Virus record (IMG/VR): IMGVR_UViG_3300006153_000006
Origin: a virus
Lineage: Duplodnaviria; Heunggongvirae; Uroviricota; Caudoviricetes
Direction: 5' to 3' (one strand)
DNA: 64,000 bases
The notes under the pieces were generated by a model, which saw only the letters and a program-made list of their open reading frames with translations, had not been told where the DNA came from and did no database searches. The position numbers and the translations under genes are program-made. The first letter of the stretch is position 1; the number at the start of each line of letters is the position of its first letter. Positions 1 to 64,000 of the stretch are shown in pieces.

Positions 1-143
1 TGTGTGCTACCGACCTGAACCTGCGGCGGGAAACCCTGAAGGCTGCTATTATCTCTTCTCTGTACCACGATTTCACGGAAACCGATGGGGCTGAGCACGA
101 ATAAGCAATCTTACGAAAATAACAACATAAGGAGGCGTGTGAT

Positions 144-470
144 ATGACTTGGACAGATATTGTAAAGCTCGTTATCTATACTCTTATCATCGTCATTCCA
201 CTGGTGTATAACCTCTGGAAGTATGTGAAATTGGCGATGCAAGGGAAAAATTGGAAACCAATTCTCAAGCTGGTGATGGACTTCATGAGTACCGCTGAGG
301 GGATGTATGACAGCGGCGCAGACCGTAAGGAGTGGGTAATGTCGATGGTGGAGACCGCCGCAAAATCCATTGGCTCTACGGTCAACATGGATGAAGTCAG
401 CGAGATGATCGACAACCTGTGCAAGATGAGCAAGAGCGTCAATATTGGCGGTGCAACAAAGAGCAAGTGA
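144..470 (+). CDS. Small membrane protein, holin-like (LL-H-type pattern)
   Basis: 108 aa with an N-terminal transmembrane segment and a charged C-terminus; RBS GGAGG upstream; sits at the left end next to a second small membrane protein, as lysis cassettes often do. Confidence 0.4.
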   Translation: MTWTDIVKLVIYTLIIVIPLVYNLWKYVKLAMQGKNWKPILKLVMDFMSTAEGMYDSGADRKEWVMSMVETAAKSIGSTVNMDEVSEMIDNLCKMSKSVNIGGATKSK

Positions 471-487
471 TAAGGGGGTGAGAGGCC

Positions 488-964
488 ATGTCTATCAATG
501 AAATACAAGACATTGTGTTGAAGGGTGGCGGCGCACTGATCGCCTTGATGACCATCATTCAAATCACTCCGATTAAAGTCAATCCCTGGTCTGGGATCTC
601 CAAGGCGTTTGGTAAGTTGGTCGGTAAGTTTGGCCGCATCATCAACGCAGATGTCCTTTCGGAGATTGAAGAGATCAAGCACCAGCAAAAGGAAACACAG
701 AGCAAGCTGGATGAGCATATTCGCTTTGACAGTGAGCGTGATGCAGATACACATCGGCAGAGAATTTTAAGGTTTGATACAGACCTTGTGGACGGAAGAA
801 ATTTTACGCATGAATACTTTGCCGATATGCTGCTGGATATTGACTACTACGAGAAATACTGTGCGGTACACCCTGACTACAGGAACAATCGTGCCGTATT
901 GGCGATTGCAAATATTAAAAGGGTGTTCCAGCTTCACGAAGAAAACAACGATTTTCTTAAATAA
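488..964 (+). CDS. Small membrane protein, possible second holin or lysis-associated protein
   Basis: 158 aa with an N-terminal hydrophobic segment, directly after the holin-like ORF on the same strand. No motif recognised. Confidence 0.3.
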   Translation: MSINEIQDIVLKGGGALIALMTIIQITPIKVNPWSGISKAFGKLVGKFGRIINADVLSEIEEIKHQQKETQSKLDEHIRFDSERDADTHRQRILRFDTDLVDGRNFTHEYFADMLLDIDYYEKYCAVHPDYRNNRAVLAIANIKRVFQLHEENNDFLK

Positions 965-1084
965 TCAATTCACCCCATGGCACTGTCATGGGCCGTGTGA
1001 CTGACACGGATCAACCTGAAACTCTCGGTTACCTTCCTTTACGGAAGGCAAGTGGTTGACAGGCAACGATAAAATCGGTCATTA

Positions 1085-1141
1085 GGGGGAAGTGCGGTAG
1101 CCTACGGGCACCCTCTTCCCCCTTAAATTTTTACTCTGCGC
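1085..1141 (+). terminator. Rho-independent terminator after the holin-like genes
   Basis: GGGGGAAG ... CTTCCCCC stem followed by a T-rich run. Confidence 0.5.
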
Positions 1142-1156
1142 AAATAGCAATCGATG

Positions 1157-1185
1157 TTGACTTTGGCCTATCTTTTGTATATAAT
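1157..1185 (+). promoter_or_regulatory. Sigma-70-like promoter in front of moron-like genes
   Basis: TTGACT, 17-bp spacer, TATAAT, about 50 bp upstream of the 1238 ORF. Confidence 0.5.
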
Positions 1186-1237
1186 AGTGTTGAAGAAATG
1201 TTTGCATTATTACATAGAGAGATTGTTGGTGTAACAC

Positions 1238-1693
1238 ATGGTTGAACTTTTCTCAGCCCGGTCTATAAAAACTTCTTTGGATTCTATTCGGCAAGGATCG
1301 GCTGGGTTGGATGCGCATAGGACAGCCATGTTGAACCGAGTTCCAAACACTGGTGATTGGGCAAAATTTCCTTGTGAGCATTTATCTATGAAGGACTTGG
1401 CATATCTTACTGCGAAGACTGGTCATGAGTTCGCTATTCTGCGTGGTAAACACGAAGATATTTTGTTTCACGGGGATTCGTATCGGTGTTCCTTTGACGG
1501 AGTGTTGAATGATATGATACGTTCAAAACGTCTCATCATATATGGACACTCTCATCCCGGAGAGAATATTCCGATGCCGTCTACACAAGATAGGCTTGCC
1601 CTAAAAGAAATCGGGCAAGCTGAAAGCCACCTTATTTCTGGTCTAACCGGATATGAGGTTACTTATACATCAGATCAGTTTGAACCTATGTAA
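1238..1693 (+). CDS. Hypothetical protein, moron-like cargo gene
   Basis: 151 aa with its own promoter and terminator, lying between the lysis genes and the integrase. Contains a YGHSHPG motif but no family recognised. Confidence 0.45.
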   Translation: MVELFSARSIKTSLDSIRQGSAGLDAHRTAMLNRVPNTGDWAKFPCEHLSMKDLAYLTAKTGHEFAILRGKHEDILFHGDSYRCSFDGVLNDMIRSKRLIIYGHSHPGENIPMPSTQDRLALKEIGQAESHLISGLTGYEVTYTSDQFEPM

Positions 1694-1706
1694 AGGAGGA
1701 ATAAGT

Positions 1707-1988
1707 ATGTTAAGCGTAGAGAGCGCAAGAAAAATCGGGATAAATGCTTGCATTGACAAGATTGGACGTGACTTTGTCATGGCTCATAAAGATTCCTCCA
1801 CATCCGCCTATGGTGAGTGCGAGGACGGTGTATTCTGTTTCGTTGGCGTTGACGACAACCCGGTGCGTAGCCAAAGAGATGATACGCTTGTGCTGGACAG
1901 TCAAACGTCTTTCCCGTATCGGGCCAGTTGCAGCGTCAATCTTCAGAACGGAACCGCAAAATTTATTGAGTGCGTTAGTCCGGCCTAA
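1707..1988 (+). CDS. Hypothetical protein, second gene of the moron unit
   Basis: Internal ATG with AAAGGAGG RBS; the longer 1653 start overlaps the upstream gene. Confidence 0.35.
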   Translation: MLSVESARKIGINACIDKIGRDFVMAHKDSSTSAYGECEDGVFCFVGVDDNPVRSQRDDTLVLDSQTSFPYRASCSVNLQNGTAKFIECVSPA

Positions 1989-2031
1989 AGGCAATAGTCG
2001 TGTAAGTAACAGACCTGTAGTTTATATCTTT

Positions 2032-2068
2032 GAGAGCTTCCCAGTTTTGGGTGGCTCTCATTTTTTTG
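2032..2068 (+). terminator. Rho-independent terminator
   Basis: GAGAGC ... GCTCTC hairpin followed by T7. Confidence 0.5.
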
Positions 2069-2236
2069 CGCAGAAAAAACAAGGCACCGATATGGCCATT
2101 GCCACGTCAATGCCTTTGTTTTCGTTTATGCCCACAGCAGCCGTTTATAGGCTCATAGAGCGGCTTTAATCTCGGGAATATCCCAGGTCGTTTGAGCCAC
2201 AAAAGCCTTTCTGTGGCCACGCAGCGGGCCAGCTCG

Positions 2237-2428
2237 TTATAAATAGGGTATAGTTTTTGTAACCTTGCCTGTGAGGTGTTTTTCGATATGTTCTTGTGCC
2301 TGTTCCTCGCTGTCAAACTTCATTACATCGTCGAAGTTGTCAGTGTAGTCCATGTCCTTGTTGACAAAATACTTTTTGCCATCAATCTCCACGACGATGT
2401 AGTAGAAGCCTCTGCTCATAAGTATCAC
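2237..2428 (-). CDS. Small hypothetical protein
   Basis: 63 aa ORF with RBS; no motif recognised. Confidence 0.35.
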   Translation of the reverse strand: MILMSRGFYYIVVEIDGKKYFVNKDMDYTDNFDDVMKFDSEEQAQEHIEKHLTGKVTKTIPYL

Positions 2429-2511
2429 CCCGGTTGCGTATGGCCTTGGTTTATTGTAACTGTTCGCCTTATTATATCAAAGGCTGTCTGTCATATCAAG
2501 CCTTCAAAAAA

Positions 2512-2551
2512 AAGAAATGCCCCTGCAAAAAAAAACATGCAGGGGCATTCT
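2512..2551. terminator. Bidirectional hairpin terminator
   Basis: ATGCCCCTGCA A9 CATGCAGGGGCAT: perfect 11-bp stem with an A/T-rich loop. Confidence 0.5.
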
Positions 2552-2573
2552 CCTATTGCCGAGTCCTTTTCAT

Positions 2574-2821
2574 GGTTTGTCGTAAAAGTGTCGTAAAACT
2601 GAGAAATTTTGAACTGTTTATGCCCGGAAAGCATTGGTATCACTGGGTTTTACTTTTACATGGGTTTCATGGTGGGGAAAAGTATTTCAGCCCCGCATAT
2701 CTTATTATAAGTTCTTATATCTTCGCTTTCATACGGTTTGCTGTAACTTTTCATGATGTAACCTCTTATAACTTCTTATAATTTCTTAACGGTTTGTCGT
2801 AAAAATTGTCGTAAAACTCAG
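2574..2821. repeat. attP-like region with paired arm-type direct repeats
   Basis: GGTTTGTCGTAAAAGTGTCGTAAAACTGAG (2574-2603) and GGTTTGTCGTAAAAATTGTCGTAAAACTCAG (2791-2821) bracket an AT-rich stretch carrying CTTATAA iterons, immediately upstream of the integrase gene end. Confidence 0.45.
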
Positions 2822-4083
2822 CTTACTTTGATCTTGCCTTCGAGGTTTGCGAAGCTCGCTTTCTTGCGATCCTTGGTTGCCTCATTGTAGATGTTCATGG
2901 TTGTTGTGATGTCGGCATGGCCCATGATTTCTTGTATGATTTTTAGGTCTCTCTCGTTCTCGCAAAAACGAGTACAGAAAGTATGGCGCAAATTGTGTGC
3001 GGAAAAATGTGGAAGAAGTATTGGATCACGATGTTCTGATTTGGCACGGGTTGTTTCGTCCTTGTTGTAGTCGGCTATCACTCTCCAGATTGCTCTGTTT
3101 ACGCAATGCGGGCTCAGAGTTTCCCCAAATCTGTTTGAGAAAATAAAGCCGCTGTAATCGTCAACTACCTTCCTATTAAACCCATGTTCCATCTGGCGGA
3201 GTCTCTCTTCCAAAAGAGCATGGCGAACTTCTGATAGCATTGGAACGATCCTCGTACCAGCCTTTGTCTTCGGAGTCGTAATGTGGAATGCGCATTTCTC
3301 CTTGTTGTACCTTCGATAAATAAGGCTATGGTCAATGTGGATGATGCCTTCCTCAAAATCGCAGTCATCCCAACGAAGGCCAACGATTTCTCCGACCCTA
3401 CCCCCTGTGCCGAGCATAACAGTAAAGAGTGGAAGCCAATGCCTATACCTTGAATTGGCGACATAGTTGACAAATGCATCCTGCTGCTCTATTGTCAGAG
3501 CATGTCTTTTAGGTGTTTCCCAATCGTGGCTTCGTTTTATCTCGGCCATAACACCGTCTGTTGGATTGATACGGATCACTCCGTCTCTTACCGCTACTGT
3601 AAACACAGGATGAAGGATTGTATGGATAATCTCCATGCTGTTCGGTTTGAACCCCTTATCCTTGATGAGAGAAATGTAGAACTTCTTAATGTCGCTGTAC
3701 TTTATCTTCGCTATGCTCTTGGTTCCAAGCCCATCACGGACATGCATATCATACATATAAATATAGTTGCTCTTTGTCGATTTTTTAAGTTCATATTTCG
3801 TTTCGATATAATCGTCAAAGAAGCGATTGAGCGATGTACGATACGCAGAAAAAGAATCTACGCCGTCTTCAAGGTCACGCCGTATCTGTTTTTCCATCTC
3901 GCGGAGGGACTTCTCGCACTTCTTCCCGGTTGGCACTTTGTCTGTGTCAACCAATTTCCAGCTGTATACGCTGTGTCTTTCCCCCTTTACATCATTATAC
4001 TTGTACTCATACTTTCCATCTTTGCGCTGGCTTTCGCCCTGGCGCAAGAGCCTGCCTCTATCGTCCTTTCTTTTTTCGGACAT
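2818..4083 (-). CDS. int: Tyrosine-type site-specific integrase
   Basis: 421 aa; C-terminal catalytic region with R...HxLRHT ... Y pattern (LRHTFCTRF ... IMGHADITTTMNIYNE). Confidence 0.85.
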   Translation of the reverse strand: MSEKRKDDRGRLLRQGESQRKDGKYEYKYNDVKGERHSVYSWKLVDTDKVPTGKKCEKSLREMEKQIRRDLEDGVDSFSAYRTSLNRFFDDYIETKYELKKSTKSNYIYMYDMHVRDGLGTKSIAKIKYSDIKKFYISLIKDKGFKPNSMEIIHTILHPVFTVAVRDGVIRINPTDGVMAEIKRSHDWETPKRHALTIEQQDAFVNYVANSRYRHWLPLFTVMLGTGGRVGEIVGLRWDDCDFEEGIIHIDHSLIYRRYNKEKCAFHITTPKTKAGTRIVPMLSEVRHALLEERLRQMEHGFNRKVVDDYSGFIFSNRFGETLSPHCVNRAIWRVIADYNKDETTRAKSEHRDPILLPHFSAHNLRHTFCTRFCENERDLKIIQEIMGHADITTTMNIYNEATKDRKKASFANLEGKIKVS

Positions 4084-4187
4084 GGACGCTCCTTTCCGAA
4101 AATGGACTTGGCATAGTATTATGTATTATACCAAGTCCAAATTCTTTTTTCAAGAGACAGCAGTTCAAAATATAGAAATATAGAGAT

Positions 4188-4475
4188 TCAAACGGAACTC
4201 ATATTATCTATGATTTTCTCAAATATTTTACGTTTAATTTGCGGTCTGCTTCCATTCCAGAGGATATAATCTGCGTCTCTATTTTCTTCAATTATTCTCC
4301 TCAACTTGTTTTCACCAATACGGAAGTATCTTGCCGCTTCTTCAACACTTAACGTATACTTCATCCAAACAGGGACTTCGGCGTTCACCCTTGTACCTAC
4401 CTTTCTTATAGTGAAGGCGGGCCAGGATTTACTGGCCCGCCATTTTTTATGCTCCGGTGGAACCCCATCCGCCAT
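4188..4475 (-). CDS. xis: Excisionase-like HTH DNA-binding protein
   Basis: 95 aa; YTLSVEEAARYFRIGENKLRRII resembles the excisionase/HTH_17 helix-turn-helix; directly upstream of int. Confidence 0.55.
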   Translation of the reverse strand: MADGVPPEHKKWRASKSWPAFTIRKVGTRVNAEVPVWMKYTLSVEEAARYFRIGENKLRRIIEENRDADYILWNGSRPQIKRKIFEKIIDNMSSV

Positions 4476-4968
4476 TCCTTACGCCGTCGGCGTCGTCGGA
4501 ATATGTAACGCCGAATGGGACGAAGATCGCTTGCATGAAGCGGTCTCCCGCTTTAATCTCCAAAACCTTCTCCTGGTGAGAGTCGTTCGTAACCTTTGCG
4601 TAGATATGGCCCTCATTGTCGGAGTTGTAGTAATCGCTGTCAATGACGCCAATGGTGTTATCGAGCTGCATACGGTACTTAGTTCCAAGTCCGCTTCGTG
4701 GAGCGCAGCACAGCCACCAACCCTCGTCGATCCTGACGCGGATGCATGTGGGAATCTTTGCGGATGCGCCGGGTTCCAGTGTGACGTTGACGGGAGAGAC
4801 AAAATCGTACCCGGCAGAGCCGGCAGTTGACCGTTTGGGGATGGCAACACAGTCATACATGGCTTTTGCCTCAGCTTCGCTGGCGCCGAACGCGTCTTTT
4901 ACCGCTTCATAGAACTGCCCGAAGCTGACTTTCTCAAACTCTCCAACTCTTTGCATGGCGCACCTCAA
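4447..4968 (-). CDS. dut: dUTP diphosphatase
   Basis: Motifs SAGYDF, RSGLG and GVIDSDYY typical of trimeric dUTPases. Confidence 0.85.
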   Translation of the reverse strand: MRCAMQRVGEFEKVSFGQFYEAVKDAFGASEAEAKAMYDCVAIPKRSTAGSAGYDFVSPVNVTLEPGASAKIPTCIRVRIDEGWWLCCAPRSGLGTKYRMQLDNTIGVIDSDYYNSDNEGHIYAKVTNDSHQEKVLEIKAGDRFMQAIFVPFGVTYSDDADGVRNGGWGSTGA

Positions 4969-5324
4969 TCCTTGCGGATAGCACGATACAGCAGGTTTCC
5001 AACAAGAGCTCCGATTGCCGCCATCAGGAAAGTTTCCAGAGGCGACACCTCGAAGGCGCTTTCAAGTTCAACACCCGTTTCAATATCAGCGTCGTCATCG
5101 GAGCAAGCTGTAGTGATCGTTGGTACACTGTCGTTCCAAAATTCAGAGACAGTCTTCTTTACCACCTTGCCCAGGTCGTTGTACTCATAGGTCGTTTCGG
5201 TGGTATTGTTTGCAAGTTTTAACATAGCGAGTTCTCCTTTATTTTGTTTTGATGTAAAGACCGCAGTGGCACATACCTTCATCCATCTCACGGAACTCCT
5301 TGCACATACACTTGGTATCCGCAT
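4965..5324 (-). CDS. Hypothetical protein with C-terminal hydrophobic segment
   Basis: ORF only; the true start may be the internal Met. Confidence 0.25.
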   Translation of the reverse strand: MRIPSVCARSSVRWMKVCATAVFTSKQNKGELAMLKLANNTTETTYEYNDLGKVVKKTVSEFWNDSVPTITTACSDDDADIETGVELESAFEVSPLETFLMAAIGALVGNLLYRAIRKD

Positions 5325-5421
5325 TTTTAAGAATGGAGCAGGGGCAGTAGCCGGAATTGTCTTTCAGTTTCTGCTTGATTTCCCTGACATAGGTTTCATC
5401 GGGGTTTAATCTGATGTTCAT
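5239..5421 (-). CDS. Small Cys-rich protein, ferredoxin-thioredoxin-reductase-like (CPC ... C.C ... CHC)
   Basis: 60 aa with CPCS, CMC and CHC clusters; sits next to nrdG/nrdD, where such redox partners are commonly found. Confidence 0.4.
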   Translation of the reverse strand: MNIRLNPDETYVREIKQKLKDNSGYCPCSILKNADTKCMCKEFREMDEGMCHCGLYIKTK

Positions 5422-5940
5422 TCAGCTGATCCTTTCTGCATATTGGTTGTCTGAGGCAAGTTCAATGCCAAGAGTCTCGTCAAACCGATGGGGCTTGTTC
5501 GGGATAAACCGGCCAAACTTGACGATGATGTTGCAAAACTGTTTAAGTAGGGCCACCTCGTCCTCTATCTCTTCCGGGTAGTACCCGGTGTAGATAACGA
5601 AAGGAGCTTGGCACCCATTCCGACGGAAGGTGAAGATCAGTTCTGCAAGCTCTCCTACCTGCATGATAGGCTCAAGGCCGCCGACGACGACTGCTTTTGT
5701 GATTGGGTTCCCCATGAAGTGTTGAAACAGAACATCGTCTGGAATGTCCTTGATTGGAGCCTGGGCGAGGGGTGCGTTTTGGCACACCCCTACGTCCAGT
5801 CCGGACTCCGTACAACACTTGAAGTCACAGAAGCAGGTGTTGATAAACATAGCAGGCTCCCTGAAGTTCAGGAAGTCTTCTTCTATAACTCCTTTGACCC
5901 GCATTACATGACCTCTCCTTTTGAGAGAACGTTGTACCAC
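5422..5940 (-). CDS. nrdG: Anaerobic ribonucleotide reductase activating protein (radical SAM)
   Basis: 172 aa with an N-terminal Cys cluster (CFCDFKCC); immediately downstream of nrdD. Confidence 0.6.
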   Translation of the reverse strand: MVQRSLKRRGHVMRVKGVIEEDFLNFREPAMFINTCFCDFKCCTESGLDVGVCQNAPLAQAPIKDIPDDVLFQHFMGNPITKAVVVGGLEPIMQVGELAELIFTFRRNGCQAPFVIYTGYYPEEIEDEVALLKQFCNIIVKFGRFIPNKPHRFDETLGIELASDNQYAERIS

Positions 5941-7832
5941 TTACGATGGCTGAACTCGTTTTTGCGGATCTTCTGATAGCTGCTGACAGGGGTGTAGAAA
6001 CCCACTACGCGAGCGTATGTATCCGCCACGGGTTTTCCGCACACAGGGCACTCGCTTGTGCCGATGAAGGCGTGCTTATCTTCGCAAACCGAGATCTTTG
6101 TTGTGAACGCGAAGTAGATAACACCCTGCTGAGCAACGTAGTTGAGCATATCCCATGCGGTCTCCTCACTGGGGAACCGCCCTTCGATGTTGATGTGAGA
6201 GATACAGCCGCCGCCACACTTCTTATCAAAGAGAGAGCCGAGACGGCACTTCTCCTGAATAGTACACTTCTCCATCAAGGGAATCCACTGGTTAGAGTAG
6301 ATGAAGTATTTATCCTGCTCATACAGAAGATTATCAGCAGCGCAGATAACTCCGGCACAGTTTTCTGCCGGGATCATCTCAAGATTGAAAGTGAAGTCGC
6401 ACTCAAAATTGTCTTTCACATCGTTGATGACATCAAGGATTTCGGTTGCGAACTCAACAGCTTCGTCCGAGTAGGACTTGTTGCCAAGCTCATCCTCTTC
6501 GATGAACCCAAACAGATCCATGACCTCATACATCCCAATGCCGCCGATGGTGCAGAACTGCTTGTCCAGCTCAACAGCACCGTCACGGTAGTTGGGGAGG
6601 AGCCCCTTCTCAATGTTGCGTTTGAGAATGTGGCGCATGGATGTGAGTGCCTTGCAGTCCAGAAGGACACGCTCGCGCAGAATGTCGAGGTATTTCTTTC
6701 TGTTCATTTTGCTCTCATAGGCGATACGAACGAGGTTCACTGTGCTGACCCGGCAGGAGCCAACACTCAGAGCCGTGCCTCCGATTGAGTTGATGAAGGC
6801 GTTGAGTTTACTGGTGTCTGACAACAGTCTGCAACAGTTGCTCAGGATACCAATATTGTCACTAACAAAGAAGTTGGAATCAGACCACTTGATATTGTGT
6901 GCGCTGGCCCAACGTGCGAACTCCTCATCCTGGAACTTGCCGTCCTTGTAGTACAGAGAGTAAGTAAGAACCGGGTAGGTGAACATATTAGTCTCACGGA
7001 TTTCCGAGACGACCTCCATAAACACCTTTTGAAGGGAGATAAGGTCTTCAATGTGGTCAATGGCGAGAGTCCCGTCCGGGAACTCCACGCCACCGAACAA
7101 AGACTCCAGGTAGGGCCGGTCAAAGATCGACACGTTGGTGAAGGAGCTCTGGTCAATGCGGAGGAAGGGCTGGTTTAGCCGATAGATCAGCTTCTGGAAC
7201 TGTTGACGGAGATAGTAGTCCGGGTTTTTCATGCAGTAACCCGCCTCCACATCGCTCTTCCAGAAGTACCATGCCCAGATCAGCACGTTTGGGAGACCGA
7301 CTGCGCCAGACTGCCGGTTGGATAGGAAGGACACGAACTCGATCACATCGTCAAAGTAAGTCGTCAAATGCTTCGGCGGCTGGTTATTGTAGTTGTCGAG
7401 AAAGAAAAGCCCCTCTGTAGCAAGTCTGGACAGGTCATTGGCCCAACAGTACGGGAAATAGCTTGCCGTAGTGCTGTCGTTCAGGTAGAACCCCTTGCTG
7501 AACTCCTGCTCCAGCCACTGCTTCGCCGTACGCAAGCCCCACTGCTTCTTGATGGTGAGAAAAATCTTGTTCAGTGCGAACAGTTTGTCCTCGCTTTTGG
7601 CCTTTTCGGTCATAAAGCTCCGGATATCCTTGTGATTGGCGTTTGCGTTGGGATCTATAGAGGCATCCGCCATCGTATCCTTATCAACAAAGTTGTCGAT
7701 AAACTCAGAGAAGTCAAGCTGGCTCGGGTGAATACCGTTGATGTATTCAAAATCCTCGCCGTACTTCTTTTTCAAGTCCTCAAGGCAACGTTCAAAGTCT
7801 CTTGACAGCTTCAAAGTTATATCCATTGTCAT
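5904..7832 (-). CDS. nrdD: Anaerobic ribonucleoside-triphosphate reductase
   Basis: 642 aa; C-terminal CPVCG zinc ribbon and glycyl-radical motif RVVGFYTP. Confidence 0.85.
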   Translation of the reverse strand: MTMDITLKLSRDFERCLEDLKKKYGEDFEYINGIHPSQLDFSEFIDNFVDKDTMADASIDPNANANHKDIRSFMTEKAKSEDKLFALNKIFLTIKKQWGLRTAKQWLEQEFSKGFYLNDSTTASYFPYCWANDLSRLATEGLFFLDNYNNQPPKHLTTYFDDVIEFVSFLSNRQSGAVGLPNVLIWAWYFWKSDVEAGYCMKNPDYYLRQQFQKLIYRLNQPFLRIDQSSFTNVSIFDRPYLESLFGGVEFPDGTLAIDHIEDLISLQKVFMEVVSEIRETNMFTYPVLTYSLYYKDGKFQDEEFARWASAHNIKWSDSNFFVSDNIGILSNCCRLLSDTSKLNAFINSIGGTALSVGSCRVSTVNLVRIAYESKMNRKKYLDILRERVLLDCKALTSMRHILKRNIEKGLLPNYRDGAVELDKQFCTIGGIGMYEVMDLFGFIEEDELGNKSYSDEAVEFATEILDVINDVKDNFECDFTFNLEMIPAENCAGVICAADNLLYEQDKYFIYSNQWIPLMEKCTIQEKCRLGSLFDKKCGGGCISHINIEGRFPSEETAWDMLNYVAQQGVIYFAFTTKISVCEDKHAFIGTSECPVCGKPVADTYARVVGFYTPVSSYQKIRKNEFSHRKWYNVLSKGEVM

Positions 7833-8043
7833 TCCTCCCGGTTATTGATCCAAGTATTTGCGGCTGAGAAGTTCAACAGCTCACCGTTGACCTTCAGAAC
7901 CGGGACTTGGTTGATGCCCAGGGACAACATTTCTTCAACAGAGTTGTTCTCCTGGTATGCGATCCCCTTTTCTTCCAGCTTTTTCTTCAACACCTTGCAT
8001 TTTGGGCAGTCAGTAGAATAAAGCACGATCATTTCCGGCATCC
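7829..8043 (-). CDS. nrdH: Glutaredoxin-like protein (NrdH-like)
   Basis: MPEMIVLYSTDCPKCKVLK: CPxC thioredoxin-fold start. Start chosen at the internal Met to avoid overlap with the upstream gene. Confidence 0.6.
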
Positions 8044-8060
8044 CTCCTTCCTGTTCTGTT

Positions 8061-8845
8061 TTACGCAGACTCTTCATTGAGCATTTTCCAACGAAACCTC
8101 TTGTCCGGCAGAATATGCCCGTTATCTTCCATTTGAAAGCGTTTATCGTAGTCATGTATTGTGTGCCCGTTTGGCAAAAAGGTTCTTATGCTGTCGGCGT
8201 CCCACTTCAACATAAGCTGCCATAAATCTGGGTAGTTGTGGCGCAGCTGACGGAGCTGGTCTACGCCTTGATTGTGACAGAACCAGCACCCACCCCGTGT
8301 GGAAGTGGCGTATATCGGAGACAGAAGATCGTTTTCTTCACACCACCTACGGCAATCTACTTCTGTCCATCTGACAGCGGCAAGCGGAGACACCTTTTTC
8401 ACACCGTCCAGCCTTGCTAAGCGCTCCGGTTCGTCTGCGGCAATGCCGACATATTGAACGGCATCCTTCGATTGCTTTGCGCATCTGTCTATTGCGGCGG
8501 TTTTCAGTCTGCTATTGCACCACGGGCCACGCTGCAAGGGCCATCCGTAAATTTTGCCTGCAAACTTCCCAGACTCATACTTTGTGTAGAACTGCCTCTC
8601 ATAGGTTAGCACCCCCCCCGCATGGCGCAGACGTGCTCTACCTCGATACCGAGCCTCCGCTTGATCTCTTTGTCGGCCTTCTCCTTAAACGCAACCATTG
8701 GAGGAGGGTCTGCCGGAATGGTGTCGGTTGCCCACAGCTCCGCTGTAACGATACGATCAATCGGCCAACCAAGTATCTCGCAAGCGCCTATGCAAGCCAT
8801 GCTGTCCTTTCCATAGGAGAGAGACAGGATATGTTCAGTTCCCAT
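8061..8845 (-). CDS. PAPS-reductase-like PP-loop ATPase, interrupted by a frameshift at a poly-G tract
   Basis: N-terminal piece (8606-8845) carries SYGKDS; C-terminal piece (8061-8612) carries YVGIAADEPERL and GGCWFC. The two frames meet at a C8 run (plus strand) near 8608-8615. Paralog of the gene at 36171. Confidence 0.6.
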
Positions 8846-9421
8846 TTATTTTTTCACTCTTTCGTATTGTCTGTATGTGATTTTATTGACCTCGCCATAC
8901 GTTTGCTCCCAGTTGTACACACGAACAGCCGGTATGCTCTTCTCGTCAATACCGCGATTGTGCGGGGCGTCCATCAATATCTTCTGGTATTTCCCACCGG
9001 TCAGATTGTGTACGCCGTCGTCAATCAAAACATCGCCGAGGATGATATGCTTGTCCGCAGTTATGATAACGTCGTTCCAGCTAAAGAACGGGAAGTACCG
9101 AAACAGAACGTGTTCCACCTTTGGGACGATTGTCTTATACCCAGCCGTCGTTACCACGAGCACCCTGTGACCGTCATCCATCAGACGTTTCACATACTTC
9201 TGCGCATCAGGTTTCGGCCTGACATCCTTCCATAGTTCCTCCGTGTCAAGAACGTTGAATATTTCCTGCTTCGGCAGACCAGGGAAGAATGTGGGAATGT
9301 GCCAATCCGTTATCTCGTCAGGCTTCACGTTGGTTCCGGACTTGCGGTTCAAGATATTGATCCACGCCGGAAGGAGGTCTTCCATCGTATCGTCCATGTC
9401 TGTCAAAACAGTAAGCTTCAT
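8846..9421 (-). CDS. HAD-family 5'(3')-deoxyribonucleotidase
   Basis: KLTVLTDMDDT HAD motif I and overall similarity to phage 5' nucleotidases. Confidence 0.6.
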   Translation of the reverse strand: MKLTVLTDMDDTMEDLLPAWINILNRKSGTNVKPDEITDWHIPTFFPGLPKQEIFNVLDTEELWKDVRPKPDAQKYVKRLMDDGHRVLVVTTAGYKTIVPKVEHVLFRYFPFFSWNDVIITADKHIILGDVLIDDGVHNLTGGKYQKILMDAPHNRGIDEKSIPAVRVYNWEQTYGEVNKITYRQYERVKK

Positions 9422-9981
9422 TCCATGACCTCCGCCATTGTCATCTGATGTGCGCCGTTCTGCCCCACCAGCCAATCAACGACCCTGGCGCGAAGCCCGG
9501 AAAGGCTGCCATCATTCTGAATAAAGCAGTCGGGTGCAACACCGTCCAGAGCTGTCTCGGAGGGATGCTGCTGCTGTTCTTTGGTGAGAGGGCTCTTGAA
9601 GCCGGGGCGTATGACGCGAATATGGGTCACATCAAAGCCGTGTGACTTCAGATACCCGATCTCGTTGGGGAAGCGGCAGTCTGGAATAAGCACATAATCC
9701 CATTCGTCCGGGAACATGGCGAGTATGTTGGCGACAAACTCCACCCACTGGTCTGGGTTTTTCTCCCGGATAATATCGGTGCCCACATACTGGAGGAGGT
9801 GGCGTCCGTATTCGTCTTTGTTTCCATCCCACCCAAAGAATGTACGGCAGATATATTTCAGCAGGTCGGCGTAGTGCGCCACAAGGACTTTGTAGCCGTC
9901 TGACTGGAGAGCTTCCTTCATCATACCGGCAGTCGTATCCTTGCCATGCTGTGCCTTTCCTGAGATACAAATTACCTTCAT
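9418..9981 (-). CDS. P-loop deoxynucleoside monophosphate kinase-like
   Basis: ISGKAQHGKDT Walker A; phage dNMP-kinase-like size and context. Confidence 0.5.
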   Translation of the reverse strand: MKVICISGKAQHGKDTTAGMMKEALQSDGYKVLVAHYADLLKYICRTFFGWDGNKDEYGRHLLQYVGTDIIREKNPDQWVEFVANILAMFPDEWDYVLIPDCRFPNEIGYLKSHGFDVTHIRVIRPGFKSPLTKEQQQHPSETALDGVAPDCFIQNDGSLSGLRARVVDWLVGQNGAHQMTMAEVME

Positions 9982-10643
9982 ATCTCCACCTCGATATCGT
10001 CAAAGACAACGGGGATGGCTTCTTGAAACGCCCGGAGAACAGGGATAGCTATCTCCCGCATCTGCGGATGCGCGGCCTTGTCCGTCCTCAGCTTGAAGAA
10101 ATGCCTCCACTCTCTCAGGTTCATGGTCACAACGATTTCTGTCTTGGTTGAGTTGTTCAGAACGGAACGGGCGATCTGCGGGGTCGCGCCAAGTTCAAGC
10201 AGATTGAAATAGTGCTTCTCCGCATCCTCGCAGGCGATGAGCCACTCCTGCATGATTTTCCCGACAGTGTTGGAATCCATCAGACGTATTTTACTGTCAA
10301 ATGACAGGCCGCCGCCGATGTTGGAATATGTAACAGAGTTCCCAAACTTGTCCTTTGAGTAATTGCAATAGCGTGTACTCTCCTGAGCGTAGCTCGCCAT
10401 ACGGTGACGAACGATCTCATGAGAAACGCCACGGTCTGTGACGAACCTTACAGAGACAGAGACGTGCTCGATCATCGCCTCATGTCCTCGCTCGATCAGA
10501 TTTGCCACAAAGCGGCGTGCGGAGCCATCTGTGATCTTGTCCTCGCTTTTGTAGCAGGTTCTGCCCACCGTTTCGATAGACTTCAATATCTCCTCCCCGT
10601 CGATGGGAGTAAGGATCTCGAAGCTCGGGTCTATGATTTTCAT
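9978..10643 (-). CDS. thyX: Flavin-dependent thymidylate synthase
   Basis: RHRMASYAQESTRY is the ThyX signature (RHRx7-8S). Confidence 0.85.
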   Translation of the reverse strand: MKIIDPSFEILTPIDGEEILKSIETVGRTCYKSEDKITDGSARRFVANLIERGHEAMIEHVSVSVRFVTDRGVSHEIVRHRMASYAQESTRYCNYSKDKFGNSVTYSNIGGGLSFDSKIRLMDSNTVGKIMQEWLIACEDAEKHYFNLLELGATPQIARSVLNNSTKTEIVVTMNLREWRHFFKLRTDKAAHPQMREIAIPVLRAFQEAIPVVFDDIEVEI

Positions 10644-10671
10644 TTGCTTCCTCGCTTTCAAGTCATGCCGT

Positions 10672-11277
10672 TCAGTAACAGAACACATGACCGCCAATTT
10701 TTTCGTATGTCTGCCTGTCCCTGAAGCCGGATCTACTGAAAAACAGAACATCCTTATCAAGCACAGTCTCACTCTCGTTCAGCACCTGCCTGATAGCCTC
10801 ATAGACCTGTTCTGTTGGCTCTGCGATAGAGCGGTTTGGCCAAGTGGAAAACTGTCCATCCTGTGATAGAACCTCATAGATGGTATCCGGAAACCGGTCA
10901 TGAAGCACCCGGTTGAAGATGACCTCAACAACTGCCTTTTGCCCGGTCAACGACTGGTTACCGGACTCAAGCCATGTAATCTGTGCCACAAGGTCGATCT
11001 CGTCCTGGGTGATAGACTCGGCGACAGACTGGTAGTATGGCTTGCAGTCGGTCTCCTTCTCCACCTCAACATACACTGTCTCAATGATCGGGTCTTGGGG
11101 GACTTCTATGTATACGGTCTCCGGTTCCTTCGGCAGAGACCAAGCGTATACGCCGAGGATCACTACCGTAAGACCGAGAATGATGTTTATCATGTATGAT
11201 AGCTTCTTTTTTTTCACGCTGCTTATCCTCTCTATATCAATGGTAGGCGAATACCGGGCGGCACCCGCCTCCCACAT
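10672..11277 (-). CDS. SleB-like cell-wall hydrolase with N-terminal membrane anchor
   Basis: AVVEVIFNRV ... YEVLSQDGQFSTW pattern of the Hydrolase_2/SleB domain; N-terminal TM helix. Confidence 0.55.
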   Translation of the reverse strand: MWEAGAARYSPTIDIERISSVKKKKLSYMINIILGLTVVILGVYAWSLPKEPETVYIEVPQDPIIETVYVEVEKETDCKPYYQSVAESITQDEIDLVAQITWLESGNQSLTGQKAVVEVIFNRVLHDRFPDTIYEVLSQDGQFSTWPNRSIAEPTEQVYEAIRQVLNESETVLDKDVLFFSRSGFRDRQTYEKIGGHVFCY

Positions 11278-11280
11278 GGT

Positions 11281-11856
11281 TTATTCTTTTCGTTCTGTCA
11301 TGCCGATGAGCATCTCGTCAAGCCCGGGCGTTGGCTCAAACTCGCCGTCAGAACGTCTTGTGACGATCACATTCCTACGCTTTGGCAGCTTCCCAAGGAG
11401 AGCTTTTCCCGGCATGGCCGACACAAACATTCTTTGAAGGCTGTGTGCGCCGGTATTGATACAAAAGCCTGTGTCTTTGAGCTTCAGCTCGTTCTTACTT
11501 GCCGAATGCTCCACCACAAAGACAGACCCTCCGGAAACGACAAGCATTCCAGGCTGATAGCACCGGACTCCCACTCCATACTGTTCGTGGAGAACGATCG
11601 GCCTTGCGTCATAGATCTCAATGCCCGTAGTCTGCTCGATCATATAGATGTCAAAGCCGCGAAACCTTACCACGTTTTGACTGCCGTTGTAGTAATAGAA
11701 CTTTTCAAGCACGCCCTGGCAAAGAGCCTCAGAAACCATCCACGTGTGCATCTGTGGCGTGACAGCGATACCGACATCTATTCCGCAGTTCGCCAGGATA
11801 GTAGCCATCTCTGCGGCTTTTTCAAGCAGCATGAGACTTGCGCTTTCACGGATCAT
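11281..11856 (-). CDS. Hypothetical protein
   Basis: 191 aa ORF; no motif recognised. Confidence 0.35.
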   Translation of the reverse strand: MIRESASLMLLEKAAEMATILANCGIDVGIAVTPQMHTWMVSEALCQGVLEKFYYYNGSQNVVRFRGFDIYMIEQTTGIEIYDARPIVLHEQYGVGVRCYQPGMLVVSGGSVFVVEHSASKNELKLKDTGFCINTGAHSLQRMFVSAMPGKALLGKLPKRRNVIVTRRSDGEFEPTPGLDEMLIGMTERKE

Positions 11857-11859
11857 ATC

Positions 11860-12192
11860 TCACTCACCTCCAACGACCGGGGATACCTCGCAGTTATCGA
11901 CGATACCGTCGAAACAGTTACAGCAAAGGCGAAGGTCTATCTCTTCCGTGTCATGTACGCTCCCATATCCGACACGGGTATGTATGTGGAAGTTCTCCTG
12001 TATGTCGAACTCGTCGAGCGGTTTCCCACAACAGTTGCATACTGGATACGAACTCACCATGGCTCCATCAATCATGTCTGCTATGATTTGCTTCTGTTCT
12101 TCTGTCAGGTTTCGCCACACGTCCGGAAGTTCGCTCAAAACGTCTCTCACATTCTTTGGCAAATGAAACACCCCCTTCTTTACCAAAGTCAA
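11860..12192 (-). CDS. Zinc-ribbon protein
   Basis: CNCCG ... CCNC Cys pairs. Confidence 0.35.
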   Translation of the reverse strand: MTLVKKGVFHLPKNVRDVLSELPDVWRNLTEEQKQIIADMIDGAMVSSYPVCNCCGKPLDEFDIQENFHIHTRVGYGSVHDTEEIDLRLCCNCFDGIVDNCEVSPVVGGE

Positions 12193-12204
12193 GTTTGGTA
12201 CGCA

Positions 12205-12525
12205 TTATTCTGTGGCCGGCGTATCGGGCGTTTCCGGGATCTCCGGAGTGACGGGGGTATCGGGCGTTGCAGGCGTATCGGGTGTGGCGGGGTCAGACGG
12301 AGTGAGGAACGCTTCGACCTCGTCTGCGCAGTCCATGCACAGCTCCTTCATCCAGACGATGTCGCTGGGCTTCTTGTCGATGGGATAGCGCCGATTGTCG
12401 ATCTTATCATCGTCATCGCCGCCACGGCACACGGGCCCGAACATCGGGCGGGTACATTTGACCGTCCGAACCTGCTCCGGCTTCTCGATGATCTTCTTGC
12501 ACCTGTCACAAATCGTACACTTCAT
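12205..12525 (-). CDS. Zinc-finger protein with C-terminal Pro/Thr repeat tail
   Basis: CxxC pairs followed by (TPDTPA)n encoded by GGCGTATCGGG-type tandem DNA repeats at 12210-12300. Confidence 0.35.
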   Translation of the reverse strand: MKCTICDRCKKIIEKPEQVRTVKCTRPMFGPVCRGGDDDDKIDNRRYPIDKKPSDIVWMKELCMDCADEVEAFLTPSDPATPDTPATPDTPVTPEIPETPDTPATE

Positions 12526-12540
12526 ACTGTTTACCTTCTT

Positions 12541-15500
12541 TCAAATTATTTTGTCATAGGAGTAGAGATTGAAGTATTGGCCATTCCGCTTGTATTCACG
12601 GCAGTAAATGATGTCGTCCTTGTTGATGGGAGACTTCATATATGTGGTCTTGAAAACGGTGAACCTCGCTTCTATCCCGCTTCCTATTGACTTTGTATAA
12701 ATGTTGTATCCAAAGATGGAGTTATCCGCCTTCCTGCGGGCAGGGTACACGTCCATCACATACAGCTTGCGGCGATCGCTGTCCTTGCCGGAGACATACC
12801 CGGCATACCCCATCGCTTCACAGAAATTTCTGACCTTGACCGTATCGCTAAAATCCTTCAGGTTCATGTCTCTGATGACCTCTTCCGTCTCACGGAGAAT
12901 AGACATGATATCCAGAAGCGTATAGCTCTTCGCTATACCGCCGGACTTTGTGACGCCGACGGCATATTTCTGAACGATACCCTCAAGCTTCGTTCCGTCC
13001 ACGGTCTCTTTCTTGATTTGCTTTGCGTCTCCGCCCTTGAACAGGTTAAAGATATTGAGCATCTTGAACAGGGCGTTCTGGTTCCCAAATTCAGAGAAGA
13101 AGTCGATCTGTATCAGTATCTCAAGCTGTCGTGAGTTGAGACTGCTTTGATGCTCGATGTCGTACAGAAGATCCATGAAGTATGTATAGTCCTTTTTCTT
13201 GGACATCTCGTACAGCTCCTCCGCCACTGTTGAGTTCATGTACTTCACCGAGGCAAGACCCTTGGCGATCGTCCTCTTTTCCTCATCAAAGAAGTAACTG
13301 CTTCTTGACATACCCCACTTCGGCATGGTGACGGCGATGAGCCGCTTAGCCGCATACTTCGTTATCATGGAGGTCTTCTCTTTGTTGTCGCCAAAGATAT
13401 TTAAGGCGGCTGTCAGGAACTCAAGAGGATGGTAGTAGCGAAGATACCCGCAAATGTACCCGACTGCCGAATAGGCATCGGAGTGGTTCCATGAGAATGC
13501 GTAGGCTGAAGCGTCCAGAATGATTTGCAGGAACGGCTTGATGACCTCCCGGCATTTCTCCACGGTAATGTCGTAATGCTCAGACGAATATCTGACGAAC
13601 CGTTCCTCGATCTCAGGAAGGAGCTTCTCCGTTCCTTTCTTTTTGGCGATGGCTCGCCGAACCGTATCGGACTCCACGTTTGAATATCCGCAAAACTCCA
13701 CAAGGAAACGCATAATGGTCTCCTGCATGGCGATATGTCCAGCTTCCTTGGCGAGCAGGTCATTCAGTTCCCGGAAACCGTTATCGTAGAACTCGCCTCT
13801 TGCAACACTTTCCCGAAAGCTGGCGCAGGCAGGTCTCAGAACGCCGTTACCAAACGACATCCACTTTAGCATGGAGAAATCTGGCACCTTCTCATGGGCT
13901 ATGGCAAGCGTTCTGTCGGACATGAAATTTTTGAGGAACGCCTTTGCTGAGTCAGACTCCCACTGGAAGATCAGAGTTGGGTCATCACGGATACTCTTCC
14001 AGACCTCCATATCGTCAAGGTCTGTGTTGTCCGGGTTGAGCCGCTCTATCCCAAGAGTCTTGCAGGTTTCGTTGATAACGCCCAGGTTATCAAGGCCAAG
14101 CAGGTCGAGTTTCACATACATGAGCTCGTCCAGCTCTTTCATATTTATCATCGAGACCGGGTAGTCCGATGTGGAGACGCTGCAAAGCCCGACTGTCTGC
14201 GCGATTGGCAGGTCGCTGATGAGGACACCACTCGGATGAGTACCGATGGATACTACTGTTCCACGGACGATATCCACATATGAAAACAGTTCCTTGTATT
14301 TCGCCCTGATCCTTTCACGGTCAGCCTCGCTTTTGCTGTCGAGCGCTTTGTTGATCTCTGAGACCTCGCCAAGAGGAATGCCGAGGGCTCTCGCAACGTC
14401 TCTGACAGCGCCCTTTTCCTCTATCGTGTTGAAAGTGATGATCTCGGCGGACTGTACGTTTGGTAGGTTCATCCTGTCCCGCAACACAAATTGCTTGACC
14501 GTATCTCTGTCCTTCCCGGAGTAGTCTGTGTCGATGTCTGCATTTGTCACTCGGGATGGGTTCATAAAACGGAAAAAGTTGAGGTCAAACCGGAGACTGT
14601 CCATCTGCGTGATGCCCAACAGATAGGCCACCATACTTCCAGAGACCGAGCCACGCCCGTACCCGCTCTGGATGCCATGTTCTTTCTCCCATTCACGCAG
14701 ATATGTCTGAAGGAGCATGAAGTCAATGGACTTGGTCGCCTTATATACCTCGATTTCCTCCGAGACCACCTTGCGAAGACGCTCCTCCCCATGACGCCGC
14801 ATGGCATATGGATGACTCACCATGGCTGCCTCTATCTTCTCTTCAAAGGTCTTTTCCGGGTCATCGTAGATATGCGGATACTTTGTGCTTTTATCGAGCT
14901 CAAAGGGTTCTACCATATCGGCCATCCGGTTTGTGTTCTCTATGGCCTCCAGGTACACATCAGCGCTTAACGCGCCCTGGTTCTCATAGGCTTCCACAAG
15001 CTGCTCATAGCTCTTGAACTTCAGATCCCACTTGTCTTCATCCGGAAAGTTGATGTTCTTGGCCTTTTGCAGGATTGAACGGCCCCTCTCATGCTCCTCG
15101 TTCAAAACGTGCGTATCCGTCCCCGCTATGAGTGGGATGCCTGTATCCTGACTGAGTGCGGAAAGCCTTTGATTGTAAACGGCCTGCCGTTGCTCCATGT
15201 GATGCCCGATCTCAAGGAAACACCTGTGCTTGTTCTTTTTCAGAAATTCGAGGAATTTTTCTTGTACATAGCCGTTTGCCTTGGCCAACACGCCACCGAT
15301 ACAGGCGGTAGTGATGAGAATGTTGTCAGACGTTCCGAAAAGCTCCTGAAATGAAATTCTTGGGACATAGTAGAAATGGTTGTCTTTCCTGTTGAAACTG
15401 TCAGACACCAACTGGTTCAGCTCCAAAAAACCATCGTAGTTTTTGGCGATCAGAACGCAGTGGTAGTTGTCTCTTATCTTCTCGTCCAGGCTTTCCGTAA

Positions 15501-15744
15501 GATAAGCTTCAACGGCATGAATATACTTCATCCCCGCGCCTTCTATCGCCGTCTTCTTGTGAAACCACTCCATCACGCTCCCGTGCTCGCTAAAAGCCAT
15601 GGCTTTCATGCCATACGATTTGGCCAACTCGACGTATTCGGCAAAGTCTGTAACGCTGTCGATGTTTGTTACAGCGTTACTCAGCTGAGAGTGCAGATGG
15701 TAGACCGTATAGTTCTTATCCACGCAGCACAAACCTCCTTTCAT
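12541..15744 (-). CDS. DNA polymerase III alpha-type replicative polymerase (PHP domain)
   Basis: More than 1000 aa; N-terminal PHP histidines (YHLHSQLS ... HGS) and polymerase core. Confidence 0.85.
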   Translation of the reverse strand: MKGGLCCVDKNYTVYHLHSQLSNAVTNIDSVTDFAEYVELAKSYGMKAMAFSEHGSVMEWFHKKTAIEGAGMKYIHAVEAYLTESLDEKIRDNYHCVLIAKNYDGFLELNQLVSDSFNRKDNHFYYVPRISFQELFGTSDNILITTACIGGVLAKANGYVQEKFLEFLKKNKHRCFLEIGHHMEQRQAVYNQRLSALSQDTGIPLIAGTDTHVLNEEHERGRSILQKAKNINFPDEDKWDLKFKSYEQLVEAYENQGALSADVYLEAIENTNRMADMVEPFELDKSTKYPHIYDDPEKTFEEKIEAAMVSHPYAMRRHGEERLRKVVSEEIEVYKATKSIDFMLLQTYLREWEKEHGIQSGYGRGSVSGSMVAYLLGITQMDSLRFDLNFFRFMNPSRVTNADIDTDYSGKDRDTVKQFVLRDRMNLPNVQSAEIITFNTIEEKGAVRDVARALGIPLGEVSEINKALDSKSEADRERIRAKYKELFSYVDIVRGTVVSIGTHPSGVLISDLPIAQTVGLCSVSTSDYPVSMINMKELDELMYVKLDLLGLDNLGVINETCKTLGIERLNPDNTDLDDMEVWKSIRDDPTLIFQWESDSAKAFLKNFMSDRTLAIAHEKVPDFSMLKWMSFGNGVLRPACASFRESVARGEFYDNGFRELNDLLAKEAGHIAMQETIMRFLVEFCGYSNVESDTVRRAIAKKKGTEKLLPEIEERFVRYSSEHYDITVEKCREVIKPFLQIILDASAYAFSWNHSDAYSAVGYICGYLRYYHPLEFLTAALNIFGDNKEKTSMITKYAAKRLIAVTMPKWGMSRSSYFFDEEKRTIAKGLASVKYMNSTVAEELYEMSKKKDYTYFMDLLYDIEHQSSLNSRQLEILIQIDFFSEFGNQNALFKMLNIFNLFKGGDAKQIKKETVDGTKLEGIVQKYAVGVTKSGGIAKSYTLLDIMSILRETEEVIRDMNLKDFSDTVKVRNFCEAMGYAGYVSGKDSDRRKLYVMDVYPARRKADNSIFGYNIYTKSIGSGIEARFTVFKTTYMKSPINKDDIIYCREYKRNGQYFNLYSYDKII

Positions 15745-16699
15745 ACAATTTCTTCCACACATCCTCACCCGCATCCACCGGGCTCATCTTCTCCTCCAGC
15801 AGATCGTCCTTGTCAAAGATGTATTCCACCTCGACATAACGTTTTAGTCGTTGGATATTGTCGTCCTCGCGGATATCCACCCCTTTATCGAGGGCAAAGA
15901 CGACCTTACAGCCAAGCTTGACGAGTATTTTCAACTGGTACGGGTTTAGGTGAGACGTCAAAATGGCTCCTGTATTCCTGATACCCCAGGAATCCGCCTT
16001 CATAACCGACTTTGCGCCCTCAAACAGGATGATTTCGTTGCTTGCGGTCACAAAACTGCGGTTATCTGACAGCCCGTAGATGGTATCGAGGATGCCGAGG
16101 GGCTTAAAGTAGGTGTACTTACGCAGTCCCTTCTCTTTCCAGCGCTTGTCGATGGTTCTTCCGGACACATTGATGATCTTCCCGTCCAAATTTCGGATAG
16201 GGTACACAATCCTGTCTGAAAAATCATCGTAAGCCACTGAAAAACGCTTCATTGAGTCATCGGAAATACCTTCTTCCCGCCAAAGCGAGAGCTTTTCTGC
16301 GTCCCAACGGTATCGGTTCATGTAGTTGTCTGGCAAAATCTCCGCTTTTGAGGTTTTGTTGTGCTTTTTCTTCGGCGCAAACCGCTGAGCGACCCTCGTT
16401 GCTTCCATTTTGCGCTTTACCTCACGAACCCCCTTCTCCCCGGCGTATTGGCGGAGAATGTCTGCCGCTTTCGAGTCACTACAATGGTTGTAGGCCTTGA
16501 TAAACGACAGAACATTCCCACCTTTGCCGGACGAGAAGTCGTAGAACCGATTTATCTCTGTGTTGACGGAGAAAGATGGCGTCTCCTCCTGCTTCAGTGG
16601 GGACAAAGCCCAATATTCACCGTTCTTTTCCTCAAACTCTGTGAACTGAGATATGTATTCAAGGATGTCAACGGAGTCGATCAACTCAGAGAGCGTCAT
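15716..16699 (-). CDS. DnaG-like DNA primase
   Basis: N-terminal zinc-binding-like region and a Toprim-like core; positioned between the helicase and the polymerase. Confidence 0.6.
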   Translation of the reverse strand: MTLSELIDSVDILEYISQFTEFEEKNGEYWALSPLKQEETPSFSVNTEINRFYDFSSGKGGNVLSFIKAYNHCSDSKAADILRQYAGEKGVREVKRKMEATRVAQRFAPKKKHNKTSKAEILPDNYMNRYRWDAEKLSLWREEGISDDSMKRFSVAYDDFSDRIVYPIRNLDGKIINVSGRTIDKRWKEKGLRKYTYFKPLGILDTIYGLSDNRSFVTASNEIILFEGAKSVMKADSWGIRNTGAILTSHLNPYQLKILVKLGCKVVFALDKGVDIREDDNIQRLKRYVEVEYIFDKDDLLEEKMSPVDAGEDVWKKLYERRFVLRG

Positions 16700-16738
16700 T
16701 ATTCCACCGCCTTCTCATTATTTAATTATCTTGACTGC

Positions 16739-18082
16739 TCAATATGGTGTCTGTGGGATGTGCTGCCTGGCTTCCTCATAGGAGATCAGGTTCCCGTTGA
16801 ACTGAAGGTCTATGTATTCGCCCTGTGCCATCTGCATACCGTTTCTGTTTAGCACAACCTTGAGCTTTTTGTTACCGCACTCGATTCCGTCAGCCTCGAT
16901 CTCCTCCGGGGTTTTATCCTGTATCATGGCGATTGTAGAAGCGTTACGCCCGATCTTGGCGCTGTCCGCCACCTTGCCGCTGACCGTCGCTTGTGCGGCT
17001 CCAAGACCTGCAATGTTCATATCTCCACAGATCTGGTTCTTAATCATATCCACAAACCGTCCCAACTCCTGGTAGCTGTCAAAGGCGTCACCTTCTGACG
17101 AGCCTTTGAAGTAGTCAACGATCAATACATCGATCCCCTGTGTGTGATTGACCTTCTTGATGGCTGTGTATATGGTCTGTTGGTCAAACATCGGCATATA
17201 AACATGGGTAAATGCCCTTGTCTTGAGCCATTCCTTCTGCTCCTCGATCTTGGCTGCCTCTTCTTTGGTGTAGACGCCGGATGTAAGCCGTTTGAACTCT
17301 ATCCCGGTCAAGTGGGACAGGATTCGTGCGGTGAACAGCCTTGAGTTCAATTCACTGTCAAGATACAAAACCTTGACACCGTGACGCAGCAAGTCTACCG
17401 CGCAGTTGAGCAGCATCATGCTCTTTCCCTGCTTTGCTTCGGCTGCAAAGATGAATAATTCTCCTCTTTCCAGCGTCGCATACTGGTTAAGCGACGGAAA
17501 TTTGAACGGGATACCAGAGAACCCGTCACCCTGTCTGGACTTTACCTGCTCCCAGCAGTCGTCCACGATCTCCGCATAGGGTGGCACCTCATTGGCGGTG
17601 GAAAACTCCACCATGACATCATCCAGAGCCGCATAGATCTTCTGCTCAAGGTCACCCTTGTTTGGGTGCAGGCACATGGCTTCACATTTGCGGAGGCGCT
17701 TCAGCACGTCTCGGCGCAGAGCGCAATCCAGAACGTTGCCGACCAGGATCTTATACTCCTCCACCGTCTGGCGGGCGATAGACTCGCTGTTTTCGATAAA
17801 CTCCTGCAACTCCTCTATCCTAAGTTCGTCCACAAGCTTTCTTGTAGCTTCAGACGATTCGAGAGAGCTGATGATGTTATAGGCGTCTATCGTTTCCACG
17901 CTTTTCTGGGCAAGATTGCTGATTGCCAAATACATACAGGCATTCTGCTTGTCTGTAAAATGGTTTGGCAGAAGGTTCTCCGAGTAGAACACAAACGATG
18001 GATTGTGAATCAGGGTGGCGATAAGGCCGGACTCGCTGGTGATGTTGCTGATCTCTCTTTCATCCATTGTAATACCGTTCAC
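16739..18082 (-). CDS. dnaB: DnaB-family replicative helicase
   Basis: Walker A AEAKQGKS; DnaB N- and C-domain architecture. Confidence 0.8.
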   Translation of the reverse strand: MNGITMDEREISNITSESGLIATLIHNPSFVFYSENLLPNHFTDKQNACMYLAISNLAQKSVETIDAYNIISSLESSEATRKLVDELRIEELQEFIENSESIARQTVEEYKILVGNVLDCALRRDVLKRLRKCEAMCLHPNKGDLEQKIYAALDDVMVEFSTANEVPPYAEIVDDCWEQVKSRQGDGFSGIPFKFPSLNQYATLERGELFIFAAEAKQGKSMMLLNCAVDLLRHGVKVLYLDSELNSRLFTARILSHLTGIEFKRLTSGVYTKEEAAKIEEQKEWLKTRAFTHVYMPMFDQQTIYTAIKKVNHTQGIDVLIVDYFKGSSEGDAFDSYQELGRFVDMIKNQICGDMNIAGLGAAQATVSGKVADSAKIGRNASTIAMIQDKTPEEIEADGIECGNKKLKVVLNRNGMQMAQGEYIDLQFNGNLISYEEARQHIPQTPY

Positions 18083-18870
18083 CTCCTTGACAGTTGGTAG
18101 TAATCACAATGGTCATTCATCTCACACAGGTATCTGCACTTGAAGTAGTCCATGTTCGGACGGAAGTTTTCCTCGTTTTCGATCTGGCAGACCATGTCGG
18201 AGACCCACCGAATTGCCTTGTCATAGTCCTGCTTTACAAATGGCTCTTCGATGAAAAGGTTGTTCCGGAAACAGTTGAAGCACAGCTTATGAGGGAAGAC
18301 TCCATATGTATCTCTAACGAAAGAGGAATAGACGTAGAGCTGGACAAGGTATTCATCCAGTTCTATGTCGGCCTTTGTCGGCGTTGCCCGGTGGCTTCGG
18401 GGCTTCAAAGTCCTGGACTTGTTGTCGATCACAAGAAGCCCGCCGTCCTTTGCGCGGTCTACCCGGTCAATATACCCCACAAACGGGATGTTCCCTACCG
18501 TGGTTTCGACCTTCTGCTCGACGGCCACCACTTCGTTTTCGCTGGGCTGTATACTCTTCAGATACTGAGAGCCGGCGACAAAGTAGTTTATAAACACCTT
18601 GTTGCTGGGCGCACGGCCCAGAACGTGGGTCTTGAAGCCCGTCAAATACTCGGTATGTATCTGCTCCGCTGTCTTTTCACCGGAGTAAAACGCCGCGATC
18701 AGCTCATGGACAAAGCTGCCGTAATCCGAGAAAAACATATTCTTTCTTTGTCCCTTCGGATACCTGATGTACTTGAGATACCATCTATATGGGCAATCTG
18801 TGAACGCCCTGATCCTGGAATAACTCCATGTCATATCCTGGATCAGCGGTTTATAACTCACGTCTCCCAT
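18079..18870 (-). CDS. PD-(D/E)XK nuclease, Cas4/RecB-like, with C-terminal Cys cluster
   Basis: 263 aa with a C-terminal Cys cluster (CFNCF, KCRYLC, HCDYY), consistent in size and position with a Cas4-like PD-(D/E)XK exonuclease. Confidence 0.6.
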   Translation of the reverse strand: MGDVSYKPLIQDMTWSYSRIRAFTDCPYRWYLKYIRYPKGQRKNMFFSDYGSFVHELIAAFYSGEKTAEQIHTEYLTGFKTHVLGRAPSNKVFINYFVAGSQYLKSIQPSENEVVAVEQKVETTVGNIPFVGYIDRVDRAKDGGLLVIDNKSRTLKPRSHRATPTKADIELDEYLVQLYVYSSFVRDTYGVFPHKLCFNCFRNNLFIEEPFVKQDYDKAIRWVSDMVCQIENEENFRPNMDYFKCRYLCEMNDHCDYYQLSRR

Positions 18871-18881
18871 ATTTTACCCTC

Positions 18882-19256
18882 TTAGAACGGGAGTTTCCGA
18901 TCCTCTTCGATCTCTCCACCGTCAACTTCGATCTCCGGTTCCGCCGGAATATGCTCGGGGCTGTCAACGTCATTCTCAAACGAAAAGACCTTGAAGTTGG
19001 TGTAGGTGACCTTTTTTTCCGCATTATACCGAGTGCTGACATCCACATCGCCCAACTTGATGCGGGCGCCTGCCGCCAGCTGGGCTGCCCTCTTAGCCGT
19101 TGCGGTACCCACGCACATCACGAATCCAGAAAAATCCTGCTCATACTCGCCGGTCTGCTTGTTCTTCCGGCTGACAGAGATGCGGAGCTTGGTAGAAGTA
19201 TCGTTTACGGGAGAAACCTCCCAAACCTTTGCAAATGAACCGCTGCGAAAACCCAT
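18882..19256 (-). CDS. ssb: Single-stranded DNA-binding protein
   Basis: OB-fold pattern with acidic C-terminal tail ending EEDRKLPF. Confidence 0.7.
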   Translation of the reverse strand: MGFRSGSFAKVWEVSPVNDTSTKLRISVSRKNKQTGEYEQDFSGFVMCVGTATAKRAAQLAAGARIKLGDVDVSTRYNAEKKVTYTNFKVFSFENDVDSPEHIPAEPEIEVDGGEIEEDRKLPF

Positions 19257-19257
19257 A

Positions 19258-19956
19258 TTAGACCCCTCCTGTAAATGTGTCCTTGAAGTCCTGCAAGAGC
19301 TTTGCGGCCAATGTGGACTCCTCGATATTAAAGTAGTTGCCGTCCTTGACGTACTTGCCGACGAACTTCTTGACGTCATCCGACTTACCGGGATTGGCGA
19401 TCAGGAAAGCCTTGACATTGGCGTCAAAGGCGTCGATGATCTCACTCGTTACCGCCTTGTCCTCTGCGGCAGAGGTCGCCCTCTGCTTACTGCGGAACTT
19501 GTCAGGATCATCGTCCGGCGTTGCGATATTGAAAAATTTGAGCAGGAAATACCGCATGGAGTAGCTGAGACCGGAGCCGAAGCTCTGCGAGCCGTCCTGC
19601 TGGTGGCCAACCAAGACCCAGGAAACCGCCACGCGTTCCTCCGGATTCTCGTTATTGACCCATGTAAACGTCATGTCGGCATTGGTCAGGATCTCGTTGA
19701 CGTTCTCCTCATAGATCTCGCCGGACTTCAGAACCTTTGTTTTCTTCGTGTTGTACGGCAAGACGCGCAGGCTTGCCGAATCAACGCTGGGGATCAGGCT
19801 CAGACCGTACTTGTCCATCAGACCGGATATCCTTGCCAAAATCTCATCCTCGCTGACATACTTATAGTTGTAGCCGGACTTGTTCTTCTGAATGACCTCG
19901 ACTTGCTTGCGGATCTTAGCCAGCTTCTGATAGATGTTCATAGCTTGTTCTGTCAT
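19258..19956 (-). CDS. ERF-family single-strand annealing recombinase
   Basis: N-terminal IYQKLAKIRKQV ... YKYVSEDEIL pattern of Erf proteins. Confidence 0.6.
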   Translation of the reverse strand: MTEQAMNIYQKLAKIRKQVEVIQKNKSGYNYKYVSEDEILARISGLMDKYGLSLIPSVDSASLRVLPYNTKKTKVLKSGEIYEENVNEILTNADMTFTWVNNENPEERVAVSWVLVGHQQDGSQSFGSGLSYSMRYFLLKFFNIATPDDDPDKFRSKQRATSAAEDKAVTSEIIDAFDANVKAFLIANPGKSDDVKKFVGKYVKDGNYFNIEESTLAAKLLQDFKDTFTGGV

Positions 19957-20129
19957 ATCACACCTCGTTTTCGTTAGATTTGTTTGTTGTAAGCGTCATA
20001 GGATACTAAGGTGGACTCATACAAAACCCTCCTGTTCAATAGATTGGCATATTCAAAACCGTCATAACGGCGGATTGCCATCGATTTTTGGGCGTGAAAA
20101 AGCACCCAGCCGAAACCGGGTGCTTTCTA

Positions 20130-21077
20130 TCAGACAAAGAAGGCCAACTTCCATCTCTGATAGTCTTCCATATACTCTCTTGCTTTCGCTTTTTGTACTG
20201 ACTTGACTGTTTTGCCTTTTGGCAGATTATACTCCTTGCCCTCCGTGAACCTGACAGCCGCATCGGAAAAATCCGGTGGGATACCAGCCCTTTCCTGTTC
20301 ATATATTCGATAAAACAAACCGGATAACTTGATGCGTTCATAGCTGAGGAGCTCTGTGGTAAGACCGCTCTTAAATGCGGTAGCCAATGTTCTGGACAAC
20401 CTTACACGGAACGGTTTGATACGGGGCATGGCCTTGATCCCACGCATCAATTCATCCCCCAGAATACGCTGCCGCTTGATCTCACTGTAATTGGGATGCT
20501 TGTAGGTAAACTCGGTCAGCTCGACGGCATTTTTGAAGGATAGAAACGACTCACGATAAAGTGGAATCTCATCGTCTCCAATGACGATCGTCATGGAGCG
20601 CAGATCTACTGCGGAACTTTTCATGGCGAGAGCCTCTGTATCCTCTATACCACAAAATGCCATCCAGAGATAGCAACGATACAGGTTATCGATGGTCTCC
20701 TCTTTTTCTGGGTCATAGACCGCATCGAGATATCTCTGAAGATGGGTCGGCCCAGATACCATTTGACGCCGGACTTTCTCAAGGCTCAGAAGATTGATGT
20801 GTGCAATGCTGTCGCAGGCTCCCTCTATGCCGGAGGCCATACACCATTTGGCATACTCTTGCAGGATGAAACGGTAAGACCACTTTCCCTTGCTGCGAAG
20901 CGCAAAGACCTCATCCGCCACAGGCTGAAGCTCATCAACGCTAAAGGTGCAGATATCCTTCTGCGCAGACTCTTCAAACGGTGTGGTAGCGGCAAAGAGC
21001 GTCTCGGCATTGCGCGCCGTATATACGCTCTTTGTCAAAGATGATATGAACTTGCTTTTCTGTTCCTGGTTATACAT
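20130..21077 (-). CDS. Hypothetical protein (possible replication or recombination accessory)
   Basis: 315 aa ORF; no confident motif. Confidence 0.35.
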   Translation of the reverse strand: MYNQEQKSKFISSLTKSVYTARNAETLFAATTPFEESAQKDICTFSVDELQPVADEVFALRSKGKWSYRFILQEYAKWCMASGIEGACDSIAHINLLSLEKVRRQMVSGPTHLQRYLDAVYDPEKEETIDNLYRCYLWMAFCGIEDTEALAMKSSAVDLRSMTIVIGDDEIPLYRESFLSFKNAVELTEFTYKHPNYSEIKRQRILGDELMRGIKAMPRIKPFRVRLSRTLATAFKSGLTTELLSYERIKLSGLFYRIYEQERAGIPPDFSDAAVRFTEGKEYNLPKGKTVKSVQKAKAREYMEDYQRWKLAFFV

Positions 21078-21095
21078 GGAACATACCTCCTACTG

Positions 21096-21530
21096 TTATG
21101 TAGAAGCCTTTGCGTTCAACGTAGTTGCCGCCTTCCATATACGGAACAGAGATTCCGGATCGAGGAAAGCAATGGCGGATGTGGCCAGAAGGTTTGCCTC
21201 TGTAACACGCTTCATATCTTCATCAGACAGCCTGGTCAGAAAGCGTCCAACACGCTCCTTGGACATTTTCTCGGGGTTTTCACAGAGAACCATACTGTCT
21301 TTTGCCAGACCTCCGGCAGAGGCCCGTATAACGACATGGGTTGGCTGCCCGGATTTCTTTATGGCGCTCGTCAACGGCAGAGCGATGATATTCGGGCTGT
21401 GCGCGTTGCCGACATTATTCTGAAACACCAGACCAGGACGCAGCCCGTTCTGCTCGCTTCCGCTTCCTGTGAAGTTCATCAGGTATATTTCTCCGATTTT
21501 TGGTGAGAACCCTGATCTTTGCCGATCCAA
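21096..21530 (-). CDS. MazF/PemK-family endoribonuclease toxin
   Basis: GEIYLMNF ... RPGLVFQNN ... IIALPLTS ... PTHVVI matches the PemK/MazF fold signature. Confidence 0.8.
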   Translation of the reverse strand: MDRQRSGFSPKIGEIYLMNFTGSGSEQNGLRPGLVFQNNVGNAHSPNIIALPLTSAIKKSGQPTHVVIRASAGGLAKDSMVLCENPEKMSKERVGRFLTRLSDEDMKRVTEANLLATSAIAFLDPESLFRIWKAATTLNAKAST

Positions 21531-21620
21531 GATGTTACATCCCTCCTGATAGATTAAAAACTGATGTTGGCTGGATTATAACACATCTTTCGGCGTTTGT
21601 CAAGATAATTATTTAATTTT

Positions 21621-21926
21621 TTATGCGACGAGGAGCGTATACGTCCTTTCCTTCCCGTTACAGCGGCAAACAATGTCCACTTCAGCACCGATGGCAGTTG
21701 GATCCTCGCGGATATTGAACCCGCTTACCATATTGATACGAAGTGAATTGTTCCCGTCCGTCATGTAAACTACATTGGGGTTTTGCCCAATGATGATAGA
21801 CGAAAAGGTCAGAGACAAAACGATTGGATCGGCAAAATCAGGATCGTCCTGGTTCTCTGACATAAAGATAATTTTACTTGGCTTATTCTTGTTGAAATAT
21901 TCCTTCAACTCAGAAACCCTTTTCAT
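21621..21926 (-). CDS. Hypothetical protein upstream of the MazF-like toxin (candidate non-canonical antitoxin)
   Basis: 101 aa in the same operon position as an antitoxin, but lacks an AbrB/MazE-like motif. Confidence 0.3.
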   Translation of the reverse strand: MKRVSELKEYFNKNKPSKIIFMSENQDDPDFADPIVLSLTFSSIIIGQNPNVVYMTDGNNSLRINMVSGFNIREDPTAIGAEVDIVCRCNGKERTYTLLVA

Positions 21927-22099
21927 GCAGCAACCTCCTGCTTGCGCAAATTGGCACAGTATGGTATACTACAAGAACACTACCGTAGTGCAGTAGTGCG
22001 TCTGTGTAACAGGCCAACCGTGTCTTTCCTGTTTTTTGTAGCGTTGGGGTCAGGACTCCGCCGTGGTGGGCGGTGACGGACATGGTGCACCGAGCGGCC

Positions 22100-22245
22100 C
22101 GGTTTGGTGTTTGGGTGGGCCGCTCTTTTTTCGAGCTTGACATATACTTTTGTTTGTGTTACTATTGCAGTACAAAATTTCGTTTGTGTTTGCTATGTTA
22201 TCACAAGTAAGCTGCCATGTCAATCATCAAGTGGAGGTTTTTCTG
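22100..22245. promoter_or_regulatory. Divergent promoter/operator region of the repressor gene
   Basis: Hairpin GAGCGGCCC ... GGGCCGCTC plus T-run, then TTGACA-17-TACTAT and repeated TTTGTTTGTGTT / TTCGTTTGTGTTTG half-sites before the repressor start. Confidence 0.4.
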
Positions 22246-23043
22246 ATGAATTTTTCTGACAGGCTCAAATCGATACGGATCGACAGAGGGTACACCCAAC
22301 GTACGCTTGGCGAGCTGGTCGGTGTGTCTGAAATGACCATCGGGAACTGGGAACGTGGTGTCAAACAGCCGTCACTCAACTTTCTGCTGGCACTTTCCGA
22401 CGCATTGCACGTCTCTGTAGACTTCCTTATCGGAAGCGACAACAGCATTGCGAGTAACGAAAGTTTTTTCCGTTCACAAGCGGAAAAGAAACTGCTTGAA
22501 CGCTACCGGCTCCTTGACAGTTTAGGGCAAAGAGCCGTTGATGCAGTGTGTTCTATTGAGTACGAGCGAGCCGCACTTCCCAAAGCGGCGGTAAAGAACA
22601 ACATTATCGACCTGAACGCCACGAGAGTGCCGAAGCGGTATGTCCCTCTCTATGCGACGCCGTCAGCAGCGGGATTTTCCGTTCCTCTTGAGGGAGATGA
22701 TTTTGAAATGCTCCTTGCGGACGACACGGTGCCGGAGGAAGCGGATTTTGCGGTCTGGATCCAGGGCGACAGCATGGAGCCGTACATCAAAAGCGGCGAA
22801 ATGGTGTTTATCAACAAGGACGCGGAGCTGAAAAACGGGGATGTCGGCATCTTCAGCGTTGACGGTGCCATGTACTGTAAGCAGTTTTACAGAGACGATC
22901 ACGGAAACGTGTATCTTTTGTCCGCAAATCCAGACAGACAGGATGCCAATGTCACACTGAGCCAGGATTCCGGGCAAACCTTTGTTGCTTGCGGCAAAGT
23001 CGTAATGGATAAGATACCACTGCCTGACTACTTTCAAGTGTGA
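22246..23043 (+). CDS. CI/LexA-like repressor (HTH_XRE plus S24 peptidase)
   Basis: N-terminal HTH (RGYTQRTLGELVGVSEMTIGNWERG) and C-terminal S24 domain with GDSMEP Ser and downstream Lys. Confidence 0.85.
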   Translation: MNFSDRLKSIRIDRGYTQRTLGELVGVSEMTIGNWERGVKQPSLNFLLALSDALHVSVDFLIGSDNSIASNESFFRSQAEKKLLERYRLLDSLGQRAVDAVCSIEYERAALPKAAVKNNIIDLNATRVPKRYVPLYATPSAAGFSVPLEGDDFEMLLADDTVPEEADFAVWIQGDSMEPYIKSGEMVFINKDAELKNGDVGIFSVDGAMYCKQFYRDDHGNVYLLSANPDRQDANVTLSQDSGQTFVACGKVVMDKIPLPDYFQV

Positions 23044-23055
23044 ATATAGTAAAAG

Positions 23056-23097
23056 CTCCTGGAAACCGTTTATATGCGGGTACAGGAGCTTTTTACA
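23056..23097. terminator. Hairpin terminator after the repressor
   Basis: AAGCTCCTG ... CAGGAGCTT followed by TTT. Confidence 0.4.
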
Positions 23098-23626
23098 TAT
23101 ATTTTAGATTGTCATCGAAGTAGGTACTCTGTAACCAATGCAGAGTGCCGGACTTATACCGGAATTGCCCCACATCATCGATGTCATATACTTGTGCTTC
23201 CCAGTCATTTATAGAACCGCACACAAAGATCGGCCTTGCTTCAACCCCATGCGCTACAAGCTCATCTCTTATACGAACCCAAAATTGCAACGTCTCATCC
23301 CAGCATCTTTTACTTTCGTCTGTGATTCCCGGTGCGAGACTTTCAATCCTGTTCAAGTAATGGGTAGTGCACTCTCTAACTTTACCAAGTTTGGCAAGCT
23401 GCATATCAACACGTTTATCTCTTTCTTGCATATCCGGGATAGACTGTTTGACTTTACTCTCCAAGGTAATGTCAACAACGGCAGATTGCCACTTTTCCAG
23501 TCGTGCTTTATGGAAGGCAATTCGTTCTGTCGTTCTCTTTTTGCACTTTTTTGCACCAGCTTTGTCGCTTCCTATTTTCAAAGCATAGAACAACCCGCCA
23601 AACAAGGCTATGAACAGTTCAAACAT
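23093..23626 (-). CDS. Hypothetical membrane protein
   Basis: ORF with an N-terminal hydrophobic helix. Confidence 0.3.
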   Translation of the reverse strand: MFELFIALFGGLFYALKIGSDKAGAKKCKKRTTERIAFHKARLEKWQSAVVDITLESKVKQSIPDMQERDKRVDMQLAKLGKVRECTTHYLNRIESLAPGITDESKRCWDETLQFWVRIRDELVAHGVEARPIFVCGSINDWEAQVYDIDDVGQFRYKSGTLHWLQSTYFDDNLKYM

Positions 23627-23635
23627 TAGACCGTT

Positions 23636-23893
23636 TCACCCCATTGCTTCTTCAATACATTCCCTGGCCTCGTCGATCTTTTCGGACGCATCGTTCAGCT
23701 TGTCTATTGCGTCCTCCATTTTTTCATACCGCTCTGTCGCCTGCAAATTCTCCGGGATGTTGCCCAGCATATCGTCTTCCTGATCTCCTACCTGCTCAAC
23801 GATTGTCTGTGCTTTATTCAAGTAATAGATAGCATCCTTCAACGACTCTCTGCGTTTCTTATTCAACCTTAGACCACAGCCTTTCCACGCCAA
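23636..23893 (-). CDS. Hypothetical coiled-coil protein
   Basis: ORF only. Confidence 0.25.
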   Translation of the reverse strand: MAWKGCGLRLNKKRRESLKDAIYYLNKAQTIVEQVGDQEDDMLGNIPENLQATERYEKMEDAIDKLNDASEKIDEARECIEEAMG

Positions 23894-24233
23894 TAGTCAG
23901 ACGAAGATAACCCTGCGTTTCATTGACGTGAGAAAAATCCGCGTTCTTGATGTAAGATAAAAAGCGATCGTCCTCACCATTCTTGAGCGTCAGAACCGCC
24001 ACCTCAAACGAAACCTTGCCACCAACGGCGTCAATAACAAGGTTATTGACCTCGTCCTCCTCATTTATCAGGTCTACAAGCTCGCACAGCTTCAGCAACT
24101 TCGCGAACTGTCCATCATTCAATATGATTTTATCGGGACACTTCTTTGCCATAGCCAACACCGCTTGTGACATGGTCTCCTTCGCTTCCATACCTGGCAT
24201 AACATCACCCCTTGAGTAAGTATATTTTAGCAC
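23859..24233 (-). CDS. Hypothetical protein
   Basis: ORF only. Confidence 0.25.
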   Translation of the reverse strand: MLKYTYSRGDVMPGMEAKETMSQAVLAMAKKCPDKIILNDGQFAKLLKLCELVDLINEEDEVNNLVIDAVGGKVSFEVAVLTLKNGEDDRFLSYIKNADFSHVNETQGYLRLTIGVERLWSKVE

Positions 24234-24256
24234 AGGACTACTGTGTTTTCAAGGCC

Positions 24257-24886
24257 TCACAATGTACACACTATCTCTACTTTACCGCAGCCATTCTCCC
24301 CGATAAGCTGGAGAATGGAGTTTGCGATAGCAGATACATCTATTTTTCCTTGGAATGTAAACGAGAACTGCGTCATAGTCATTGTCGGAAGATTACATTC
24401 ATTCTCTGCCGGAGCGTTTTCTGCCAGCTCTGCACTACCAGTTTCAGCCTTCTGGACTTCGCACTCTGTCTTATCCTCATCCCCCGACAAGAACTTCTGC
24501 CAAAGCTCTCTCTGCTTGGAAGTCATTTTATGGCCGACGCCAAACGAAAGGCCATAATTGTTCTCGTCAATAAACGACCGTATTGTGGCCGGGGACGCGC
24601 CAAACATGGCGCTCAACGTTGTTAAATTCGCCCCGTATGTCTCGACAAGACCACACAGATATTGCTTCTGCAAGTCTTTCGGATATGCTTTGAACTCCGC
24701 CCAGGTCATGGGTTTAGTCAGTCTATATGTATACACAGAACCGTTCATCCTTTCCCATTGCCGTCTTGTCATACCGTCTGTCGGCATACGGCATTTTTTA
24801 CTTTTGCTCCCGCAAATCCTATGTTTTGCGTTTCTCGCTATACTGGCTCGTTGAGATACTTCCTCGGCGAATATGCTACGACTCAT
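24257..24886 (-). CDS. Hypothetical protein
   Basis: 209 aa ORF. Confidence 0.3.
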   Translation of the reverse strand: MSRSIFAEEVSQRASIARNAKHRICGSKSKKCRMPTDGMTRRQWERMNGSVYTYRLTKPMTWAEFKAYPKDLQKQYLCGLVETYGANLTTLSAMFGASPATIRSFIDENNYGLSFGVGHKMTSKQRELWQKFLSGDEDKTECEVQKAETGSAELAENAPAENECNLPTMTMTQFSFTFQGKIDVSAIANSILQLIGENGCGKVEIVCTL

Positions 24887-25142
24887 CGGGCGCGCCTCCT
24901 GCCCTCATATTTTCTGCGACCTTGAACTTCTTTTCAAGCTCGGTGGGATTCCTCGACTTCCCGAGCCTCTTAAACATTCCGTCCGGCTGTACCTCGTACA
25001 AAAAGTAAAACTCACGGTCACGTTCTTTACTGGTTATGATATAGAGCAGTTCTCCCGCCTTGTTGTAATACCCGACCCATCTGGTCTCGCCTTTTGGATA
25101 CTTATACCTCTTCTCCGGCATCAAAAACACGCTCCGTTTCAA
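24876..25142 (-). CDS. Hypothetical protein
   Basis: ORF only. Confidence 0.25.
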   Translation of the reverse strand: MKRSVFLMPEKRYKYPKGETRWVGYYNKAGELLYIITSKERDREFYFLYEVQPDGMFKRLGKSRNPTELEKKFKVAENMRAGGAPDES

Positions 25143-26328
25143 GCCGCTCCTGCTCTGCCATTTCTTGCAGGGAACGCAAAGTCTGGATACAGTTTGCCAT
25201 AATGACTGCCGCCTGTTCGACCTCTTCCTTGGTGTTGAGTCTTGAAAAGGAGATGCGGACTGTGTTCCTTGCCTGCGTATCGCTTAGACCAATAGCCTTC
25301 AGAACGTGGCTTGGCTCGGCCTCCAAAGACCGGCAAGCTGACCCGGCAGAGATACACACTCCGAGCCTGTCCATGGCAAGAATAAGAGACTCGCCGTACA
25401 CGCCATCGATACGAAGGCTCAAAACCTTTCCGGGATTTAAGAACGTATAGCCGTTCGGGTTGATACCGTTGGCCGCCAGATTACGCTCCGGCATGGAGCC
25501 CGCAAGCGCATTCACAAAGTCCTGCTTCAACGTTGAGACCTGCAACATATGCGCAGACAGGTCTCCCGATGCAAGCTCACAGGCCTTTCCAAGGCCAACA
25601 ATATTGGCCACATTCTCTGTCCCGCCGCGCAAACCGAACTCCTGCTCATGCCCGCCGCAGATAAGGGGTGAAACCGTCTCCCTATCTCTCATATACAAAG
25701 CCCCGATCCCTTTGGGGCCATGTATCTTATGGGACGACATCGTCGCAAAGTCAATCTTATTCTTTTCAACATCGAGATCGTACTGCCCAGCCGCCTGCAC
25801 ACAGTCGCAGTGGAAAAGAACACCCTTTTCCCTGCACAGTGTTCCGATGGCCTGAACATCGCTCACGCTCCCGATCTCGTTGTTGGCAAACATGATAGAT
25901 ACAAGCCCTGTGGTTGGAGTGATCGCGGACTCTACCGCTTCGGCGGTAACGCACCCCTCCGTATCCGGGCGGACATATGTGATATAAAACCCGTCTTTGG
26001 TAAGGCTCTCGGCGGTACGCAAAACGGAGTCATGCTCAATGGCGGAGACCACGATATGCGTCTTACCGGCCTCCTTGAGCTTTGCCGCCACTCCCTTTAA
26101 GACTGTGTTATTCCCTTCGCTGCCGCCGGATGTAAAGACGATATTCTCAGATGGACATGAGAACAGCTTTGCCACCTGACTCCTGGCCTTCCGCACCGCT
26201 TCGGCGGCATTCCGGCCAAGCTCATAAAGCGTTCCGGCGTTTCCATACTGCTCTGTCAGGTACGGCATCATTTCCCTGAGCACATCAGGGTCGATTTTTG
26301 TTGTTGCCGCATTGTCCAGATAAATCAT
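25102..26328 (-). CDS. Cysteine desulfurase (NifS/IscS-like, PLP-dependent)
   Basis: SSHKIHGPKGIGALY PLP-lysine motif; full-length class V aminotransferase fold. Confidence 0.85.
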   Translation of the reverse strand: MIYLDNAATTKIDPDVLREMMPYLTEQYGNAGTLYELGRNAAEAVRKARSQVAKLFSCPSENIVFTSGGSEGNNTVLKGVAAKLKEAGKTHIVVSAIEHDSVLRTAESLTKDGFYITYVRPDTEGCVTAEAVESAITPTTGLVSIMFANNEIGSVSDVQAIGTLCREKGVLFHCDCVQAAGQYDLDVEKNKIDFATMSSHKIHGPKGIGALYMRDRETVSPLICGGHEQEFGLRGGTENVANIVGLGKACELASGDLSAHMLQVSTLKQDFVNALAGSMPERNLAANGINPNGYTFLNPGKVLSLRIDGVYGESLILAMDRLGVCISAGSACRSLEAEPSHVLKAIGLSDTQARNTVRISFSRLNTKEEVEQAAVIMANCIQTLRSLQEMAEQERLETERVFDAGEEV

Positions 26329-26334
26329 TGGAGC

Positions 26335-26589
26335 TCACTCCTTCGTGAAATGATAGTGGGTGTTGACGGTCTCAACGTCTATATCTCCGTTATCACACAC
26401 ATGATACGAGACAACGTTAGACGTGAGGACACGGTGCCAGTCACCGTTTCTTGTTTCATATCTGATGAAACCGCGCTCGCCGATTGTAAGCATCGGAGCC
26501 GCACACCGTTGGTTCCGCATCAGATCGTGGAAAATGTTATATGTATTCTCGTCTTTACTCTCGATGGTCGTGATCCGATAGAGTCCCAT
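26335..26589 (-). CDS. Hypothetical protein
   Basis: ORF only. Confidence 0.25.
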   Translation of the reverse strand: MGLYRITTIESKDENTYNIFHDLMRNQRCAAPMLTIGERGFIRYETRNGDWHRVLTSNVVSYHVCDNGDIDVETVNTHYHFTKE

Positions 26590-26996
26590 TACTTCACCCT
26601 CTTTTCTATCATGTCACAGAGGACACCGAAGTCTGCCTTGCGCTCATCGATTTCATCCTCCAAAATATCGCCGGGCCATTTTGCCCATGCCTCCAAATCA
26701 GAGCGTATGTCGGCAATCAGCGCTTGGGCAAGGTCATAGATGTGAACATCCGCAGTGATGATAGAGTGACCGCCGTCCTCCTTGTCCGTAGTAATGATGA
26801 TGGTTTCATAGTATCCAAAGACGATGGTGTATCCATATCCTTCGGCGTCAAACTCGCACACGGTTTTATGGCCGGTTCGTATGGTCTCTTCCACCGCCTC
26901 CAGAAGCGCATAGGGAACATCATCCATGTAACTGCACCGGTCGCTCCAGTCGCCGATTGAAATCGTGCCCCAACCAGCCCCGTCAAACTTTAGCAC
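26589..26996 (-). CDS. Hypothetical acidic protein
   Basis: ORF only. Confidence 0.25.
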   Translation of the reverse strand: MLKFDGAGWGTISIGDWSDRCSYMDDVPYALLEAVEETIRTGHKTVCEFDAEGYGYTIVFGYYETIIITTDKEDGGHSIITADVHIYDLAQALIADIRSDLEAWAKWPGDILEDEIDERKADFGVLCDMIEKRVK

Positions 26997-27883
26997 TTTT
27001 CACACATCCTTTCGTAGCACTCAATCACGTTCTGCATCAGCATGGCCACCGTCATGGGGCCAACGCCGCCGGGAACGGGAGTGTATGCGTAAGCCTGCTC
27101 ATAAAGTGCGGGATCAAAATCTCCGCAGAGTTTCCCATCTTTGCCCCGGTTCATGCCAACATCGACCAGCACCTTATCAGAGAGGTCAAGGCCGAAGTCG
27201 TAGACCTTGCGTTCTGTGAGAATGCCGCGACACCCCGTGGCCGACACGATAATATCTGCCATTCGTACCGAATTGATAAAGGTTTCATTCAGTGTTTTAC
27301 TGTGGCACAGGATGACCGTGGCATTCCGCTGTTCAAACATAGCGGCAAGCGGTCTACCCACAATATTGCTTCGTCCGACAATGCAGACGCACTTCTCGGC
27401 TATGTCAATTCCATAGGCATCGAGAAGCTTTATGATCCCCTTTGGAGTACAAGGATAATTGAGCGGTTCTTTCCCCGAAAAAAGAGCGGCGGTATTGTAT
27501 GACGACACAAACCCATCCACATCTATGATGGCGAGATCGCGCATTATATTGCTCATTGGAAGAGAGTCGATATCCGCGTTGCCGGTGATCGGCAACTGAT
27601 AGATTGTCGGGATGATTTCATCGAAAAACACTTTTTCTGCGTCTTCATCTCTCAGATAGTCGAAGTGATTAACAACGACTTCAATGCCGATCTCCCCCGC
27701 TCTCTTGACCTTATTGCGAACATAGACCTGCCCGGCCTTGTTGTCGCCCGTTGTTACGATCCTCAGCTTGGGAATAACGCCCTTCTTCTTCAGCTCCGAA
27801 CATCTGTCAAAAAGAGTGTCACAAATTTTCTCCGCTAATACTTTTCCGTTAAGTTCCACTGGCCGCACCCCCAATAATCTCAT
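26990..27883 (-). CDS. folD: Bifunctional methylenetetrahydrofolate dehydrogenase/cyclohydrolase
   Basis: 297 aa with the FolD two-domain pattern (YVRNKVK, PGGVGPMT). Confidence 0.8.
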   Translation of the reverse strand: MRLLGVRPVELNGKVLAEKICDTLFDRCSELKKKGVIPKLRIVTTGDNKAGQVYVRNKVKRAGEIGIEVVVNHFDYLRDEDAEKVFFDEIIPTIYQLPITGNADIDSLPMSNIMRDLAIIDVDGFVSSYNTAALFSGKEPLNYPCTPKGIIKLLDAYGIDIAEKCVCIVGRSNIVGRPLAAMFEQRNATVILCHSKTLNETFINSVRMADIIVSATGCRGILTERKVYDFGLDLSDKVLVDVGMNRGKDGKLCGDFDPALYEQAYAYTPVPGGVGPMTVAMLMQNVIECYERMCEKC

Positions 27884-28412
27884 CCAATGTTCTCGGCGTA
27901 TAATCCATGTATGGCATCATGGCGCCAACGTTGAACATCTTACATGGCTTATCGTACAATTCCTTCATAAGGAACTTGTCGTGTTCCATCATCATATACT
28001 CAAACGAATTATGTACATGACCATAGAGATGGTACCATCCGTAATAATGGTTCTTAAAACAAGGAATTGGATAGTGACACAATACAATGCGCCTGTCCCC
28101 ATCAACGATTTCCATATACTCGTCGATTTTTACGAAGTGCTCTTTGAACTGAGCGCTGTCCACCCTGTCGTGGTTGCCCTTGATAAGAAATTTCTCCCCA
28201 GCAAGAGAGTCCAGAACCGGAATGGCCTCACTCTCTTTGCACCAGAACATATCGCCGAGCACATAGACGATATCGCCCGGGCTGACCACGCTGTTCCACC
28301 TGTCGATCAGCGCCTGGTTCATCTCTTCCAAAGATGTGAACGGGCGGTCATCAAACGCCAAGCAGTTGTTGTGGCCGTAGTGCCAGTCAGAGATGTAGAA
28401 CTTCTTTTGCAT
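27849..28412 (-). CDS. Calcineurin-like metallophosphoesterase
   Basis: DWHYGH, GDMF, GNHD and HVH motifs. Confidence 0.75.
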   Translation of the reverse strand: MQKKFYISDWHYGHNNCLAFDDRPFTSLEEMNQALIDRWNSVVSPGDIVYVLGDMFWCKESEAIPVLDSLAGEKFLIKGNHDRVDSAQFKEHFVKIDEYMEIVDGDRRIVLCHYPIPCFKNHYYGWYHLYGHVHNSFEYMMMEHDKFLMKELYDKPCKMFNVGAMMPYMDYTPRTLDEIIGGAASGT

Positions 28413-28902
28413 TGATATCACTCCTGTGTTTTGGAGAAAACTCCCCGAATATTTCAGCCTCTTTCGCAAGCCTGGCAACAACAGCCTCCTCTTTACTCTT
28501 GAAACGGCCTATGTAAATACGCCTGTGGTCACACATGATGTTCGCCACCCACCTATCCCGTCCGGCCTCATAGTAGACACCGGCAATACCGGATTTGTTG
28601 GAAGAAAACAGCGGCCTGTTCATGTTGTTCTCAGACCTGCTGCACAGGCGAAGGTTTTGTTTTCTGTTATCTGCCTTATTTTGGTTGATATGGTCTACAA
28701 CAAGACCTTGCGGTGCGTGCATGATCTCTCTGTGAAACATAAGAAAGCATAACTTCCCGTTAAATAGGTAACTGCTGGCAAGATACCCATCCTTATCCTT
28801 ATACCATGTGCGTCCTTTGATAAGCCAAAGATCGTCCAAGTCGAACAGAAACTCAGTCCCTTTAACGGTGAGCGAGCCATACGTTTCGTGAAGATCAAGC
28901 AC
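28387..28902 (-). CDS. HNH homing endonuclease with AP2 DNA-binding domain
   Basis: HINQNKADNRKQNLRLCSRSENN HNH motif plus an AP2-like segment (GVYYEAGRDRWVANI ... YIGRF). Confidence 0.8.
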   Translation of the reverse strand: MLDLHETYGSLTVKGTEFLFDLDDLWLIKGRTWYKDKDGYLASSYLFNGKLCFLMFHREIMHAPQGLVVDHINQNKADNRKQNLRLCSRSENNMNRPLFSSNKSGIAGVYYEAGRDRWVANIMCDHRRIYIGRFKSKEEAVVARLAKEAEIFGEFSPKHRSDINAKEVLHL

Positions 28903-30253
28903 CGTCCGTCATCCTCTCTTTGAGAAACTCCATCAGGTCATCGTGGTTGTTGGTAACCTCTTCGTTCATCACAGCGATAAGGCAGTCGTTGAGCAGTGCT
29001 CCGACCATCTTACCTTCCGGGATACCGAGAGACATGACATCATCGCCGTTAATGGCAATGTCTTTTACCGAGAAGCAGTCCTCTTGCTCCACTACCTCTT
29101 TGAAAATGATACCAAGATCGTAGAGCCGACGAAGCCGGGACTCCTGCGTTCCTTCCGCATGAGCCATAATGTCCGCGAGCCTGATTTTCAGAAGCCTTCC
29201 AAATTGCTCAGGGCCGATCTTATGGAGCATCCGGCGAACCACACGCTTTGTCGGCTCCAGCACAGCATCGTGTACACCGATCAGCTCCGCCACGTTATAG
29301 ACGATCTGATTGTTAAATCGCAGGCGGCGCAAAACGCATGAGCTGAGCTGTGAAGATACGTCAGCGTGGCCATAGAAGTGCCCACCCTTCTCGTCCTCCG
29401 TATAACAAGCCGGCTTCCCGACATCGTGGAGAAGGAGCGCAAGTTTTACTGTGATGTCCTTGCCGGTATAATTGGCGACAGCGTGGGCGATATGGTCATA
29501 GACTGTATATTGGTGGAACTTGTTGTTCTGCTCGAACCCAACACAGAATTTCAACTCCGGAATAATGGCGCAGACCACATCTTTATAGTCGAGCAAGATC
29601 TGCAAAACTCCATCGCCCAGCAAGAGCTTGCAAAGCTCTGACGCGATCCGCTCTGCGGACACATTCTGAAGAAGATCTACGTTTCTGTGGATAGAGTCCG
29701 CCGTATTCGTGTCGATGATAAAACCATAGTTTGCTGCAAAGCGAATGGCCCTCAGAAGCCTTAGAGCGTCTTCTCCGAAGCGTTCGTCAGGGCTTCCGAC
29801 ACAAGATATTACTTTCCTTTCAAGGTCTCTGAGGCCACCGTATGGATCAATAAGACCCGCTTCTTTACTGTACGCCATGGCGTTGACGGTAAAGTCGCGC
29901 CTCGCCAAATCCTCCGCAATATTGGAGACGAACTCCACGCTGTCCGGGTGTCGGCCATCGGAATAATCGCCGTCCTTTCGGAACGTCGTAACCTCATAGG
30001 GGACATTTCTTTCGAGGACTGTGACAGTTCCGTGCTTCATACCCGTCTCTATCACGTCGTGGTCTGCAAACAGTGTCTCGACTTCCGCCGGAGTGGCGGA
30101 GGTACAGATATCCCAATCCTTCGGCTCGCGACCAAGGAGACTGTCCCGCACACAGCCGCCAACCACATACGCCTCATATCCGGCGGCGTGGAGTTTATCC
30201 AGTATGGCGGACGCTCCATCGGGTATCTCAATCTTATTTCTCATACGCCACAC
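28895..30253 (-). CDS. cca: CCA-adding tRNA nucleotidyltransferase with HD domain
   Basis: N-terminal GGCVRD ... DWD polymerase-beta-type motif and HD phosphohydrolase motifs (HD ... GK). Confidence 0.85.
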   Translation of the reverse strand: MWRMRNKIEIPDGASAILDKLHAAGYEAYVVGGCVRDSLLGREPKDWDICTSATPAEVETLFADHDVIETGMKHGTVTVLERNVPYEVTTFRKDGDYSDGRHPDSVEFVSNIAEDLARRDFTVNAMAYSKEAGLIDPYGGLRDLERKVISCVGSPDERFGEDALRLLRAIRFAANYGFIIDTNTADSIHRNVDLLQNVSAERIASELCKLLLGDGVLQILLDYKDVVCAIIPELKFCVGFEQNNKFHQYTVYDHIAHAVANYTGKDITVKLALLLHDVGKPACYTEDEKGGHFYGHADVSSQLSSCVLRRLRFNNQIVYNVAELIGVHDAVLEPTKRVVRRMLHKIGPEQFGRLLKIRLADIMAHAEGTQESRLRRLYDLGIIFKEVVEQEDCFSVKDIAINGDDVMSLGIPEGKMVGALLNDCLIAVMNEEVTNNHDDLMEFLKERMTDGA

Positions 30254-31269
30254 CTCAACGCTGTTTCGTTCACACTCATTACAAAATCGTTTACTTTTTT
30301 CATGTCCGGTGCGTCTGGAAGACTCGTATCCTCCGCCGCCTTCCGCATCTTGACCTCATACTCGTCCACCAGGCGAAAGAAGGCGTCGTCGTATGTACCG
30401 TCCTCATGCATATAGGCGCCGTTGCGGATACTCATGAGAAGGTCAAGGTCATCCCCGCGATAGGTCACAATATCACCCTTCTCCAGGATGTCGATACAGA
30501 TAAGGTATAGGCGGATGAGGTGCATGGCGTGTTTGTTTAGATGGTTATCGTCCTTTTTCTTATTCCTGTGGTTCAACCCCTTGTAGTCGGAGACGATATT
30601 GGAGAGGGTGTTCAGCATAACGCTGAAATCGCGCACCGGATACTTCTTGAGGTCAACATCACACAAGACCTCCACGTCAAGATCGTCCCGTTTGCTGTCC
30701 CCGATGGACAAAGAGACAGCCCCACCGTCGAAGTCGGAATACATCGTCTCAAAATGCTTGACGGCCCTTTCCATGGAGCCAAGCATCATACGTTCTCTGT
30801 CCGCCTGAGTCATCCGGTCTTTGGCAAGGGCGTTCTGAAGACGCCGAAGCTGCTGTGTTGCGTACCCACCAAAGGAATTGACCGCCCGGCGGGTAAGGAA
30901 CAGTTTTCTGTTCTCGATAACGCTTTTACCGATGTCCGTGATATAGAAATAATGCTCCGGCTTGCAGCCAAGCAGTTCGATCACGTTGGGGTTACAGTTC
31001 AGTAACAGCTGCACCAGTTTATTAAAGGAGTACACCGTCGTATCCGTCTCGGAATTGACGACCTGCTCGAAATTGGTAAGGCCGAGGAGGTCGCTCCTGC
31101 TGTTCAGAGCGCAGCCACGGACATCTACGTCAGATGAGGGGATATTTGTCCCGTATGCGTAGCTCCCTCCAAGAGTCAGGAAGATGATATTGTCGCCCAT
31201 GTGCTGATTAGTACGGAGGAAGTCATATTCCTGGCCGGAGACCATAGTTTTGATCTGTTCAAGGGTCAT
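30241..31269 (-). CDS. Polymerase-beta-superfamily nucleotidyltransferase
   Basis: GGSYAYG ... SDVDVRG (GS ... DxD) signature. Confidence 0.5.
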   Translation of the reverse strand: MTLEQIKTMVSGQEYDFLRTNQHMGDNIIFLTLGGSYAYGTNIPSSDVDVRGCALNSRSDLLGLTNFEQVVNSETDTTVYSFNKLVQLLLNCNPNVIELLGCKPEHYFYITDIGKSVIENRKLFLTRRAVNSFGGYATQQLRRLQNALAKDRMTQADRERMMLGSMERAVKHFETMYSDFDGGAVSLSIGDSKRDDLDVEVLCDVDLKKYPVRDFSVMLNTLSNIVSDYKGLNHRNKKKDDNHLNKHAMHLIRLYLICIDILEKGDIVTYRGDDLDLLMSIRNGAYMHEDGTYDDAFFRLVDEYEVKMRKAAEDTSLPDAPDMKKVNDFVMSVNETALRCGV

Positions 31270-31463
31270 GCCGCATCTCCTCCGTTTCCGAAATCATCCT
31301 CAAGGGCAAGTGTTACATGGTCTTGATAGTGGTCATTGTCAAACAGCGTAATCCTGAGATAGCTCTTCTCCGGATCGAAGTCAAGCTGGAGAGACGCGTT
31401 CTCATAACCCAACCGTTTGAGATCGATCTCCTTGTTTGTCAAAAATTCATACGGCATATCCAA
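31266..31463 (-). CDS. Hypothetical small protein
   Basis: ORF only. Confidence 0.2.
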   Translation of the reverse strand: MDMPYEFLTNKEIDLKRLGYENASLQLDFDPEKSYLRITLFDNDHYQDHVTLALEDDFGNGGDAA

Positions 31464-31469
31464 TGCTCC

Positions 31470-31970
31470 TCACTGTTCGACTTCATTTTTGTTGTTCCAA
31501 TCCAGCTTCCAATGCAGTTCTTCAGCCTTCATAAACTCCAACAAGGTAAAGCCCACTGTTGTATTACATTTGATAAGGTGATCTGCAAGATGCCCAACAT
31601 TGGACTCATCGTCCAGAATGATAAAGACATCTACCTCCGGGTGTTCATCCAGCCACATCTGGATCTCGTCGCCACGACGGCTGCCATGCGTACCTGGAAG
31701 GTTCGGAGTTTTCCCGAGGATCTCGATACCATCCCGTAGTCCGCCGTTCAACAGACACTCGCGGTAGTTCTCTCTGTTTCTCCATGAGCTCGACACAACG
31801 ATGCTGTACCCGTACTTCTGGCAGAACTCAGACACCCACTGGACGCACTGGAAATTGTTGACCTTGTTGTCTTGGGGGAAATTGTATGTACACTTCTCCC
31901 CCGTCTCGTCCCACATGGGCGTGTTGACTACTCCGTCATAGTCGAGAAAAAGCACATTCACTGAGCCCAC
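31470..31970 (-). CDS. HAD-family phosphatase (polynucleotide 3'-phosphatase-like)
   Basis: LFLDYDGVVN DxDGV motif; sits between the nucleotidyltransferase and the RNA ligase. Confidence 0.5.
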   Translation of the reverse strand: MGSVNVLFLDYDGVVNTPMWDETGEKCTYNFPQDNKVNNFQCVQWVSEFCQKYGYSIVVSSSWRNRENYRECLLNGGLRDGIEILGKTPNLPGTHGSRRGDEIQMWLDEHPEVDVFIILDDESNVGHLADHLIKCNTTVGFTLLEFMKAEELHWKLDWNNKNEVEQ

Positions 31971-32066
31971 CTCCGCACAAATTGAATTTAATTAGCACTA
32001 TTAGCCTGCATAACGAAGCCTTAAACCCTTTACATGCCAAGGTTTTCGGCGGTGTTCAATCTTCAA

Positions 32067-33153
32067 TTACTCGTCATTTGCCAGAAGGAACTCCGGGTTA
32101 ATGACCTTGAAGCTGATGTTCTTTTCATAGTTGCGGATCACAACGCCCTCCCGTTTCTTCCCGGGAAGAAGAACGGTGTTGCCCTTGGCGAACTCCACCA
32201 TATCCGCAATGGTATCCTTGAGAACCATATCAGTTTCAACAACTGGAACGCTCATGATCCCGTACTTGGCAAGCGTCTCTGTCATTTCAAAGGTATTTAC
32301 TTTGCGTCCTTGACGAATAAGGTTGAAGGCATAAAGCTCATACTCTTTTCGCTCATACTTGTTCTTCTGGATGCCCGGGCCGATGATCTCGCCCTGAAGA
32401 ACGATAGTATCCGCATCGCCAATCAGAGAGCGAAGCACTTTTTCAATGTCATACTTCCGCGCCACCGTCCAGTAAGAGCTTCCGTCTGGCTTGCCAAGGC
32501 GAACATTTCTGGAACAGACACCGAACTCATACTTCTTTCGCCCAATCTTACGAAGGAAGAATGTGCCGGACTGGCCATCGACCTTCTCCGTCGCGGAGAA
32601 GTGTGTACCTGCCCCCCCGCTCCTGCTCGAACATGATCGTCTTGTTCTGGATACGCTCCTCGTCGGTCTTGACGATCCAATCCGGGAACCCACCATTCTT
32701 CTTTGGGCCAAGCGCGAGCTTTCGGAACCACGCAAATCGGCACATAAAACCAAATAGTTTCCCATGCTTCTTCTTATTCTTTGCCGCCAGAAGAGCCTGC
32801 TCCTGCTCCGCCTGCGGGTCGTACTTCTTGACACCGAGAACATCTGTTACGTCATCGTCAAGCTCATAGGTACGTCCATTTGGAAGGACTGACATCGGCA
32901 GGACAAGTCCCTGTGAGATCTGTCCGCGCAGCTTGATTGTTTTGACGCGGAACTTACGCTTCCGCAGGAACTCATATTCCGGTTTCTCCGGCATGATGGA
33001 ATCAACCTCAACATAGACGACCTTATCACCAATGTTGAACTCATCTTTCTGGATGACGCACTCCCATCCATCTACCTGTGCGACAACGATCTTGTCCGCC
33101 CCTTCAATAGGCCGAATATCCGCAATCTGTCGGACTGTTGCAAGTCTTCGCAT
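32067..33153 (-). CDS. ATP-dependent RNA ligase (KxDG), interrupted by a frameshift at a poly-G tract
   Basis: EKVDGQS nucleotidyltransferase motif I in the downstream frame, N-terminal domain in the upstream frame; the frames join at a C7 run (plus strand) near 32594-32600 (FEQERGG | AGTHFSATEKVDG). Confidence 0.7.
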
Positions 33154-33180
33154 AGTGTTCTCTCCTTTGAATTTAATTTT

Positions 33181-33714
33181 TTAGAAAACCTCCCACCAAT
33201 AATCAAAGACCTTCCGATGGTGGTTCCCCTTTTGTGCAGGTAAATCCAGCTTCTTTCTTCGTAAGACACGACTGGAATGCTTTTTCCAGAACGTTTTGAG
33301 CTTTGAACTCTTTGGCGGCTTAATATATGTATAGCGGTATGTGGGCTCCGAGTCGATCGGGTGCCAACCACAGCAATGCTCCATCCCAGCCTTGTCGTAC
33401 CCAAGAGCAAAAGCATACGATCCATTGTCGTATATTGCTTTCTTTCTCTTGAATTTTTTACGCTTCATTTCTCGTCGATACGCACTTCCGCCCTTGCGGC
33501 TTCCCTTTATTTCGTTCTTTTCCATGTTTTCCCATGCGTCGTTGCAGTACCCACACATGAAAAATTCTCCTCCAACCTTTTCACAGGCACAGTGGTCATA
33601 TTGGAAGTCACCAAGCTCCGGGTGTTCTTCATATATTCTCTGTCTGTACTCGAACTCCTCAACAATAGGGCAATCTGCACAGGAAAACTCGAACTTTTCA
33701 CAGCCAGCATCCAT
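33181..33714 (-). CDS. Cys-rich putative zinc-binding protein
   Basis: Multiple CxxC/CxC pairs. Confidence 0.3.
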   Translation of the reverse strand: MDAGCEKFEFSCADCPIVEEFEYRQRIYEEHPELGDFQYDHCACEKVGGEFFMCGYCNDAWENMEKNEIKGSRKGGSAYRREMKRKKFKRKKAIYDNGSYAFALGYDKAGMEHCCGWHPIDSEPTYRYTYIKPPKSSKLKTFWKKHSSRVLRRKKLDLPAQKGNHHRKVFDYWWEVF

Positions 33715-33749
33715 CCTTAAACCTCCCGGTCATATGTATTCGCAGGCGC

Positions 33750-34412
33750 TTACCACGAGCTTTGATAGTAGATCATTTGTGTTGTGAAATCTGTGGTTTC
33801 AAGTATGTCATTGATTGCTTTGACTGTGTTCTTGAGGTCTTCGACATAGTATTCATCATACTCCGTACCACCAAAGAAGAAACCCTCCTGCACCGGAAGC
33901 AGCTCCTCCGCAACCTCGGTATTGATAATCACCTTGCCGGGCTCCAGGATGTCATGCCATTCGCCGTTTTCAAGAACCTTTCCGTTCTTTACGATACCGT
34001 TTATCAGGATGCTCTCAGTCAACACTTTGAGGCAGGTATCCCGCAGGTTTTCAAGGTCTTTCTTTGTGACCTCACGGTGGTAGTCGCAGTCATCTACCCC
34101 CCCCTGTACGTTTTCAACAAACCATCCGTGGATTGCGTTTGCCTTTCTCCAATACGCGACCTCCTCCCCGATTGGCCGGTACCAATCGTTTTCGCCGCCA
34201 GAACGAAACTGTTTGTAGAACCCAATCGTCTCCTGATCGGGAAGCCTATCCGCAACATCTTCCCCACACCATTCTGCGAAGGAATTATTGAAACGTTCGC
34301 CCTCTTTGTTCTTCTTGTCAAGCCAGGACAGATAGCTTTCAATCGCATTGATCTCAGCTGGAATGGTTCCTCCATGACGAACATATCGATTGAGGTACAT
34401 ATCCAAACCCAC
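33750..34412 (-). CDS. Hypothetical protein
   Basis: 220 aa ORF; contains an in-frame G8 run encoding QGGV. Confidence 0.35.
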   Translation of the reverse strand: MGLDMYLNRYVRHGGTIPAEINAIESYLSWLDKKNKEGERFNNSFAEWCGEDVADRLPDQETIGFYKQFRSGGENDWYRPIGEEVAYWRKANAIHGWFVENVQGGVDDCDYHREVTKKDLENLRDTCLKVLTESILINGIVKNGKVLENGEWHDILEPGKVIINTEVAEELLPVQEGFFFGGTEYDEYYVEDLKNTVKAINDILETTDFTTQMIYYQSSW

Positions 34413-34454
34413 GATGTTCTACTTCCTTTCAAATATGTAGTCATATAAAAAACT

Positions 34455-34490
34455 TGTTTACCCCATATCGGATAAACAAGTTGCAGTAAA
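34455..34490 (-). terminator. Rho-independent terminator following ncRNA A
   Basis: 10-bp stem AACTTGTTTA / TAAACAAGTT followed by U6 on the minus strand. Confidence 0.5.
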
Positions 34491-34499
34491 TAATAAATA

Positions 34500-34774
34500 T
34501 GCGGGTGAGGATTTGCACCTCACATAGCTCCACTCCATACTGGCGACCGCTTCGGTCGCACAAGGGCTAACGTGTTCACCTTGTTCTGCTGGATGACCAC
34601 TGCTTGCGTTTAGCCGGGTCTACTTTTCACGTCATTCTCACCGACATCACAGCAGTCCGGGCCGTAGAGCCTTACCTTTAAGCGTCTACTATTGCCGTAT
34701 GGGAGACTTACTGGCATTTCTGCTTGCTCCGTTGGCTTTACCAGGACGAAATGCCTGTCTATTCCGCCACCGCA
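34500..34774 (-). ncRNA. tRNA-like structured ncRNA, copy A
   Basis: 275-nt non-coding unit. Its 5' 17 nt and 3' 26 nt (minus sense UGCGGUGGCGGAAUAGA ... AUGUGAGGUGCAAAUCCUCACCCGCA) are identical to the unit at 58653-58885. The 3' end forms a T-arm-like hairpin plus acceptor-like CCCGCA. It has its own terminator. Confidence 0.4.
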
Positions 34775-34790
34775 TATTTAATTTCTAAAT

Positions 34791-35060
34791 TTAATACGAG
34801 TCTCTGACCCTGAATTGAGCAAGTGTGCAGAAGCCGACTCCGTTATACAATCTTTCACGCCTGACCTCTCTGAGCGAAACGGTATAGTGATGATTGTCAT
34901 TAAAGCCCCGCTTCAGCTTCTGAATTACCTGCTCGGCCTCGGCATCGTGTTCTTCCTTCTGGTCGCAATCTGTAGTTATTGCGTATACGATATCGCTCCA
35001 ATCACCGGCAAGTATCATATTGGGGAATGGGATTTTAGTAACTTCAGCCATACAATCCAC
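34791..35060 (-). CDS. Hypothetical protein
   Basis: ORF with GGAGG RBS and a long structured leader. Confidence 0.3.
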   Translation of the reverse strand: MDCMAEVTKIPFPNMILAGDWSDIVYAITTDCDQKEEHDAEAEQVIQKLKRGFNDNHHYTVSLREVRRERLYNGVGFCTLAQFRVRDSY

Positions 35061-35231
35061 CTCCCATTGCCTGTTTAATCCGATTTAGTCCGGTCTTCTC
35101 GGCTATCATAGCCGTAATGCGGCGATCCACCGCTCTCTTTCCCATCCTCGGCGGCTTAGGTGGTAGCTTCCCTGCTTTGGCCTCCAAGGCGATTGGATTA
35201 TACTTGTGCTGACCCATTCCCCGTTCCCTCC

Positions 35232-35498
35232 CTATAGCTGTTTAGTAAAACTGACATCAAGGCTGTCAATGGTCGCTGTCTTAATCCCCATATCTTGAAG
35301 TGCTCTTTCTACTGCTTTTATTGCTTCAAAAGCACTTACAGACGAAAATTTCGGGTTTAGCTTTTTCTTCACCGTTATTAGGTTCGATAACTCCATTTCA
35401 AAAAGTTCTTTCAACTGTGAAGTATTGATTGCAGTTGATTCACAATTAGCAGTCATACTCCACATATATCCACCATACTCGCATCGCAGGGCTGTCAT
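35232..35498 (-). CDS. Hypothetical protein
   Basis: ORF only. Confidence 0.25.
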   Translation of the reverse strand: MTALRCEYGGYMWSMTANCESTAINTSQLKELFEMELSNLITVKKKLNPKFSSVSAFEAIKAVERALQDMGIKTATIDSLDVSFTKQL

Positions 35499-35517
35499 CG
35501 TCTCACCTCCAATAGAA

Positions 35518-35839
35518 TTATTCTTTTATTTTGCCGAGCTCTTTCAGCTTAGACAAGTATGTTTGGTATCGTTTTCCATCAACCCCGTCAAAGCTATTCC
35601 ATTCCTGCTTCCACTCTCGCAGGTCTGCATCGGCAGCCTCTTGCGTGGCGGAAAAATAGCACCAACATTCCATCTTTCTCCAATCGGTACTTACGGCATT
35701 CGTCGTAATAGCCGATGATTCGCTTTGCAAACCTGCCGCAGGAAACAAACGTTCCCAGCGGAGTAAGGTGCTGTTTCATAAAGTTCAGGATGTCTGCTTC
35801 TTCTACCGTCTTATCGAACTCTATCCAGAACATCGACAT
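35518..35839 (-). CDS. Hypothetical protein(s): two overlapping ORFs in different frames, possible frameshift
   Basis: ORFs 35594-35839 and 35518-35748 overlap by about 150 nt; either two small genes or one interrupted gene. Confidence 0.2.
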
Positions 35840-35874
35840 ATCAGTTTGTAATCTTTTTCTTCCATTGTTTTATC

Positions 35875-36177
35875 CTATCTTGTTGGCATTAAATACCTGT
35901 TGGTTAAGATGAGCTCTGCATCTGTTCCGGGAGGAATACAACGAATAGACGTTACAGTCATCCAACTCATCGTATTATGAAACCTCTCCAGTGCTTCCTC
36001 TTTTGTTCGTCCAAGAACATGATGCGTTGAAACGGGGTGCTGCTTCGCATATGTGGCCTGTATTTCCCACAGCCACACGCCCTCCTTTAGAATACACCTA
36101 TCAAGAACCTCACCTTCTCCATACTCTGTTTTGAACGGCTTATATATGAGGGTACACATTAGGCAATATCTCACCAT
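35875..36177 (-). CDS. Hypothetical protein
   Basis: ORF only. Confidence 0.25.
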   Translation of the reverse strand: MVRYCLMCTLIYKPFKTEYGEGEVLDRCILKEGVWLWEIQATYAKQHPVSTHHVLGRTKEEALERFHNTMSWMTVTSIRCIPPGTDAELILTNRYLMPTR

Positions 36178-36920
36178 GTTGTTCGATCCTCCTCTGACAG
36201 AATGCGGTCTATGTCGTGGAGCGTTTTATCTGAAAATGTGTTCCATTTATTGAAGGCAACATCCTCAAGTTCAAGGCTGACGTATTTCCGCCATGCATCT
36301 GGATACCTTTTCCTTATATCCCTATGCTCGGTCAGTTTTGCGTTCGGGCAGAACCAACACCCGCCTCTGCTGGAGAGGCCATAGGTTGGACTTAACAACC
36401 CATACTCTTTGCACAATTCCATCGCATCTTGTTCTGTGAGGCCATATTTCTCCAGAAGAGAGATATTGTTTGTTCTGTGCAGGCTTGCAAGACGCCTCGG
36501 TTCGTCGGCTGCAATCCCAACATACTGGATATATTCACCCTGTATGGCCTTGTAATAGGCACCGATTGCCCTCATTTTACAATCCCGTTTTACAGAGCAA
36601 AGGCCGTTTGGAGGGAAACCATATTTCATTCCCTTGTGTTCCATGTGCTTTGTTGGTTTCTCGATTATTCTGTTGAAAACAGAGAGAAAATCCCTGTCCG
36701 AGTGAACTATGTCTACTTGATATCCCCACCGCTCAAACAGTGGAGATGCCACGTTCTTGACGAAATCAATGTGCTGCGGGTTCTCGCCGCTTATCCCCGC
36801 TTCTTTGTCGAACATTACTTCGGCAAACACAATACTATCAACCGGCTCATTATATATGTGTGCCAGGATAACGCTTGCCGTGCTATCTTTGCCGCCCGAC
36901 CAGCTGACTGAATAGTGCAT
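36171..36920 (-). CDS. PAPS-reductase-like PP-loop ATPase (intact paralog)
   Basis: SWSGGKDS PP-loop, YVGIAADEPRRL and SRGGCWFCPN; full-length counterpart of the frameshifted gene at 8061-8845. Confidence 0.7.
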   Translation of the reverse strand: MHYSVSWSGGKDSTASVILAHIYNEPVDSIVFAEVMFDKEAGISGENPQHIDFVKNVASPLFERWGYQVDIVHSDRDFLSVFNRIIEKPTKHMEHKGMKYGFPPNGLCSVKRDCKMRAIGAYYKAIQGEYIQYVGIAADEPRRLASLHRTNNISLLEKYGLTEQDAMELCKEYGLLSPTYGLSSRGGCWFCPNAKLTEHRDIRKRYPDAWRKYVSLELEDVAFNKWNTFSDKTLHDIDRILSEEDRTTW

Positions 36921-37030
36921 AAAAGGTATGTATCAACAGCATACCTGACATCTCTCGACTACCATTAGATCGATCCGCGATCCGCAAAGGCTTCGATGTT
37001 ACTTGTTCGCCGCTCGCTATCACAAAACAG

Positions 37031-37330
37031 TTAGGCCGCCAAAATCTCCCTTCGCTGCACTTTTGCTGCCTGGAGCATACGTCTCCAGAAATTGATCTCA
37101 GTTTTGTCAGTCCGGCAGATAGCATTGTTCAACATTGCTTCGCATTCTTCTATATTTCGCTCTAAATCACAGAGTTCTGGCTGTGTATCGACACAGCAGG
37201 TGCCACCCATAAACGAAAAATAATTCTCTTGGGCTTTCTGTATTGTTGTGCCGTGCGCACTGCTCTTTGGGTTATATGTTTTCATTGAAGGCGCTCGCCT
37301 ACCTTTCAAACATGATACAATCACGTTCAA
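37031..37330 (-). CDS. Hypothetical protein
   Basis: ORF only. Confidence 0.2.
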   Translation of the reverse strand: MNVIVSCLKGRRAPSMKTYNPKSSAHGTTIQKAQENYFSFMGGTCCVDTQPELCDLERNIEECEAMLNNAICRTDKTEINFWRRMLQAAKVQRREILAA

Positions 37331-37604
37331 TTCGTTGTGTGAGGCTTATATCATCAAGATCTTTCCATGGGATCCAATCGTAATCGTCAGTCACGTCGCC
37401 GGTAATGTCGTATACCCTGCCGCATATCTGCGTCCCGAAGTGATTTATCACCTGGTCATACATAATTTCAGGGCCGTCTTTATAAAACCTCTTGGCAAGA
37501 ATGTCTGCAAACCAATAGCAGCAACCGCAAGTGAAAGCCTCGATGACTTGCTCATATTTTCCGGAGCCGGTGAACCGACTGATGAAGCTGTTTACTTTGT
37601 CCAC
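37299..37604 (-). CDS. Hypothetical protein
   Basis: ORF only. Confidence 0.2.
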   Translation of the reverse strand: MDKVNSFISRFTGSGKYEQVIEAFTCGCCYWFADILAKRFYKDGPEIMYDQVINHFGTQICGRVYDITGDVTDDYDWIPWKDLDDISLTQRIERDCIMFER

Positions 37605-37674
37605 TCAAATCACCACCCGTGCGCGATAACAAGAAAGCCCGCCGGACATCCGGCGGGCTTTACCTTACTGTTTG

Positions 37675-38532
37675 TTACTGCGTTCCTCCGATGGTCACAA
37701 ACGGATTGACAGTAGAACCCATAACCTGTGGCCACTCACCATTCCATTTCTCCACCATCTGAAGCTGTGTATATTCCGGACTGGAGGAAAGCTGTTCCTG
37801 GATGACCTGGATCGCATATGCCTCAGCGTCGGCAGCCAGCTTCTTGGCATCAGCTTCCGCCTGAGCCGCAATAAGGAGCTGCTTTGCCTCCTCTTCTTTT
37901 GCGACGGTCTCGTTCTGTTTGCGGAGTGCCTCCTGTTCGGCGGCAACCTTTGCCCGAATCACATCCTCGAAGCTATCCTCGAAGTCGAGGTTCTTAATGT
38001 TGAAGGCATGGATATTGATGCCATATGTGGCAAAGGACTCACGGAGTTCCGCCTCCACCTGCTCCTGAAGCATAGAGCGATTCTGCACAAGCTCTTCCGC
38101 CTTATATTTACCAGTCGCATTCTTGGTCACAGAGTTTACCTGCGGCACAATCAGCTTGGACTCAACATTCCCAAGGCCAATCGTCTGGATGATATTTTCC
38201 AGTTGTGACACATCATACGACCAGTTGACAGTAAACTCGATCCCCTCCACTGTCTGCGTGTCACGAGTGTAAGCGGAAATCGTACCTTCGTATACCTGCT
38301 CACGAGTATCGACTGTTTCGATGCGCTGGACAAACGGGGCGTGCCATTTCCAACCAGGTGTGAGCCCGGTCTCCACGACCTCGCCAAACTGATACTTTAT
38401 GCCGACATATCCCTGCTGGATAGTCTTATGGCCAAAGAGCAGACAAATCAGAGTGATGATTGCCAACACCACGAGCACTACCGCGATGATCGGCGTATAA
38501 TTACGAACCCTTCTATTCGATCCTTCCATAGT
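37675..38532 (-). CDS. SPFH/Band-7 (stomatin/HflC-like) membrane protein
   Basis: N-terminal TM helix followed by an SPFH core and a C-terminal coiled coil (EEAKQLLIAAQAEADAKK). A poly-C7/poly-A7 tract lies just upstream of the RBS. Confidence 0.7.
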   Translation of the reverse strand, partial: TMEGSNRRVRNYTPIIAVVLVVLAIITLICLLFGHKTIQQGYVGIKYQFGEVVETGLTPGWKWHAPFVQRIETVDTREQVYEGTISAYTRDTQTVEGIEFTVNWSYDVSQLENIIQTIGLGNVESKLIVPQVNSVTKNATGKYKAEELVQNRSMLQEQVEAELRESFATYGINIHAFNIKNLDFEDSFEDVIRAKVAAEQEALRKQNETVAKEEEAKQLLIAAQAEADAKKLAADAEAYAIQVIQEQLSSSPEYTQLQMVEKWNGEWPQVMGSTVNPFVTIGGTQ

Positions 38533-38599
38533 GTCAAGACTCCTTTGTATATATTTTTTTGGGGGGGTGATTTGAGCGGACAAAGTAAACAGCCTGCGT

Positions 38600-39058
38600 C
38601 TACTTACGGTACAATGTGAGATGGCAGTCGGAGAATATATTAACAAGCACATCAACGACTGCGCCCCAATCTCCGCCGCCAAGACCACATCCGATGCGAT
38701 ACGGCATGGCTATTGTCTCCCCTGGCTTAACCCTGTTTTTCAGGGTGTAAAAGCACTTCTTTAGTGCTTCTATATCTGTATGCACTGCGCCATCGCGGCC
38801 ATAGGAGAATTGCCCGAACATATTGACGACCTTTGTTTTGTCTGTCACTTTTACAAACTGTATTTTACCGAGGAGTTCCTCTCTGCCGTGTTCTTTGGAA
38901 TACTTCTCAACGGCGTTGTGATAGCTTTGGTAAACGCATGGCCATTTCGTGCGGATCTGTTTCGCCACGCCGCTTCCCATAACGCCCATGCAGTTCACCT
39001 GGTGGCAGATATATTCGGCGGTAGCGTTCAGAAGGTCGCCGTCAACAATACGGATCAT
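38600..39058 (-). CDS. Macro-domain (ADP-ribose-binding/processing) protein
   Basis: IVDGDLLNA ... HQVNCMGVMGSGVA ... GCGLGGGDW macro-domain motifs. Confidence 0.75.
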   Translation of the reverse strand: MIRIVDGDLLNATAEYICHQVNCMGVMGSGVAKQIRTKWPCVYQSYHNAVEKYSKEHGREELLGKIQFVKVTDKTKVVNMFGQFSYGRDGAVHTDIEALKKCFYTLKNRVKPGETIAMPYRIGCGLGGGDWGAVVDVLVNIFSDCHLTLYRK

Positions 39059-39477
39059 GCTTCGTCACCATCAACCCTGATCGGCTGTACCAAAACACGG
39101 GGATAGTAGACCCGATTGACCATACGGGCTTCGGCCCGTCTTGTTTTTCCGAGGACTTCGTTGAGCTGTCGATAGAAATCGACCCCCAGCTTGGAGCCCA
39201 TAAGCTCGGCGAGAGGATCCAAAAGCTCCACGGTATCCTTGTTCTCTCTTCGCTTTTTGCGGCAGTGCATCAGCTGCGTCGCCACCTTTGCCCTCTCGCT
39301 GTAATCGAGGTTCTCAAGCTCGATCCTGTGCAGGAGGTCTTGCTGAAGCCCATCCATTTGGTGAACTTCCTCATAGCACCGCTCTCTGTCGCGCACCGCG
39401 TCGTTCAAAACCTTGATAAATTCAGACAGGCAGGTGGACAGCTCCGGTGTCTCTTTTCGTTTCGACATCTTGTTCAC
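39055..39477 (-). CDS. Hypothetical protein
   Basis: ORF only. Confidence 0.25.
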   Translation of the reverse strand: MNKMSKRKETPELSTCLSEFIKVLNDAVRDRERCYEEVHQMDGLQQDLLHRIELENLDYSERAKVATQLMHCRKKRRENKDTVELLDPLAELMGSKLGVDFYRQLNEVLGKTRRAEARMVNRVYYPRVLVQPIRVDGDEA

Positions 39478-39785
39478 CTCCCACCTATTAAGTCTAAGAA
39501 TTTTGAATCGTCTTCCGGGTCAAAGGACAATTCTTCCACAATGCTTTCTACCATTGACGCCGGCCATACCCAGCTTTTATCAACTTGAGCAGGTGCCTCT
39601 CCAACATCTTCTGCTATCGTGAAATATCCTCTGTTTGGATATACGCCCAATACCGTCACAACTTGCCCAAAGTATTTTTCCATCTTCGGATGGCAATGCA
39701 AACCGCTTTCAATGCACCGCCATGTCTTGTAAAATTGTACCAACATACCAGGTTGAAGTTCGCTGATTTCGATCAGACCCTCCAT
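39474..39785 (-). CDS. Hypothetical protein
   Basis: ORF only. Confidence 0.25.
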   Translation of the reverse strand: MEGLIEISELQPGMLVQFYKTWRCIESGLHCHPKMEKYFGQVVTVLGVYPNRGYFTIAEDVGEAPAQVDKSWVWPASMVESIVEELSFDPEDDSKFLDLIGGR

Positions 39786-39958
39786 ACGTTCACCACCTAT
39801 CCAAACCTGTGTTCACCATAACCCATGTTGTCAGCAAGGTCAGGTGGCGTAGCGATATCTATCACCGCTGCCACGGCCTCCTCCGCCATAATACATAAAA
39901 ATGCAGATCACAATCACAACGCCAAGCAAAACAAAAACGGAAAACTGCCCCATAATAC

Positions 39959-40744
39959 TTATCCCTCGTTGTATGGGAGCTTGGGAGAGATCAGCTCGCG
40001 GTTTTGGAGGAGGCGGAACGATGGCATAGGCTCCAGTTTATGTCTGTTCCTTGCGTGCAAATCATCAATGCGCCTTTTGGTCGCAACGTCAGCACACTCA
40101 CCGGTGGCAATATAGTTGTCCAAAACGGCGTAAGTGAATCCAAGATTATCCTCGTCAGATTTTCCACACAATCCATCTGACGGAATCTTGCTCACAAGCT
40201 CGTTGGGGAGACCGAGCTCCTGCCCGATCTGCAAAACCTCATTCACCAGAAGGTTGGAAAGCGGGCTGAAATCGCCTGCGCTGTCGCCGAATTTTGTGGA
40301 ATACCCGACATAATCCTCTGAAAGATTGCAAGTATTTGCCACACGCCCGCCGTTCGGGAGCGACTGAGCAACCGCATAGAGGATCGACATACGGATACGG
40401 GCCGGCAGGTTGACGATGGCCTGCTCGTTTGGCTCGCATCCGACCCGTGACAGCCTGTCATGTATAGCTTCAACCGCATCGCCGATATTTACTGTAATAC
40501 TGCGAATACCAAGCATCTCCACCAGCTTTATGCTGTCGTTTATGTCAGCCTGATAGCAGTTCGGCATCAAAACACCGAAGACCCTATCCTTTCCAAGGGC
40601 CTCGACACATAGGGCGGCGACCACACTGGAGTCCTTCCCTCCGGAGATACCCACCACGGCGGAACACTCTGGCCCGTTCTTTACAAAATAATTGCGAATC
40701 CAGTTGATAATGTCGTGTATTGTTTCATTTGGATTTTTCAACAT
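39959..40744 (-). CDS. nadE: NH3-dependent NAD+ synthetase
   Basis: VVGISGGKDSSVVAAL PP-loop and NadE-like length and pattern. Confidence 0.8.
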   Translation of the reverse strand: MLKNPNETIHDIINWIRNYFVKNGPECSAVVGISGGKDSSVVAALCVEALGKDRVFGVLMPNCYQADINDSIKLVEMLGIRSITVNIGDAVEAIHDRLSRVGCEPNEQAIVNLPARIRMSILYAVAQSLPNGGRVANTCNLSEDYVGYSTKFGDSAGDFSPLSNLLVNEVLQIGQELGLPNELVSKIPSDGLCGKSDEDNLGFTYAVLDNYIATGECADVATKRRIDDLHARNRHKLEPMPSFRLLQNRELISPKLPYNEG

Positions 40745-40773
40745 ACTGTTCACCGTCCTATTCTTATTTGGAT

Positions 40774-40808
40774 ATAAAAAAAACCACCGAGAGCCAAGGC
40801 CTCGGTGG
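40774..40808 (-). terminator. Rho-independent terminator
   Basis: CCACCGAGGCC ... GGCTCTCGGTGG hairpin followed by U8 on the minus strand. Confidence 0.5.
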
Positions 40809-40820
40809 TAGTCTATTCGG

Positions 40821-41312
40821 TCATTCACTCCTGAGCGGAACAAGGATCTTTCTAAACCCAAGCGTTACCCTTGTTTTATGGTTAAGCAGCGGATAAATCT
40901 CAACATCGTCTGCATACTGGGAAGCTCGCAGGAACCACTGCTTGTGGCAAAAATCAATATCGGCGGCTTCCATTTCTATAAACCCAATATCCGGAGCAAG
41001 ATCATCTCTTTTGCAAACAAAATTCAGGCTTTCTTCCTCGACTCTGATCCCGTTCTTCACAATGGCAGATGCAATGCTGATACGCCTTACAGCTTCTGGG
41101 TTGAGAATATACACCTCATTCCTCGGCAAGGACTTCATCTGTTCAATCAGCGCATCGACTTCAGCAAAGTCCTCGTCGTCAAACTCTTCCTTATCGTATT
41201 CAAAATCCTGCAAACTTGTCACCTCTTTCCGTTGTTCTGCTCCCTGATTATAGCATTGTTGATGGAAAAATGAAAGATTAAAATTCCCCGTTGTAAAGAT
41301 TGGCGCGGACAT
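40821..41312 (-). CDS. Hypothetical protein (start uncertain)
   Basis: ORF overlaps the upstream gene end; an internal start is likely. Confidence 0.25.
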   Translation of the reverse strand: MSAPIFTTGNFNLSFFHQQCYNQGAEQRKEVTSLQDFEYDKEEFDDEDFAEVDALIEQMKSLPRNEVYILNPEAVRRISIASAIVKNGIRVEEESLNFVCKRDDLAPDIGFIEMEAADIDFCHKQWFLRASQYADDVEIYPLLNHKTRVTLGFRKILVPLRSE

Positions 41313-42783
41313 TTTTCAGCGAGTAGAGCTTGGTAAAGTTTCCATCTTTGAACACCGTGATGAGTTCGTTCCCGCTCTGTGCCTGCTGCCATGTAAGGCC
41401 GTCCTCGTAGGCGTAGCCCGTATCCGTCTTGAACACCCGGCAACAGCCGCGCTGCGACTTCTTGAAGTGCCCGGAGTCTGTCTTGGGGTTCTTGAAGATC
41501 ATGATGGGCTTACCATCTTTATCTTCCGCATAGGTCGCCTTGACGGCGATACCAAAGGTGTCGCGGGTATAGGGGCGATAAGTCGGGCGGATCTTACCGG
41601 TGTCCCAGTCCTCCTCAAAGTCCTCCAGACACTCCATGGAGAAAGAACCCACGCCAAGAGCGACATTGCTGACGGCGAACCCGTTGTTTTCCAGAATCTG
41701 ATAGATACGCTGGCAGCGCTGAGGCGTAATACTGTCGCCGTAGAGAGCCTTGACGTGGGGGTTCAGCACCTTAAATCCCTTGGCATTTACACTGCCGCCA
41801 AAGATGTCCCACAGCTTGAACACGGTTTTGGTGACCACATCCACCGGGTCACCGCTGTCTCCACGGATCGAAATACAGCCTTCGTGGGCCAGGATCTCGT
41901 CTTTGAGCTGTGGAAGAATATTCTCCACCAGGTTCCAGTAATCATAGCTGTCACTGACCACCGAGAAGCTCTTGTGCGGGTAGATCTCCGTCAACAAGCG
42001 GCGCATGTGCGTCACCTCATCGCTGTCAATGGCGAAGTTGGAACACATCACGCTGTGCTCCGTGGACAAGGCGCCGTACGCCACAGGCTCTTCATCGGCG
42101 CGGCACGCATAGTTCTTTTCCAGCCAGAGAATGGCCGGAACAGTCGCCGTGTTCAGGAAACTCAGGCAGAAGGCCGCCGAGCTCTTTGTGGCGCTTTCTA
42201 CGCTCTCCTGTCCGCGCATAGAAAAATCGCCAAGGAGCCTCGCCGGAACAACATCGTCATCACAAGTGCGCTTCGCATACTCGTTGACGATCTTCCGATA
42301 GCGATAGCCAACCTCGGCGGATACCTGTGTGTGCCACATGGAGCAAGAAAGCATCGTTTCAATGCTGTTCACCAACCACACGAAGTCAGGATGTGTGTTG
42401 GATATCTCGATTTGCGGAACATGAATGTCCGTCCGTACGCCCTCCGGGACAGCCCGGATCTCCAACGGCAAATAGCCCAGATCGTGCAGGCCTTTCAGTC
42501 TGTCGTGGCCAACACCGTCTGTTCCGATGGTAGCTCCGAGAACCCTCGTGTACTCATCCCAGACCTGATCGAACGGAACGCCAAAGAAATACTCGTTAAA
42601 CGCTTCAATGAGGTACTCATTGATAAAAGCCTGAAGACCAAACAGCGTGACCTTATCGACATCTTCAAGCCTCGACATTCTCGGCGTATAATAGGAGGCC
42701 ATCTTGGTCAGGCCGACTGGGTATTGCTCGGCATGTGCTGTCTTATAAAAGTCCAAGCAAAGCAACGGATTGTAACGGATCAT
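41278..42783 (-). CDS. Nicotinamide phosphoribosyltransferase-family enzyme (NadV/Namat-like)
   Basis: LDFYKTAHAEQYP, LPLEIRAVPEG, VVSDSYD and IRGDSGDPVD correspond closely to NAMPT signature segments. Confidence 0.85.
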   Translation of the reverse strand: MIRYNPLLCLDFYKTAHAEQYPVGLTKMASYYTPRMSRLEDVDKVTLFGLQAFINEYLIEAFNEYFFGVPFDQVWDEYTRVLGATIGTDGVGHDRLKGLHDLGYLPLEIRAVPEGVRTDIHVPQIEISNTHPDFVWLVNSIETMLSCSMWHTQVSAEVGYRYRKIVNEYAKRTCDDDVVPARLLGDFSMRGQESVESATKSSAAFCLSFLNTATVPAILWLEKNYACRADEEPVAYGALSTEHSVMCSNFAIDSDEVTHMRRLLTEIYPHKSFSVVSDSYDYWNLVENILPQLKDEILAHEGCISIRGDSGDPVDVVTKTVFKLWDIFGGSVNAKGFKVLNPHVKALYGDSITPQRCQRIYQILENNGFAVSNVALGVGSFSMECLEDFEEDWDTGKIRPTYRPYTRDTFGIAVKATYAEDKDGKPIMIFKNPKTDSGHFKKSQRGCCRVFKTDTGYAYEDGLTWQQAQSGNELITVFKDGNFTKLYSLKNVRANLYNGEF

Positions 42784-42784
42784 A

Positions 42785-42985
42785 TTAAAGCCTCCCATTC
42801 AACTTCTTTGCGAGATAAACAGCGAACGCAAACGGGGAAAGAGCGGGCCATAAAACGCCGACAAAAATGTAATCACCTACATCCACATACTCCGGGTACG
42901 TCCGGTTTTTCAGGTTCAAATAGTACAGCGTGAATGTGATAACAGCGCCTATGACAACATACAGGAAGACATACAGCAATATCAT
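42785..42985 (-). CDS. Small membrane protein
   Basis: 66 aa with two hydrophobic helices. Confidence 0.3.
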   Translation of the reverse strand: MILLYVFLYVVIGAVITFTLYYLNLKNRTYPEYVDVGDYIFVGVLWPALSPFAFAVYLAKKLNGRL

Positions 42986-42988
42986 ATA

Positions 42989-43804
42989 TTAACACCGATC
43001 CTTTCCGAGGACGATTATTTTCTCGTGATTGCCCCGATAAATACTATCGGTTGTGAAGACCTTTTCAATTAAACCGGACTCTATAATCTCACCATCGAAA
43101 ATTGTATTCTCGCAGTGGGTCACATAGAGGTAAACCTCCCCGGCCCCCGCTTCCTTGAGAGCATTCGCGGTGTGCATAAACGTTCCGCCACGAGAGCAGA
43201 TGTCGTCCACAATCAAAACAGTTTTCCCGTTCACGATCTCGGCATTGGTCAAGGATAAGCCCTGTATCTTACCAGTCCTCCAATCCCGATGCTTGATACC
43301 AAACACATAGGGGCGGCCCTGAAGCTGCTCGGAATACTTCTTTGTCGCACCTTCATCCGGATAGCAAAGTACAGTTTCATGATCGCCAATCCATGAGAGC
43401 ACGCGAATCACGTTGTCCATAACGCCCCGCACCTCGACCCTGTCAATGAGCGCCGTTGCGACATTGGAGTGCGGGTCTGTCACAATGACCTTGTCAAAGC
43501 CAAGCGTATTGATGAACTCTGCAAACCATTTGAGTGTGAAAATTTCATCCTCATTTTTCACGCGATCCATTCTTGCGTTGGGGATATACGGAAGCTCAAG
43601 AGAAATCCCGATATGGGGGATGCGGCTCCGAATATGATGAACGATGTGCCACAGAACCATACACTCATGATCTCCATCGTATTTCCACAGAATGGAAACT
43701 CCATCCTGACTACGTAGCTCTATGTGGGCGGTGCTTACACGAGCAGACAGCGTATAGTCCGGAAAATGCTTCTGTTCAACGTTCTGGCCGTCAATATAAA
43801 TCAT
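42989..43804 (-). CDS. Ribose-phosphate pyrophosphokinase-like enzyme (Prs/Adps-like)
   Basis: PRPP-binding loop VLIVDDICSRGGT and an N-terminal Prs-like half; shorter than cellular Prs (271 aa). Confidence 0.8.
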   Translation of the reverse strand: MIYIDGQNVEQKHFPDYTLSARVSTAHIELRSQDGVSILWKYDGDHECMVLWHIVHHIRSRIPHIGISLELPYIPNARMDRVKNEDEIFTLKWFAEFINTLGFDKVIVTDPHSNVATALIDRVEVRGVMDNVIRVLSWIGDHETVLCYPDEGATKKYSEQLQGRPYVFGIKHRDWRTGKIQGLSLTNAEIVNGKTVLIVDDICSRGGTFMHTANALKEAGAGEVYLYVTHCENTIFDGEIIESGLIEKVFTTDSIYRGNHEKIIVLGKDRC

Positions 43805-44165
43805 GCTACCCCTCCTATCCCAAACAGGTCAAACATTTCACTGTCGCTGGAACATTCTATTTCGGATGTATCCCCAAGGTAAATGACCCTTTTATATTCG
43901 TCATATTGCCGTCCATCGTAGTCAGACTTGTAGCCTCTTTTCATCAGAACGGAGCTACCAGATGTATAGAGACGAACACAGTCCATATCCCCCATGCTAT
44001 CTTCGCTCGCCGATGCTCCTGTCACCCATCGAACGCCGAGCAAATCTATATGCCGAAGAAACTCTGGCCTCAGCTGTTTCTCTGGAACCCAAACAATCAC
44101 ACTGACACAGTCTCCTTGCACCATGCTGTCAGAAAATTCTTCCTCCCACATAGAGCGACCCCCAA
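43801..44165 (-). CDS. Hypothetical protein
   Basis: ORF; the longer annotated start overlaps the downstream gene. Confidence 0.25.
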
Positions 44166-44717
44166 TCATTCGTTTTCGATACTGATCTGGCACATCTTCA
44201 TGGCGGCAAGAGCGTTCCGATGGCTCTCCGGCGTCACGCCTGCACAGCATGAGGCATCAACCGAGATCGGAATTTCCGGAAAGAATGCCTTGATGAGTAA
44301 AGCGTTGGAGATAACGCAGATATCCGTACACAGACCGACCAGCGTAATGGAATCAATGCCATTCTCATCGCTGATTGCATTCAAAATGTCTGGGAGATCC
44401 CGACTGCCAAACGTTTCCTTATATAAAGTAACCGAGCGCTGGATATGGCTATCATCTTTTTGGGCAGCGACTGCATCAGCCACCTCTTCCCGAAGCTTCC
44501 ACCCGTCCGTTCCGTAAATGCAGTGCGGAACCGGAAGATTTTTCCCTTCGAGAGTGTTGAGATAACCTTCTTCGTGGGTATCCATCGTGCAGATGATACC
44601 GCCGTCCCATCCCTGGATCTTGGAAACCGCATTGTCAACGATCTCCTGCGCTTCTTTGGTGCCAAGAGAACCGTCGATAAAGTCGTTCTGCATATCTACT
44701 ACCACAAGGATCTTCAT
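44166..44717 (-). CDS. Isochorismatase-family hydrolase (nicotinamidase PncA-like)
   Basis: MKILVVVDMQNDF start, catalytic Cys context (LVGLCTDICV), 183 aa. Confidence 0.75.
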   Translation of the reverse strand: MKILVVVDMQNDFIDGSLGTKEAQEIVDNAVSKIQGWDGGIICTMDTHEEGYLNTLEGKNLPVPHCIYGTDGWKLREEVADAVAAQKDDSHIQRSVTLYKETFGSRDLPDILNAISDENGIDSITLVGLCTDICVISNALLIKAFFPEIPISVDASCCAGVTPESHRNALAAMKMCQISIENE

Positions 44718-44968
44718 TTCTTTTGTCCTCCGTTATTTTGCTTTTTTCAATGTTGTCTGTATGCGGTGGCCTTGTCTTGGGTCGAGGCCAAGCATATACC
44801 GGAAGTGCCACCTCGTGCGTCTGGCTTGACTAAAATATGCCCTGCATATTTTAGTTCAAGGCACTCGCACGAGGTGCAGCACCCCACTTGATACTTCTAC
44901 CATCGGTAAGAAGCTGTCGCCGTATGTATCAGGAACAATCAGCAACAAATCTACACAACATCGGGGGC
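44718..44968 (-). repeat. Structured intergenic element (a), divergent member of the family around the RT gene
   Basis: Shares the hairpin motif CTTCT(T)ACCATCGGT(A/G)AGAAG and the flanking TACTTCT with elements at 46697, 48184 and 49441; also contains a roughly 36-bp near-perfect hairpin at 44775-44850. Confidence 0.4.
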
Positions 44969-45466
44969 TTAACCCGCTTTACACAGGTTTACAAAACCCT
45001 CATTCATTTCCCGGGCATTATCTTTTATCTGAGCCATTCGCTGTGCCGTCTGCTCAAAGCAGGCCTTTGCCACATCGTCCATGGAAACGTCGTCTTCAAT
45101 TTCAAAGTCATCGTCGTCCTCGTAGTCTTCTTCGATGTCCTCATCCTCTTCGTCATCGTCCCATACTCCCTCGCTGTCTGCCCAATCAAGAACATCGTTC
45201 TTATAATCCTCAAAATCATTGTCCACGCCATCGTAATCAAAGCTGCTGTGGCGGATATAAAAGTCATATCCTGTTGGGATACTACCGAGCCAATCGCGAA
45301 TATCTCTCCAGGAATCATACCCAACGGCGTCACGTATGTCTTCGTCTATCATACCGTCACGTTCATCGTCATCGTAGATATCTTCGCACACATCGCACCC
45401 GTTCTCGTTGCAAAAGCTAACCAGGTCATAGAAATCATTGACGGTGTCGATAAATTCACGTCTTGT
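44969..45466 (-). CDS. Highly acidic protein (possible DNA-mimic/anti-restriction-like)
   Basis: About 166 aa dominated by D/E runs; RBS GAGGAGG before the internal Met. Confidence 0.35.
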   Translation of the reverse strand, partial: TRREFIDTVNDFYDLVSFCNENGCDVCEDIYDDDERDGMIDEDIRDAVGYDSWRDIRDWLGSIPTGYDFYIRHSSFDYDGVDNDFEDYKNDVLDWADSEGVWDDDEEDEDIEEDYEDDDDFEIEDDVSMDDVAKACFEQTAQRMAQIKDNAREMNEGFVNLCKAG

Positions 45467-45667
45467 CATTTCTGACGCCTCCTCAAAAATAATATAATAT
45501 GGTTCCATATGCCGCTTTTGATGATCCTTACTCAGGATATCCGCCGGACAGTGCCGGAGTTGAACTGGCTTCACCAAAAGCATCAATCATCTAATGCTTA
45601 CCACCCAGGCGGAGCGACAAATGGCAATGCGAAGAAAGGAGATGTAGGACGGAGCCGTATCCGTCCT

Positions 45668-45742
45668 TGGAGCTGGTAGTAGGACTCGAACCCACGACAC
45701 TCGACTTACAAAACCGATGTTCTACCACTGAACTATACCAGC
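45668..45742 (-). tRNA. tRNA-Thr (anticodon UGU), CCA encoded
   Basis: Cloverleaf: GCTGGTA acceptor, GTTC/GAAC D-stem, anticodon loop TTTGTAA, T-loop TTCGAGT, 3' CCA. A perfect 8-bp hairpin follows. Confidence 0.75.
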
Positions 45743-45879
45743 GTAAATGGTGCCACGACACATCATGACACCAAGCTCTACGTCCGCAAAACACCGTGTG
45801 CACCCGGCTGGTTTCTCCTCCTTTGGCCCTCGGAGATCAACCCAAGTACCTGTCGGAAAAAGCATAACCAATAGAGCAA

Positions 45880-45955
45880 TGGAGCTGGAGACGGGACTTG
45901 AACCTGTGACAAGACGCTTACGAAGCGCCCGCTCTACCGACTGAGCTACTCCAGC
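45880..45955 (-). tRNA. tRNA-Thr (anticodon CGU), CCA encoded
   Basis: GCTGGAG acceptor, GCTC/GAGC D-stem, anticodon loop TTCGTAA, T-loop TTCAAGT. Confidence 0.75.
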
Positions 45956-45998
45956 AAGGATAGCCAGTCTTTCCCGGCTGCCAGGCATAGCCTGCTTG

Positions 45999-46679
45999 TT
46001 AAAGCAGAGGAACCACCTTATTGTACAAAGCAACAAACTGCTCGTTTATTTGCCTATCAATATGATAATGACCAAAAAACCATCGCTTGAATGTAAGATC
46101 TTGCCTGACTCTTTCGTGAAAGCTCACGATCGGGTCGTTTTCGTACCATTCCGCGATAAACTGTTGTACACTTCTTGGCGCACAATGTGTAATGACATAG
46201 TCTACTTCCCAGTTGACGGCTTCGAGAGCTTGCACGGCGCGTTCCATCTCGTCATTGGACGGGATCTCCTGCGGCCACCACGAGATATGTTCTCTCCGCT
46301 GTGCCTTATCCACAGAGCGTGCACCACCCATCACGTAGATCTTCTTCCCGCCGATCGTTAAGACCTGTCCGCGCTCCAAATGATAGATGCTTTCGGTCAC
46401 CTGACGGACATAGCCGCCGAACATGGGAATGAGTTTCAACTCGCGAAGAATATCGAAGTTCTCGTGGTTACCGTCCACAAATAACGTGGTAAAGGGCTTG
46501 TTTGCCAGCCAATCCTGCCAGTACATTTCCCTTGCGGAACCATACCAGACCAGGCCGAAGTCGCCAGCGATTATTACATAGTCGCTTTTGCTCAACTCTT
46601 TCTGCTGTGGAAAATTCCTCGTATTCAGCTTGGAGATATCATAATCGGCGTGCGTATCGCCAGTTACATAGACCATACC
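45999..46679 (-). CDS. Calcineurin-like metallophosphoesterase
   Basis: VYVTGDTHADYD, GDFG, DGNHE and FGHYH motifs; the annotated 90-aa N-terminal extension is probably not translated. Confidence 0.7.
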   Translation of the reverse strand, partial: GMVYVTGDTHADYDISKLNTRNFPQQKELSKSDYVIIAGDFGLVWYGSAREMYWQDWLANKPFTTLFVDGNHENFDILRELKLIPMFGGYVRQVTESIYHLERGQVLTIGGKKIYVMGGARSVDKAQRREHISWWPQEIPSNDEMERAVQALEAVNWEVDYVITHCAPRSVQQFIAEWYENDPIVSFHERVRQDLTFKRWFFGHYHIDRQINEQFVALYNKVVPLL

Positions 46680-46696
46680 TTTTACTCCTTCAAAAA

Positions 46697-46986
46697 AATG
46701 TGATCTCATAGAGAATAATAGACATCTGGAGACGGAGTCTACGGCGTCTTGGATGTGTGGGAGCCGAGTCATGTCGGCGAACTGGTGTGCCATCCTGTTC
46801 TGATTTTGGTGCGAGATGTCTCGATTCTGGGGGTTTGCTGCGATCGGCATCGCGTATTTCCGTCGCCAATGACTCAGCGTTCGAGCTGGCGTGTTTGCGC
46901 AGCCTCCTGCTGCCCCGTCTTTCATCCAGCTATTTGTTACTTCTACCATCGGTGAGAAGCACCGCGAACGGTTATACATCACATTT
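46697..46986 (-). ncRNA. Structured intergenic element (b) with 9-bp terminal inverted repeats
   Basis: AAATGTGAT ... ATCACATTT termini. The 3' 55 bp is near-identical to element (d), and the central hairpin motif is shared with (a) and (c). Confidence 0.45.
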
Positions 46987-46995
46987 GTTTTGTAA

Positions 46996-48183
46996 TTATC
47001 TCAGGTCTTCCCTAATGCACGCTATGATATCTACGCCATACTTTTTGCTTGCATGTTCGACGATCTTGTCTATCACATCCTTTTCCACCATCCGGTAGTA
47101 GTTGTAATAGCCATCGAGCGTTCTGATATCGCCCGCCTCCCATGGTGTACCGTTTTTCCGGTCAAAGATGTAATTGTGGATCATATTCTGGAACTGCTGC
47201 TTCCGCCGGTACCCTATGGTAATATTGTTGTCCTTGTTGAGCATGACACCGAGGTTCCAGTTCCGCCCAGCAGAAGACCCATACCGTGTCTTTTTGACGT
47301 TCAATGAGAACGGCGCATGATACTCTTCCAGCGTCCTCAGCAACAGGTCTTGTACCTGCCAGATGTCGAATGCGTACCTGGATGAGATGATGAAATCGTC
47401 CGCATACCTGGTATATATCATCCTCTGCTTCAGCGGGGTCTCCTCGCCGTCAGCGCCGGTCAGAACACCGGCACGCTCAAACTCCATATACCTCAGCCTT
47501 TTGTTCAGGTTAAAGTCGATGGGGATCATCATGATGTTTGTAATCGTCGGGGACACCGGGGTGCCTTGAGGCAGACCCCCATTCAGAGTTGCAAGTTCAA
47601 GTGCCTTCTCAAGCTCAGCACGCCCTTCCTCTGTCCTAACGACCTCGCTGAACGGGAACACCATGCTGAACTGCTGCATCATAAACTCCAAAGTTGTGCT
47701 GCCAAAGAAATCATGGAGGTCAAACTTCCCAAACCAGCGGCTCTCGTTCTGCTGGTGACGCTTTACCGCATCAATGGTACAACGGCCCTTAATGTATGCA
47801 AACGCGGAGGTATGATAAAGGGCGTGAAAGTCCTCCTCAAAAATCAGCTTGAGCTGACGGAGCGCGTTCATCAATTCCGGCAGAGGCTCATCTATTTTGC
47901 GCAGACCACCGGACTTCTTTGGGATATGGAATGTATGGTACAAATCACTCCTCTTGGACTCTCTGAGCTTTTCAGTACCTGCATTGAACTCCTTCAGCTT
48001 TCTAACCAAGTAGCCAATATTGAGGCCATTTGTAAAGCGTTCGCTCACTTCCTCAACGGCATACGTTTTTGTGTTTCCTACACTTGTGTTATACGGTGCA
48101 TAATCAGAAAAGCTTTGCGAGATAAACTCTTCAAAAGTCATCTGATGATACATCGGAGATTGATGGACTGTAATGTACACCAC
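46996..48183 (-). CDS. Reverse transcriptase (retron/unknown-group type; QGxxxSP and YADD)
   Basis: RT motifs FHIPKKSGGLRKIDEP (1/2), GKFDLHDFFGST (A), LPQGTPVSP (4) and YTRYADDFII (C); GTG start with GGAGG RBS. Confidence 0.85.
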   Translation of the reverse strand: MVYITVHQSPMYHQMTFEEFISQSFSDYAPYNTSVGNTKTYAVEEVSERFTNGLNIGYLVRKLKEFNAGTEKLRESKRSDLYHTFHIPKKSGGLRKIDEPLPELMNALRQLKLIFEEDFHALYHTSAFAYIKGRCTIDAVKRHQQNESRWFGKFDLHDFFGSTTLEFMMQQFSMVFPFSEVVRTEEGRAELEKALELATLNGGLPQGTPVSPTITNIMMIPIDFNLNKRLRYMEFERAGVLTGADGEETPLKQRMIYTRYADDFIISSRYAFDIWQVQDLLLRTLEEYHAPFSLNVKKTRYGSSAGRNWNLGVMLNKDNNITIGYRRKQQFQNMIHNYIFDRKNGTPWEAGDIRTLDGYYNYYRMVEKDVIDKIVEHASKKYGVDIIACIREDLR

Positions 48184-48516
48184 TTTCGTTTCCTCCTTCC
48201 TTTTTTAGTTGCCTGTAACCAAAATAGAGGCTGCTGCCTGGTGCTTTGGATCTATCTTTATGGTTTGGCTGCAAGTGTCATCTGAGCTACGTCATCTGAC
48301 ATGTGGTCTGGCATTCGATTCATTGCGGCTGTATTGTTTGCTGGTGTCCTGTCGGGTTTCTGGTGTTTCGTGACATTGAGATTCTTTATTACTCAAGCTT
48401 GAAGACGTCAAGTAGCTCCTTGTGCGCCTCTTTCTTTTCCTGGCTATTTGTTACTTCTGTCTTCGACGAGAAGCTCGTTTTTTCAAAACGACATTTCGTT
48501 ACAGGTTTTTGCGCAC
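48184..48516 (-). ncRNA. Structured non-coding element (c) immediately upstream of the RT gene, with 8-bp flanking inverted repeats
   Basis: CCTGTAAC / GTTACAGG repeats at 48205 and 48500 in an a1/a2-like arrangement; contains the UCGUUUU/AAAACGA hairpin and the shared GCUUCUC ... GAAGUAACAAAUAGC motif. Confidence 0.45.
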
Positions 48517-49422
48517 TTATGGCTGCGCCATACCAAAGAATGCAAACATCTCTTCTGTGGTGCTCGGTCTCATTTCTTTAACACCCTTTGGCAAAATCCT
48601 ATATTCCTTATCCCCGATCTGCTCGACTCTCGATTTCGGGTTAAGAGATACCAAAGGACGTACGCCACGGAACTCACTTGCCATTGCGGAACCCAGATAA
48701 CTGGACTTGTCAACGGTAGCGTTTGAACCACGGAATCGCTTGCCCATATCTGCAAGGAAATAACTCAGGTAGTATCTGTCTCCATCTGCCATTCTCGTTG
48801 TACCCAAAAGCTTTTTGGCAAGGTCTTGCGTCGGGTGCGCCCGAACGCCCCGCCGCTTCTTGAACAGATTGAGCCTGTCATTATCTCCATACATATCCTT
48901 AACGGTCGGGATACGAACTAACGACGTGAATTCACCCGTATCAAGCTTTGTGGTTTTCTCCAAGAGCGCCGCTATCTCATAGCTGTCAAAGTACCGTAAA
49001 AATCCTGCGTGCTGAGACTGATCGCTCATTGACGGTAAATACTGACGCGCCGGGGGCGCGTCATACTTATGCTGCGGACTATACCATCCATCCTTTGCGC
49101 TGTTCAGATATTGCAGCAAAGTCGATACCTCAAAGTGCGGATTTCCACGGCGCAAGACTCTGTTTTCCCCGCTGCCATCATACTCATAGCCGCTCCCGAT
49201 CTCATACCAGCCATCAGGCCGATAGTCACCTGGCCACTCTTCTGTTGCATCGAGAACGCAGATGTCCACTACGCCCTCGGAAATAAAATCGCAGTTTGGA
49301 GTTGCCTTCAGCCATCTGAGCGGCGCCGGGGTGGCATCACCACCAAAGGCTGTGTACTGACCAAAGACCAATACATCTCCGAGGCTCATGCTTCTTAATG
49401 TACGACTCATTCTTTTTTTCAC
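48517..49422 (-). CDS. Hypothetical protein
   Basis: 301 aa ORF between elements (d) and (c); no family recognised. Confidence 0.35.
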   Translation of the reverse strand: MKKRMSRTLRSMSLGDVLVFGQYTAFGGDATPAPLRWLKATPNCDFISEGVVDICVLDATEEWPGDYRPDGWYEIGSGYEYDGSGENRVLRRGNPHFEVSTLLQYLNSAKDGWYSPQHKYDAPPARQYLPSMSDQSQHAGFLRYFDSYEIAALLEKTTKLDTGEFTSLVRIPTVKDMYGDNDRLNLFKKRRGVRAHPTQDLAKKLLGTTRMADGDRYYLSYFLADMGKRFRGSNATVDKSSYLGSAMASEFRGVRPLVSLNPKSRVEQIGDKEYRILPKGVKEMRPSTTEEMFAFFGMAQP

Positions 49423-49440
49423 CTCCAGTTTCCCAAATTC

Positions 49441-49714
49441 CTATGTGATCTCATATAGATTCTGACTCATCCGTACAGGATCCGGAAGATTTTCCTTCAG
49501 TGGGCGGAGGAGGCGTTCGGCGCCAGATGCTTTGGGTGGCTCCCCTGAATCGGACACTCTTCTGGGTGTGGTTCGCTTCTTGAGCGCACCTGACCAGCAG
49601 CGTCTCTTGCCGGCGAGCTCAGGTGCACTGGGCTGCCTGGTGTCTTCTTTCTCTCAGCTATTTGTTACTTCTACCATCGGTGAGAAGCACCGCGAACGGT
49701 TATACATCACATAG
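49441..49714 (-). ncRNA. Structured intergenic element (d) with 9-bp terminal inverted repeats
   Basis: CTATGTGAT ... ATCACATAG termini, covarying with element (b); 55-bp 3' identity to (b). Confidence 0.45.
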
Positions 49715-49719
49715 TTTAA

Positions 49720-50397
49720 TTAAAACGCATCCAACATAAAGTTGAATGCGTCAATGAGTACGAGCTTTTTAATTGGCTTTCCATTCCAAAAATTCATGAA
49801 ATTTGCCACACCAAGAGCACATACCATCCGAACAGTCGGACAGACAGAAAGTGTGATGCGGCAAGCGGACATCGGTGTTTCTTCTTCCGCCTCTTCATGA
49901 GAGAACTCCATGGACGCCAGAAAATCTTTCTTCATCTTGTAGTCAGACCAATCGGCTGCGTAATGCTGCGCATCCTCCAGCCTTGTGCGGAAATCAAACA
50001 TCGCTTTGACATATTGGTTGTCCATGTGCTTCTCCACAATGGCCCGACGAAGTTCGATATTATCCACACACAAGAACACAAACCCGGAAAGCTGCTGACC
50101 ATCCCAACCCTTGCTCTCCAGCTTAATATCGTCCTCGGCATCCGGGTTGATCTCCAGGATCATATCTCTGACAGCCTCCACTTTTGGCCGCCCGACATCT
50201 TTCTGGCGAAACATCTGATTTGCCAAATTCTTGGGTTCGACAACATCAAAATCCCAAAGCACAAACTTTGTCAGACCGTTTCTTGCCAGCATTTCCGCGA
50301 CGGTCGAGCCGACAGACCCACAACCTACGATGTGGATCTTGGCGGGATGCTTCTCCGGCTGAAAAACATCATAGCTTTTTGACAAGTCCATTTCCAT
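49720..50397 (-). CDS. ThiF/MoeB-family E1-like adenylyltransferase
   Basis: IHIVGCGSVGSTVAEMLARNG Rossmann motif, 225 aa. Confidence 0.7.
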   Translation of the reverse strand: MEMDLSKSYDVFQPEKHPAKIHIVGCGSVGSTVAEMLARNGLTKFVLWDFDVVEPKNLANQMFRQKDVGRPKVEAVRDMILEINPDAEDDIKLESKGWDGQQLSGFVFLCVDNIELRRAIVEKHMDNQYVKAMFDFRTRLEDAQHYAADWSDYKMKKDFLASMEFSHEEAEEETPMSACRITLSVCPTVRMVCALGVANFMNFWNGKPIKKLVLIDAFNFMLDAF

Positions 50398-50405
50398 CCC
50401 TCCAA

Positions 50406-51290
50406 TTATTTGCGTCTATAGTATCCATACGGATCGTCGTCATCATCCATCGGAAGTGTGAGTTGAGTACCTCCTTCACCGGGCTTTTTCCAGCCATCCC
50501 CGATTTTGCTTTTCGGTTTGTCGTTCGCCCAGTTGGATGCTCCCTTCTCACCCTCGTCCTTCTTCTTGTCTGCGGCGGCTGGCGTCACAGGAGGGCGATA
50601 CGGTTCGTAGCTACTGCCGGCACCGTTATAGGTCGGGGTTGTGTAGGATTTCTCCACAACAAGGCTCTTGGCCTCCTTTATGAACTCCTCAAAGCTGACG
50701 ACGCCGCCTTCGAGCCTAACTTCGACATCCCCATCCTCAAACAGCGTGTTCTTGCGCATATCGTAGATCTTGATGAAGCTTTTGAAGCTCTTGTTATAGA
50801 TCATGAAGATGTAGAAATCATCCGGCCCAAGCTGGGCGACGATTTCTTCCTGATGATTGAGATCCACAGAAGAAGGAGAAACGGGCATATTCACATGAGA
50901 ATGGCCCTGCATGTGGATGTTATAGAAACGTTCATCCTCGTCATTCTCCATGATCCATCTGGCATACTTCTCCGTGTCCATTTCAACCGTAGTCGCAGCG
51001 ACAGTCTGCGGGTAGACAAGAATATCCGAGATGATGTACTCGTCTGCTTCCTCGTTGTCGATACGAGCAGCAACGCCATGCCACGCAACCTCCTTGTTGA
51101 ACTCTTGAAGGAGCATGACCATTTTGCACCATGCCTCTGGCGTAAAATATACGGTTGCCTTCTTGTGCGCAGACTCAAATGTCTTGCTGAAGTTGAACTT
51201 GCCATCGGTCAGCGGCCCCATGGCCAACGACTTCTCGAAATCTTTTTTGCACTCCTCGATCATTTCAGGAGTCATGTTCAAAATTTTGCT
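50406..51290 (-). CDS. JAB/MPN (JAMM) metalloprotease-domain protein
   Basis: HMQGHSHVNMPVSPSSVD matches HxHx7Sx2D; low-complexity basic C-terminus. Confidence 0.6.
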   Translation of the reverse strand, partial: SKILNMTPEMIEECKKDFEKSLAMGPLTDGKFNFSKTFESAHKKATVYFTPEAWCKMVMLLQEFNKEVAWHGVAARIDNEEADEYIISDILVYPQTVAATTVEMDTEKYARWIMENDEDERFYNIHMQGHSHVNMPVSPSSVDLNHQEEIVAQLGPDDFYIFMIYNKSFKSFIKIYDMRKNTLFEDGDVEVRLEGGVVSFEEFIKEAKSLVVEKSYTTPTYNGAGSSYEPYRPPVTPAAADKKKDEGEKGASNWANDKPKSKIGDGWKKPGEGGTQLTLPMDDDDDPYGYYRRK

Positions 51291-51297
51291 CATGTAA

Positions 51298-52791
51298 TTA
51301 TGCCTCCTCTTCCTGTGCTTGTGTCTCCCCATCCTGACCTGTCGCCTCCTGACTCTCAATCCACTCAATAGCGGCAAGTGGTTTCACAACTTTACCATCG
51401 GGAAGCTCGATGCACTGGGTTTGATTGCGATACATATCGTTCATGAACTCTCCGATGACGACCGAGTCTCCGAAATTGAGACTTTTTGAGGAAGAAACGC
51501 ACTGCTCGATCGCTCCAATATAATTCCTGTCACGCAGGAACTGATTGATGACCCTTTCATGATTTCCAAGACAAGCGTGATACTGAATATGCGGGTTTGG
51601 CATCATGTTCTTCATTTCAAGCGGGAACTCATGCTGTCTTATACCACGAACGCTGCCATTCAAATCGAAAGTATATCCGGCACAGAACCTAAGACGAAGC
51701 GTTCTGTCGCTGAAGACCGCTTTGATGAGCTTCGCCATCCTCTCGCCGCTTATGGCACCATGCGCCCGAGTGTAGATGTAGCTGTGATTATTGCGAAGCA
51801 TACTTTCGACCATTTCTTCATCGAAATACTCGCAATATCCAAATGCAGCGAACTGCATCATAGAGTCTGAGACAGTCTCCAAATAGAGCGAGGCATTACA
51901 CAGAAAATAGTCCATGATTTCAGACTCATCCCCGCCGGATGCAATCTTCTGATGAAGCCCAAGAAGTTTGATGGACAATTCGTTACGCTGCGAGAGGATA
52001 CTTGCAATCGAGTTATTCATCCTCTCAAACTCTGCTTCCTTTGAGGCAATTTGCTGTTCAACTCTCTGTGCCTCGATACGCTCAAACCGGGTCTCAAACC
52101 CTTTGAGGAGCTTTTCGATACGCATTTTCTTGAAGTCATACCGCTCTGCAAGCTTTTTGAGACACGCCATATACTTGTCCGGATCCTTCTCGGTAAGAGA
52201 CAAAAACAGCGCCAGCTCGTCCTCGGTCAGCTTGTCCGTATCTTTCCCGGCATTAAAATACCATGGCATACACGGCACGATAGCGCGCTGAAGATAATGG
52301 AGCTTGCGGATGTCAAGCGCCTCGACGAACAGAACAACAGACCGAAGCTCGACATTGATGAAACACACCACTCGGAATGACTTTCTGAAATATGCAGTTA
52401 CAGGCTCCAAATTGTGGAACCCATCATACATACTCGGGAAAGTGCTCTCAATGGCATCGAAGCTGATGTTATTACCGTCAGCTCCTCCGTTGATGTTGTG
52501 AATAAAGAATGTGCCTGCACTGTCAGAATAAATCTCCCTTGCTACAGCAGACACCACATCACGCTTAGATGCACCCGACAGATTTTCAGCCCGATAGGAA
52601 CTCTGGCTAAACCTTAACTCCACAGTATCTTCTTCTCCCATGCGCTGTGGAAGGATTGCACGGAGCGTGGAAAGAAACGAATTATCTCCGTTGTATGACA
52701 CACCAAAGACGTTTCTGAAGTAGTCATTGGCAAAATCAGTACAAAACGGAGTCTCTCGGACGATTGCCCTAAACATATCTTGACACCCCAC
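51298..52791 (-). CDS. Hypothetical protein (497 aa, central coiled coil)
   Basis: ORF only. Confidence 0.35.
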   Translation of the reverse strand: MGCQDMFRAIVRETPFCTDFANDYFRNVFGVSYNGDNSFLSTLRAILPQRMGEEDTVELRFSQSSYRAENLSGASKRDVVSAVAREIYSDSAGTFFIHNINGGADGNNISFDAIESTFPSMYDGFHNLEPVTAYFRKSFRVVCFINVELRSVVLFVEALDIRKLHYLQRAIVPCMPWYFNAGKDTDKLTEDELALFLSLTEKDPDKYMACLKKLAERYDFKKMRIEKLLKGFETRFERIEAQRVEQQIASKEAEFERMNNSIASILSQRNELSIKLLGLHQKIASGGDESEIMDYFLCNASLYLETVSDSMMQFAAFGYCEYFDEEMVESMLRNNHSYIYTRAHGAISGERMAKLIKAVFSDRTLRLRFCAGYTFDLNGSVRGIRQHEFPLEMKNMMPNPHIQYHACLGNHERVINQFLRDRNYIGAIEQCVSSSKSLNFGDSVVIGEFMNDMYRNQTQCIELPDGKVVKPLAAIEWIESQEATGQDGETQAQEEEA

Positions 52792-52894
52792 ATTTCAAGT
52801 TATATTGTTGTCGATTGCCGGAGTTGAACCGGCAAACCCAAATCGACATAGAAAATGGCGGCCCAACTGGGCCGCCATTTTATGTGGTTATGTA

Positions 52895-53122
52895 TCAGGC
52901 GTTATCGGCCTTGACCACATTCAGCAGGAAGCACTTGGAGGTGATGCCCATCTGCTGGAAGGTCTTATCCAGATCGCCGGGCTGGAGGGGAGCGCCATCC
53001 AGGTGCATAGTGCCACGGGTGTAGTCGATCTCGTTGTTCTCCAGGCAGGTACGGAGAGTGGTGTTCTCGTCGATGAGAACGGCCTCGCGCTTGGTGTTGT
53101 TGCCCACAGTGACCTTAATCAT
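52895..53122 (-). CDS. Small beta-grasp-like protein (MoaD/ThiS-like start MIKV, no C-terminal GG)
   Basis: 75 aa; MIKVTV ... LQPGD pattern reminiscent of ThiS/MoaD, but ends KADNA. Confidence 0.3.
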   Translation of the reverse strand: MIKVTVGNNTKREAVLIDENTTLRTCLENNEIDYTRGTMHLDGAPLQPGDLDKTFQQMGITSKCFLLNVVKADNA

Positions 53123-53219
53123 AGTTCATTTCTCCTTTTATTCGTTGTTTTTTTTAGTTGGTTTGTAGTGGTTGAGCCCGCCGGAAACCCCGGCGGGCTC
53201 AAATTGCGGATGGTGTCGC

Positions 53220-53624
53220 TTAGGCGACAGTGATAGTCTCCATCACAGCATCCTTCTCTGCCTTCACGGAAGCCAGAGCGGAATCCACCTGAGCCTCAAC
53301 CTTGTTGAGGTTGATGATAGCGGCGCCGACCATGTCGGCAACGGCCTGCTTCATGTCAGCACCGGCGCTGGCAGGGACAGGAAGGGTGATGGTGGCCAGG
53401 CCGCTGCCATCGTGGGCAACGGAGCCGAAGCTGGCGCCGTACTCGGTGATGCTGCCGGTGCCATTGGTGGTGCCCACGGCGAAGACAGCCTCACGCTTGC
53501 CATCCTCGTTCGTCTCGAACAGAGTCAGAGCCTTGGGGCGGTACTTCTCCAGGGTCTTGATGTCCTCCAGCTTCTTGGTGCTGGTGACGACGACTGCGTC
53601 GCCTGCGATCGTGATTTTTGCCAT
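53220..53624 (-). CDS. Hypothetical protein, possibly virion structural
   Basis: 134 aa, Ala/Gly/Thr-rich; no motif recognised. Confidence 0.3.
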   Translation of the reverse strand: MAKITIAGDAVVVTSTKKLEDIKTLEKYRPKALTLFETNEDGKREAVFAVGTTNGTGSITEYGASFGSVAHDGSGLATITLPVPASAGADMKQAVADMVGAAIINLNKVEAQVDSALASVKAEKDAVMETITVA

Positions 53625-53711
53625 TTTTTCGATCTCCTTTTATAAATATGTACCCATTGGTTCACCTTTCGGCTATCCACTCACGCCACGAGGAGGCTGG
53701 GCCATGTGAGC

Positions 53712-53740
53712 AAAGGAAAAGCCCAGCTTTCGCTGGGCTG
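53712..53740 (-). terminator. Rho-independent terminator after the 53810 gene
   Basis: CAGCCCAGC GAAA GCUGGGCU followed by UUUUCCUUU on the minus strand. Confidence 0.5.
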
Positions 53741-53809
53741 ATTTTTCCTCATATTGTTTGCTGTTTTTTTCGTACCACTTTTCGTGGTACGGATTTATTC
53801 GATTAGGGA

Positions 53810-54469
53810 TTAGAATGCGAAAGCGGGGGCCAGCCCAAAGGAAAGACTCGCATAGTTGTAGTAGGCGCCGCCGTCGGTGTACACAAAGCAGAAGTAGCTG
53901 CTGCCGTTGCAAAAAGGGGAACGCAACAGCAGATATTCTCTGTCGCCTCTTCTCACTTTGTAGTACGGCACATCCTCCTGCCGGTAATATTCATACCAAT
54001 GTCCCTCGCCAGGAGCTGAGTAGATGCACCTGCCGAACAGCTCTTTCTCGGACTTGATAAAAAATCTATCCTCGGTTTCTATCAGCTCATTGCTGCCATC
54101 AAAAGTGTTTGCGGTCAACTTTAGAACGGGAACCGCCACGTCGATGATCTCGTCCGGCATGAGTTCAAATATGCTTTCGCCTGGCTCATTCATCATCCTG
54201 CGCAGCTTGGTCGCTGCCCAAGACCCCTCATTTGTGTCTGCATCATTCCATGGATAACGCTGTGGCATACAATCAACCATTTCCCACGTCAGAGGTAGAA
54301 TAAGCCCGTCTTTAGTTCTGTCGTGATTTCTCCCAATAATTCTAAACTCGACTGGGGTTCCGTCTTTCAGAACGGCACTTTTTGTATCGCCAACATTGAA
54401 CATGGAGGCTGCCGCAGGGCCAAAACCCCTTATCGTCCTCCATGAATACTCCTCCAAGGCTCTTGGCAT
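53810..54469 (-). CDS. Paralog A of a putative receptor/ligand-binding protein with a DGR-like variable C-terminus
   Basis: 219 aa; homologous along its length to the 59627 gene. The last 35 aa lie between the conserved LLRSP and GLAPA flanks and differ only at codon positions 1 and 2. A GC-rich GGGCTGGCCCCCGC stretch and a hairpin follow. Confidence 0.5.
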   Translation of the reverse strand: MPRALEEYSWRTIRGFGPAAASMFNVGDTKSAVLKDGTPVEFRIIGRNHDRTKDGLILPLTWEMVDCMPQRYPWNDADTNEGSWAATKLRRMMNEPGESIFELMPDEIIDVAVPVLKLTANTFDGSNELIETEDRFFIKSEKELFGRCIYSAPGEGHWYEYYRQEDVPYYKVRRGDREYLLLRSPFCNGSSYFCFVYTDGGAYYNYASLSFGLAPAFAF

Positions 54470-54471
54470 AT

Positions 54472-55140
54472 TTACTCCCCCTGTTCCGTAAAATCAAAAT
54501 CCCCAAAATCCGATAGTCTCCCGGCTGTCGTGTTCTCATCATCAATGTCGAGGTACGGATACTCGTTAAAGAATTGAACCCCAGTTTCATCCGGTGTCCA
54601 TGTGGGATGATATATGGAAATGGACTCTTCTTCTGCAAGCATCTTCCCGATTTTTCTAATGAAGTCATCGCAAAACCCTTCATATGTCAGCTGTTCGACC
54701 TCATCAGGCGTAACGTTCAGCAATGTGCTCATGAAGTCCATAGCTGCAAGATGTAACTCATCATCACGTTCGTAGATAATATCATCGAGCATTTCGATCT
54801 GGCCTTCTTCATCCAGCGGCGCTGGCTCGTCTGGCAGGTCGTCACCATAGTCGCTCATCACCGTAACTGGAAATAAATATTTCCGATACACCTTTGTTGC
54901 AATTTCACGACATTCTAAAGCACAGGTTGCGGCCTCTCCATACTCGAACTCTTCATCACGAAACACCTTGAAAAATGGGATGCCACTTTTTTCTTCTAAG
55001 TAAACGCTGTATCCGGTGTTCACGTTCTCGGCAATACAGACCATTTCTTTACCCAAACGTTCTATATTGCTTTCAAAAAATTGCCAAACATCGTATGCGC
55101 TCAAATGAATTTTTACTTCACCTTTCTCAGGCACACGCAT
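54472..55140 (-). CDS. Hypothetical acidic protein
   Basis: ORF only. Confidence 0.3.
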   Translation of the reverse strand: MRVPEKGEVKIHLSAYDVWQFFESNIERLGKEMVCIAENVNTGYSVYLEEKSGIPFFKVFRDEEFEYGEAATCALECREIATKVYRKYLFPVTVMSDYGDDLPDEPAPLDEEGQIEMLDDIIYERDDELHLAAMDFMSTLLNVTPDEVEQLTYEGFCDDFIRKIGKMLAEEESISIYHPTWTPDETGVQFFNEYPYLDIDDENTTAGRLSDFGDFDFTEQGE

Positions 55141-55163
55141 TCCCTCCCACCATTATTATTTTT

Positions 55164-55240
55164 TGGTCTGAGTGGAGGGACTCGAACCCTCGGCCTCGTG
55201 ACCCCAAATCACGCCGTCTACCAACTGACATTACACCCAG
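55164..55240 (-). tRNA. tRNA-Pro (anticodon UGG), CCA encoded
   Basis: Acceptor CTGGGTG/CACTCAG, anticodon loop TTTGGGG, T-loop TTCGAGT. Confidence 0.7.
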
Positions 55241-55243
55241 ATT

Positions 55244-55334
55244 TGGCGGCGGAGGTGGGATTTGAACCCACGGGCGGGATTCCCACCAGCGGTTTTCAAG
55301 ACCACCGCATTCAGCCAGACTCTGCCACTCCGCC
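55244..55334 (-). tRNA. tRNA-Ser (anticodon UGA), type II with long variable arm, CCA encoded
   Basis: Acceptor GGCGGAG/CTCCGCC, anticodon loop CTTGAAA, variable arm TGGGAATCCCGCC, T-loop TTCAAAT. Confidence 0.7.
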
Positions 55335-55344
55335 GTTTTTATCG

Positions 55345-55857
55345 TTATTGCTTTTGAATGCCAAACAGAGACATCATATCTTCATCTGTCGATACTTCAA
55401 AGTCTTTTGCATAACCGGAAAACATTTCGTCTGTCCAGTTTGAGGGAGACCCATCTATGTGATATTTCCCGTATTCTGTTATTTCCTTAATTGTTACAGC
55501 GCTACCAGCAAAGCGCATCATTTCTTCAATCACGGAATCGGTGATTGGATTTACGCCAAACATCATATAATCTTTCCCTAAGCGTAAATCTTCTCTTACA
55601 AAAACCATATCTCCTGGAACATACTGCGTCTGGATTGCAAAACCAACAAACATTTCACCGGGCCATATATATTCATACGCATCAGTTTCCGCAACGGTAT
55701 ACAGGTCATTGCCAAGAGCTGCGGTGATTTGGACTATGCAACCGGCAAGAGCCGCCATTCGCTCTGGCACATAGTAATCCCTGTAATATTCGCCCTCTTG
55801 GATATCACCTTTGACCACAACAAAGTCGCCCTTGTTATATTTTATAGCAGACAGCAT
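55345..55857 (-). CDS. Hypothetical protein
   Basis: 170 aa ORF with a long structured 5' region. Confidence 0.3.
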   Translation of the reverse strand: MLSAIKYNKGDFVVVKGDIQEGEYYRDYYVPERMAALAGCIVQITAALGNDLYTVAETDAYEYIWPGEMFVGFAIQTQYVPGDMVFVREDLRLGKDYMMFGVNPITDSVIEEMMRFAGSAVTIKEITEYGKYHIDGSPSNWTDEMFSGYAKDFEVSTDEDMMSLFGIQKQ

Positions 55858-56111
55858 ACCAACACCCCTCTATGCGTCAATATAATGGGGTTGCCGGTTT
55901 ACCACCCTCCACCGGCAGGATGCACGCATTCGACTCATATCACCCGTTGTACCTCCGGGGATATGGCCGAAACCCCACATCAAGCAGCATTTCTTGACTA
56001 ACCCATCCGACTTTCGGCTTTTGTTCGACTGGTGGGCTGCCAGCCTAACCGCACCATTTCCCCGACATCTGTGGGGCGGTTACGGTTACCCCTGCGACTT
56101 GCTCGCAGGGC

Positions 56112-56187
56112 TGGTGGAGACAATCGGACTCGAACCGACGACCCTCTGCTTGCAAAGCAGATGCTCTCCCAACTGAGCTATGTCCCC
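56112..56187 (-). tRNA. tRNA-Ala (anticodon UGC), CCA encoded
   Basis: GGGGACA acceptor with G3-U70, GCTC/GAGC D-stem, anticodon loop TTTGCAA, T-loop TTCGAGT. Confidence 0.8.
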
Positions 56188-56633
56188 ATGAATGGGGCGG
56201 GACAACGCCCGCCCCTATATAAATCAATCCGCTACCACCCAGCCTGGTGGTTATCCCCACGGTCACATACTCACCCGACAAACCATTCTCTCCAGGGTTT
56301 TGTAAAGCGTTTTTAATTTTTCTTTGAGCGCCACTGCGCTGAACTTTACACCCTTATAAGCGTTGAGGGCTGAATGTTAATCCTTGATCGTTAAGTCGTA
56401 AGCTTTACAGCTCATTGTAACCGCACACATTGCGGTTTCATCTTGATTTGATACAAGATATTTCAAAACTTTTACATACCCAAAATGTAGGTTTTGAAGT
56501 AGGAGTTGAACCTACTAACGGCTTATCAAGCCAATACCAAGGAGCGCCTTTTCTTTTTTACTTTACTTATCTGTAATGGCGCAAAAACAGAGAAGGAATA
56601 TGATTTGGGGTTTTCGGGTGGCAGCGAAATTGA

Positions 56634-56891
56634 TTACTCAGAAATCAGAACCACATCAGACGAGTGGCACAGGTACGTCTTCCCGTTAATCGTCACCTGG
56701 ATCTGGTCGCCGTCCTCATAATCCTTCCACGAAGTGACCTCACCCCGCAGAATAGACCCGTCAGGAAGACTGATGATGGCGCTCTTGAAGGTAAACGTGG
56801 TGTCAATGAGTTGATAGTTTCCGCAAGACGCCAGCATCATCATAATGGCGGCAAGAGCCGCCATTATACCTACGATTCTCTTTTTCACCAT
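56634..56891 (-). CDS. Small lipoprotein
   Basis: Signal peptide ending in a lipobox-like LASC. Confidence 0.45.
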   Translation of the reverse strand: MVKKRIVGIMAALAAIMMMLASCGNYQLIDTTFTFKSAIISLPDGSILRGEVTSWKDYEDGDQIQVTINGKTYLCHSSDVVLISE

Positions 56892-56900
56892 ATCACCGCC

Positions 56901-57542
56901 TTAATACTCGACAGAAATCTCGGTCATGGCGTTGGACACGGAAAGGGTGGAGTCCACATCAACCATGAAGGCGGAAATCTCGGCCTCCAAAGCCTCAATC
57001 TTTTCCGCGACCTTGAGAGGATCCACCAACTCCACGGTCTGGGCGGCGACAAAGTCGGCCCGAACCCTCTTGACGTCATCAGAAGCGTTCTTCATGTCGG
57101 TGTTGCCATAAAGGGACTTGATGTACTCGTCTGCCCGGTGTTCCAGCTCATCGCCGTTTGCCTTGTCGGCAGACTGCTTGGCCTTTGCATAGGAATTACG
57201 GAGCTCAGCGAGAAGCAGCTTCTTCAGCTCCATACCGTGGTTCTTCATCTCGATGGCCTCCGCCACAGTGTACTCCTTGCCAGCGATCGTCACCTTGGTG
57301 GTCGCGTTAGACAGAACCACCGCCCGCTTGATGGCATCACGGCGGCGAATGAGGTCAACGACCTTGTCGTAGCCAGCCTCCATGTTCTTACAGAACTCCG
57401 CAACAGAAACGCCAGAAATCTTCTGGTTAGAGTGCTTGTTGGCTGTGATGAAGGTAGTCTCGTCGATGGCACCATATACACGAGAATCCAGCGTCTTTAA
57501 CTCGCTCAGAGCCTTATGCACGTTCATGGTTTCTTTGGTCAT
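56901..57542 (-). CDS. Hypothetical coiled-coil protein (possible scaffold-like)
   Basis: ORF only; helical and charged. Confidence 0.3.
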   Translation of the reverse strand: MTKETMNVHKALSELKTLDSRVYGAIDETTFITANKHSNQKISGVSVAEFCKNMEAGYDKVVDLIRRRDAIKRAVVLSNATTKVTIAGKEYTVAEAIEMKNHGMELKKLLLAELRNSYAKAKQSADKANGDELEHRADEYIKSLYGNTDMKNASDDVKRVRADFVAAQTVELVDPLKVAEKIEALEAEISAFMVDVDSTLSVSNAMTEISVEY

Positions 57543-57682
57543 GGTAATCTTTTCTCCTTTATCTTTGAAATTTATTTCAGCTCTTAATGAGCTGCGGTCG
57601 ATAACATTTGCAAACCAAAACCCTCGGCTAACAGTTTGCCTGACGCTCCCAATTCACTTCGTCGTGCGTCGTTTCCCTATGT

Positions 57683-57779
57683 TGGTGCTCAAGCAGGGAC
57701 TCGAACCCCAAACCTTACGCTAATCTGGCGCTAATACCGAGTATAGATCGGCTGCTCTACCGATTGAGCTACTTGAGCA
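57683..57779 (-). tRNA. Atypical tRNA-like gene (94-nt body, internal 7-nt direct duplication, anticodon loop UCUAUAC)
   Basis: Perfect 7-bp acceptor GCTCAAG/CTTGAGC plus CCA, canonical D-arm and T-loop TTCGAGT. The variable region is 26 nt and contains a CGCTAAT direct repeat. The anticodon would be UAU if the loop is read conventionally. Confidence 0.5.
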
Positions 57780-57895
57780 TCTATGCCGCACTCTCGGTGT
57801 AGCTGTCTGCCGAAAATTGAAACTCGCCATTCAGATATACCTCAAAATGACCCCTGACCGCTTTTACTTCATATCCATCCGGCATATCCGGCACC

Positions 57896-58612
57896 TCACT
57901 TTACACACAGTGTTTTGCGCTTTATTTTTCCATTCGATGTGTATTGATAACATTGGTAAAACAACAAGTTGCCGTATCCCAAATACTCCAACTCATCATC
58001 GATGTAGAACCGTGGCCGCTCAATCCATTTAGCTGCTATTACCTTAAGCTGAACGATCTTTTTCTTCTTCCCTTTGTTCGCAAAGATTTTTGATGGAAAT
58101 TCCAGCCCGTTTTTAGATAGATAATTTCTTATCGTCTCCTCGGATGGATTTGCGCTGTTGATGAAGATAGAAAAACCCTCCTCGCAAAGCCAGCGATAGA
58201 GGGTATGGAACTTTTTGTTGGTAATCGTATGGTCAAAGTCCAAAACCACAATCGGATTTGCGGATTTATACATCATCAACAAGTCAATCACGCTCGATCT
58301 GTCTTCCTTGACGATGCTATCCGCATCATCTGTCTGAAATTCCCTCGTGATTTTGTAAATACCACGCAACTGGTTTGTTAAAAACTCCATGTATGACAAA
58401 ACGCCTTTGAACTGCATTGTATCCAGGAGATTTCTCAGTTCATCCTCGGAGAAAATGCGATAGACGAACAGACTTTTCATTAGATGCTTCAACCTAATTG
58501 TCTCGCGGCGGGTCAAAAGCGTTTTGCTTATCCCATACTTATTGCACACATCGGTAGGCATACCGGTCAAGTAATCATGGCAGATATCGTAGGAAACCAT
58601 AGTATCATTCAT
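57896..58612 (-). CDS. HAD-superfamily hydrolase
   Basis: VVLDFDHTIT DxDxT motif. Confidence 0.5.
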   Translation of the reverse strand: MNDTMVSYDICHDYLTGMPTDVCNKYGISKTLLTRRETIRLKHLMKSLFVYRIFSEDELRNLLDTMQFKGVLSYMEFLTNQLRGIYKITREFQTDDADSIVKEDRSSVIDLLMMYKSANPIVVLDFDHTITNKKFHTLYRWLCEEGFSIFINSANPSEETIRNYLSKNGLEFPSKIFANKGKKKKIVQLKVIAAKWIERPRFYIDDELEYLGYGNLLFYQCYQYTSNGKIKRKTLCVK

Positions 58613-58652
58613 AATCTTACCCCCCTACCGAAGTGCTGTTTTATAAAGAATG

Positions 58653-58885
58653 TGCGGGTGAGGATTTGCACCTCACATGATGTGGATTATACCTGGCAGA
58701 CCCTCTGCGCACTGAGCTACTCCGCCCTGTCCCCCTTGCGGGAGCGCCGAGTGGGACTCGAACCCATGTCCACATCTATCTGGACTGCATCTTAGCGTTT
58801 ACTGTTGCGTGGGCTTCGATTACGAAACAACACGCTTTACTACTTGTCCAACATTCCTGCTGGAAGTATCTATTCCGCCACCGCA
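58653..58885 (-). ncRNA. tRNA-like structured ncRNA, copy B
   Basis: 233-nt unit with the same 5' 17 nt and 3' 26 nt as copy A and a different core. The core has a D-arm-like GUAGCUCAGUG and a second T-loop-like GGGUUCGAGUCCC. Confidence 0.4.
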
Positions 58886-59173
58886 CGAATTAACTGTGAC
58901 ATGGCTTTTGGAAGCCATCAAGAGCAAATGATGGAATGAGCCGCTCTTTGCCATCACTACAAGCACAAACTGCAATGCCAGGATCTTCAGTCCAACGCTT
59001 AAACTCTGCGGTATAGCTCGCATACCCGCTGGTCATTTTCCCGGAAAACCCGTTATACACGAAGTTTTTGACTCGCATCAAACTCACATCCATTCGTTTA
59101 TTTTTTTGCAGCACGCAAACCCCCTGAACGTACTGCTGCCGACTGCCCTTTTGTTTCCAGTCGGCTCCCCTCT

Positions 59174-59583
59174 TGGTGGAGGTGGGGGGAATCGAACCCC
59201 CGTCCAAAATCCCTACTCGCTCAAAACATTCTTACGCAATATCCATTTCTTCGTTATGCCTTGCGGCGGCTCGATTAGAAATAGCAAGAAACAGCCGGGG
59301 CGTACCAGCTCTGGTACTGCTTCCACCACTCGGTTTTATGGCAGCCGAGAACCACAAAGGTGCTGAGTCTATACATACCCACAACCTTTACCGGCCCAGC
59401 GAGGTCTGCTGTGGGAAGTTCGCCTTTGCTCAGGCGGCAGCTCCCTCAAGAGCGGCAATCAGAGCGGGGTGAACCATAACGATCTCAGTGTTATTGTTGG
59501 CATTTGTGTTTGTTGTCCCTTAAGGTGGTAACATCCCTGCGTGTTTTGAGTTATCAGAACCCTGTCGAAACCATTACACCCCC
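59174..59583 (-). ncRNA. ssrA: tmRNA (ssrA)
   Basis: 5' GGGGGUGUAAUGGUUUCGACAGGG matches the tmRNA 5' consensus. The 3' end GGACGGGGGUUCGAUUCCCCCCACCUCCACCA gives the T-arm, an acceptor with G3-U70 and encoded CCA. An internal ORF ending in alanines (ALIAALEGAAA) is a possible tag. Confidence 0.75.
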
Positions 59584-59626
59584 ATGTTCCCGCCCCGTTT
59601 GGGGCGGGGATTTTTTTGATTTTAGA

Positions 59627-60457
59627 TCAGGTACATAAAGCGGGGGCCAGCCCAATGGAATAACTCGCACTGGTGTAGTCGGCGTTGCCGTTGGAGTTCA
59701 CACGGCAGAAGTTGCCGCTGGCGTTGTAACTAGGGGAACGCAACAGATTATATCTTCGGTCGCCATCCTTATCCTTTTTATAATAAGGAATACCCTCTTG
59801 CTTATAGAAGTCATACCAATGTCCCTCACCAGAGGCAGAATAGAAGCAGCGACCGTATAGCTCGACCTCGCTCTTGAGCCATACCTTGCAAACCTCCCGC
59901 AGGATATCACTACTTCCCCCTCCGGCTGAGGTAAGCTTAATGACTGGCTTGATGATGGCCTGAAGTTCATCGGAACACCGCCCGAGGAAGTCTCCATTCA
60001 ACCATTTCCCTGCATCAGAAGTGATAAAACCGCCTTTGTTTGTCCCGCATTCATTCATACAGCGATTTTCCTTGTACACATAGACCATGTCCCAAGAGAT
60101 GGGTGCTTTTCCACTCCCATCAGCAAGGTCGTCATGGTTAAATCCGATAATCTGCCAAACAGCGATGTATCCATCCTTCATGTGATCATGTTTGGTTGCA
60201 CCGAGTGCAAAAAACTGCTGCGCATTTCCAGACTTGCCAATACGATCAATGGCATCCCAGCTGATATGGTCGAGATTGGTAAGTGGGCTTGGCGGAACAG
60301 CAACAGAGACTGCGAGCGGACACGATGCAACAGCTTTCCGCAAAGCGTCCTCCAACCCTGTTACCGTAAAATTATCAAGTTTTAAGACGATCTCCATCTT
60401 CATCCCTCCATCAACCAATTTATGTCTTGCGCCCTTGGAGGCTCGAACTCCAGACAC
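59627..60457 (-). CDS. Paralog B of the putative receptor/ligand-binding protein, with an AAC-rich DGR-like variable C-terminus
   Basis: 276 aa; C-terminal SYNASGNFCRVNSNGNADYTSASYSI encoded by AGT TAC AAC GCC AGC GGC AAC ... with many AAC codons. Same LLRSP/GLAPA flanks and GC-rich 3' stretch as paralog A; a GC hairpin follows the stop. Confidence 0.5.
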   Translation of the reverse strand: MSGVRASKGARHKLVDGGMKMEIVLKLDNFTVTGLEDALRKAVASCPLAVSVAVPPSPLTNLDHISWDAIDRIGKSGNAQQFFALGATKHDHMKDGYIAVWQIIGFNHDDLADGSGKAPISWDMVYVYKENRCMNECGTNKGGFITSDAGKWLNGDFLGRCSDELQAIIKPVIKLTSAGGGSSDILREVCKVWLKSEVELYGRCFYSASGEGHWYDFYKQEGIPYYKKDKDGDRRYNLLRSPSYNASGNFCRVNSNGNADYTSASYSIGLAPALCT

Positions 60458-60500
60458 TCGCCTTAAAAGGACGATGCTTTCCCAACTGAGTTAATGGCGC
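60428..60500 (-). tRNA. tRNA-Lys (anticodon UUU), no encoded CCA
   Basis: Anticodon stem UCGUC/GGCGA with loop CUUUUAA, T-arm UGGAG UUCGAGC CUCCA; one A-G mismatch in the acceptor and a weak D-stem. Confidence 0.55.
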
Positions 60501-60501
60501 A

Positions 60502-60528
60502 GAAAACCCAGGCGCAGACACGCCTGGG
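60502..60528 (-). terminator. Hairpin terminator upstream of tRNA-Lys
   Basis: CCCAGGCG ... CGCCUGGG 8-bp stem followed by UUUUCUG on the minus strand. Confidence 0.4.
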
Positions 60529-60857
60529 TAGAGAAATCACAATCGCCAAACCGTCTTGCAATAGAAGATCCGTTACTCTCACGCTTGGGCGCTCATAGTA
60601 TTTACGAGTTGGCCCACGGAGCCTCTGCTAAAACTTAGCCCTAATCGCTCTACGACTGTCCACTCCTCACTTCACAGCTATCGCAATCAGGCTTGGCAAT
60701 CACGGTACATCTCAACCCCTCCGCTGGTGTCGTCAGTCGGAACCGTTCTTCATTTATAGGCCGGGGTCAGCCAAACACAATTTTCACCCCATCGCTCCAT
60801 CGCACAGCGTGTGGGGAAGGCCCGTTTCTGCCTCCGTGGCTGGTGGAACCATACCTG

Positions 60858-60932
60858 TGGTGACCCGGATGGGACTCGAACCCATGTTACCGCCGTGAAA
60901 GGGCAGTGTCTTAGCCACTTGACCACCGGGCC
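60858..60932 (-). tRNA. tRNA-Glu (anticodon UUC), CCA encoded
   Basis: Acceptor GGCCCGG/CCGGGTC, anticodon loop CTTTCAC, T-loop TTCGAGT. Confidence 0.75.
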
Positions 60933-61364
60933 ATGTGGAGAGCTGGCGAATTTCCGCAAGCTCTCCGATGGGTGCTTATGGACTCGAACCATTGATACCC
61001 CAAGACTATATTCTTTATGATAGCAAGAAAGGGAGGTGAAAAGATGGCAGGGAAAGGAGGCCGCCATAGTCTTTGGTATACACCCATGAAGGGGTTGGCG
61101 GTTTTCCTTTATGTCCTCACCAGCCGCCAGAAGGGAGCGTTGTTTATGTGTGCCGCCGGAACTCCGCCCGGAAATCGGCGTGACCCCTCGCAGACCCCGC
61201 TCTATGTCTACTTGCCTTATTACGGTGGCCAACCGCCCGATATGTGTTGGCAATGTTGAGTTTGCAACCTCTCATGCTTCTATCATAACGGGACTAAGCG
61301 TTGGGGTGGAAAACCACCCCGCCGGAATCGTACCGGCCCAGGCAATAGTGCCATCGAACCTCGC

Positions 61365-61865
61365 TTATACTTGATACTTAACCGGGATTTTAGGTGCAAT
61401 CCATGTTCCGATACTCATGACCGCCGCATCCATAACCCATACAACAAGGCTTTTCGGGGCCTTGACAACAAGCGGAATAGAGTACAAGAAACACTCAATG
61501 AGTGTTTTGGCGACAAAGACACCAAGGAATGTTGCGCTCACGATTATCAAGACCCGCTTGATTGTGCTTGCGTTACTCTTGACGCCGTAATGACCGACCC
61601 AAAGACCAATCAGTACATTCCCAACGATCCAACCGGGCGGGAACCAGCCTGATGTCAGAAGGCTCACGAACAGGCACCCGACACCACCGACCACTGCTCC
61701 GACAATAGACCCAAAGTAGTAGCAGTAAACCGCAAATACGATGTACCCAAGGTCAAGACTCGCATGACCAATGACCGGGATTTTTGCCGTCATACTGACA
61801 GCAACATACAGGGCTATACCAAGCCCAAGAAGGCAGACCGTACGAACTCCGTTTGACTTTTTCAT
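61365..61865 (-). CDS. Polytopic membrane protein (ECF-transporter S-component-like)
   Basis: 166 aa with 5-6 predicted TM helices rich in G/V/I; size and pattern resemble substrate-capture S components such as QueT/BioY-like proteins. Confidence 0.4.
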   Translation of the reverse strand: MKKSNGVRTVCLLGLGIALYVAVSMTAKIPVIGHASLDLGYIVFAVYCYYFGSIVGAVVGGVGCLFVSLLTSGWFPPGWIVGNVLIGLWVGHYGVKSNASTIKRVLIIVSATFLGVFVAKTLIECFLYSIPLVVKAPKSLVVWVMDAAVMSIGTWIAPKIPVKYQV

Positions 61866-62062
61866 ACCGTCTCACCTCAAACGACAGCCCATACGATACA
61901 AGCCATCAGAAAAAGACCGGCAGAAAATGCCGGAAGCCCAGACAGGAGCTTAGCCACTCGACGATTACGGCGATTGACCTGACGCTCACGACGGCGGGCG
62001 CACTTGGCAATATACCTTTCGGCCCGGATTTCCCTTTCTTCCATAGACATGACAGCCCCTCC

Positions 62063-62316
62063 CTACGCCGTACGGCCAACGATGGAAGATCGCTCCATAG
62101 CGAAATTCCCGCAGGGCCGCTCACGGATAACCTTGCCATCCTTGTTCTTCTCCTGGATAGTACCATGGCAAACCCAGACATTGGTGCCGGAAACCTTCTC
62201 CATGATGGCGCCGCACTTCTTGCAGACTTTCTTGTTCTTCTCCTCGGCGACTTTGGGCTTGATGCCCATAATAGCCCCCAGTTCGGCAAACGACTTGACC
62301 ACAATGTTCTTCATAT
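62063..62316 (-). CDS. Small zinc-ribbon protein
   Basis: CKKCG ... CHG Cys pairs; internal start with RBS. Confidence 0.3.
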
Positions 62317-62478
62317 ACGATCTCCTCCCTTTCAATGATAGGCATATACGGTCAGGGACTCTACAGGTTTCAAAATACCACCCGCAGATTGTTTCCCACA
62401 GACCGCCCGTCTTGGGCGGTTTCGTCGTAATTTTCAACGACTCGTCAGTGTGGTTTTTATAGGAGTGAGGATACCTGT

Positions 62479-62622
62479 TTAGTCGTCCTCACGCTCGGGG
62501 CAGGACTCCTCATGTTCCGGATAGCAGTCGGGACAGAGAGGCTTACCGCAGTAAGGGCAAAACTCCACCTCATCGGCGGGGATGTCGATACCGCACTCAT
62601 GGCATTTGAACTTTTCGCCCAT
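62479..62622 (-). CDS. Small Cys-rich zinc-ribbon protein (not in the ORF track)
   Basis: 48 aa MGEKFKCHECGIDIPADEVEFCPYCGKPLCPDCYPEHEESCPEREDD with AAGGAGG RBS. Confidence 0.35.
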   Translation of the reverse strand: MGEKFKCHECGIDIPADEVEFCPYCGKPLCPDCYPEHEESCPEREDD

Positions 62623-62625
62623 ACC

Positions 62626-63378
62626 TTAGCCCTCCTTCTTGGCCTTGAACTCCACCTCATAGGTGGCGCCGGGGGTCACGATGCGGTGGCAGATCTCCGC
62701 CAGATAGTTGACGAAATACCGATGGTTGGCACAGGTGACGGTGAGAGCCTTCCGGCTCTTCTTGGAATAGATGGACATCAGGTAGTTCACATCATGGGAT
62801 GTGGGCTTGTAGTCCCCGCCGAGCATAGCGGTGACGATACTCTGGAGACTCTTGAGCAGATTGGTCTTGCTTGCCGGGTTCTTGCCCATGTCATACTCAC
62901 GGGCAACCTCGCTCATAGCGTAGCTGTCATTGATCTTCTTGGGATTGATACCCAAGTCAACGGCTTTCTGAGCCGTCATGACAAAGTTCATCTTCTGAGC
63001 GATATGGGGCCACTTCTCGTCGGCCCCGATACCGCCGCAATACTTGTTGAGCTTGAGAAGGTCGATAGTACGTTCCTTCTCAACGATACCCCGGACAGGA
63101 ACCTTATCATCGCCCTTCTTCTCGTCCTTGACCCCGATGGTCATAAAGGAAAGGCGCTGGACGGCGGTGAGCATGGGGTCGGGGGTGTTCTTGCAGTCCT
63201 CGAAGCACATATCCCGAACGGTGGCAGTGTACTCGTTGATGATCTGGGTGAGGGTCTCATCGGTCTTGGATGCGTCCTCAAACTTGCCGGTCTGGATAGC
63301 CTCATTGTAAGCCTTGACCAATTCCTCGGCCTTGCCTTTCAGTTCGACCAACTTGGCCTCATTTTCAGCTCTGGTCAT
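62626..63378 (-). CDS. Hypothetical protein
   Basis: 250 aa ORF preceded by a long structured upstream region. Confidence 0.35.
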   Translation of the reverse strand: MTRAENEAKLVELKGKAEELVKAYNEAIQTGKFEDASKTDETLTQIINEYTATVRDMCFEDCKNTPDPMLTAVQRLSFMTIGVKDEKKGDDKVPVRGIVEKERTIDLLKLNKYCGGIGADEKWPHIAQKMNFVMTAQKAVDLGINPKKINDSYAMSEVAREYDMGKNPASKTNLLKSLQSIVTAMLGGDYKPTSHDVNYLMSIYSKKSRKALTVTCANHRYFVNYLAEICHRIVTPGATYEVEFKAKKEG

Positions 63379-64000
63379 AATAGTTACTCCCTTCTTATTT
63401 TTGTATCAAGCGGTTTACCGCTCAAGAAAGCCGCCGGAGTTGATACCCCGGCGGCTCTATCAACGGTAAACCCCACGCCGGTAGTGCCGGCCCCGCATTT
63501 CAACGGTGGGCCGTCAATACGACCAACCGTTGTTACGGTATTCCGTGGCATAAGCGTCGTTTCTAACGCCTACCGGCTCATGGGGGAAATTTTCATTCTT
63601 CACAATACTCGACCAAATTAGGTTTTCATACCATGCGCCTTCTGTTCGGCTCCTCGGAGCATAACCACCCTGGGGTGGGAACATTGGACGATACTAATAG
63701 CCCTCAATGATCTTTTTCGCATAGCCTTCAGTTCCTCAAGCCGAGTTTAGGCTCATAGGCACAAACCTCCGGGGATTTTCACAATCTCGAACCCGTAGCT
63801 TAATTCTACGGCACCGGCGACAGATGGATATACCATCAATGCTTTTCTTTAACGTCCTCAAGCTGGACACAAGGCCATAGCTGGAAGTGCCGGACATCTC
63901 CGGTTGTATTCCGTAGCCTCTCAAGGCGGGGCGGCTTGCCCTTGCCTTTCACCCTACACCGCAAAGGGGCAACCCCCTTTTGCCCAAACGTGGGCGGCGG

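Follow-up and report, generated by a model that had tools for sequence, protein, structure and literature searches.

tRNA-like RNA genes in the window

Analysis of the window, i.e. the whole stretch of 64,000 nucleotides of phage DNA under study, revealed two genes for tRNA-like RNAs on the minus strand, here called units A and B. The original prediction described two non-coding units of 275 and 233 nt with identical termini, and direct reading of the sequence confirmed both lengths as well as the exact identity of the 5' 17 nt and the 3' 26 nt. The 5' 17-mer TGCGGTGGCGGAATAGA was found exactly twice in the window, at the 5' ends of the two units on the minus strand, against 0.00 matches expected from shuffled sequences; the shared 3' block, searched with a pattern of 25 of its 26 nt, also gave exactly two minus-strand matches, against 0.18 expected. 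Because the flanking nucleotides pair and covary (UAUGCGG with CCGCAUA in unit A, (C)GUGCGG with CCGCAC(A) in unit B), the bounds were extended by 2-3 nt at each end, to 34497-34776 and 58650-58887. Unit A and its terminator comprise the following features.

34497..34776, minus strand: unit A, complete tRNA-like RNA gene of 280 nt, spanning acceptor position 1 through the discriminator U (exact termini; model CM R1 matches both halves)
34770..34776, minus strand: acceptor-stem 5' strand UAUGCGG, pairing with 34498-34504
34768-34769, minus strand: U8 and G9, directly after the acceptor 5' strand (invariant in the family, 87/87)
34764..34767, minus strand: D-stem 5' strand GCGG, of which GCG pairs with CGC at 34682-34684
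34685..34763, minus strand: D loop with a two-hairpin insert, AAUAG-A-(hairpin 1 CAGG..CCUG)-GUAAAG-(hairpin 2 GCC..GGC)-AAUAG-UAGA (parsing and fold)
34682..34684, minus strand: D-stem 3' strand CGC, the end of GUAGACGC (parsing, fold and covariation)
34524..34681, minus strand: variable domain of 158 nt replacing the anticodon and variable arms, with stub UUAAAGGUAA, closing helix GGCUCUAC/GUGGAGCU and AU end (fold)
34505..34523, minus strand: T-like arm GUGAGG-UGCAAAU-CCUCAC, 6-bp stem and 7-nt loop (the stem covaries, the loop is nearly invariant)
34497..34504, minus strand: acceptor 3' strand CCGCAUA (34498-34504) and discriminator U (34497), CCA not encoded (sequence and fold)
34451..34482, minus strand: intrinsic terminator, 15 nt downstream of unit A (13-bp stem and T run)

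Unit B has the same layout.

58650..58887, minus strand: unit B, complete tRNA-like RNA gene of 238 nt (CM R1, 57 bits, E = 7e-12, full length)
58875..58887, minus strand: acceptor 5' strand CGUGCGG, then U8 G9, then D-stem 5' strand GCGG (fold; 1:72 is a C-A mismatch, leaving 6 bp)
58795..58874, minus strand: D loop with insert (hairpin 1 UACUU..AAGUA, GUAAAG, hairpin 2 GCGUG..CACGC, AACA-GUAAA), then D-stem 3' strand CGC at 58795-58797 (parsing and fold)
58677..58794, minus strand: variable domain of 118 nt, with stub UAA, closing helix GAUG../..CAUC and AU end (fold)
58744..58765, minus strand: canonical T arm and acceptor 3' strand of a true tRNA-Leu, GGGUUCGAGUCCCACUCGGCGC, within the variable domain (sequence match)
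58650..58676, minus strand: T-like arm (58658-58676), acceptor 3' strand CCGCACA (58651-58657) and discriminator U (58650), CCA not encoded (sequence and fold)

In both window copies the family-consistent fold costs 4-5 kcal/mol over the minimum free energy (MFE) structure, with values of -91.6 and -95.8 kcal/mol for unit A (MFE z-score -3.07) and of -86.5 and -91.2 kcal/mol for unit B (MFE z-score -4.28). The common 3' end had been predicted to fold as a T arm, which it does, but with a stem of 6 bp (GUGAGG/CCUCAC) instead of 5, and the sixth pair covaries throughout the family. The interiors of the two copies had been regarded as unrelated. Their sequences do differ, but each holds a D-arm 3' strand (GUAGACGC in A, GUAAACGC in B), a two-hairpin D-loop insert with a GUAAAG joint and a closed domain ending in AU directly before the T stem. 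No relative of the variable domain of A was found among 134 family units or in IMG/VR (exact 18-mer), and searches with exact patterns for relatives of the variable domains of the window copies returned one genuine tRNA-Leu and one chance match in coding DNA.

The additional tRNA-arm segments announced for copy B are present, as a canonical T-arm-like hairpin GGGUUCGAGUCCC and the segment GUAGCUCAGUG. A 20-nt stretch of this inner module is identical to a bona fide tRNA-Leu in the IMG/VR locus L226, and a partly complementary GCGCAGA lies downstream of GGGUUCGAGUCCCACUCGGCGC. This suggests that the inner segment of B is a permuted, nested tRNA-like module. It also gave a weak partial match to the T arm of the Rfam tmRNA model, and in permuted form it was called by ARAGORN only at a very relaxed threshold, with the call spanning the artificial junction.

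The terminator predicted to follow copy A is real, with a 13-bp stem and a T run reading from 34482 to 34451, and is the sole terminator found for the units, located outside unit A. The stop codon of an ORF of about 68 aa lies 2 nt upstream of unit B, for which neither a promoter nor a terminator of its own was found. The tmRNA of the window is indeed separate from both units, at 59174-59583. A test of the shared ends as generic promoter or terminator sequences was negative: they form covarying helices and were not called as an intrinsic terminator (GC hairpin and T run) or as a promoter (-35/-10 hexamers).

The CCA-adding enzyme and RNA-repair enzymes that the original prediction had brought into play are encoded in the window, in a cluster downstream of unit A that was recognized by Pfam matches.

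27849-28481: metallophosphoesterase
28895..30253, minus strand: phage CCA-adding enzyme, inside the RNA-repair cluster
30241-31269: RlaP
31470-31970: HAD_SAK
32067-32843: RNA ligase

This cluster may be linked to the tRNA-like RNAs. The window also encodes integrases.

A family with a conserved chassis and exchangeable domains

The conserved termini with variable cores were expected to recur in other phages, and they were found in many of them. The same termini are present in more than 117 IMG/VR phage contigs; the IMG/VR loci contain at least 140 distinct units, the sample used for family counts, and 18 full units were located in bacterial genomes, mostly of Clostridia. Ten cultured Firmicutes phages were confirmed with CM R1 at 45-72 bits. 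The cultured carriers, in which the units are unannotated, are phages of Bacillus (SPbeta-like, phi3T), Listeria (B054, LP-101), Enterococcus (EFDG1), Paenibacillus and Weissella, together with Lactobacillus and Leuconostoc dairy phages, and the family is also abundant in gut and rumen phages. A blastn search of whole units against GenBank phages gave no match; by this route the members in cultured phages could be found only via the short conserved 3' block.

All of these units are built on a chassis consisting of a 7-bp acceptor stem, U8, G9, the D arm GCGG-AAUAGGUAGA-CGC, the dinucleotide AU and a 6-bp T stem whose loop, UGCAAAU, is nearly invariant. The two unit ends always co-occur, in order. 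In two independent alignments, 96.2 and 96.8% of the cells are paired, against 35-52% in slid controls, and compensatory changes were observed in 14/16 and 12/16 pairs. The covariation score was reached by none of 500 shuffles in both independent sets, with all three helices covarying. Covariation in the acceptor helix extends to all seven pairs in alignment A2 and to six of them in A3, pair 3:70 being U-A, A-U or C-G, and the D stem shows the compensatory variants CUG/CAG and GUG/CAC. At positions that were not forced by the search pattern, U8, G9, A14, A15 and A17 are invariant (87/87). The AU before the T stem (42-43/45) and the T loop (about 45/45) were likewise not forced by the pattern. 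G18 is present in 78 of 87 units, and conservation also extends to U54, A58 and the U that precedes the T stem.

The canonical tRNA features of the acceptor, U8 and the D arm (A14, G18G19) are therefore found in the family, while the tRNA-type 5-bp T stem and T-psi-C loop (U54 U55 C56 R57 A58) are replaced by 6 bp and UGCAAAU. Since a G stands where tRNAs have U55, and some members have G or A in place of 'C56' (UGGAAAU, UGAAAAU), the RNAs may fail to make the canonical elbow contacts. Alternatively, the T-like hairpin could be a bulged GNRA-type loop.

An anticodon stem with a 7-nt loop (U33, anticodon, purine 37) is absent even from members of 83-110 nt with an intact D loop, and a stub of 10-12 nt with the closed variable domain takes its place. 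The Rfam tRNA model RF00005 did not match units A and B at the gathering score or at E <= 10, nor 24 family loci at E <= 1. ARAGORN with default settings called a tRNA in only one of the 140 units, a tRNA-Thr inside an over-long parse; with introns allowed, one or two calls among 140 were obtained at the default threshold and inconsistent isotypes when it was relaxed. The idea of a tRNA-like ncRNA family outside Rfam 15 was supported by searches of the units and of family loci, as no Rfam 15 family covers the units (window at gathering score, both units at E <= 10, 24 family loci at E <= 1). None of the phage-associated RNAs of Rfam (skipping-rope, RAGATH, DUF3800 motifs, GOLLD, ROOL, HEARO) overlaps a unit. 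Matches to RAGATH-16 and skipping-rope lie outside the units.

The D arm of the family matches that of real tRNA-Leu, UGGCGGAAUUGGCAGACGC, and the family model separates true tRNA-Leu (22.9 bits) from the family members (30-93 bits). Of the leucine identity elements known from E. coli (PMC9976931), A15, U54 and A58 are conserved, position 55 is G, and G18G19 is interrupted in the units with a D-loop insert. The discriminator across the 140 units is A in 78, U in 45 (including both window copies), C in 10 and G in 7. CCA is encoded in 4/140 units, compared with 96/128 neighbouring tRNAs and 7/8 tRNAs of the window.

The variable domain is closed, hypervariable and 33-200 nt long, and it is usually closed by a helix ending right at the AU. 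Among 134 units, 82 clusters of variable domains and 27 clusters of D-loop inserts were distinguished, which combine freely. The insert, flanked by a repeated AAUAG, splits the G18G19 region in 59 of the 134 units; in the window copies it splits the D loop and keeps the GGUAAAG motif. The two-hairpin architecture was recognized in 21/27 insert clusters, with a hairpin 1 of at least 3 bp in 20 of these 21, formed by many different sequences. Apart from parsing spill-over of GUAGACGC, no motif common to the variable domains was found. Strong purifying selection acts on the chassis, and the variable domains have a weak thermodynamic signal, their stability being slightly above that of shuffled sequence (mean z = -0.6). 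These domains could therefore be neutral filler instead of a structured 'cargo'.

Neighbouring tRNAs are encoded on the same strand as the units in 191 cases and on the opposite strand in none. In 14 cases at most 13 nt separate a unit from a tRNA, for example in the series tRNA-Ser, 1 nt, unit, 2 nt, tRNA-Gln. Units also stand in tandem, in arrays of 2-4, and in Enterococcus phage EFDG1 the end of the phage tmRNA is the start of a unit. Large lytic phages carry their units inside tRNA arrays, far from late operons, and small temperate phages between the late-gene activator and terminase genes. When the ORFs within 2 kb of 158 contexts were clustered all-against-all, no universal protein neighbour was found; the nearby ORFs include terminase, portal and small regulator genes. 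By tblastn, the neighbours in the window and the RNA-repair proteins were found in 0-3 of 225 loci each, RNA-repair genes altogether in about 8 of 225. A 220-aa protein encoded downstream (phrog_7971) neighbours units in 3 of 18 model-scanned loci, the window included.

Interpretation of the units

It is on balance probable that each unit is a gene for a non-decoding tRNA-mimic RNA, derived from tRNA-Leu, matured by the enzymes of tRNA processing and showing a variable cargo. The observations behind this are the family itself, the covarying helices, the absent anticodon, the modular exchange of inserts, the placement in tRNA arrays and the unencoded CCA. The unpaired position 1:72 in 20-25% of the units counts against it. 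In about half of the units the terminal helix can be extended past 7 bp, with N-1:N73 pairing in 86/140, an unusual feature among RNase P substrates, but one closely related subgroup accounts for much of this pattern.

According to the proposed mechanism, the units would be transcribed with, or like, the phage tRNAs. The chassis keeps the upper body and the corner of a tRNA, the parts that RNase P, RNase Z and the CCA-adding enzyme read. RNase P would probably cut the 5' end and, since CCA is unencoded, RNase Z is proposed to cut after the discriminator, after which CCA might be added by the host enzyme or by the phage's own. The product would be a presumably stable L-shaped RNA, unable to read codons, with the variable domain as exchangeable cargo, and the specific function may reside in this cargo and not in the chassis. 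A further-reaching interpretation, which we put forward tentatively, is that phages of Firmicutes use the leucine-tRNA chassis as a display platform of general use. Host tRNA maturation, possibly including CCA addition or leucylation, would be hijacked to obtain stable RNAs, and the at least 82 swappable domain types would serve as specific effectors, for example decoys or sponges that target immune or RNA-binding proteins of the host, and diversify by module exchange in an arms race.

Other explanations were considered. That the units are aminoacylatable mimics of tRNA-Leu, charged by LeuRS after CCA addition and active outside decoding (as aminoacyl donor, as a sink for LeuRS or for uncharged-tRNA sensing, or as a tag), seems rather doubtful to us. 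By analogy with tRNA-Sec biology, the 13-bp acceptor/T stack would bar EF-Tu and the ribosome. The chassis is derived specifically from tRNA-Leu and keeps U8, A14, A15, U54, A58, a U at the place of U48 and, in intact D loops, G18G19; together with the A discriminator of 78/140 units and the phage-encoded CCA-adding enzyme, this speaks for charging. So does the enzyme itself, as E. coli LeuRS needs A73, A15-U48, G18G19, A20a and D/T-loop contacts but ignores the anticodon and the long variable arm (PMC9976931), and tRNA-Leu without anticodon and variable arms is still charged (work summarised in PMC9976931). However, A73 is reported as crucial and the G18:U55 contact as important for leucine identity (PMC9976931), whereas the discriminator of the units is unconserved and is U in both window copies, U55 is replaced by G, the G18G19 region is split by inserts in 59/134 units, and CCA is almost never encoded, unlike in neighbouring tRNAs. 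We judge it similarly doubtful that the acceptor/T/D body acts as bait, titrating a host factor that attacks or senses tRNA (acceptor-end toxins, tRNA-binding immune sensors or degradosome nucleases), or works with the phage RNA-repair enzymes, with the variable domain largely irrelevant. The position of unit A at the head of the cluster of RNA ligase, HAD_SAK, RlaP, CCA-adding enzyme and phosphoesterase points in this direction, as do RlaP and CCA-enzyme homologues in two other family loci (L119 and L185), the strong purifying selection on the chassis beside thermodynamically weak variable domains, and the several copies per phage, which would raise dosage. But RNA-repair genes occur in only about 8/225 family loci and most carriers are small temperate phages without them; having no anticodon loop, the units cannot bait anticodon nucleases, and variable domains as large as 33-200 nt with a kept closing helix are hard to square with irrelevance.

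A lower probability is given to a cis-acting element of the phage transcript, located between cistrons or where the late operon begins and serving as a processing or 'punctuation' site, a stabiliser or an antitermination element. The placement between late activator and terminase would fit such a role, the unit of temperate phages lying just downstream of RinA, ArpU or DUF1492 activators and upstream of HNH and terminase genes, and unit B, 2 nt behind an ORF and lacking its own promoter and terminator, fits as well. Against it stand the units of lytic phages in tRNA arrays far from late operons, the tandem arrays of 2-4 different units and the own terminator of unit A, and it overlaps with the tRNA-mimic reading, as processing by RNase P and RNase Z would free the RNA anyway. 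It is very improbable that the units are true tRNA-Leu genes whose D loop and anticodon region are interrupted by introns or mobile insertions, with a decoding tRNA resulting from their removal. Bacterial tRNA-Leu genes with group I introns are known, the D arm hardly differs from that of tRNA-Leu, and the AAUAG repeat flanks the D-loop insert; as regards origin, the earlier suggestion of tRNA genes with large insertions thus holds for the tRNA-Leu D arm and its D-loop insert. It fails for a decodable tRNA, since members of 83-110 nt with an intact D loop still lack an anticodon arm and a 7-nt anticodon loop, and ARAGORN with introns gives scattered results (1-2 calls/140 by default, random isotypes when relaxed). 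Moreover, the Rfam group I and group II intron models did not match the units at E <= 10, and inserts of such small size (33-200 nt) and such diversity (82 clusters) cannot share a catalytic core. A trivial repeat at the DNA level (promoter or terminator repeat, attP or tRNA-gene fragment, chance match) has a negligible probability. Phage integrases often target tRNA-Leu genes and integrases are encoded in the window, but there are just two window copies with zero expected by chance, both ends always pair up in order, three helices show compensatory covariation over about 160 distinct sequences, and the strand is always that of the tRNAs.

Significance and comparison with known RNAs

Known examples of tRNA mimicry include tmRNA, Y RNAs and viral tRNA-like structures. 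Three features of the family, a near-perfect tRNA-Leu upper body, full loss of the anticodon and combinatorial exchange of large internal domains at two defined sites, were not encountered in Rfam 15 or in the searched literature. The literature search covered full texts, including motif sequences, and returned no description of the family, an anonymous listing in the supplement of a catalogue of 10,006 phage RNAs (PMC10690425) being outside this coverage. The family means that phage 'tRNA gene' regions contain genes that are invisible to tRNA finders. It represents a natural test of the tRNA features that are sufficient for RNase P, RNase Z, the CCA enzyme and LeuRS, and it could yield natural chassis designs for the expression of structured RNAs in Gram-positive bacteria. 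As members are present in cultured, genetically tractable phages, their expression, processing, charging and phenotype can be tested at once. If the display-platform interpretation is true, the units would be the natural equivalent of the engineered tRNA scaffold and would represent a novel class of phage RNAs for counter-defence or host control.

Bacterial class II tRNA-Leu shares with the units the 7-bp acceptor stem, U8, G9, A14, A15, U54, A58 and C61, a D arm of closely similar sequence (UGGCGGAAU.GGUAGACGC in the family, UGGCGGAAUUGGCAGACGC in phage and host tRNA-Leu), a helix at the place of the long variable arm and a location in tRNA arrays. The units differ from it by the missing anticodon stem-loop, the 6-bp T stem with UGCAAAU loop (G at 55), the unconserved discriminator, the unencoded CCA and the optional D-loop inserts, and they are missed by ARAGORN and the Rfam tRNA model. 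With tmRNA (RF00023) they have in common that the ends of the RNA form a tRNA-like acceptor/T domain around a large non-tRNA domain; a tmRNA is also phage-encoded in the window, and that of EFDG1 directly adjoins a unit. However, tmRNA lacks a real D arm and has the G3-U70 alanine identity, pseudoknots, a tag reading frame and an encoded CCA, whereas in the units the tRNA-Leu D arm is complete and both G3-U70 and a conserved ORF are absent. An assignment of the units to tmRNA was rejected, the Rfam match being limited to a 15-nt T-arm fragment with 5.7 bits.

Bacterial Y RNA of the YrlA type (RF02553) is, according to PMC4201824, also an ncRNA that mimics the acceptor/D/T body of tRNA without an anticodon, is sometimes phage-encoded and adjoins RNA-repair genes. 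The inner module of unit B appears to have the same permuted layout. In YrlA, however, which has a capped acceptor, the RNA ends form the Ro-binding stem in place of the anticodon stem, while the ends of the units form the acceptor stem. The Y-RNA reading offered in the original prediction was not supported: the YrlA and Y RNA models (RF02553, RF00019) did not match the units, which have no long Ro-binding terminal stem, and no TROVE/Rsr (Ro) domain was found among 48 window ORFs scanned. Irregular tRNA-like genes of Clostridia, Bacilli and their phages, namely the allo-tRNAs (8/4 and 9/3; PMC5389517) and the tRNA-Other of B. cereus, are sometimes polycistronic, with altered acceptor/T geometry and suspected regulatory roles. 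These genes keep the anticodon arm and a 12-bp acceptor/T stack, unlike the units with their 7/6 split (13 bp) and absent anticodon arm, so that an assignment to the 8/4 or 9/3 type was rejected.

We know of no natural example in bacteria or phages of an internal, swappable payload in a tRNA body. The tRNA-miRNA genes of herpesvirus MHV68 reportedly join a tRNA body to an unrelated payload, but they are eukaryotic and viral, and the payload is placed 3' of the tRNA, whereas that of the units is internal. As in these viral genes, the tRNA body of the engineered 'tRNA scaffold' for recombinant RNA serves to recruit the tRNA-processing enzymes of the cell and protects or releases an unrelated payload, which in the scaffold replaces the anticodon arm. 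This scaffold is man-made, and its payload occupies the same place as the variable domain in the units.

Boundaries and distribution of the units

The two tRNA-like units A and B are located on the minus strand, as are all tRNAs of the window and its tmRNA. Read on this strand, they share the 5' end UGCGGUGGCGGAAUAGA and the 3' end AUGUGAGGUGCAAAUCCUCACCCGCA. The identity of both ends claimed in the original prediction was confirmed, each end occurring exactly twice in the 64 kb at up to 3 mismatches (expected from shuffled sequence: 0.00 copies for the 5' end, 0.18 for the 3' end). The flanks outside the identical blocks also pair (UAUGCGG...CCGCAUA in unit A, GUGCGG...CCGCAC in unit B) with compensatory differences between A and B, and the unit bounds could therefore be set as listed. 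The predicted terminator of unit A proved to be real, and the tmRNA is indeed distinct from the units.

34497-34776, minus strand: unit A, defined by shared termini and pairing flanks
58650-58887, minus strand: unit B, defined by shared termini and pairing flanks
34482-34451, minus strand: terminator after unit A
59174-59583, minus strand: tmRNA, a gene of its own apart from the units

Exact scans of IMG/VR gave at least 117 matches for each terminus; with the opposite end matched approximately, 140 distinct units were found among the matches listed, most of them between 83 and about 270 nt long. In one genome scan the 3' block was present in only 20 of 185,579 species-representative genomes, nearly all gut or rumen Clostridia (Oscillospiraceae, Lachnospiraceae, Acutalibacteraceae, Flavonifractor, Ruminococcus), and 18 of these loci contain a full unit. 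When 30 nt of the conserved 3' block served as query, 49 and 91 GenBank phage records matched. In ten cultured phages, full units were confirmed with the family covariance model at 45-72 bits: Bacillus SPbetaL1, Leuconostoc LN34, Enterococcus EFDG1, Listeria B054 and LP-101, Lactobacillus LpeD, Weissella PWc, Paenibacillus API480, Lactiplantibacillus H1-Guo and Dulem virus 33. Phi3T and other SPbeta-like phages matched the 30-nt query and are putative carriers. In the cultured-phage records, the unit sites carry no annotation or lie under a small hypothetical ORF. The search of other phages for conserved termini with variable cores, suggested earlier, thus revealed a widely recurring family.

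Conserved chassis and exchangeable modules

The common plan is clearest in the short members: a 7-nt acceptor strand, U8, G9, GCGG-AAUAGGUAGA-CGC and a variable region, followed by AU, a 6-bp stem closing the loop UGCAAAU, the second 7-nt acceptor strand and a single additional base. The D arm is almost identical to that of genuine tRNA-Leu genes in the same loci (UGGCGGAAUUGGCAGACGC). The covariance model was derived from 28 short members and its matches were aligned as two non-overlapping sets, A2 (65 distinct sequences) and A3 (99 distinct sequences, cultured phages and genomes included). Standard pairs occupied 96.2% of cells in A2 and 96.8% in A3, with compensatory change at 14/16 and 12/16 pairs, respectively. 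The covariation score was reached by none of 500 shuffles in either set, while pairing fell to 35-52% in both when the 3' partner was slid by 1-3 columns. The sixth T-stem pair covaries (GC, AU, CG), which makes the acceptor/T stack 7/6 in place of the canonical 7/5.

At positions unforced by the search pattern, U8, G9, A14, A15 and A17 were each present in 87/87 units. The AU preceding the T stem was conserved in 42-43 of 45, and the UGCAAAU loop in about 45 of 45. Loop variants (UGGAAAU, UGAAAAU) alter the would-be partner of G19, and the terminal helix can often be extended past 7 bp. At one locus (L135), the T loop of two of the three units is the canonical UUCAAAU and not UGCAAAU; these units may be transitional forms linking true tRNA-Leu to the family.

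An anticodon stem-loop was absent from every family member among the matches listed. ARAGORN did not call the units as tRNAs; with introns permitted, the default threshold yielded one or two calls, and a relaxed threshold scattered isotypes. The Rfam tRNA model did not match the units, and the family model gave a true tRNA-Leu no more than 22.9 bits. The D stem is typically followed by a 10-12-nt stub (UUA-N4-6-UAA), and a closing helix that ends directly 5' of AU encloses the entire variable domain. In terms of tRNA-Leu, the anticodon arm is cut to a stub and the variable arm is hugely enlarged. These variable domains are barely more stable than shuffled sequence.

A second module, inserted in the D loop, was found in 59 of the 134 units parsed among the matches listed. 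Its common plan (A-hairpin 1-GUAAAG-hairpin 2-AAUAG) holds for 21 of 27 insert clusters, the hairpins varying in sequence with pairing kept. The same 134 units comprise 82 variable-domain clusters and these 27 insert clusters, which mix freely: one variable domain occurs without an insert or with different inserts, and one insert can be combined with as many as five variable domains. The modules of units A and B are singletons. Their interiors had been described as unrelated, which is correct for sequence; since both carry the two-hairpin D-loop insert, they are related in architecture.

At 58744-58765 (minus strand), unit B's variable domain includes a stretch of genuine tRNA-Leu sequence, T arm plus acceptor 3' strand, GGGUUCGAGUCCCACUCGGCGC, with 20 nt identical to the tRNA-Leu of an IMG/VR locus (L226). 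This stretch is followed by a GNRA-capped hairpin and then by a partly complementary GCGCAGA. The region resembles a tRNA module of permuted, YrlA-like layout embedded in the tRNA-like chassis. T-arm-like hairpins are also present in variable domains at L038, L153 and L183.

Gene neighbourhood

All 191 tRNAs within 3 kb of units are on the unit's strand, and in 14 cases the distance is 13 nt or less. One locus (L163) reads tRNA-Ser, 1 nt, unit, 2 nt, tRNA-Gln; two others (L082, L102) read tRNA-Gln, 9-10 nt, unit, 9 nt, tRNA-Glu. This tight spacing fixes the unit boundaries as tRNA-gene boundaries. Between two and four different units stand in tandem at each of three loci:

L135, 3559-3926
L140, 705-1302
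L244, 4430-6475

In EFDG1 a unit directly abuts the end of the tmRNA (L311 976-1326), and the window tmRNA, whose tag peptide is ANNNTEIVMVHPALIAALEGAAA, is followed by unit B at a distance of about 290 nt. In small temperate phages the unit is situated between a late activator (RinA, ArpU or DUF1492) and HNH and terminase genes, where tRNAs are kept too. CCA is encoded by 7/8 window tRNAs and 96/128 neighbouring tRNAs, and by only 4 of the 140 units among the matches listed. In Firmicutes, RNase Z cleaves CCA-less tRNA precursors 3' of the discriminator, and the CCA-adding enzyme then extends them.

No conserved protein neighbour of the units was found. A 220-aa protein without Pfam match (phrog_7971; 33750-34412, minus strand) is encoded just downstream of unit A; homologues adjoin units in two other large phages (L244 4001-4423; L238 4001-4555), and the other 14 homologue loci scanned had no unit. 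The window phage is large, encoding Pol III alpha subunit, DnaB, primase, NrdD, ThyX and NAD-salvage enzymes, as well as integrases, an MrpR-like repressor domain, a MazF-like toxin and a reverse transcriptase. Further features are:

2818-4083: Tn916-type integrase
20130-21530, minus strand: protein with MrpR N-terminal core-binding domain (SPbeta master-repressor type) beside a PemK/MazF-family toxin
27849-32843, minus strand: RNA-repair cluster, downstream of unit A
37675-38688: Band-7/SPFH protein
39959-42798, minus strand: NAMPT-like phosphoribosyltransferase and NAD synthase
45999-48183, minus strand: RVT_1 reverse transcriptase (395 aa) with a calcineurin-like phosphoesterase directly downstream
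57683-57778, minus strand: tRNA-Ile(UAU), 96 nt, CCA encoded
63767-63837, minus strand: RAGATH-16 RNA (79 bits, above gathering score)

The RNA-repair cluster encodes a metallophosphoesterase, a CCA-adding enzyme with HD domain, an RlaP nucleotidyltransferase, a HAD domain of the type found in 'Swiss-army-knife' repair proteins, and an RNA ligase. Homologues were present at just about 8 of 225 family loci, so the association is not general. The NAD synthesis and salvage genes may counter NAD-depleting defences. The reverse transcriptase/phosphoesterase pair adjoins two tRNA-Thr genes. The tRNA-Ile(UAU) reaches 96 nt because its variable region holds a stem-loop of about 25 nt, a long, class-II-like arm in a tRNA usually of class I. 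The Dulem virus 33 unit is followed after 110 nt by a skipping-rope RNA (L310 1640-1709), and an int-alpA RNA is present at L087; with RAGATH-16, these place the units in neighbourhoods shared with other orphan phage RNAs.

Interpretation and comparison with known systems

The acceptor helix, D-arm core and T hairpin are conserved, and a GG is retained either within the D loop or in the D-loop insert. All of these are parts that tRNA-processing enzymes recognise. The decoding parts are gone, and we therefore lean towards a non-decoding tRNA mimic that the tRNA pathway would excise and stabilise and that would present a variable domain. The precursor would be processed by tRNA-pathway enzymes to release the unit RNA, CCA would be added, and specificity would reside in the variable domain as cargo.

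Charging of the unit RNA by LeuRS as a tRNA-Leu mimic appears unlikely. LeuRS ignores the anticodon and variable arms, and tRNA-Leu truncated of both is still charged (PMC9976931); against this, the discriminator varies across the family (U in both window units), G occupies the position of U55 and many D loops are interrupted. A decoy or repair role and a cis-element are both possible, each partly overlapping with the mimic reading. An intron interrupting tRNA-Leu and a DNA repeat are effectively excluded. The alternative that the shared termini are a generic repeat did not hold, with two window copies only and ends that form covarying helices.

The units are classed as tRNA-mimic non-coding RNA. 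No description of the family was found in the literature available as full text, motif sequences included, and an anonymous entry among 10,006 candidate phage RNAs is possible (PMC10690425). The nearest relatives in principle are tmRNA, in which a tRNA-like domain made by the two ends encloses a foreign domain; YrlA, which has a tRNA-like body lacking the anticodon and is found beside RNA-repair genes; the allo-tRNAs, non-canonical tRNAs of Clostridia and their phages; and the engineered tRNA scaffold. The defining tests of all four are failed by the units, and the distinctive trait of the family is its two defined sites for combinatorial module exchange.

Follow-up and report, generated by a model that had tools for sequence, protein, structure and literature searches.

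Why should a phage place a nicotinamidase and an NAD+ synthetase next to a gene pair resembling NARP1? The question is posed by a locus in a 64,000-nt window (the whole stretch of DNA analysed) that is part of a large temperate Oscillospiraceae phage, whose genome continues beyond the window. The window contains an integrase gene, and the neighbours of the module on its strand are phage replication, RNA-repair and early genes. An initial annotation had listed five NAD-related genes here, encoding a macro-domain protein, NadE, a NAMPT-like enzyme, a Prs-like enzyme and an isochorismatase-family protein. Gene calls across the window recovered all five at or near the proposed positions, all on the minus strand. 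Independent calls in a 96-kb contig whose transferase is 99% identical yielded the same genes with the same lengths. Their linkage recurs in over 50 related loci, and the clustering of these genes is therefore not due to chance. The layout is as follows.

37675-38529, minus strand: SPFH/Band-7 membrane protein, a conserved neighbour; a strong terminator (37634-37661) follows
38600-39058, minus strand: macro-domain protein of the Adpp family, 152 aa (PF01661, 1.3e-7; phrog_335, 6e-44)
39055-39785, minus strand: two ORFs of 103 aa and 137-140 aa, the second belonging to phrog_2717
39959-40744, minus strand: NadE, NH3-dependent NAD+ synthetase, 261 aa (PF02540, 3e-53; TIGR00552, 181 bits)
40783-40809, minus strand: terminator-like hairpin, 10-bp stem then T8, between the 40821-41213 ORF and NadE
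40821-41213, minus strand: acidic ORF of 130-163 aa, in the place taken by the macro gene in relatives
41278-42783, minus strand: Namat-clade transferase, 501 aa (phrog_448, 3e-153)
42785-42985, minus strand: predicted membrane ORF of 66 aa, found in a few relatives
42989-43804, minus strand: Adps (Prs-like), 271 aa (phrog_619, 2e-73)
43801-44151, minus strand: small ORF of 116-122 aa (116 aa on the near-identical contig)
44166-44717, minus strand: PncA-like nicotinamidase of the isochorismatase family, 183 aa (PF00857, 1e-22)
44892-44905, minus strand: core of a putative promoter/operator motif, 175 nt upstream of the nicotinamidase start

The Adps and transferase genes are kept apart by the 66-aa ORF only. 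Between the transferase and NadE come the 40821-41213 ORF and the terminator-like hairpin. The macro gene follows three genes downstream of NadE (five from the transferase). The motif at the head of the module, GCTTCTnnnCGAnGnnAGAAGTAnCAAnTnG (about 30 nt), also occurs at three neighbouring transcription units; its 14-mer core is found in three exact copies against 0.29 expected by chance, all on the minus strand and 5' of gene starts. We regard it as a candidate promoter or operator for the module.

The SPFH protein and several other ORFs had been counted in the same block, but neither it nor the small ORFs give any indication of a part in the pathway. The ORF at 43801-44151 matches no family in Pfam, PHROGs or NCBIfam, and is not conserved across related loci; those retrieved for comparison gave a single weak match (24% identity, in L125). 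No homologue of the 40821-41213 ORF occurs in related loci. As to the two ORFs at 39055-39785, nothing in Pfam, PHROG or the related loci ties either to NAD metabolism; relatives conserve the phrog_2717 member alongside their own macro and SPFH genes. The SPFH protein is a conserved neighbour and probably lies outside the pathway.

The pyrophosphokinase and transferase pair

The adjacent Prs-like and NAMPT-like proteins had been proposed to be the Adps and Namat of NARP1. Comparison with the validated SPbetaL1 enzymes (39% and 42% identity, respectively) bears this out, and on sequence grounds the pair is assigned to the NARP1 family, far closer to the SPbetaL1 enzymes than to Prs and NAMPT. 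The Prs-like protein aligns over its full length with the 272-aa SPbetaL1 Adps (E 4e-52), compared with E 3.6e-13 for the best solved Prs; the alignment thus points to the Adps clade, not to canonical Prs. As anticipated, the protein is shortened (271 aa versus 317 aa for Bacillus subtilis Prs), being trimmed of about 24 residues at the N-terminus and about 22 at the C-terminus. The alignment to B. subtilis Prs stops at residue 286 of 317, with 9 query residues remaining. Adps enzymes lack the alpha11-alpha12 module found at the C-terminus of Prs (PMC13586617), and the window protein displays a C-terminal truncation of this type; median lengths in Adps sets are 270-272 aa. Against a set of 80 canonical Adps proteins, the window protein keeps each of the 17 columns with conservation of 95% or more, among them R78, H112, D150, K171, D200, D201 and F209. 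Judged by spacing only, these may include the counterparts of the acceptor and catalytic residues in the F1D1Q1 structure (Arg87, His121, Asp161, Lys185, Asp212, Asp213 and the PP loop). Adps therefore does not appear to have been remodelled, unlike the transferase. Its predicted reaction is ADPR + ATP -> ADPR-PP + AMP.

The transferase aligns with SPbetaL1 Namat at E 1e-132. Its top PDB matches are the SPbetaL1 Namat structures 9W5W and 9W5X (E 1e-114; 3.7e-114 to 9W5W), as opposed to E 1e-44 to 1e-51 for solved true NAMPT enzymes (human NAMPT about 1e-44), which argues for membership in the Namat clade rather than the NAMPT clade. The core residues other than Asp215 and Ala242 are kept (D13, Y15, F189, S190, R192, H245, R306, D308, G360, D361, G390, S391, F392, T398, R399 and D400); the phospho-His and the stacking residue Arg40 of the selectivity-clamp loop (SCL) are conserved as well.

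The pyridine pocket has changed. The crystal structures 9W5X/9W5W of SPbetaL1 Namat (PMC12774641) define the roles of two residues: in 9W5X, nicotinamide is hydrogen-bonded by Asp215, with Ala242 in the pocket lining. In the window transferase these are replaced by A218 and S245 (numbering of the 506-aa ORF 41278-42798). The equivalent residue of human NAMPT, Asp219, binds the amide, and human NAPRT has Ser214, giving nicotinate specificity (PMC4442680, PMC7096376). More class-specific changes surround the site, at SPbetaL1 positions 187, 194, 213, 239, 240 and 356. Having lost the residue that recognises nicotinamide, the transferase probably works via nicotinic acid. The reaction predicted for it is nicotinate + ADPR-PP -> NaAD + PPi.

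The adenine clamp also differs. Its motif, GSXΦXΦXΦTRD, reads GSF, a 19-aa insertion and TYRPYTRD in the window; the clamp Phe392 is kept, while the Tyr396 position is occupied by Pro with a Tyr displaced by one residue. Insertions of 9-24 aa within this motif characterize the gut clade, window included, and could weaken ADPR-PP binding. An intact clamp, GIGxYTYQYxTRD, is present in the deep-branching non-Asp members Phass-1, P0136, P0154, P0174, P0244 and P0261. No solved structure of a non-Asp enzyme was found.

Linkage of the pocket type with nicotinamidase and NadE, and the macro protein

Residues at the two pocket positions correlate with gene content. Position 215 is Ala in 43 of 43 sampled members of the window class and Asp in 81 of 81 canonical members. 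Every one of the 43 Ala/Ser-type loci, the distant Phass-1 (35% identity) among them, has a nicotinamidase as well as NadE beside Adps and the transferase; neither was detected by BLAST and HMM searches in any of the 81 canonical Asp/Ala-type loci. Divergent non-Asp representatives (43-49% identity) show the linkage in five cases out of six, with one of the five contigs stopping short of the NadE position. The usual arrangement is a tight operon, PncA–Adps–transferase–(macro)–NadE, and at least six gene orders occur among linked loci. The same linkage is seen in prophages integrated in genomes of Oscillospiraceae and Christensenella. Because 50 of the 51 non-Asp enzymes group in a single deep clan, the association reflects one ancient and then conserved transition, not repeated convergence. 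The bacterial locus L133 carries nicotinamidase and transferase only, without Adps or NadE, a gene content compatible with PRPP use. These data lend strong support to the idea that NadE could complete a deamidated route: only transferases devoid of the amide-binding Asp have PncA and NadE linked to them.

The closest solved relatives of the isochorismatase-family protein are nicotinamidases (3S2S, 1ILW/1IM5, 3O90, 2WT9 and 3PL1). Its catalytic residues D8/K100/C134 and its metal-binding D46/H48/H65 are shared by 44 of 44 homologues and align to the triad and metal site of the Pyrococcus horikoshii and Streptococcus mutans nicotinamidases; the Phass-1 homologue is annotated as a nicotinamidase. 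A score of 35 bits against the PRK11609 equivalog model of NCBIfam, below the cut-off of 174, marks it as a divergent family member. It is predicted to convert nicotinamide to nicotinate + NH3. NadE scores well above the curated TIGR00552 cut-off of 63.65 bits, has the SGGKDS motif and no glutaminase domain, and would carry out the reaction NaAD + NH3 + ATP -> NAD+.

The macro protein belongs to phrog_335, the family common to four NARP1-associated Adpp proteins. It aligns over its full length with the characterised Adpp of Vibrio phage Gary (27% identity, E 8e-14), sharing H19, N22, Q83 and the GCGLGGGDW motif, and is of the Poa1p/TARG1-like type, as is Adpp. The family has some DarG-type likeness (NCBIfam DarG, 65 bits versus a cut-off of 250; 5M3I, 2.5e-9). 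An orthologue sits between transferase and NadE in at least 24 relatives. In these the macro gene lies no more than two genes from Adps/Namat, as the neighbourhood rule of the NARP1-AP paper asks; the rule would miss the window gene because it is five genes downstream of the transferase. The reaction we infer is ADPR-1''-phosphate -> ADPR. The earlier suggestion that the macro domain turns modified ADPR into ADPR agrees with the role of Adpp in NARP1-AP; as a novelty it was anticipated, since NARP1-AP was published in January 2026.

A candidate deamidated pathway and its alternatives

The reading we favour, and hold to be reasonably probable, is that the block is a NARP1-based phage NAD+ reconstitution module re-routed via deamidated intermediates. 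A host NADase would cleave NAD+ to ADP-ribose and nicotinamide. The phage nicotinamidase would then make nicotinate, releasing NH3, and Adps would convert ADP-ribose to ADPR-PP; the Namat-clade transferase would couple nicotinate and ADPR-PP into nicotinic acid adenine dinucleotide (NaAD), to be amidated to NAD+ by the NH3-dependent NadE. The Adpp-type macro protein would convert the ADPR-1''-phosphate produced by RES-type NADases to ADPR, so that this branch could also be recycled. Family membership, the active-site residues kept or lost and the strict linkage across many loci are direct observations; the transferase substrates, the order of the steps and an anti-defence purpose are what they suggest. 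A Pfam scan of about 45 window ORFs yielded neither NMNAT nor NadD, and neither turned up in the fully gene-called operons of the divergent relatives examined; with a direct step to NaAD, the pathway would therefore need no host enzyme to close. The detour would cost one extra ATP, and any selective advantage it confers is a matter of guesswork. This weighs against the reading, as do the clamp insertion of the gut clade, the gene content of L133, the single origin of the residue-neighbourhood association and the distance of NadE and the macro gene from the transferase in the window. We found no published description of such a route. If true, it would represent a not yet described way to rebuild NAD+ after the host has destroyed it.

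Could the same genes serve a different chemistry? They might boost the Preiss-Handler pathway, the Prs-like protein supplying PRPP, the transferase making NaMN from nicotinate and PRPP, and host NadD and phage NadE finishing, with no recycling of ADPR. PRPP activity is retained by SPbetaL1 Namat (PMC12774641), the clamp motif of the gut clade is interrupted, L133 has the nicotinamidase and transferase without Adps or NadE, and the NCBIfam family is called nicotinate phosphoribosyltransferase, yet this name spans the whole NadV/NAMPT family. We nevertheless regard this scheme as unlikely, since the Prs-like protein falls in the Adps clade with every canonical invariant residue and the Adps-type truncation, the clamp is intact in deep-branching non-Asp members, and NadD/NMNAT is neither linked in fully gene-called loci nor present in the scanned window ORFs. 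Quite unlikely, in our estimate, is a canonical NARP1-AP whose transferase still uses nicotinamide while nicotinamidase and NadE boost the host Preiss-Handler pathway in parallel. Each part by itself does fall in a known family, the effect of the Ala/Ser substitutions is predicted from sequence, and the window NadE and macro gene may have separate transcripts. However, the nicotinamidase would compete with such a transferase for one substrate; moreover, this arrangement does not explain why the linkage goes with the absence of the amide-binding Asp (43/43 versus 0/81), and several other pocket residues change alongside it.

A further possibility bears on purpose rather than chemistry and is compatible with the deamidated pathway: the module could benefit the prophage-bearing cell by recycling ADPR and nicotinamide from ordinary NAD+ consumers, rather than counter a defence. 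Relatives are prophages of cultured Oscillospiraceae, the window carries an integrase, a bacterial version (L136) adjoins an NrtR-like regulator and a chemotaxis gene, and bacterial NARP1 without an assigned role has been reported (PMC12774641). Counter-defence action has been demonstrated for NARP1 and NARP1-AP, however, and the genes that surround the module, all on one strand, are those for phage replication and RNA repair and other early genes. A housekeeping or lysogen-benefit role seems very unlikely.

Relation to known systems

NARP1 consists of Adps and Namat (Osterman et al. 2024, bioRxiv 10.1101/2024.02.11.579819; structures in PMC12774641 and PMC13586617). The window resembles it in having an Adps-clade pyrophosphokinase beside a Namat-clade transferase, 39-42% identical to the SPbetaL1 pair, with catalytic core, phospho-His and SCL Arg40 kept. 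It differs in the Ala for Asp215, the Ser for Ala242, the clamp-helix insertion, and the nicotinamidase and NadE that always accompany window-type operons and none of the 81 canonical NARP1 loci. NARP1-AP adds to NARP1 the macro-domain Adpp, an ADPR-1''-phosphate phosphatase (Osterman et al. 2026, bioRxiv 10.64898/2026.01.28.702374). The window macro protein shares its PHROG family and aligns with Adpp in full, and in most relatives the gene lies within the operon; in the window it is five genes from the transferase, and the pathway fed appears deamidated.

Like the Preiss-Handler pathway (PncA, PncB, NadD, NadE), the proposed route would begin with a nicotinamidase, end with an NH3-dependent NadE and pass through NaAD. 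Unlike it, the module is without PncB and NadD, both steps of which would be replaced by Adps and a single ADPR-PP transferase. NARP2, from KVP40, consists of NAMPT and NMNAT. NARP3 consists of PnuC and NadR (PMC13464706). Both are phage-encoded means of NAD+ restoration, and NARP2 likewise includes a NAMPT-family enzyme; the window enzyme, in contrast, groups with Namat, and no NMNAT, NadR or PnuC was found among the roughly 45 window ORFs scanned with Pfam. In conclusion, the NARP1 pair and the macro Adpp were already known; what is new is the linkage of nicotinamidase and NadE with a non-Asp transferase.

Organization of the NAD block and its core enzymes

The segment between 37.6 and 44.9 kb of the window is a single co-directional run of minus-strand genes, transcribed from the nicotinamidase gene first to the SPFH gene last. 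Its features are as follows.

Genes and signals of the NAD block
44166-44717, minus: isochorismatase-family protein (nicotinamidase), 183 aa; PF00857 1e-22
43801-44151, minus: small ORF, 116 aa; no family match
42989-43804, minus: Prs-like protein (Adps), 271 aa; phrog_619 2e-73
42785-42985, minus: membrane ORF, 66 aa; no family match
41278-42783, minus: NAMPT-family protein (transferase), 501 aa; phrog_448 3e-153
40821-41213, minus: ORF without family match, 130 aa
40783-40809, minus: terminator-like hairpin between NadE and the upstream genes
39959-40744, minus: NadE, 261 aa; PF02540 3e-53; TIGR00552 181 bits (cut-off 63.65)
39055-39785, minus: two ORFs, 103 and 137-140 aa; the second is phrog_2717
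38600-39058, minus: macro-domain protein, 152 aa; phrog_335 6e-44
37675-38529, minus: SPFH protein, 284 aa; strong terminator directly after

The hairpin thus separates the transferase and NadE genes. Independent gene calls on a 96-kb contig, whose transferase is 99% identical to that of the window, match these genes and their lengths; hence, the NAD-related cluster recognized in the initial annotation is indeed present. No support was found for the SPFH gene and the small ORFs as parts of the pathway, and homologues of the ORFs at 43801-44151 and 40821-41213 are all but absent from the related loci (one weak 24% match, in locus L125). A motif of about 30 nt, GCTTCTCACCGATGGTAGAAGTAACAAATAGC, containing a CTTCT...AGAAG inverted repeat, occurs on the minus strand at 44892-44905, 46929-46954, ~48429-48474 and 49657-49682, in each case 175-250 nt upstream of one of four successive transcription units, the NAD module among them. 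It is probably a phage promoter or operator.

NARP1 has been characterised in Bacillus phage SPbetaL1. The Prs-like protein is 39% identical to SPbetaL1 Adps over its full length (E 4e-52), as against 3.6e-13 for the best match among solved Prs structures, and carries the shortening relative to Prs that is a signature of the Adps family (PMC13586617). Its residues were judged by family-wide conservation in place of mapping onto the F1D1Q1 structure, the Adps gene of which is absent from the first 50 kb of phage ICP1, its presumed source; all 17 columns with at least 95% conservation across 80 canonical Adps are retained. The NAMPT-like protein is 42% identical to SPbetaL1 Namat (E 1e-132) and matches the Namat crystal structures 9W5W/9W5X at 1e-114, compared to 1e-44 to 1e-51 for real NAMPTs. 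Both proteins being far nearer to the SPbetaL1 enzymes than to solved Prs or NAMPT, the alignments bear out the suggestion that the Prs-like protein is of the shortened Adps type and its pairing with the transferase NARP1-like. By sequence, the core pair is of the already known NARP1 type.

The macro-domain protein can likewise be placed. A Poa1p-like macro protein, Adpp, is found in 15% of NARP1 operons and converts ADPR-1''-phosphate, the product of aRES NADases, to ADPR, the combination being termed NARP1-AP (January 2026 preprint, bioRxiv 10.64898/2026.01.28.702374). The window protein and four NARP1-associated Adpps fall into one PHROG family; the former aligns with them end to end and matches the characterised Adpp of Vibrio phage Gary at E 8e-14. 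Its gene lies five genes downstream of the transferase gene; orthologues sit between transferase and NadE in at least 24 related loci. Judging from these alignments, the protein is Adpp-type, and the link between macro proteins and NARP1 is now known from the literature. The early proposal that it turns modified ADPR into ADPR fits this family membership, with the substrate a predicted one since the family also lies near DarG-type macro domains.

Linkage of nicotinamidase and NadE to the transferase type

Viral loci were fetched by Adps protein (41 loci) and by Namat alignment (80 loci) and scored for neighbouring genes and for active-site residues, the latter defined from the Namat-nicotinamide and Namat-NAD+ structures. 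In SPbetaL1 Namat, the nicotinamide pocket is lined by Ala242 and contains Asp215, which forms a hydrogen bond with the amide (PMC12774641). All 43 loci whose transferase has Ala/Ser at these two positions (the window, Phass-1, MT835544 and 40 IMG/VR contigs) carry both nicotinamidase and NadE genes; none of the 81 loci with the canonical Asp/Ala pair has either. BLAST overlooking divergent PncA or NadE does not explain the latter figure, as an HMM search also returned 0/81. A macro gene is present in 9 of the 81 canonical loci. Where linked, the genes are mostly arranged as a tight operon, as in locus L044 (9447-13501: PncA, Adps, transferase, macro, NadE), and prophage copies show the same linkage as viral loci.

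Of the 150 best clusters from a search of 1.8 billion representative proteins, 92 are of the Asp/Ala type, 32 are Ala/Ser, 14 are Ser/Ser, and a few belong to other non-Asp types. The non-Asp class makes up about one third of the sampled Namat-like 50%-identity clusters; it is abundant in phages of gut Clostridia. Nicotinamidase, Adps and transferase occur together in five of the six divergent non-Asp representatives with readable contigs, and NadE in four of these five, the fifth contig ending at that point. Six gene orders were seen (T, transferase): PncA-Adps-T-NadE, PncA-Adps-T-macro-NadE, Adps-T-macro-NadE-PncA, T-NadE-PncA-Adps, NadE-PncA-Adps-T and Adps-PncA-T-NadE.

In a neighbour-joining tree of 153 family members, a single branch sets 50 of the 51 non-Asp enzymes apart from all Asp enzymes. 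The class is therefore a single clan in which Asp was lost once, and multiple independent losses were rejected. The linkage evidence is accordingly not very independent phylogenetically; its weight lies in the persistence of the residue state and of the four-gene linkage, both of which have survived repeated rearrangement and divergence to about 35% identity. Asp-type operons from the same metagenomes never acquired either extra gene.

A bacterial module, L136 (128-4614), comprises genes for an NrtR-like winged-helix regulator, Adps, nicotinamidase, an Ala/Ser transferase with intact clamp motif and NadE, and adjoins a chemotaxis receptor gene. Regulators of the NrtR type are responsive to ADP-ribose, and the NrtR-like gene hints at ADPR-induced expression of the module. 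In L138 (1-1965), a Ser/Val transferase variant (P0164) follows an Adps fragment, and the next 2.7 kb downstream contain no NadE; the mode of action of this sub-type may be different. Many Namat-like representatives (P0121-P0270) have 560-1100 aa, many more than the window protein, and alignment with the latter is interrupted near residue 318-320, a pattern suggestive of inteins or of domains inserted into the transferase gene.

The pyridine pocket and a putative deamidated route

At the position equivalent to Asp215, Asp219 of human NAMPT binds the amide, and Ser214 of human NAPRT directs the enzyme to nicotinate (PMC4442680; PMC7096376). The non-Asp class has Ala or Ser at this site and has gained Ser at the Ala242 position. 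It also differs at SPbetaL1 positions 187, 194, 213, 239 and 240, flanking the pocket residues F189, R192, D215 and A242, and has gained Lys/Arg at position 356. In the invariant-column comparison, the accompanying Adps is unchanged. Structure 9KE8, considered as a solved non-Asp member, proved to be of the Asp/Ala type. Transferases of the gut clade have a variable 9-24-aa insertion within the adenine-clamp motif, which reads GSF-SMECLEDFEEDWDTGKIRP-TYRPYTRD in the window versus GSFTYQYNTRD in SPbetaL1; the window enzyme retains Phe392 and Arg40 but not the Tyr396 position. The canonical motif is intact in deep-branching members, for example in Phass-1.

The window nicotinamidase has the full D8/K100/C134 triad and the D46/H48/H65 metal site, and NadE is of the NH3-dependent type. 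No NadD/NMNAT was found in the fully gene-called operons examined or among ~45 scanned window ORFs. The flanking enzymes fit a nicotinate route only, since nicotinamidase would otherwise destroy the substrate of the transferase and NadE needs NaAD. In such a route, nicotinamidase would convert nicotinamide to nicotinate, releasing one NH3 per turnover; Adps would supply ADPR-PP from ADPR; the transferase would join nicotinate directly to ADPR-PP, giving NaAD; and NadE would convert NaAD to NAD+, possibly with the released NH3 as co-substrate. The direct joining step would allow phage enzymes alone to close the pathway.

A live alternative is that the transferase uses PRPP, as NAPRT does. It is kept alive by bacterial locus L133, which has nicotinamidase and transferase only. 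On balance, we lean somewhat towards the undescribed reaction nicotinate + ADPR-PP -> NaAD, which with nicotinamidase, Adps and NadE would constitute a self-contained 'deamidated NARP1' of phages and bacteria. The linkage (43/43 Ala/Ser against 0/81 Asp/Ala loci) argues for the initial idea that NadE could complete a deamidated route. As to the benefit of spending a second ATP, one may guess at rapid deamidation of nicotinamide in hosts that depend on PncA/PncB, or at a process rendered irreversible by the extra step.

Genome context and comparison with known systems

The window is part of a large phage encoding an integrase, NrdD, a Pol III-alpha-like polymerase, DnaB, primase, ThyX, an RNA-repair cluster, eight tRNAs and a tmRNA. 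Megablast of the NAD island found no close relative in INPHARED; relatives include prophages in Oscillospiraceae (Hominicoprocola fusiformis, Dysosmobacter segnis), Christensenella MAGs and many human-gut viral contigs. The RNA-repair cluster (27849-33153, minus) includes a metallophosphatase, an HNH endonuclease, a PHA02142 OB-fold protein, a CCA-adding tRNA nucleotidyltransferase (28895-30253), RlaP (30241-31269), a HAD_SAK_2 'Swiss Army Knife' RNA-repair domain (31470-31970) and an RNA ligase (32067-32843). In relatives, an RtcB ligase gene lies between Adps and transferase (L008, 10833-12038) and an ATP-dependent ligase gene after NadE. The tRNA genes, including tRNA-Ile(TAT), and the tmRNA gene (59174-59583; tag ANNNTEIVMVHPALIAALEGAAA) lie within 45668-45955 and 55164-60932. 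Other auxiliary genes (5422-10772, 25102-27883, 36171-36920 and 49720-50397) encode NrdD with an activase-like Fe-S protein, NT5C 5'-nucleotidase, dNMP kinase, ThyX, a class-V aminotransferase (cysteine desulfurase-like), FolD, a PAPS-reductase-like protein and a ThiF-family protein.

A reverse transcriptase gene (RVT_1, 3e-17) adjoins one for a calcineurin-like phosphoesterase (45999-48183, minus). Most related phages keep the two genes (51-62% and 65-74% identity) immediately upstream of their NAD module. Two DUF6273 genes (53810-54469 and 59627-60457) have similar 3' ends (53791-54057 and 59608-59877; ~260 nt, 71-76% identity). Given the reverse transcriptase in the window, they are a candidate diversity-generating template/variable pair, or may simply be paralogues.

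NAD+ depletion ranks among the commonest defences of bacteria against phages; of the metabolic counter-measures known, NAD+ reconstitution is the main one. If the proposed reaction is correct, it adds a new enzyme activity to NAD biochemistry and explains why nicotinamidase and NadE genes adjoin a large share of the 'NAMPT-like' phage genes. It would also provide a simple annotation rule, which combines the residue at SPbetaL1 position D215 (Asp or Ala/Ser) with the neighbouring genes, and suggest that phages of gut Firmicutes fit their counter-defence to hosts in which nicotinate, and not nicotinamide, is salvaged.

Pathways described so far comprise NARP1 (Adps + Namat), which is fed by RyDEP, NARP1-AP (NARP1 + Adpp), NARP2 (NAMPT + NMNAT) and NARP3 (PnuC + NadR). 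In the literature searched, coupling of NARP1 with NadE, nicotinamidase or nicotinate was not found; NARP1 and 'nicotinic acid' co-occur in the NARP3 paper only, in a generic pathway figure, and NARP3, being unrelated, was rejected as a precedent. The original NARP1 preprint (bioRxiv 10.1101/2024.02.11.579819) does not mention nicotinate, NadE or PncA. A study of gut jumbo phages describes pncB-nadD-nadE clusters and NAMPT genes, without the arrangement seen here. The window module shares an Adpp-type macro protein with NARP1-AP. Whereas the 81 canonical NARP1 loci sampled have an Asp/Ala transferase and neither nicotinamidase nor NadE, the window has an Ala/Ser transferase and both. The core and its macro link are known; the combination of nicotinamidase, NadE and modified transferase, which has strong comparative support, is new.

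Follow-up and report, generated by a model that had tools for sequence, protein, structure and literature searches.

A retron-type reverse transcriptase with several candidate cognate RNAs in the intercistronic spacers of a Clostridia phage

A retron-type reverse transcriptase (RT) gene of a temperate phage of Clostridia is surrounded by four structured elements on its own strand, and with moderate confidence we regard these elements as the cognate ncRNAs of that one RT, that is, as a natural retron array. Retrons are usually described as one RT with one ncRNA and an effector, and mostly as bacterial defence systems. We propose more tentatively, and with something short of even confidence, that the locus represents a new and abundant type of retron in phages of gut Clostridia, in which one RT would make different RT-DNAs from two to five dispersed spacer templates, together with a ubiquitin-like-system pair (E1 and JAB) and a protein of about 500 aa, p497. 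The arrangement was first noticed in a preliminary description of the window, the whole stretch of 64,000 nucleotides analysed here. We confirm that this observation is real, and its lead reading, a retron-type RT with several cognate structured RNAs of msr-msd-like layout, is supported by the class of the RT, by the lock of strand and position between elements and RT, and by the covariation of both helices. In Rfam and in the searchable literature we found no description of a retron whose RT has several natural ncRNAs or whose partners are E1 and JAB.

The RT gene (46996..48183, minus strand) codes for a protein of 395 aa whose N-terminal extension, about 75 aa long, is specific to the family. 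The GTG start codon first proposed for it aligns with the MVYIT start of homologues, and the expected QGxxxSP and YADD motifs are present as LPQGTPVSP and YADD, the latter being invariant, like the motif A aspartate, in the RT family alignment A6. The protein matches Pfam RVT_1 (3e-17), its top 25 PADLOC matches are exclusively retron RT models, led by RT_II-A (2.7e-41), and its closest PDB entries are retron RTs, those of Ec83 and Ec78. The best PADLOC score is 140 bits, and the scores spread over several retron types. The highest-scoring NCBIfam model is retron_St85_RT, whose 153 bits fall short of the cut-off of 235; the Ec67 model gives 83 bits against 450, and the RT reaches the curated NCBIfam cut-off of none of the named retron families. 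Judged by these PADLOC and NCBIfam profiles, the RT is a member of the retron clade of prokaryotic RTs, as had been suspected, and the sub-cut-off scores against named families, together with the spread of PADLOC scores over several types, point to a separate lineage within it. When aligned to the Ec83 RT, the retron RT motifs NAxxH and VTG are replaced by AVKRH and NLG, and the H of the NAxxH position varies within the family.

The sense strand of all four elements is the minus strand. Element c (48212..48505) lies directly upstream of the RT, in the canonical msr-msd position, and consists of a 5' arm (48498-48505), a G (48497), hairpin 2 (48454-48473) and a 3' arm (48212-48219), with terminal repeats CCTGTAAC/GTTACAGG. 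Element b (46696..46986) lies directly past the RT stop codon and ahead of the ribosome-binding site (RBS) of a metallophosphatase gene; its 5' arm (46978-46986) is followed by a G at 46977, hairpin 2 at 46940-46959 and the 3' arm at 46696-46704, and its terminal repeats are AAATGTGAT/ATCACATTT. The 5' arm of b can be extended to 46992 if a bulge is allowed, and the orthologue of b in the related locus L015 has a terminal stem of 15-16 bp. Element d (49441..49714) is found between the E1/ThiF gene and a gene for a 301-aa protein, p301, and has its 5' arm at 49706-49714, G at 49705, hairpin 2 at 49668-49687 and 3' arm at 49441-49449, with terminal repeats CTATGTGAT/ATCACATAG. In the inspected close relatives L001, L013 and L016 the gap between ThiF and p301 holds no element. 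The inverted repeats of b, c and d are where the preliminary description had placed them, and the near-identity that it noted between b and d amounts to 96% over the 5' 67 nt. Element a (44748..44963), the window's member of an a-type subfamily, lies upstream of the nicotinamidase gene, and comprises a 5' arm (44955-44963), a G (44954), a long hairpin 1, hairpin 2 (44894-44913) and a 3' arm (44748-44756). It does carry the same 20-nt hairpin as the other copies, as had been claimed, and its long msd-like hairpin (44809-44876, fold z = -6.6) has about 29 bp rather than the 36 first given; its terminal stem, CGATGTTGT/ACAACATTG, had been missed.

In the minimum free energy folds the terminal stem is closed in each of the four elements, and a 27-nt motif occurs three times at three or fewer mismatches, against none expected. 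A loose structural descriptor, which asked for no more than a 7-bp arm and a hairpin of any kind, matched thousands of times by chance, and a covariance model was used instead. Run with filters off over the 64 kb, the hairpin 2 model R1 found the four elements only, d at 48, b at 47.9, c at 44.9 and a at 34.8 bits, all of them less than 3 kb from the RT, and the next-best score was 10.6 bits. No Rfam model, those for retron or RT-associated RNAs included, matches the elements, either at the gathering score or at E<=10.

All elements have a common layout of terminal stem, G, two hairpins (hp1 and hp2), variable segment, G and 3' arm. The terminal stem has 8-9 bp in the four window elements and 8-16 bp overall, and the unpaired G directly past the 5' arm is invariant. 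Hp1, hp2 and a UAACAAnUUG tail form a conserved, msr-like module of about 65 nt, followed by a fast-evolving variable segment of 120-290 nt, or 120-235 nt in the four window elements. In a-type elements this segment forms a long, stable hairpin (z -5.5 to -9.5) that shows covariation; in b/c/d-type elements it is poor in U and lacks structure, with z about 0 to -2 and no conserved fold, and at about 200-290 nt it is long for a retron msd. As the preliminary description had it, each copy sits between a stop codon and the next gene: every element is self-contained in its intercistronic spacer, starting 5-11 nt past the stop codon and ending 11-45 nt ahead of the next start codon. For the metallophosphatase the true start is 46676, so that element b fills the gap between RT stop and RBS.

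The claim that the arms differ between copies and still form a conserved stem is borne out by covariation. Across the terminal stem and hp2, 16/17 pairs have changes on both sides, with a covariation score of 0.84 against 0.26 in shuffles. Hp2 is 99.4% paired with 7/8 pairs changed on both sides, and its covariation was replicated in 73 independent sequences; the terminal stem shows both-side changes in 9/9 pairs and 99% of cells paired, figures to be read with the caveat that its arms were picked by complementarity. A single 8-9 bp terminal stem is not significant alone in the shuffle control, and the case for these stems rests on conserved position and covariation across homologues, not on any one of them. 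Unguided RNAalifold of orthologues recovered terminal stem, hp1 and hp2, the alignment of element c orthologues yields the same three helices, and the a-type consensus fold (n=6 orthologues) has 45 pairs, 32 with compensatory changes. Hp1 was found in 32/32 elements, G10, A12 and G55 do not vary among 32 distinct elements, and 55/68 elements of an independent set have the G ahead of the 3' arm, which played no part in their selection. The variable regions have CCCAGAA as their sole motif candidate, an island that is lineage-restricted and confined to b/d-type copies. The idea that these regions are captured or antisense sequence was rejected: a search of 50,697 phage records gave zero matches, and matches to the rest of the window do not exceed 14 nt.

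Relatives were drawn in three independently fetched sets, including a DNA-pattern fetch blind to the RT and an RT-homology fetch. In the latter, 77/77 model matches are on the RT strand, with hp2 at -245..-351 from the RT start in 27 loci, which agrees with the msr/msd position first assigned to element c, and at +42..+111 past the RT stop in 22 loci. The covariance model has no match inside the RT or in nine classical-retron control loci. In the DNA-pattern fetch, where one locus runs to the contig end, every true element has an RT adjoining or in a neighbouring stretch of the same contig, and eight loci that contain the pattern only have neither a true element nor an RT. The lock of strand and position to the RT spans 81% to 37% RT identity while other neighbours vary, and at 37-39% identity the layout is kept with the hp2 sequence wholly changed. 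Two to five ncRNAs accompany each RT across the family. The window phage itself has no megablast match among GenBank phages.

The order p497, JAB protease, E1/ThiF, element, RT is kept across the family. The E1-like ThiF-family adenylyltransferase (49720..50397, minus strand; Pfam ThiF 1e-23, with PADLOC E1-E2 and NCBIfam matches) is encoded on the RT strand, upstream of the RT, in 22/22 viral loci and about 50/57 genome loci, and the ThiF relatives found all carry the RT too. Next to it are a JAB/MPN-like protein (50406..51293, minus strand; PADLOC JAB 5e-5), whose start at about 51293 was placed from the onset of homology, and p497 (51298..52791, minus strand). The latter has no match in Pfam, PHROGs, NCBIfam, PADLOC or PDB sequences, and its AF2 model (pLDDT 87) has no fold match; its synteny holds down to 37% RT identity, and a homologue is recorded in Acutalibacter muris. 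These conserved partner genes were absent from the preliminary description. Two other neighbours are variable: p301 (48517..49422, minus strand), between elements d and c, occurs in closer relatives only, and the calcineurin-like metallophosphatase (45999..46676, minus strand; Pfam Metallophos 2.5e-11, phrog_1649), downstream of element b, is missing in distant relatives. Given the conserved core of p497, JAB, E1(ThiF), element, RT and element, the three proteins are likely effector or regulatory partners of the RT. The module contains no recognisable toxin-type effector and the locus no known retron effector, and we know of no retron effector set that matches p497, JAB and E1. The module lies in an accessory region beside NAD+ salvage genes, and from this location one might speculate about a role in phage-host or phage-phage conflict, possibly as a weapon of the phage or as a means of superinfection exclusion.

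The locus is best read as a single RT that uses several primer-template RNAs, because the elements match the retron msr-msd layout, and the presence of the same arrangement in many related phages makes it look like a natural retron array. As in canonical retrons, of which the St85/Ec78/Ec83 group (type I-A) is nearest by RT sequence, a retron-clade RT has an ncRNA directly upstream on the same strand, the RNA ends pair through terminal inverted repeats (a1/a2), with an unpaired G past the 5' arm, and an msr-like part with two stem-loops is joined to a hypervariable template part, which in a-type elements holds a long msd-like hairpin. In Ec86, too, the G past the 5' arm faces a G before the 3' arm. 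Unlike canonical retrons, this system is carried by phages of Clostridia and has two to five ncRNAs per RT, on both sides of it and further along the operon, embedded in the intercistronic spacers of protein-coding operons; most of its variable parts are unstructured and about 200-290 nt long, its RT does not keep NAxxH and VTG, and its G context is not AGC. Characterised retrons have a priming G in the context TAGC, CAGC, GAGC or ACGC (PMC6868368), and the elements have (U/C)-G-N-A. The xxG-N-A context, the AVKRH/NLG motifs and the sub-cut-off RT scores were counted against the array reading, as were the lack of a long msd hairpin in b/c/d-type elements, the lack of an Rfam match, the non-significance of single stems, the missing toxin-type effector and the status of the RT-DNA product as a prediction.

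Engineered arrays in which one retron RT uses several tandem msr-msd units per transcript argue for the feasibility of a natural one (PMC10370050). These 'multitrons' likewise have a template of its own in each unit, but they are synthetic, tandem and Eco1-based, whereas the arrangement described here is natural, dispersed between genes and evolutionarily conserved. The RT-1 to RT-19 motifs, for which a role as retron RNAs was proposed (Weinberg et al. 2017, PMC5737381), are likewise structured RNAs beside bacterial RT genes, and no Rfam model has a match here even at E<=10. If the elements do template RT-DNA synthesis, as we infer, the operon would be transcribed as a single RNA, the RT would recognise the hp1/hp2 module and prime at the 2'-OH of the conserved G, and the variable segment would be copied from next to the 3' arm. 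The outcome would be several different RT-DNAs, and RNase H would then cut the polycistronic RNA at the element sites.

A second account, which we consider unlikely, takes the elements to be RT-bound cis-regulatory or processing modules of the operon mRNA, with free msDNA not being the functional product. The RT, or limited reverse transcription with RNase H, would then control cleavage, stability or translation of the downstream cistron, much as in the type VI retron hybrid RNA or in maturase-like RNA binding. Each element, including the RT's own, lies directly ahead of an RBS and start codon, and the sequence of the variable region is unconstrained. Furthermore, the sense strand has no sigma-70 promoters or intrinsic terminators inside the elements, counts being at or below chance, so that the elements probably belong to the mRNA; the terminator-antiterminator alternative of the preliminary description is disfavoured. 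There is precedent in an RNA that combines a retron template with a repressed ORF (10.1101/2025.10.22.683967), and the template here is likewise physically within an ORF-bearing mRNA; however, the type VI retron has a single template and a repressed toxin as its ORF, while the genes downstream here are diverse and no consistent RBS sequestration is predicted. Sequestration was in fact rejected as a general effect, being predicted only for b and d in the window: the predicted mean probability that the Shine-Dalgarno sequence is unpaired was 0.48 in the native context, 0.45 with the variable part shuffled and 0.53 with local sequence only. The catalytic motifs of the RT polymerase, moreover, are strictly conserved, and the stem-adjacent G and closed-stem geometry are priming features, superfluous for a mere binding site.

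It is improbable that the elements are non-autonomous SINE- or MITE-like retroelements moved by the RT into intergenic spacers, although they fit tightly between stop codon and RBS, b and d have near-identical ends around unrelated middles, and copy number and position vary between related phages (d is unseen in L001, L013 and L016, tandem copies occur in L001, and the RT of L090 is flanked on both sides by identical copies). No copy is more than a few kb away from the RT or on the opposite strand, the remainder of the 64 kb window and RT-less contexts are free of copies, those of one genome mostly differ in arms and middle, and target-site duplications were not seen. Across a deep family the elements keep their positions upstream and downstream of the RT, which argues for inheritance and not repeated insertion. 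The RT-mobilised, MITE-like elements envisaged in the preliminary description are accordingly disfavoured, and a dispersed, host-wide REP/MITE repeat was likewise rejected, the four copies all lying near the RT on one strand and relatives having 77/77 on the RT strand. About as improbable, in our estimate, is a reading in which the elements work independently of the RT, for instance as RNase processing sites, insulators or attenuators, and have only their location in common with it. Structured intercistronic elements are common in phage operons and the RT product is so far a predicted one, but neighbours change across the family while the strand and position lock holds, the layout coincides with that of retron templates, and the apical sequence of hp2 is common within genomes and different between them (its loop is common to 57% of same-genome copy pairs against 10% between genomes). 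We give almost no credence to a fragmented group II intron, a DGR or a DRT2-like cDNA-encoded gene system, although RNA structures flanking an RT are superficially intron-like, since every element closes on itself, the maturase model TIGR04416 scores 77 bits against a cut-off of 300, no intron RNA or other Rfam family appears at E<=10, there is no TR/VR pair (the sole repeats near the RT being the 5' modules of the elements), and the U-poor variable regions, which might in principle be stop-free, have no consistent stop-free frame, the Drt2 model scoring 24 bits against 390.

Should the natural array be real, a conserved set of templates in phage operon spacers, linked with E1 and JAB genes, would widen what retrons are and where they act, and would be the natural counterpart of engineered retron arrays. 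Genome-editing tools could also draw on it for compact RT-template modules that are multiplexed by nature and come from Gram-positive gut phages. Experimental material should be easy to find because the RT family is common, with 4372 related RTs in the protein collection at E<=1e-10 and one RT cluster present on at least 1000 contigs. For the phage, the array would raise the question of what several RT-DNAs, or RT-driven cuts in its mRNA, do for it.

The reverse transcriptase (RT) gene lies in a module whose genes, like all those from about 41 to 53 kb of the window, are carried by the minus strand. In transcription order the module begins with p497 (a protein named by its length; 51298-52791), followed by a JAB-like protein (50406-51293), an E1/ThiF-like protein (49720-50397), element d (49441-49714), p301 (48517-49422), element c (48212-48505), the RT itself (395 aa; 46996-48183) and element b (46696-46986). 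Beyond these come a metallophosphatase (45999-46676), two tRNA-Thr genes, an acidic protein of 166 aa (44969-45469), element a (44748-44963), a nicotinamidase (44166-44717), and Prs-like and NAMPT-like genes. The acidic protein, possibly a DNA mimic, contains the extreme acidic run DDDEEDEDIEEDYEDDDDFEIEDD, and its gene immediately precedes the a-type element in every locus where that element was found (the window and the relative loci L001/L006, L004 and L015). Adjoining the RT module, the NAMPT-like, Prs/PRPP-synthase-like and nicotinamidase genes form an NAD+ salvage cluster (41278-44717, minus strand), with an additional NAD synthase in relatives (L013). This cluster is reminiscent of the pathways with which phages rebuild NAD+ and so counter defences that deplete it.

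Elsewhere the window encodes an integrase, NrdD, a DNA polymerase, a DnaB-like helicase, a tmRNA and eight tRNAs; the tyrosine-integrase-like gene is located at 2818-4083 on the minus strand (phrog_1, 8e-65). Relatives were recovered as IMG/VR viral contigs (60-130 kb) and from Clostridia MAGs, in the latter on contigs of up to several hundred kb, and one comes from an isolate assembly, Clostridiales Family XIII PM5-7. Because of this gene content and the Clostridia relatives, the window represents a large, probably temperate phage of gut Clostridia. The phage-borne tmRNA is found at 59174-59583 (minus strand, 115 bits) and the eight tRNA genes lie within 55164-60932, among them an unusually long tRNA-Ile(UAU) of 96 nt (57683-57778). 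Most of this tRNA/tmRNA region is bracketed by a diverged direct repeat of about 270 nt (53791-54057 and 59608-59877; 71-76% identity, 5.8 kb apart). We also observed a RAGATH-16 RNA match at 63767-63837 (minus strand; 79 bits, gathering score 65.6) and, near the 5' end of the DNA polymerase ORF region (12212-12305), a G+C-rich 40-nt repeat in three overlapping copies with offsets of 36 and 18 nt and 73% identity to the reference copy.

The four elements share a common plan. Each starts 5-11 nt past a stop codon and ends 11-45 nt ahead of the next start on the minus strand. All four open with a 5' arm of 8-9 nt and an unpaired G followed by N-A-U/G, continue with a short hairpin of variable sequence (hp1) and with a second one (hp2), in which a single bulged pyrimidine separates a 5-bp stem from a 3-bp stem capped by a 3-nt loop, and then run through a UAACAAAUAGC tail and a variable stretch to a 3' arm preceded by (U)AUGnAG or GCAG. 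The repeats listed in the preliminary description were each found at their places, and the terminal stem is closed in the minimum-energy folds of all four elements. Element a, which had been treated as a looser relative, is a member of the family, and it also has a terminal stem of its own (CGAUGUUGU/ACAACAUUG) that had been overlooked, together with a very stable central hairpin (z = -6.6). When the whole window was scanned, filters off, with a covariance model of hp2 and its flanks, the four sites scored 35-48 bits and nothing else exceeded 10.6 bits, so that the REP/MITE-like copies elsewhere that would have detached the family from the RT are absent from the window.

Pairing is maintained while sequence changes. 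In 21 hand-collected hp2 sequences, 99.4% of cells are paired, as against 35-48% in slid controls, and seven of the eight pairs show changes on both sides; the 73 distinct hp2 sequences recovered from genomes, none of which was used in building the model, gave 99.5% and again seven of eight. Mini-elements assembled from 32 distinct copies (5' arm with G and 3 nt, hp2 with tail, and 8 nt with 3' arm) can be aligned gap-free; positions G10, A12 and G55 never vary, all nine terminal-stem pairs are changed on both sides, and the covariation score is 0.84 versus 0.26 in shuffles. Some hp2 sequences had first been found with a pairing filter and the terminal arms were picked as the best complement over a wide search space; single stems of 8-9 bp are not significant, the observed score being reached by 60 of 1200 shuffles. 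Two results are free of both biases. RNAalifold, run on full-length orthologues only, predicted the terminal stem, hp1 and hp2, and for the a-type also the long central hairpin (32/45 pairs compensated); and in an independent set a G precedes the chosen 3' arm in 55 of 68 elements, G not being a selection criterion. Furthermore, hp1 is present in all 32 copies, with variable sequence. These alignments indicate that the structure of the elements is under selection.

Association with the RT was examined in three mutually independent fetches of relatives. In viral-contig relatives of the RT (58-62% identity) these elements recur on the strand of the RT: one immediately ahead of the gene, one or two immediately behind it, and an a-type copy a few kb further on. 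An RT-blind search of 2.9 million viral contigs with the hp2 DNA pattern returned 53 stretches, and those confirmed by the model have an RT adjacent on the same strand or in an adjoining stretch of the same contig; in L033 the contig ends ahead of the RT position. Intact elements lacking an RT, which would speak for an unrelated host repeat, were not found in this set, the eight RT-less stretches not being model-confirmed. Finally, RT relatives were sought by protein only among 185,579 species genomes, and the loci were taken with 6 kb to either side. All 77 model hits lie on the RT strand, with hp2 245-351 nt ahead of the RT start in 27 loci and 42-111 nt past its stop in 22, and none falls inside the RT gene; nor did nine loci with classical retron-like RTs (25-30% identity) contain any match. 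Even where RT identity is down to 37-39% and none of the hp2 sequence is retained, the plan persists, as in MT835544.1 (CACUC-A-GGU-UAA-ACC-GAGUG) and in L090, with its 9-bp stem and GUUC loop. The elements belong to the RT.

The suspected retron affinity of the enzyme is borne out by profile searches: the 25 PADLOC matches listed are all to retron RT models (best 2.7e-41), and the best PDB sequence matches are all retron RTs (Ec83, Ec78, Ec67 and Ec86). The best NCBIfam model, retron_St85_RT, scores 153 bits, under its cut-off of 235. All members of the family keep the catalytic YADD, the motif A aspartate and LPQGTPxSP unchanged. Where retron RTs carry the signatures NAxxH and VTG, the window RT has AVKRH and NLG, and the N-terminal 75 or so residues are family-specific, classical retron RTs aligning only from residue 73-82. 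The RT thus appears to form a separate lineage among retron-like RTs. A group II intron, a DGR and a DRT2-like system all fail direct tests; the NCBIfam maturase model reaches only 77 bits and Drt2 24 bits, and the elements match no Rfam family even at E<=10.

The priming G of Ec86 faces a single G ahead of the 3' arm, and the elements also have a G at that place. Retron msr-msd RNAs (PMC6868368) resemble them in the closing stem with an unpaired G at its end, and in msr-like stem-loops followed by a hypervariable template up to the 3' arm. Because of this shared layout and the canonical ncRNA position of element c, the elements are best read as primer-templates of this RT, in which case one enzyme would give rise to several RT-DNAs. 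The RT would prime on the elements and copy the templates, and RNase H acting after reverse transcription would also cleave the operon mRNA, of which the templates are probably part, since the elements' sense strand lacks promoter and terminator matches and the spacing is tight. In engineered arrays a retron RT can use several units on one transcript (PMC10370050). The main alternative, RT-bound UTR modules with a regulatory or processing role, as in the type VI hybrid RNA (10.1101/2025.10.22.683967), predicts a general masking of ribosome-binding sites, which fails; RT-driven cleavage may occur and is compatible with primer-templates.

The variable parts of the elements change rapidly. Between elements of phages whose RTs are 81% identical, the 5' module shows about 90% identity and roughly the final 20 nt are conserved, with a middle close to random. 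This middle is 137-153 nt long in a-type elements, with a very stable hairpin (z -5.5 to -9.5), and 205-290 nt in b/c/d-type elements, where it is A/C-rich, U-poor (14-19% in window copies, 14-26% overall) and devoid of conserved structure (z about 0 to -2). Copy number and places vary among phages: no element d was seen in the inspected ThiF-p301 gaps of the close relatives L001, L013 and L016, L001 has two tandem copies downstream of the RT, and in L090 (37% RT identity) one entire element (about 390 nt) and its flanking sequence form identical direct repeats on either side of the RT (9650-10045 and 11398-11795). SINE/MITE-like repeats mobilised by the RT would account for the variable copy number, and so fit in part, but not for fixed positions, a single orientation and the absence of copies elsewhere. 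The hp2 apical loop is common to 57% of within-genome copy pairs versus 10% between genomes, a pattern expected if the copies of a genome are read by one trans-acting factor or if gene conversion is frequent. Structures lying near the RT by coincidence explain neither these genome-specific loops nor the deep position lock.

The order p497, JAB, E1, element, RT on one strand was found in all 22 viral loci fetched via ThiF and in about 50 of 57 genome loci, and it holds down to 37% RT identity; no RT-less relative was found. Because this order is kept while p301, the metallophosphatase and the NAD+ genes vary in their presence, the conserved unit consists of four proteins and the RNAs. E1 and JAB match PADLOC E1-E2 and JAB profiles and NCBIfam 6A-MBL cap2_3, and domains of these kinds are found in several anti-phage systems; p497 could be assigned to no known family or fold, although its AF2 model is confident. 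Our guess, from the accessory-region location beside the NAD+ salvage genes, is that the unit has a conflict function.

The 2017 survey of RT-associated RNA motifs (PMC5737381) explicitly reported none flanking an RT gene on both sides, and Rfam has no model for these elements. Several ncRNAs per RT are mentioned neither in the retron classification paper nor in a 2026 retron survey, where phages appear only as targets of retron defence. We found neither this arrangement nor the RT-E1-JAB association described in the searchable full-text literature, whose coverage is incomplete. Against a retron reading, the context of the G is not the AGC of characterised retrons (PMC6868368), and most of the variable parts are not hairpins; the RT does not keep NAxxH and VTG and scores under the curated cut-offs of named families. 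We class the system as retron-like, carried by phages, with partner genes that are new and a putative natural array of templates.
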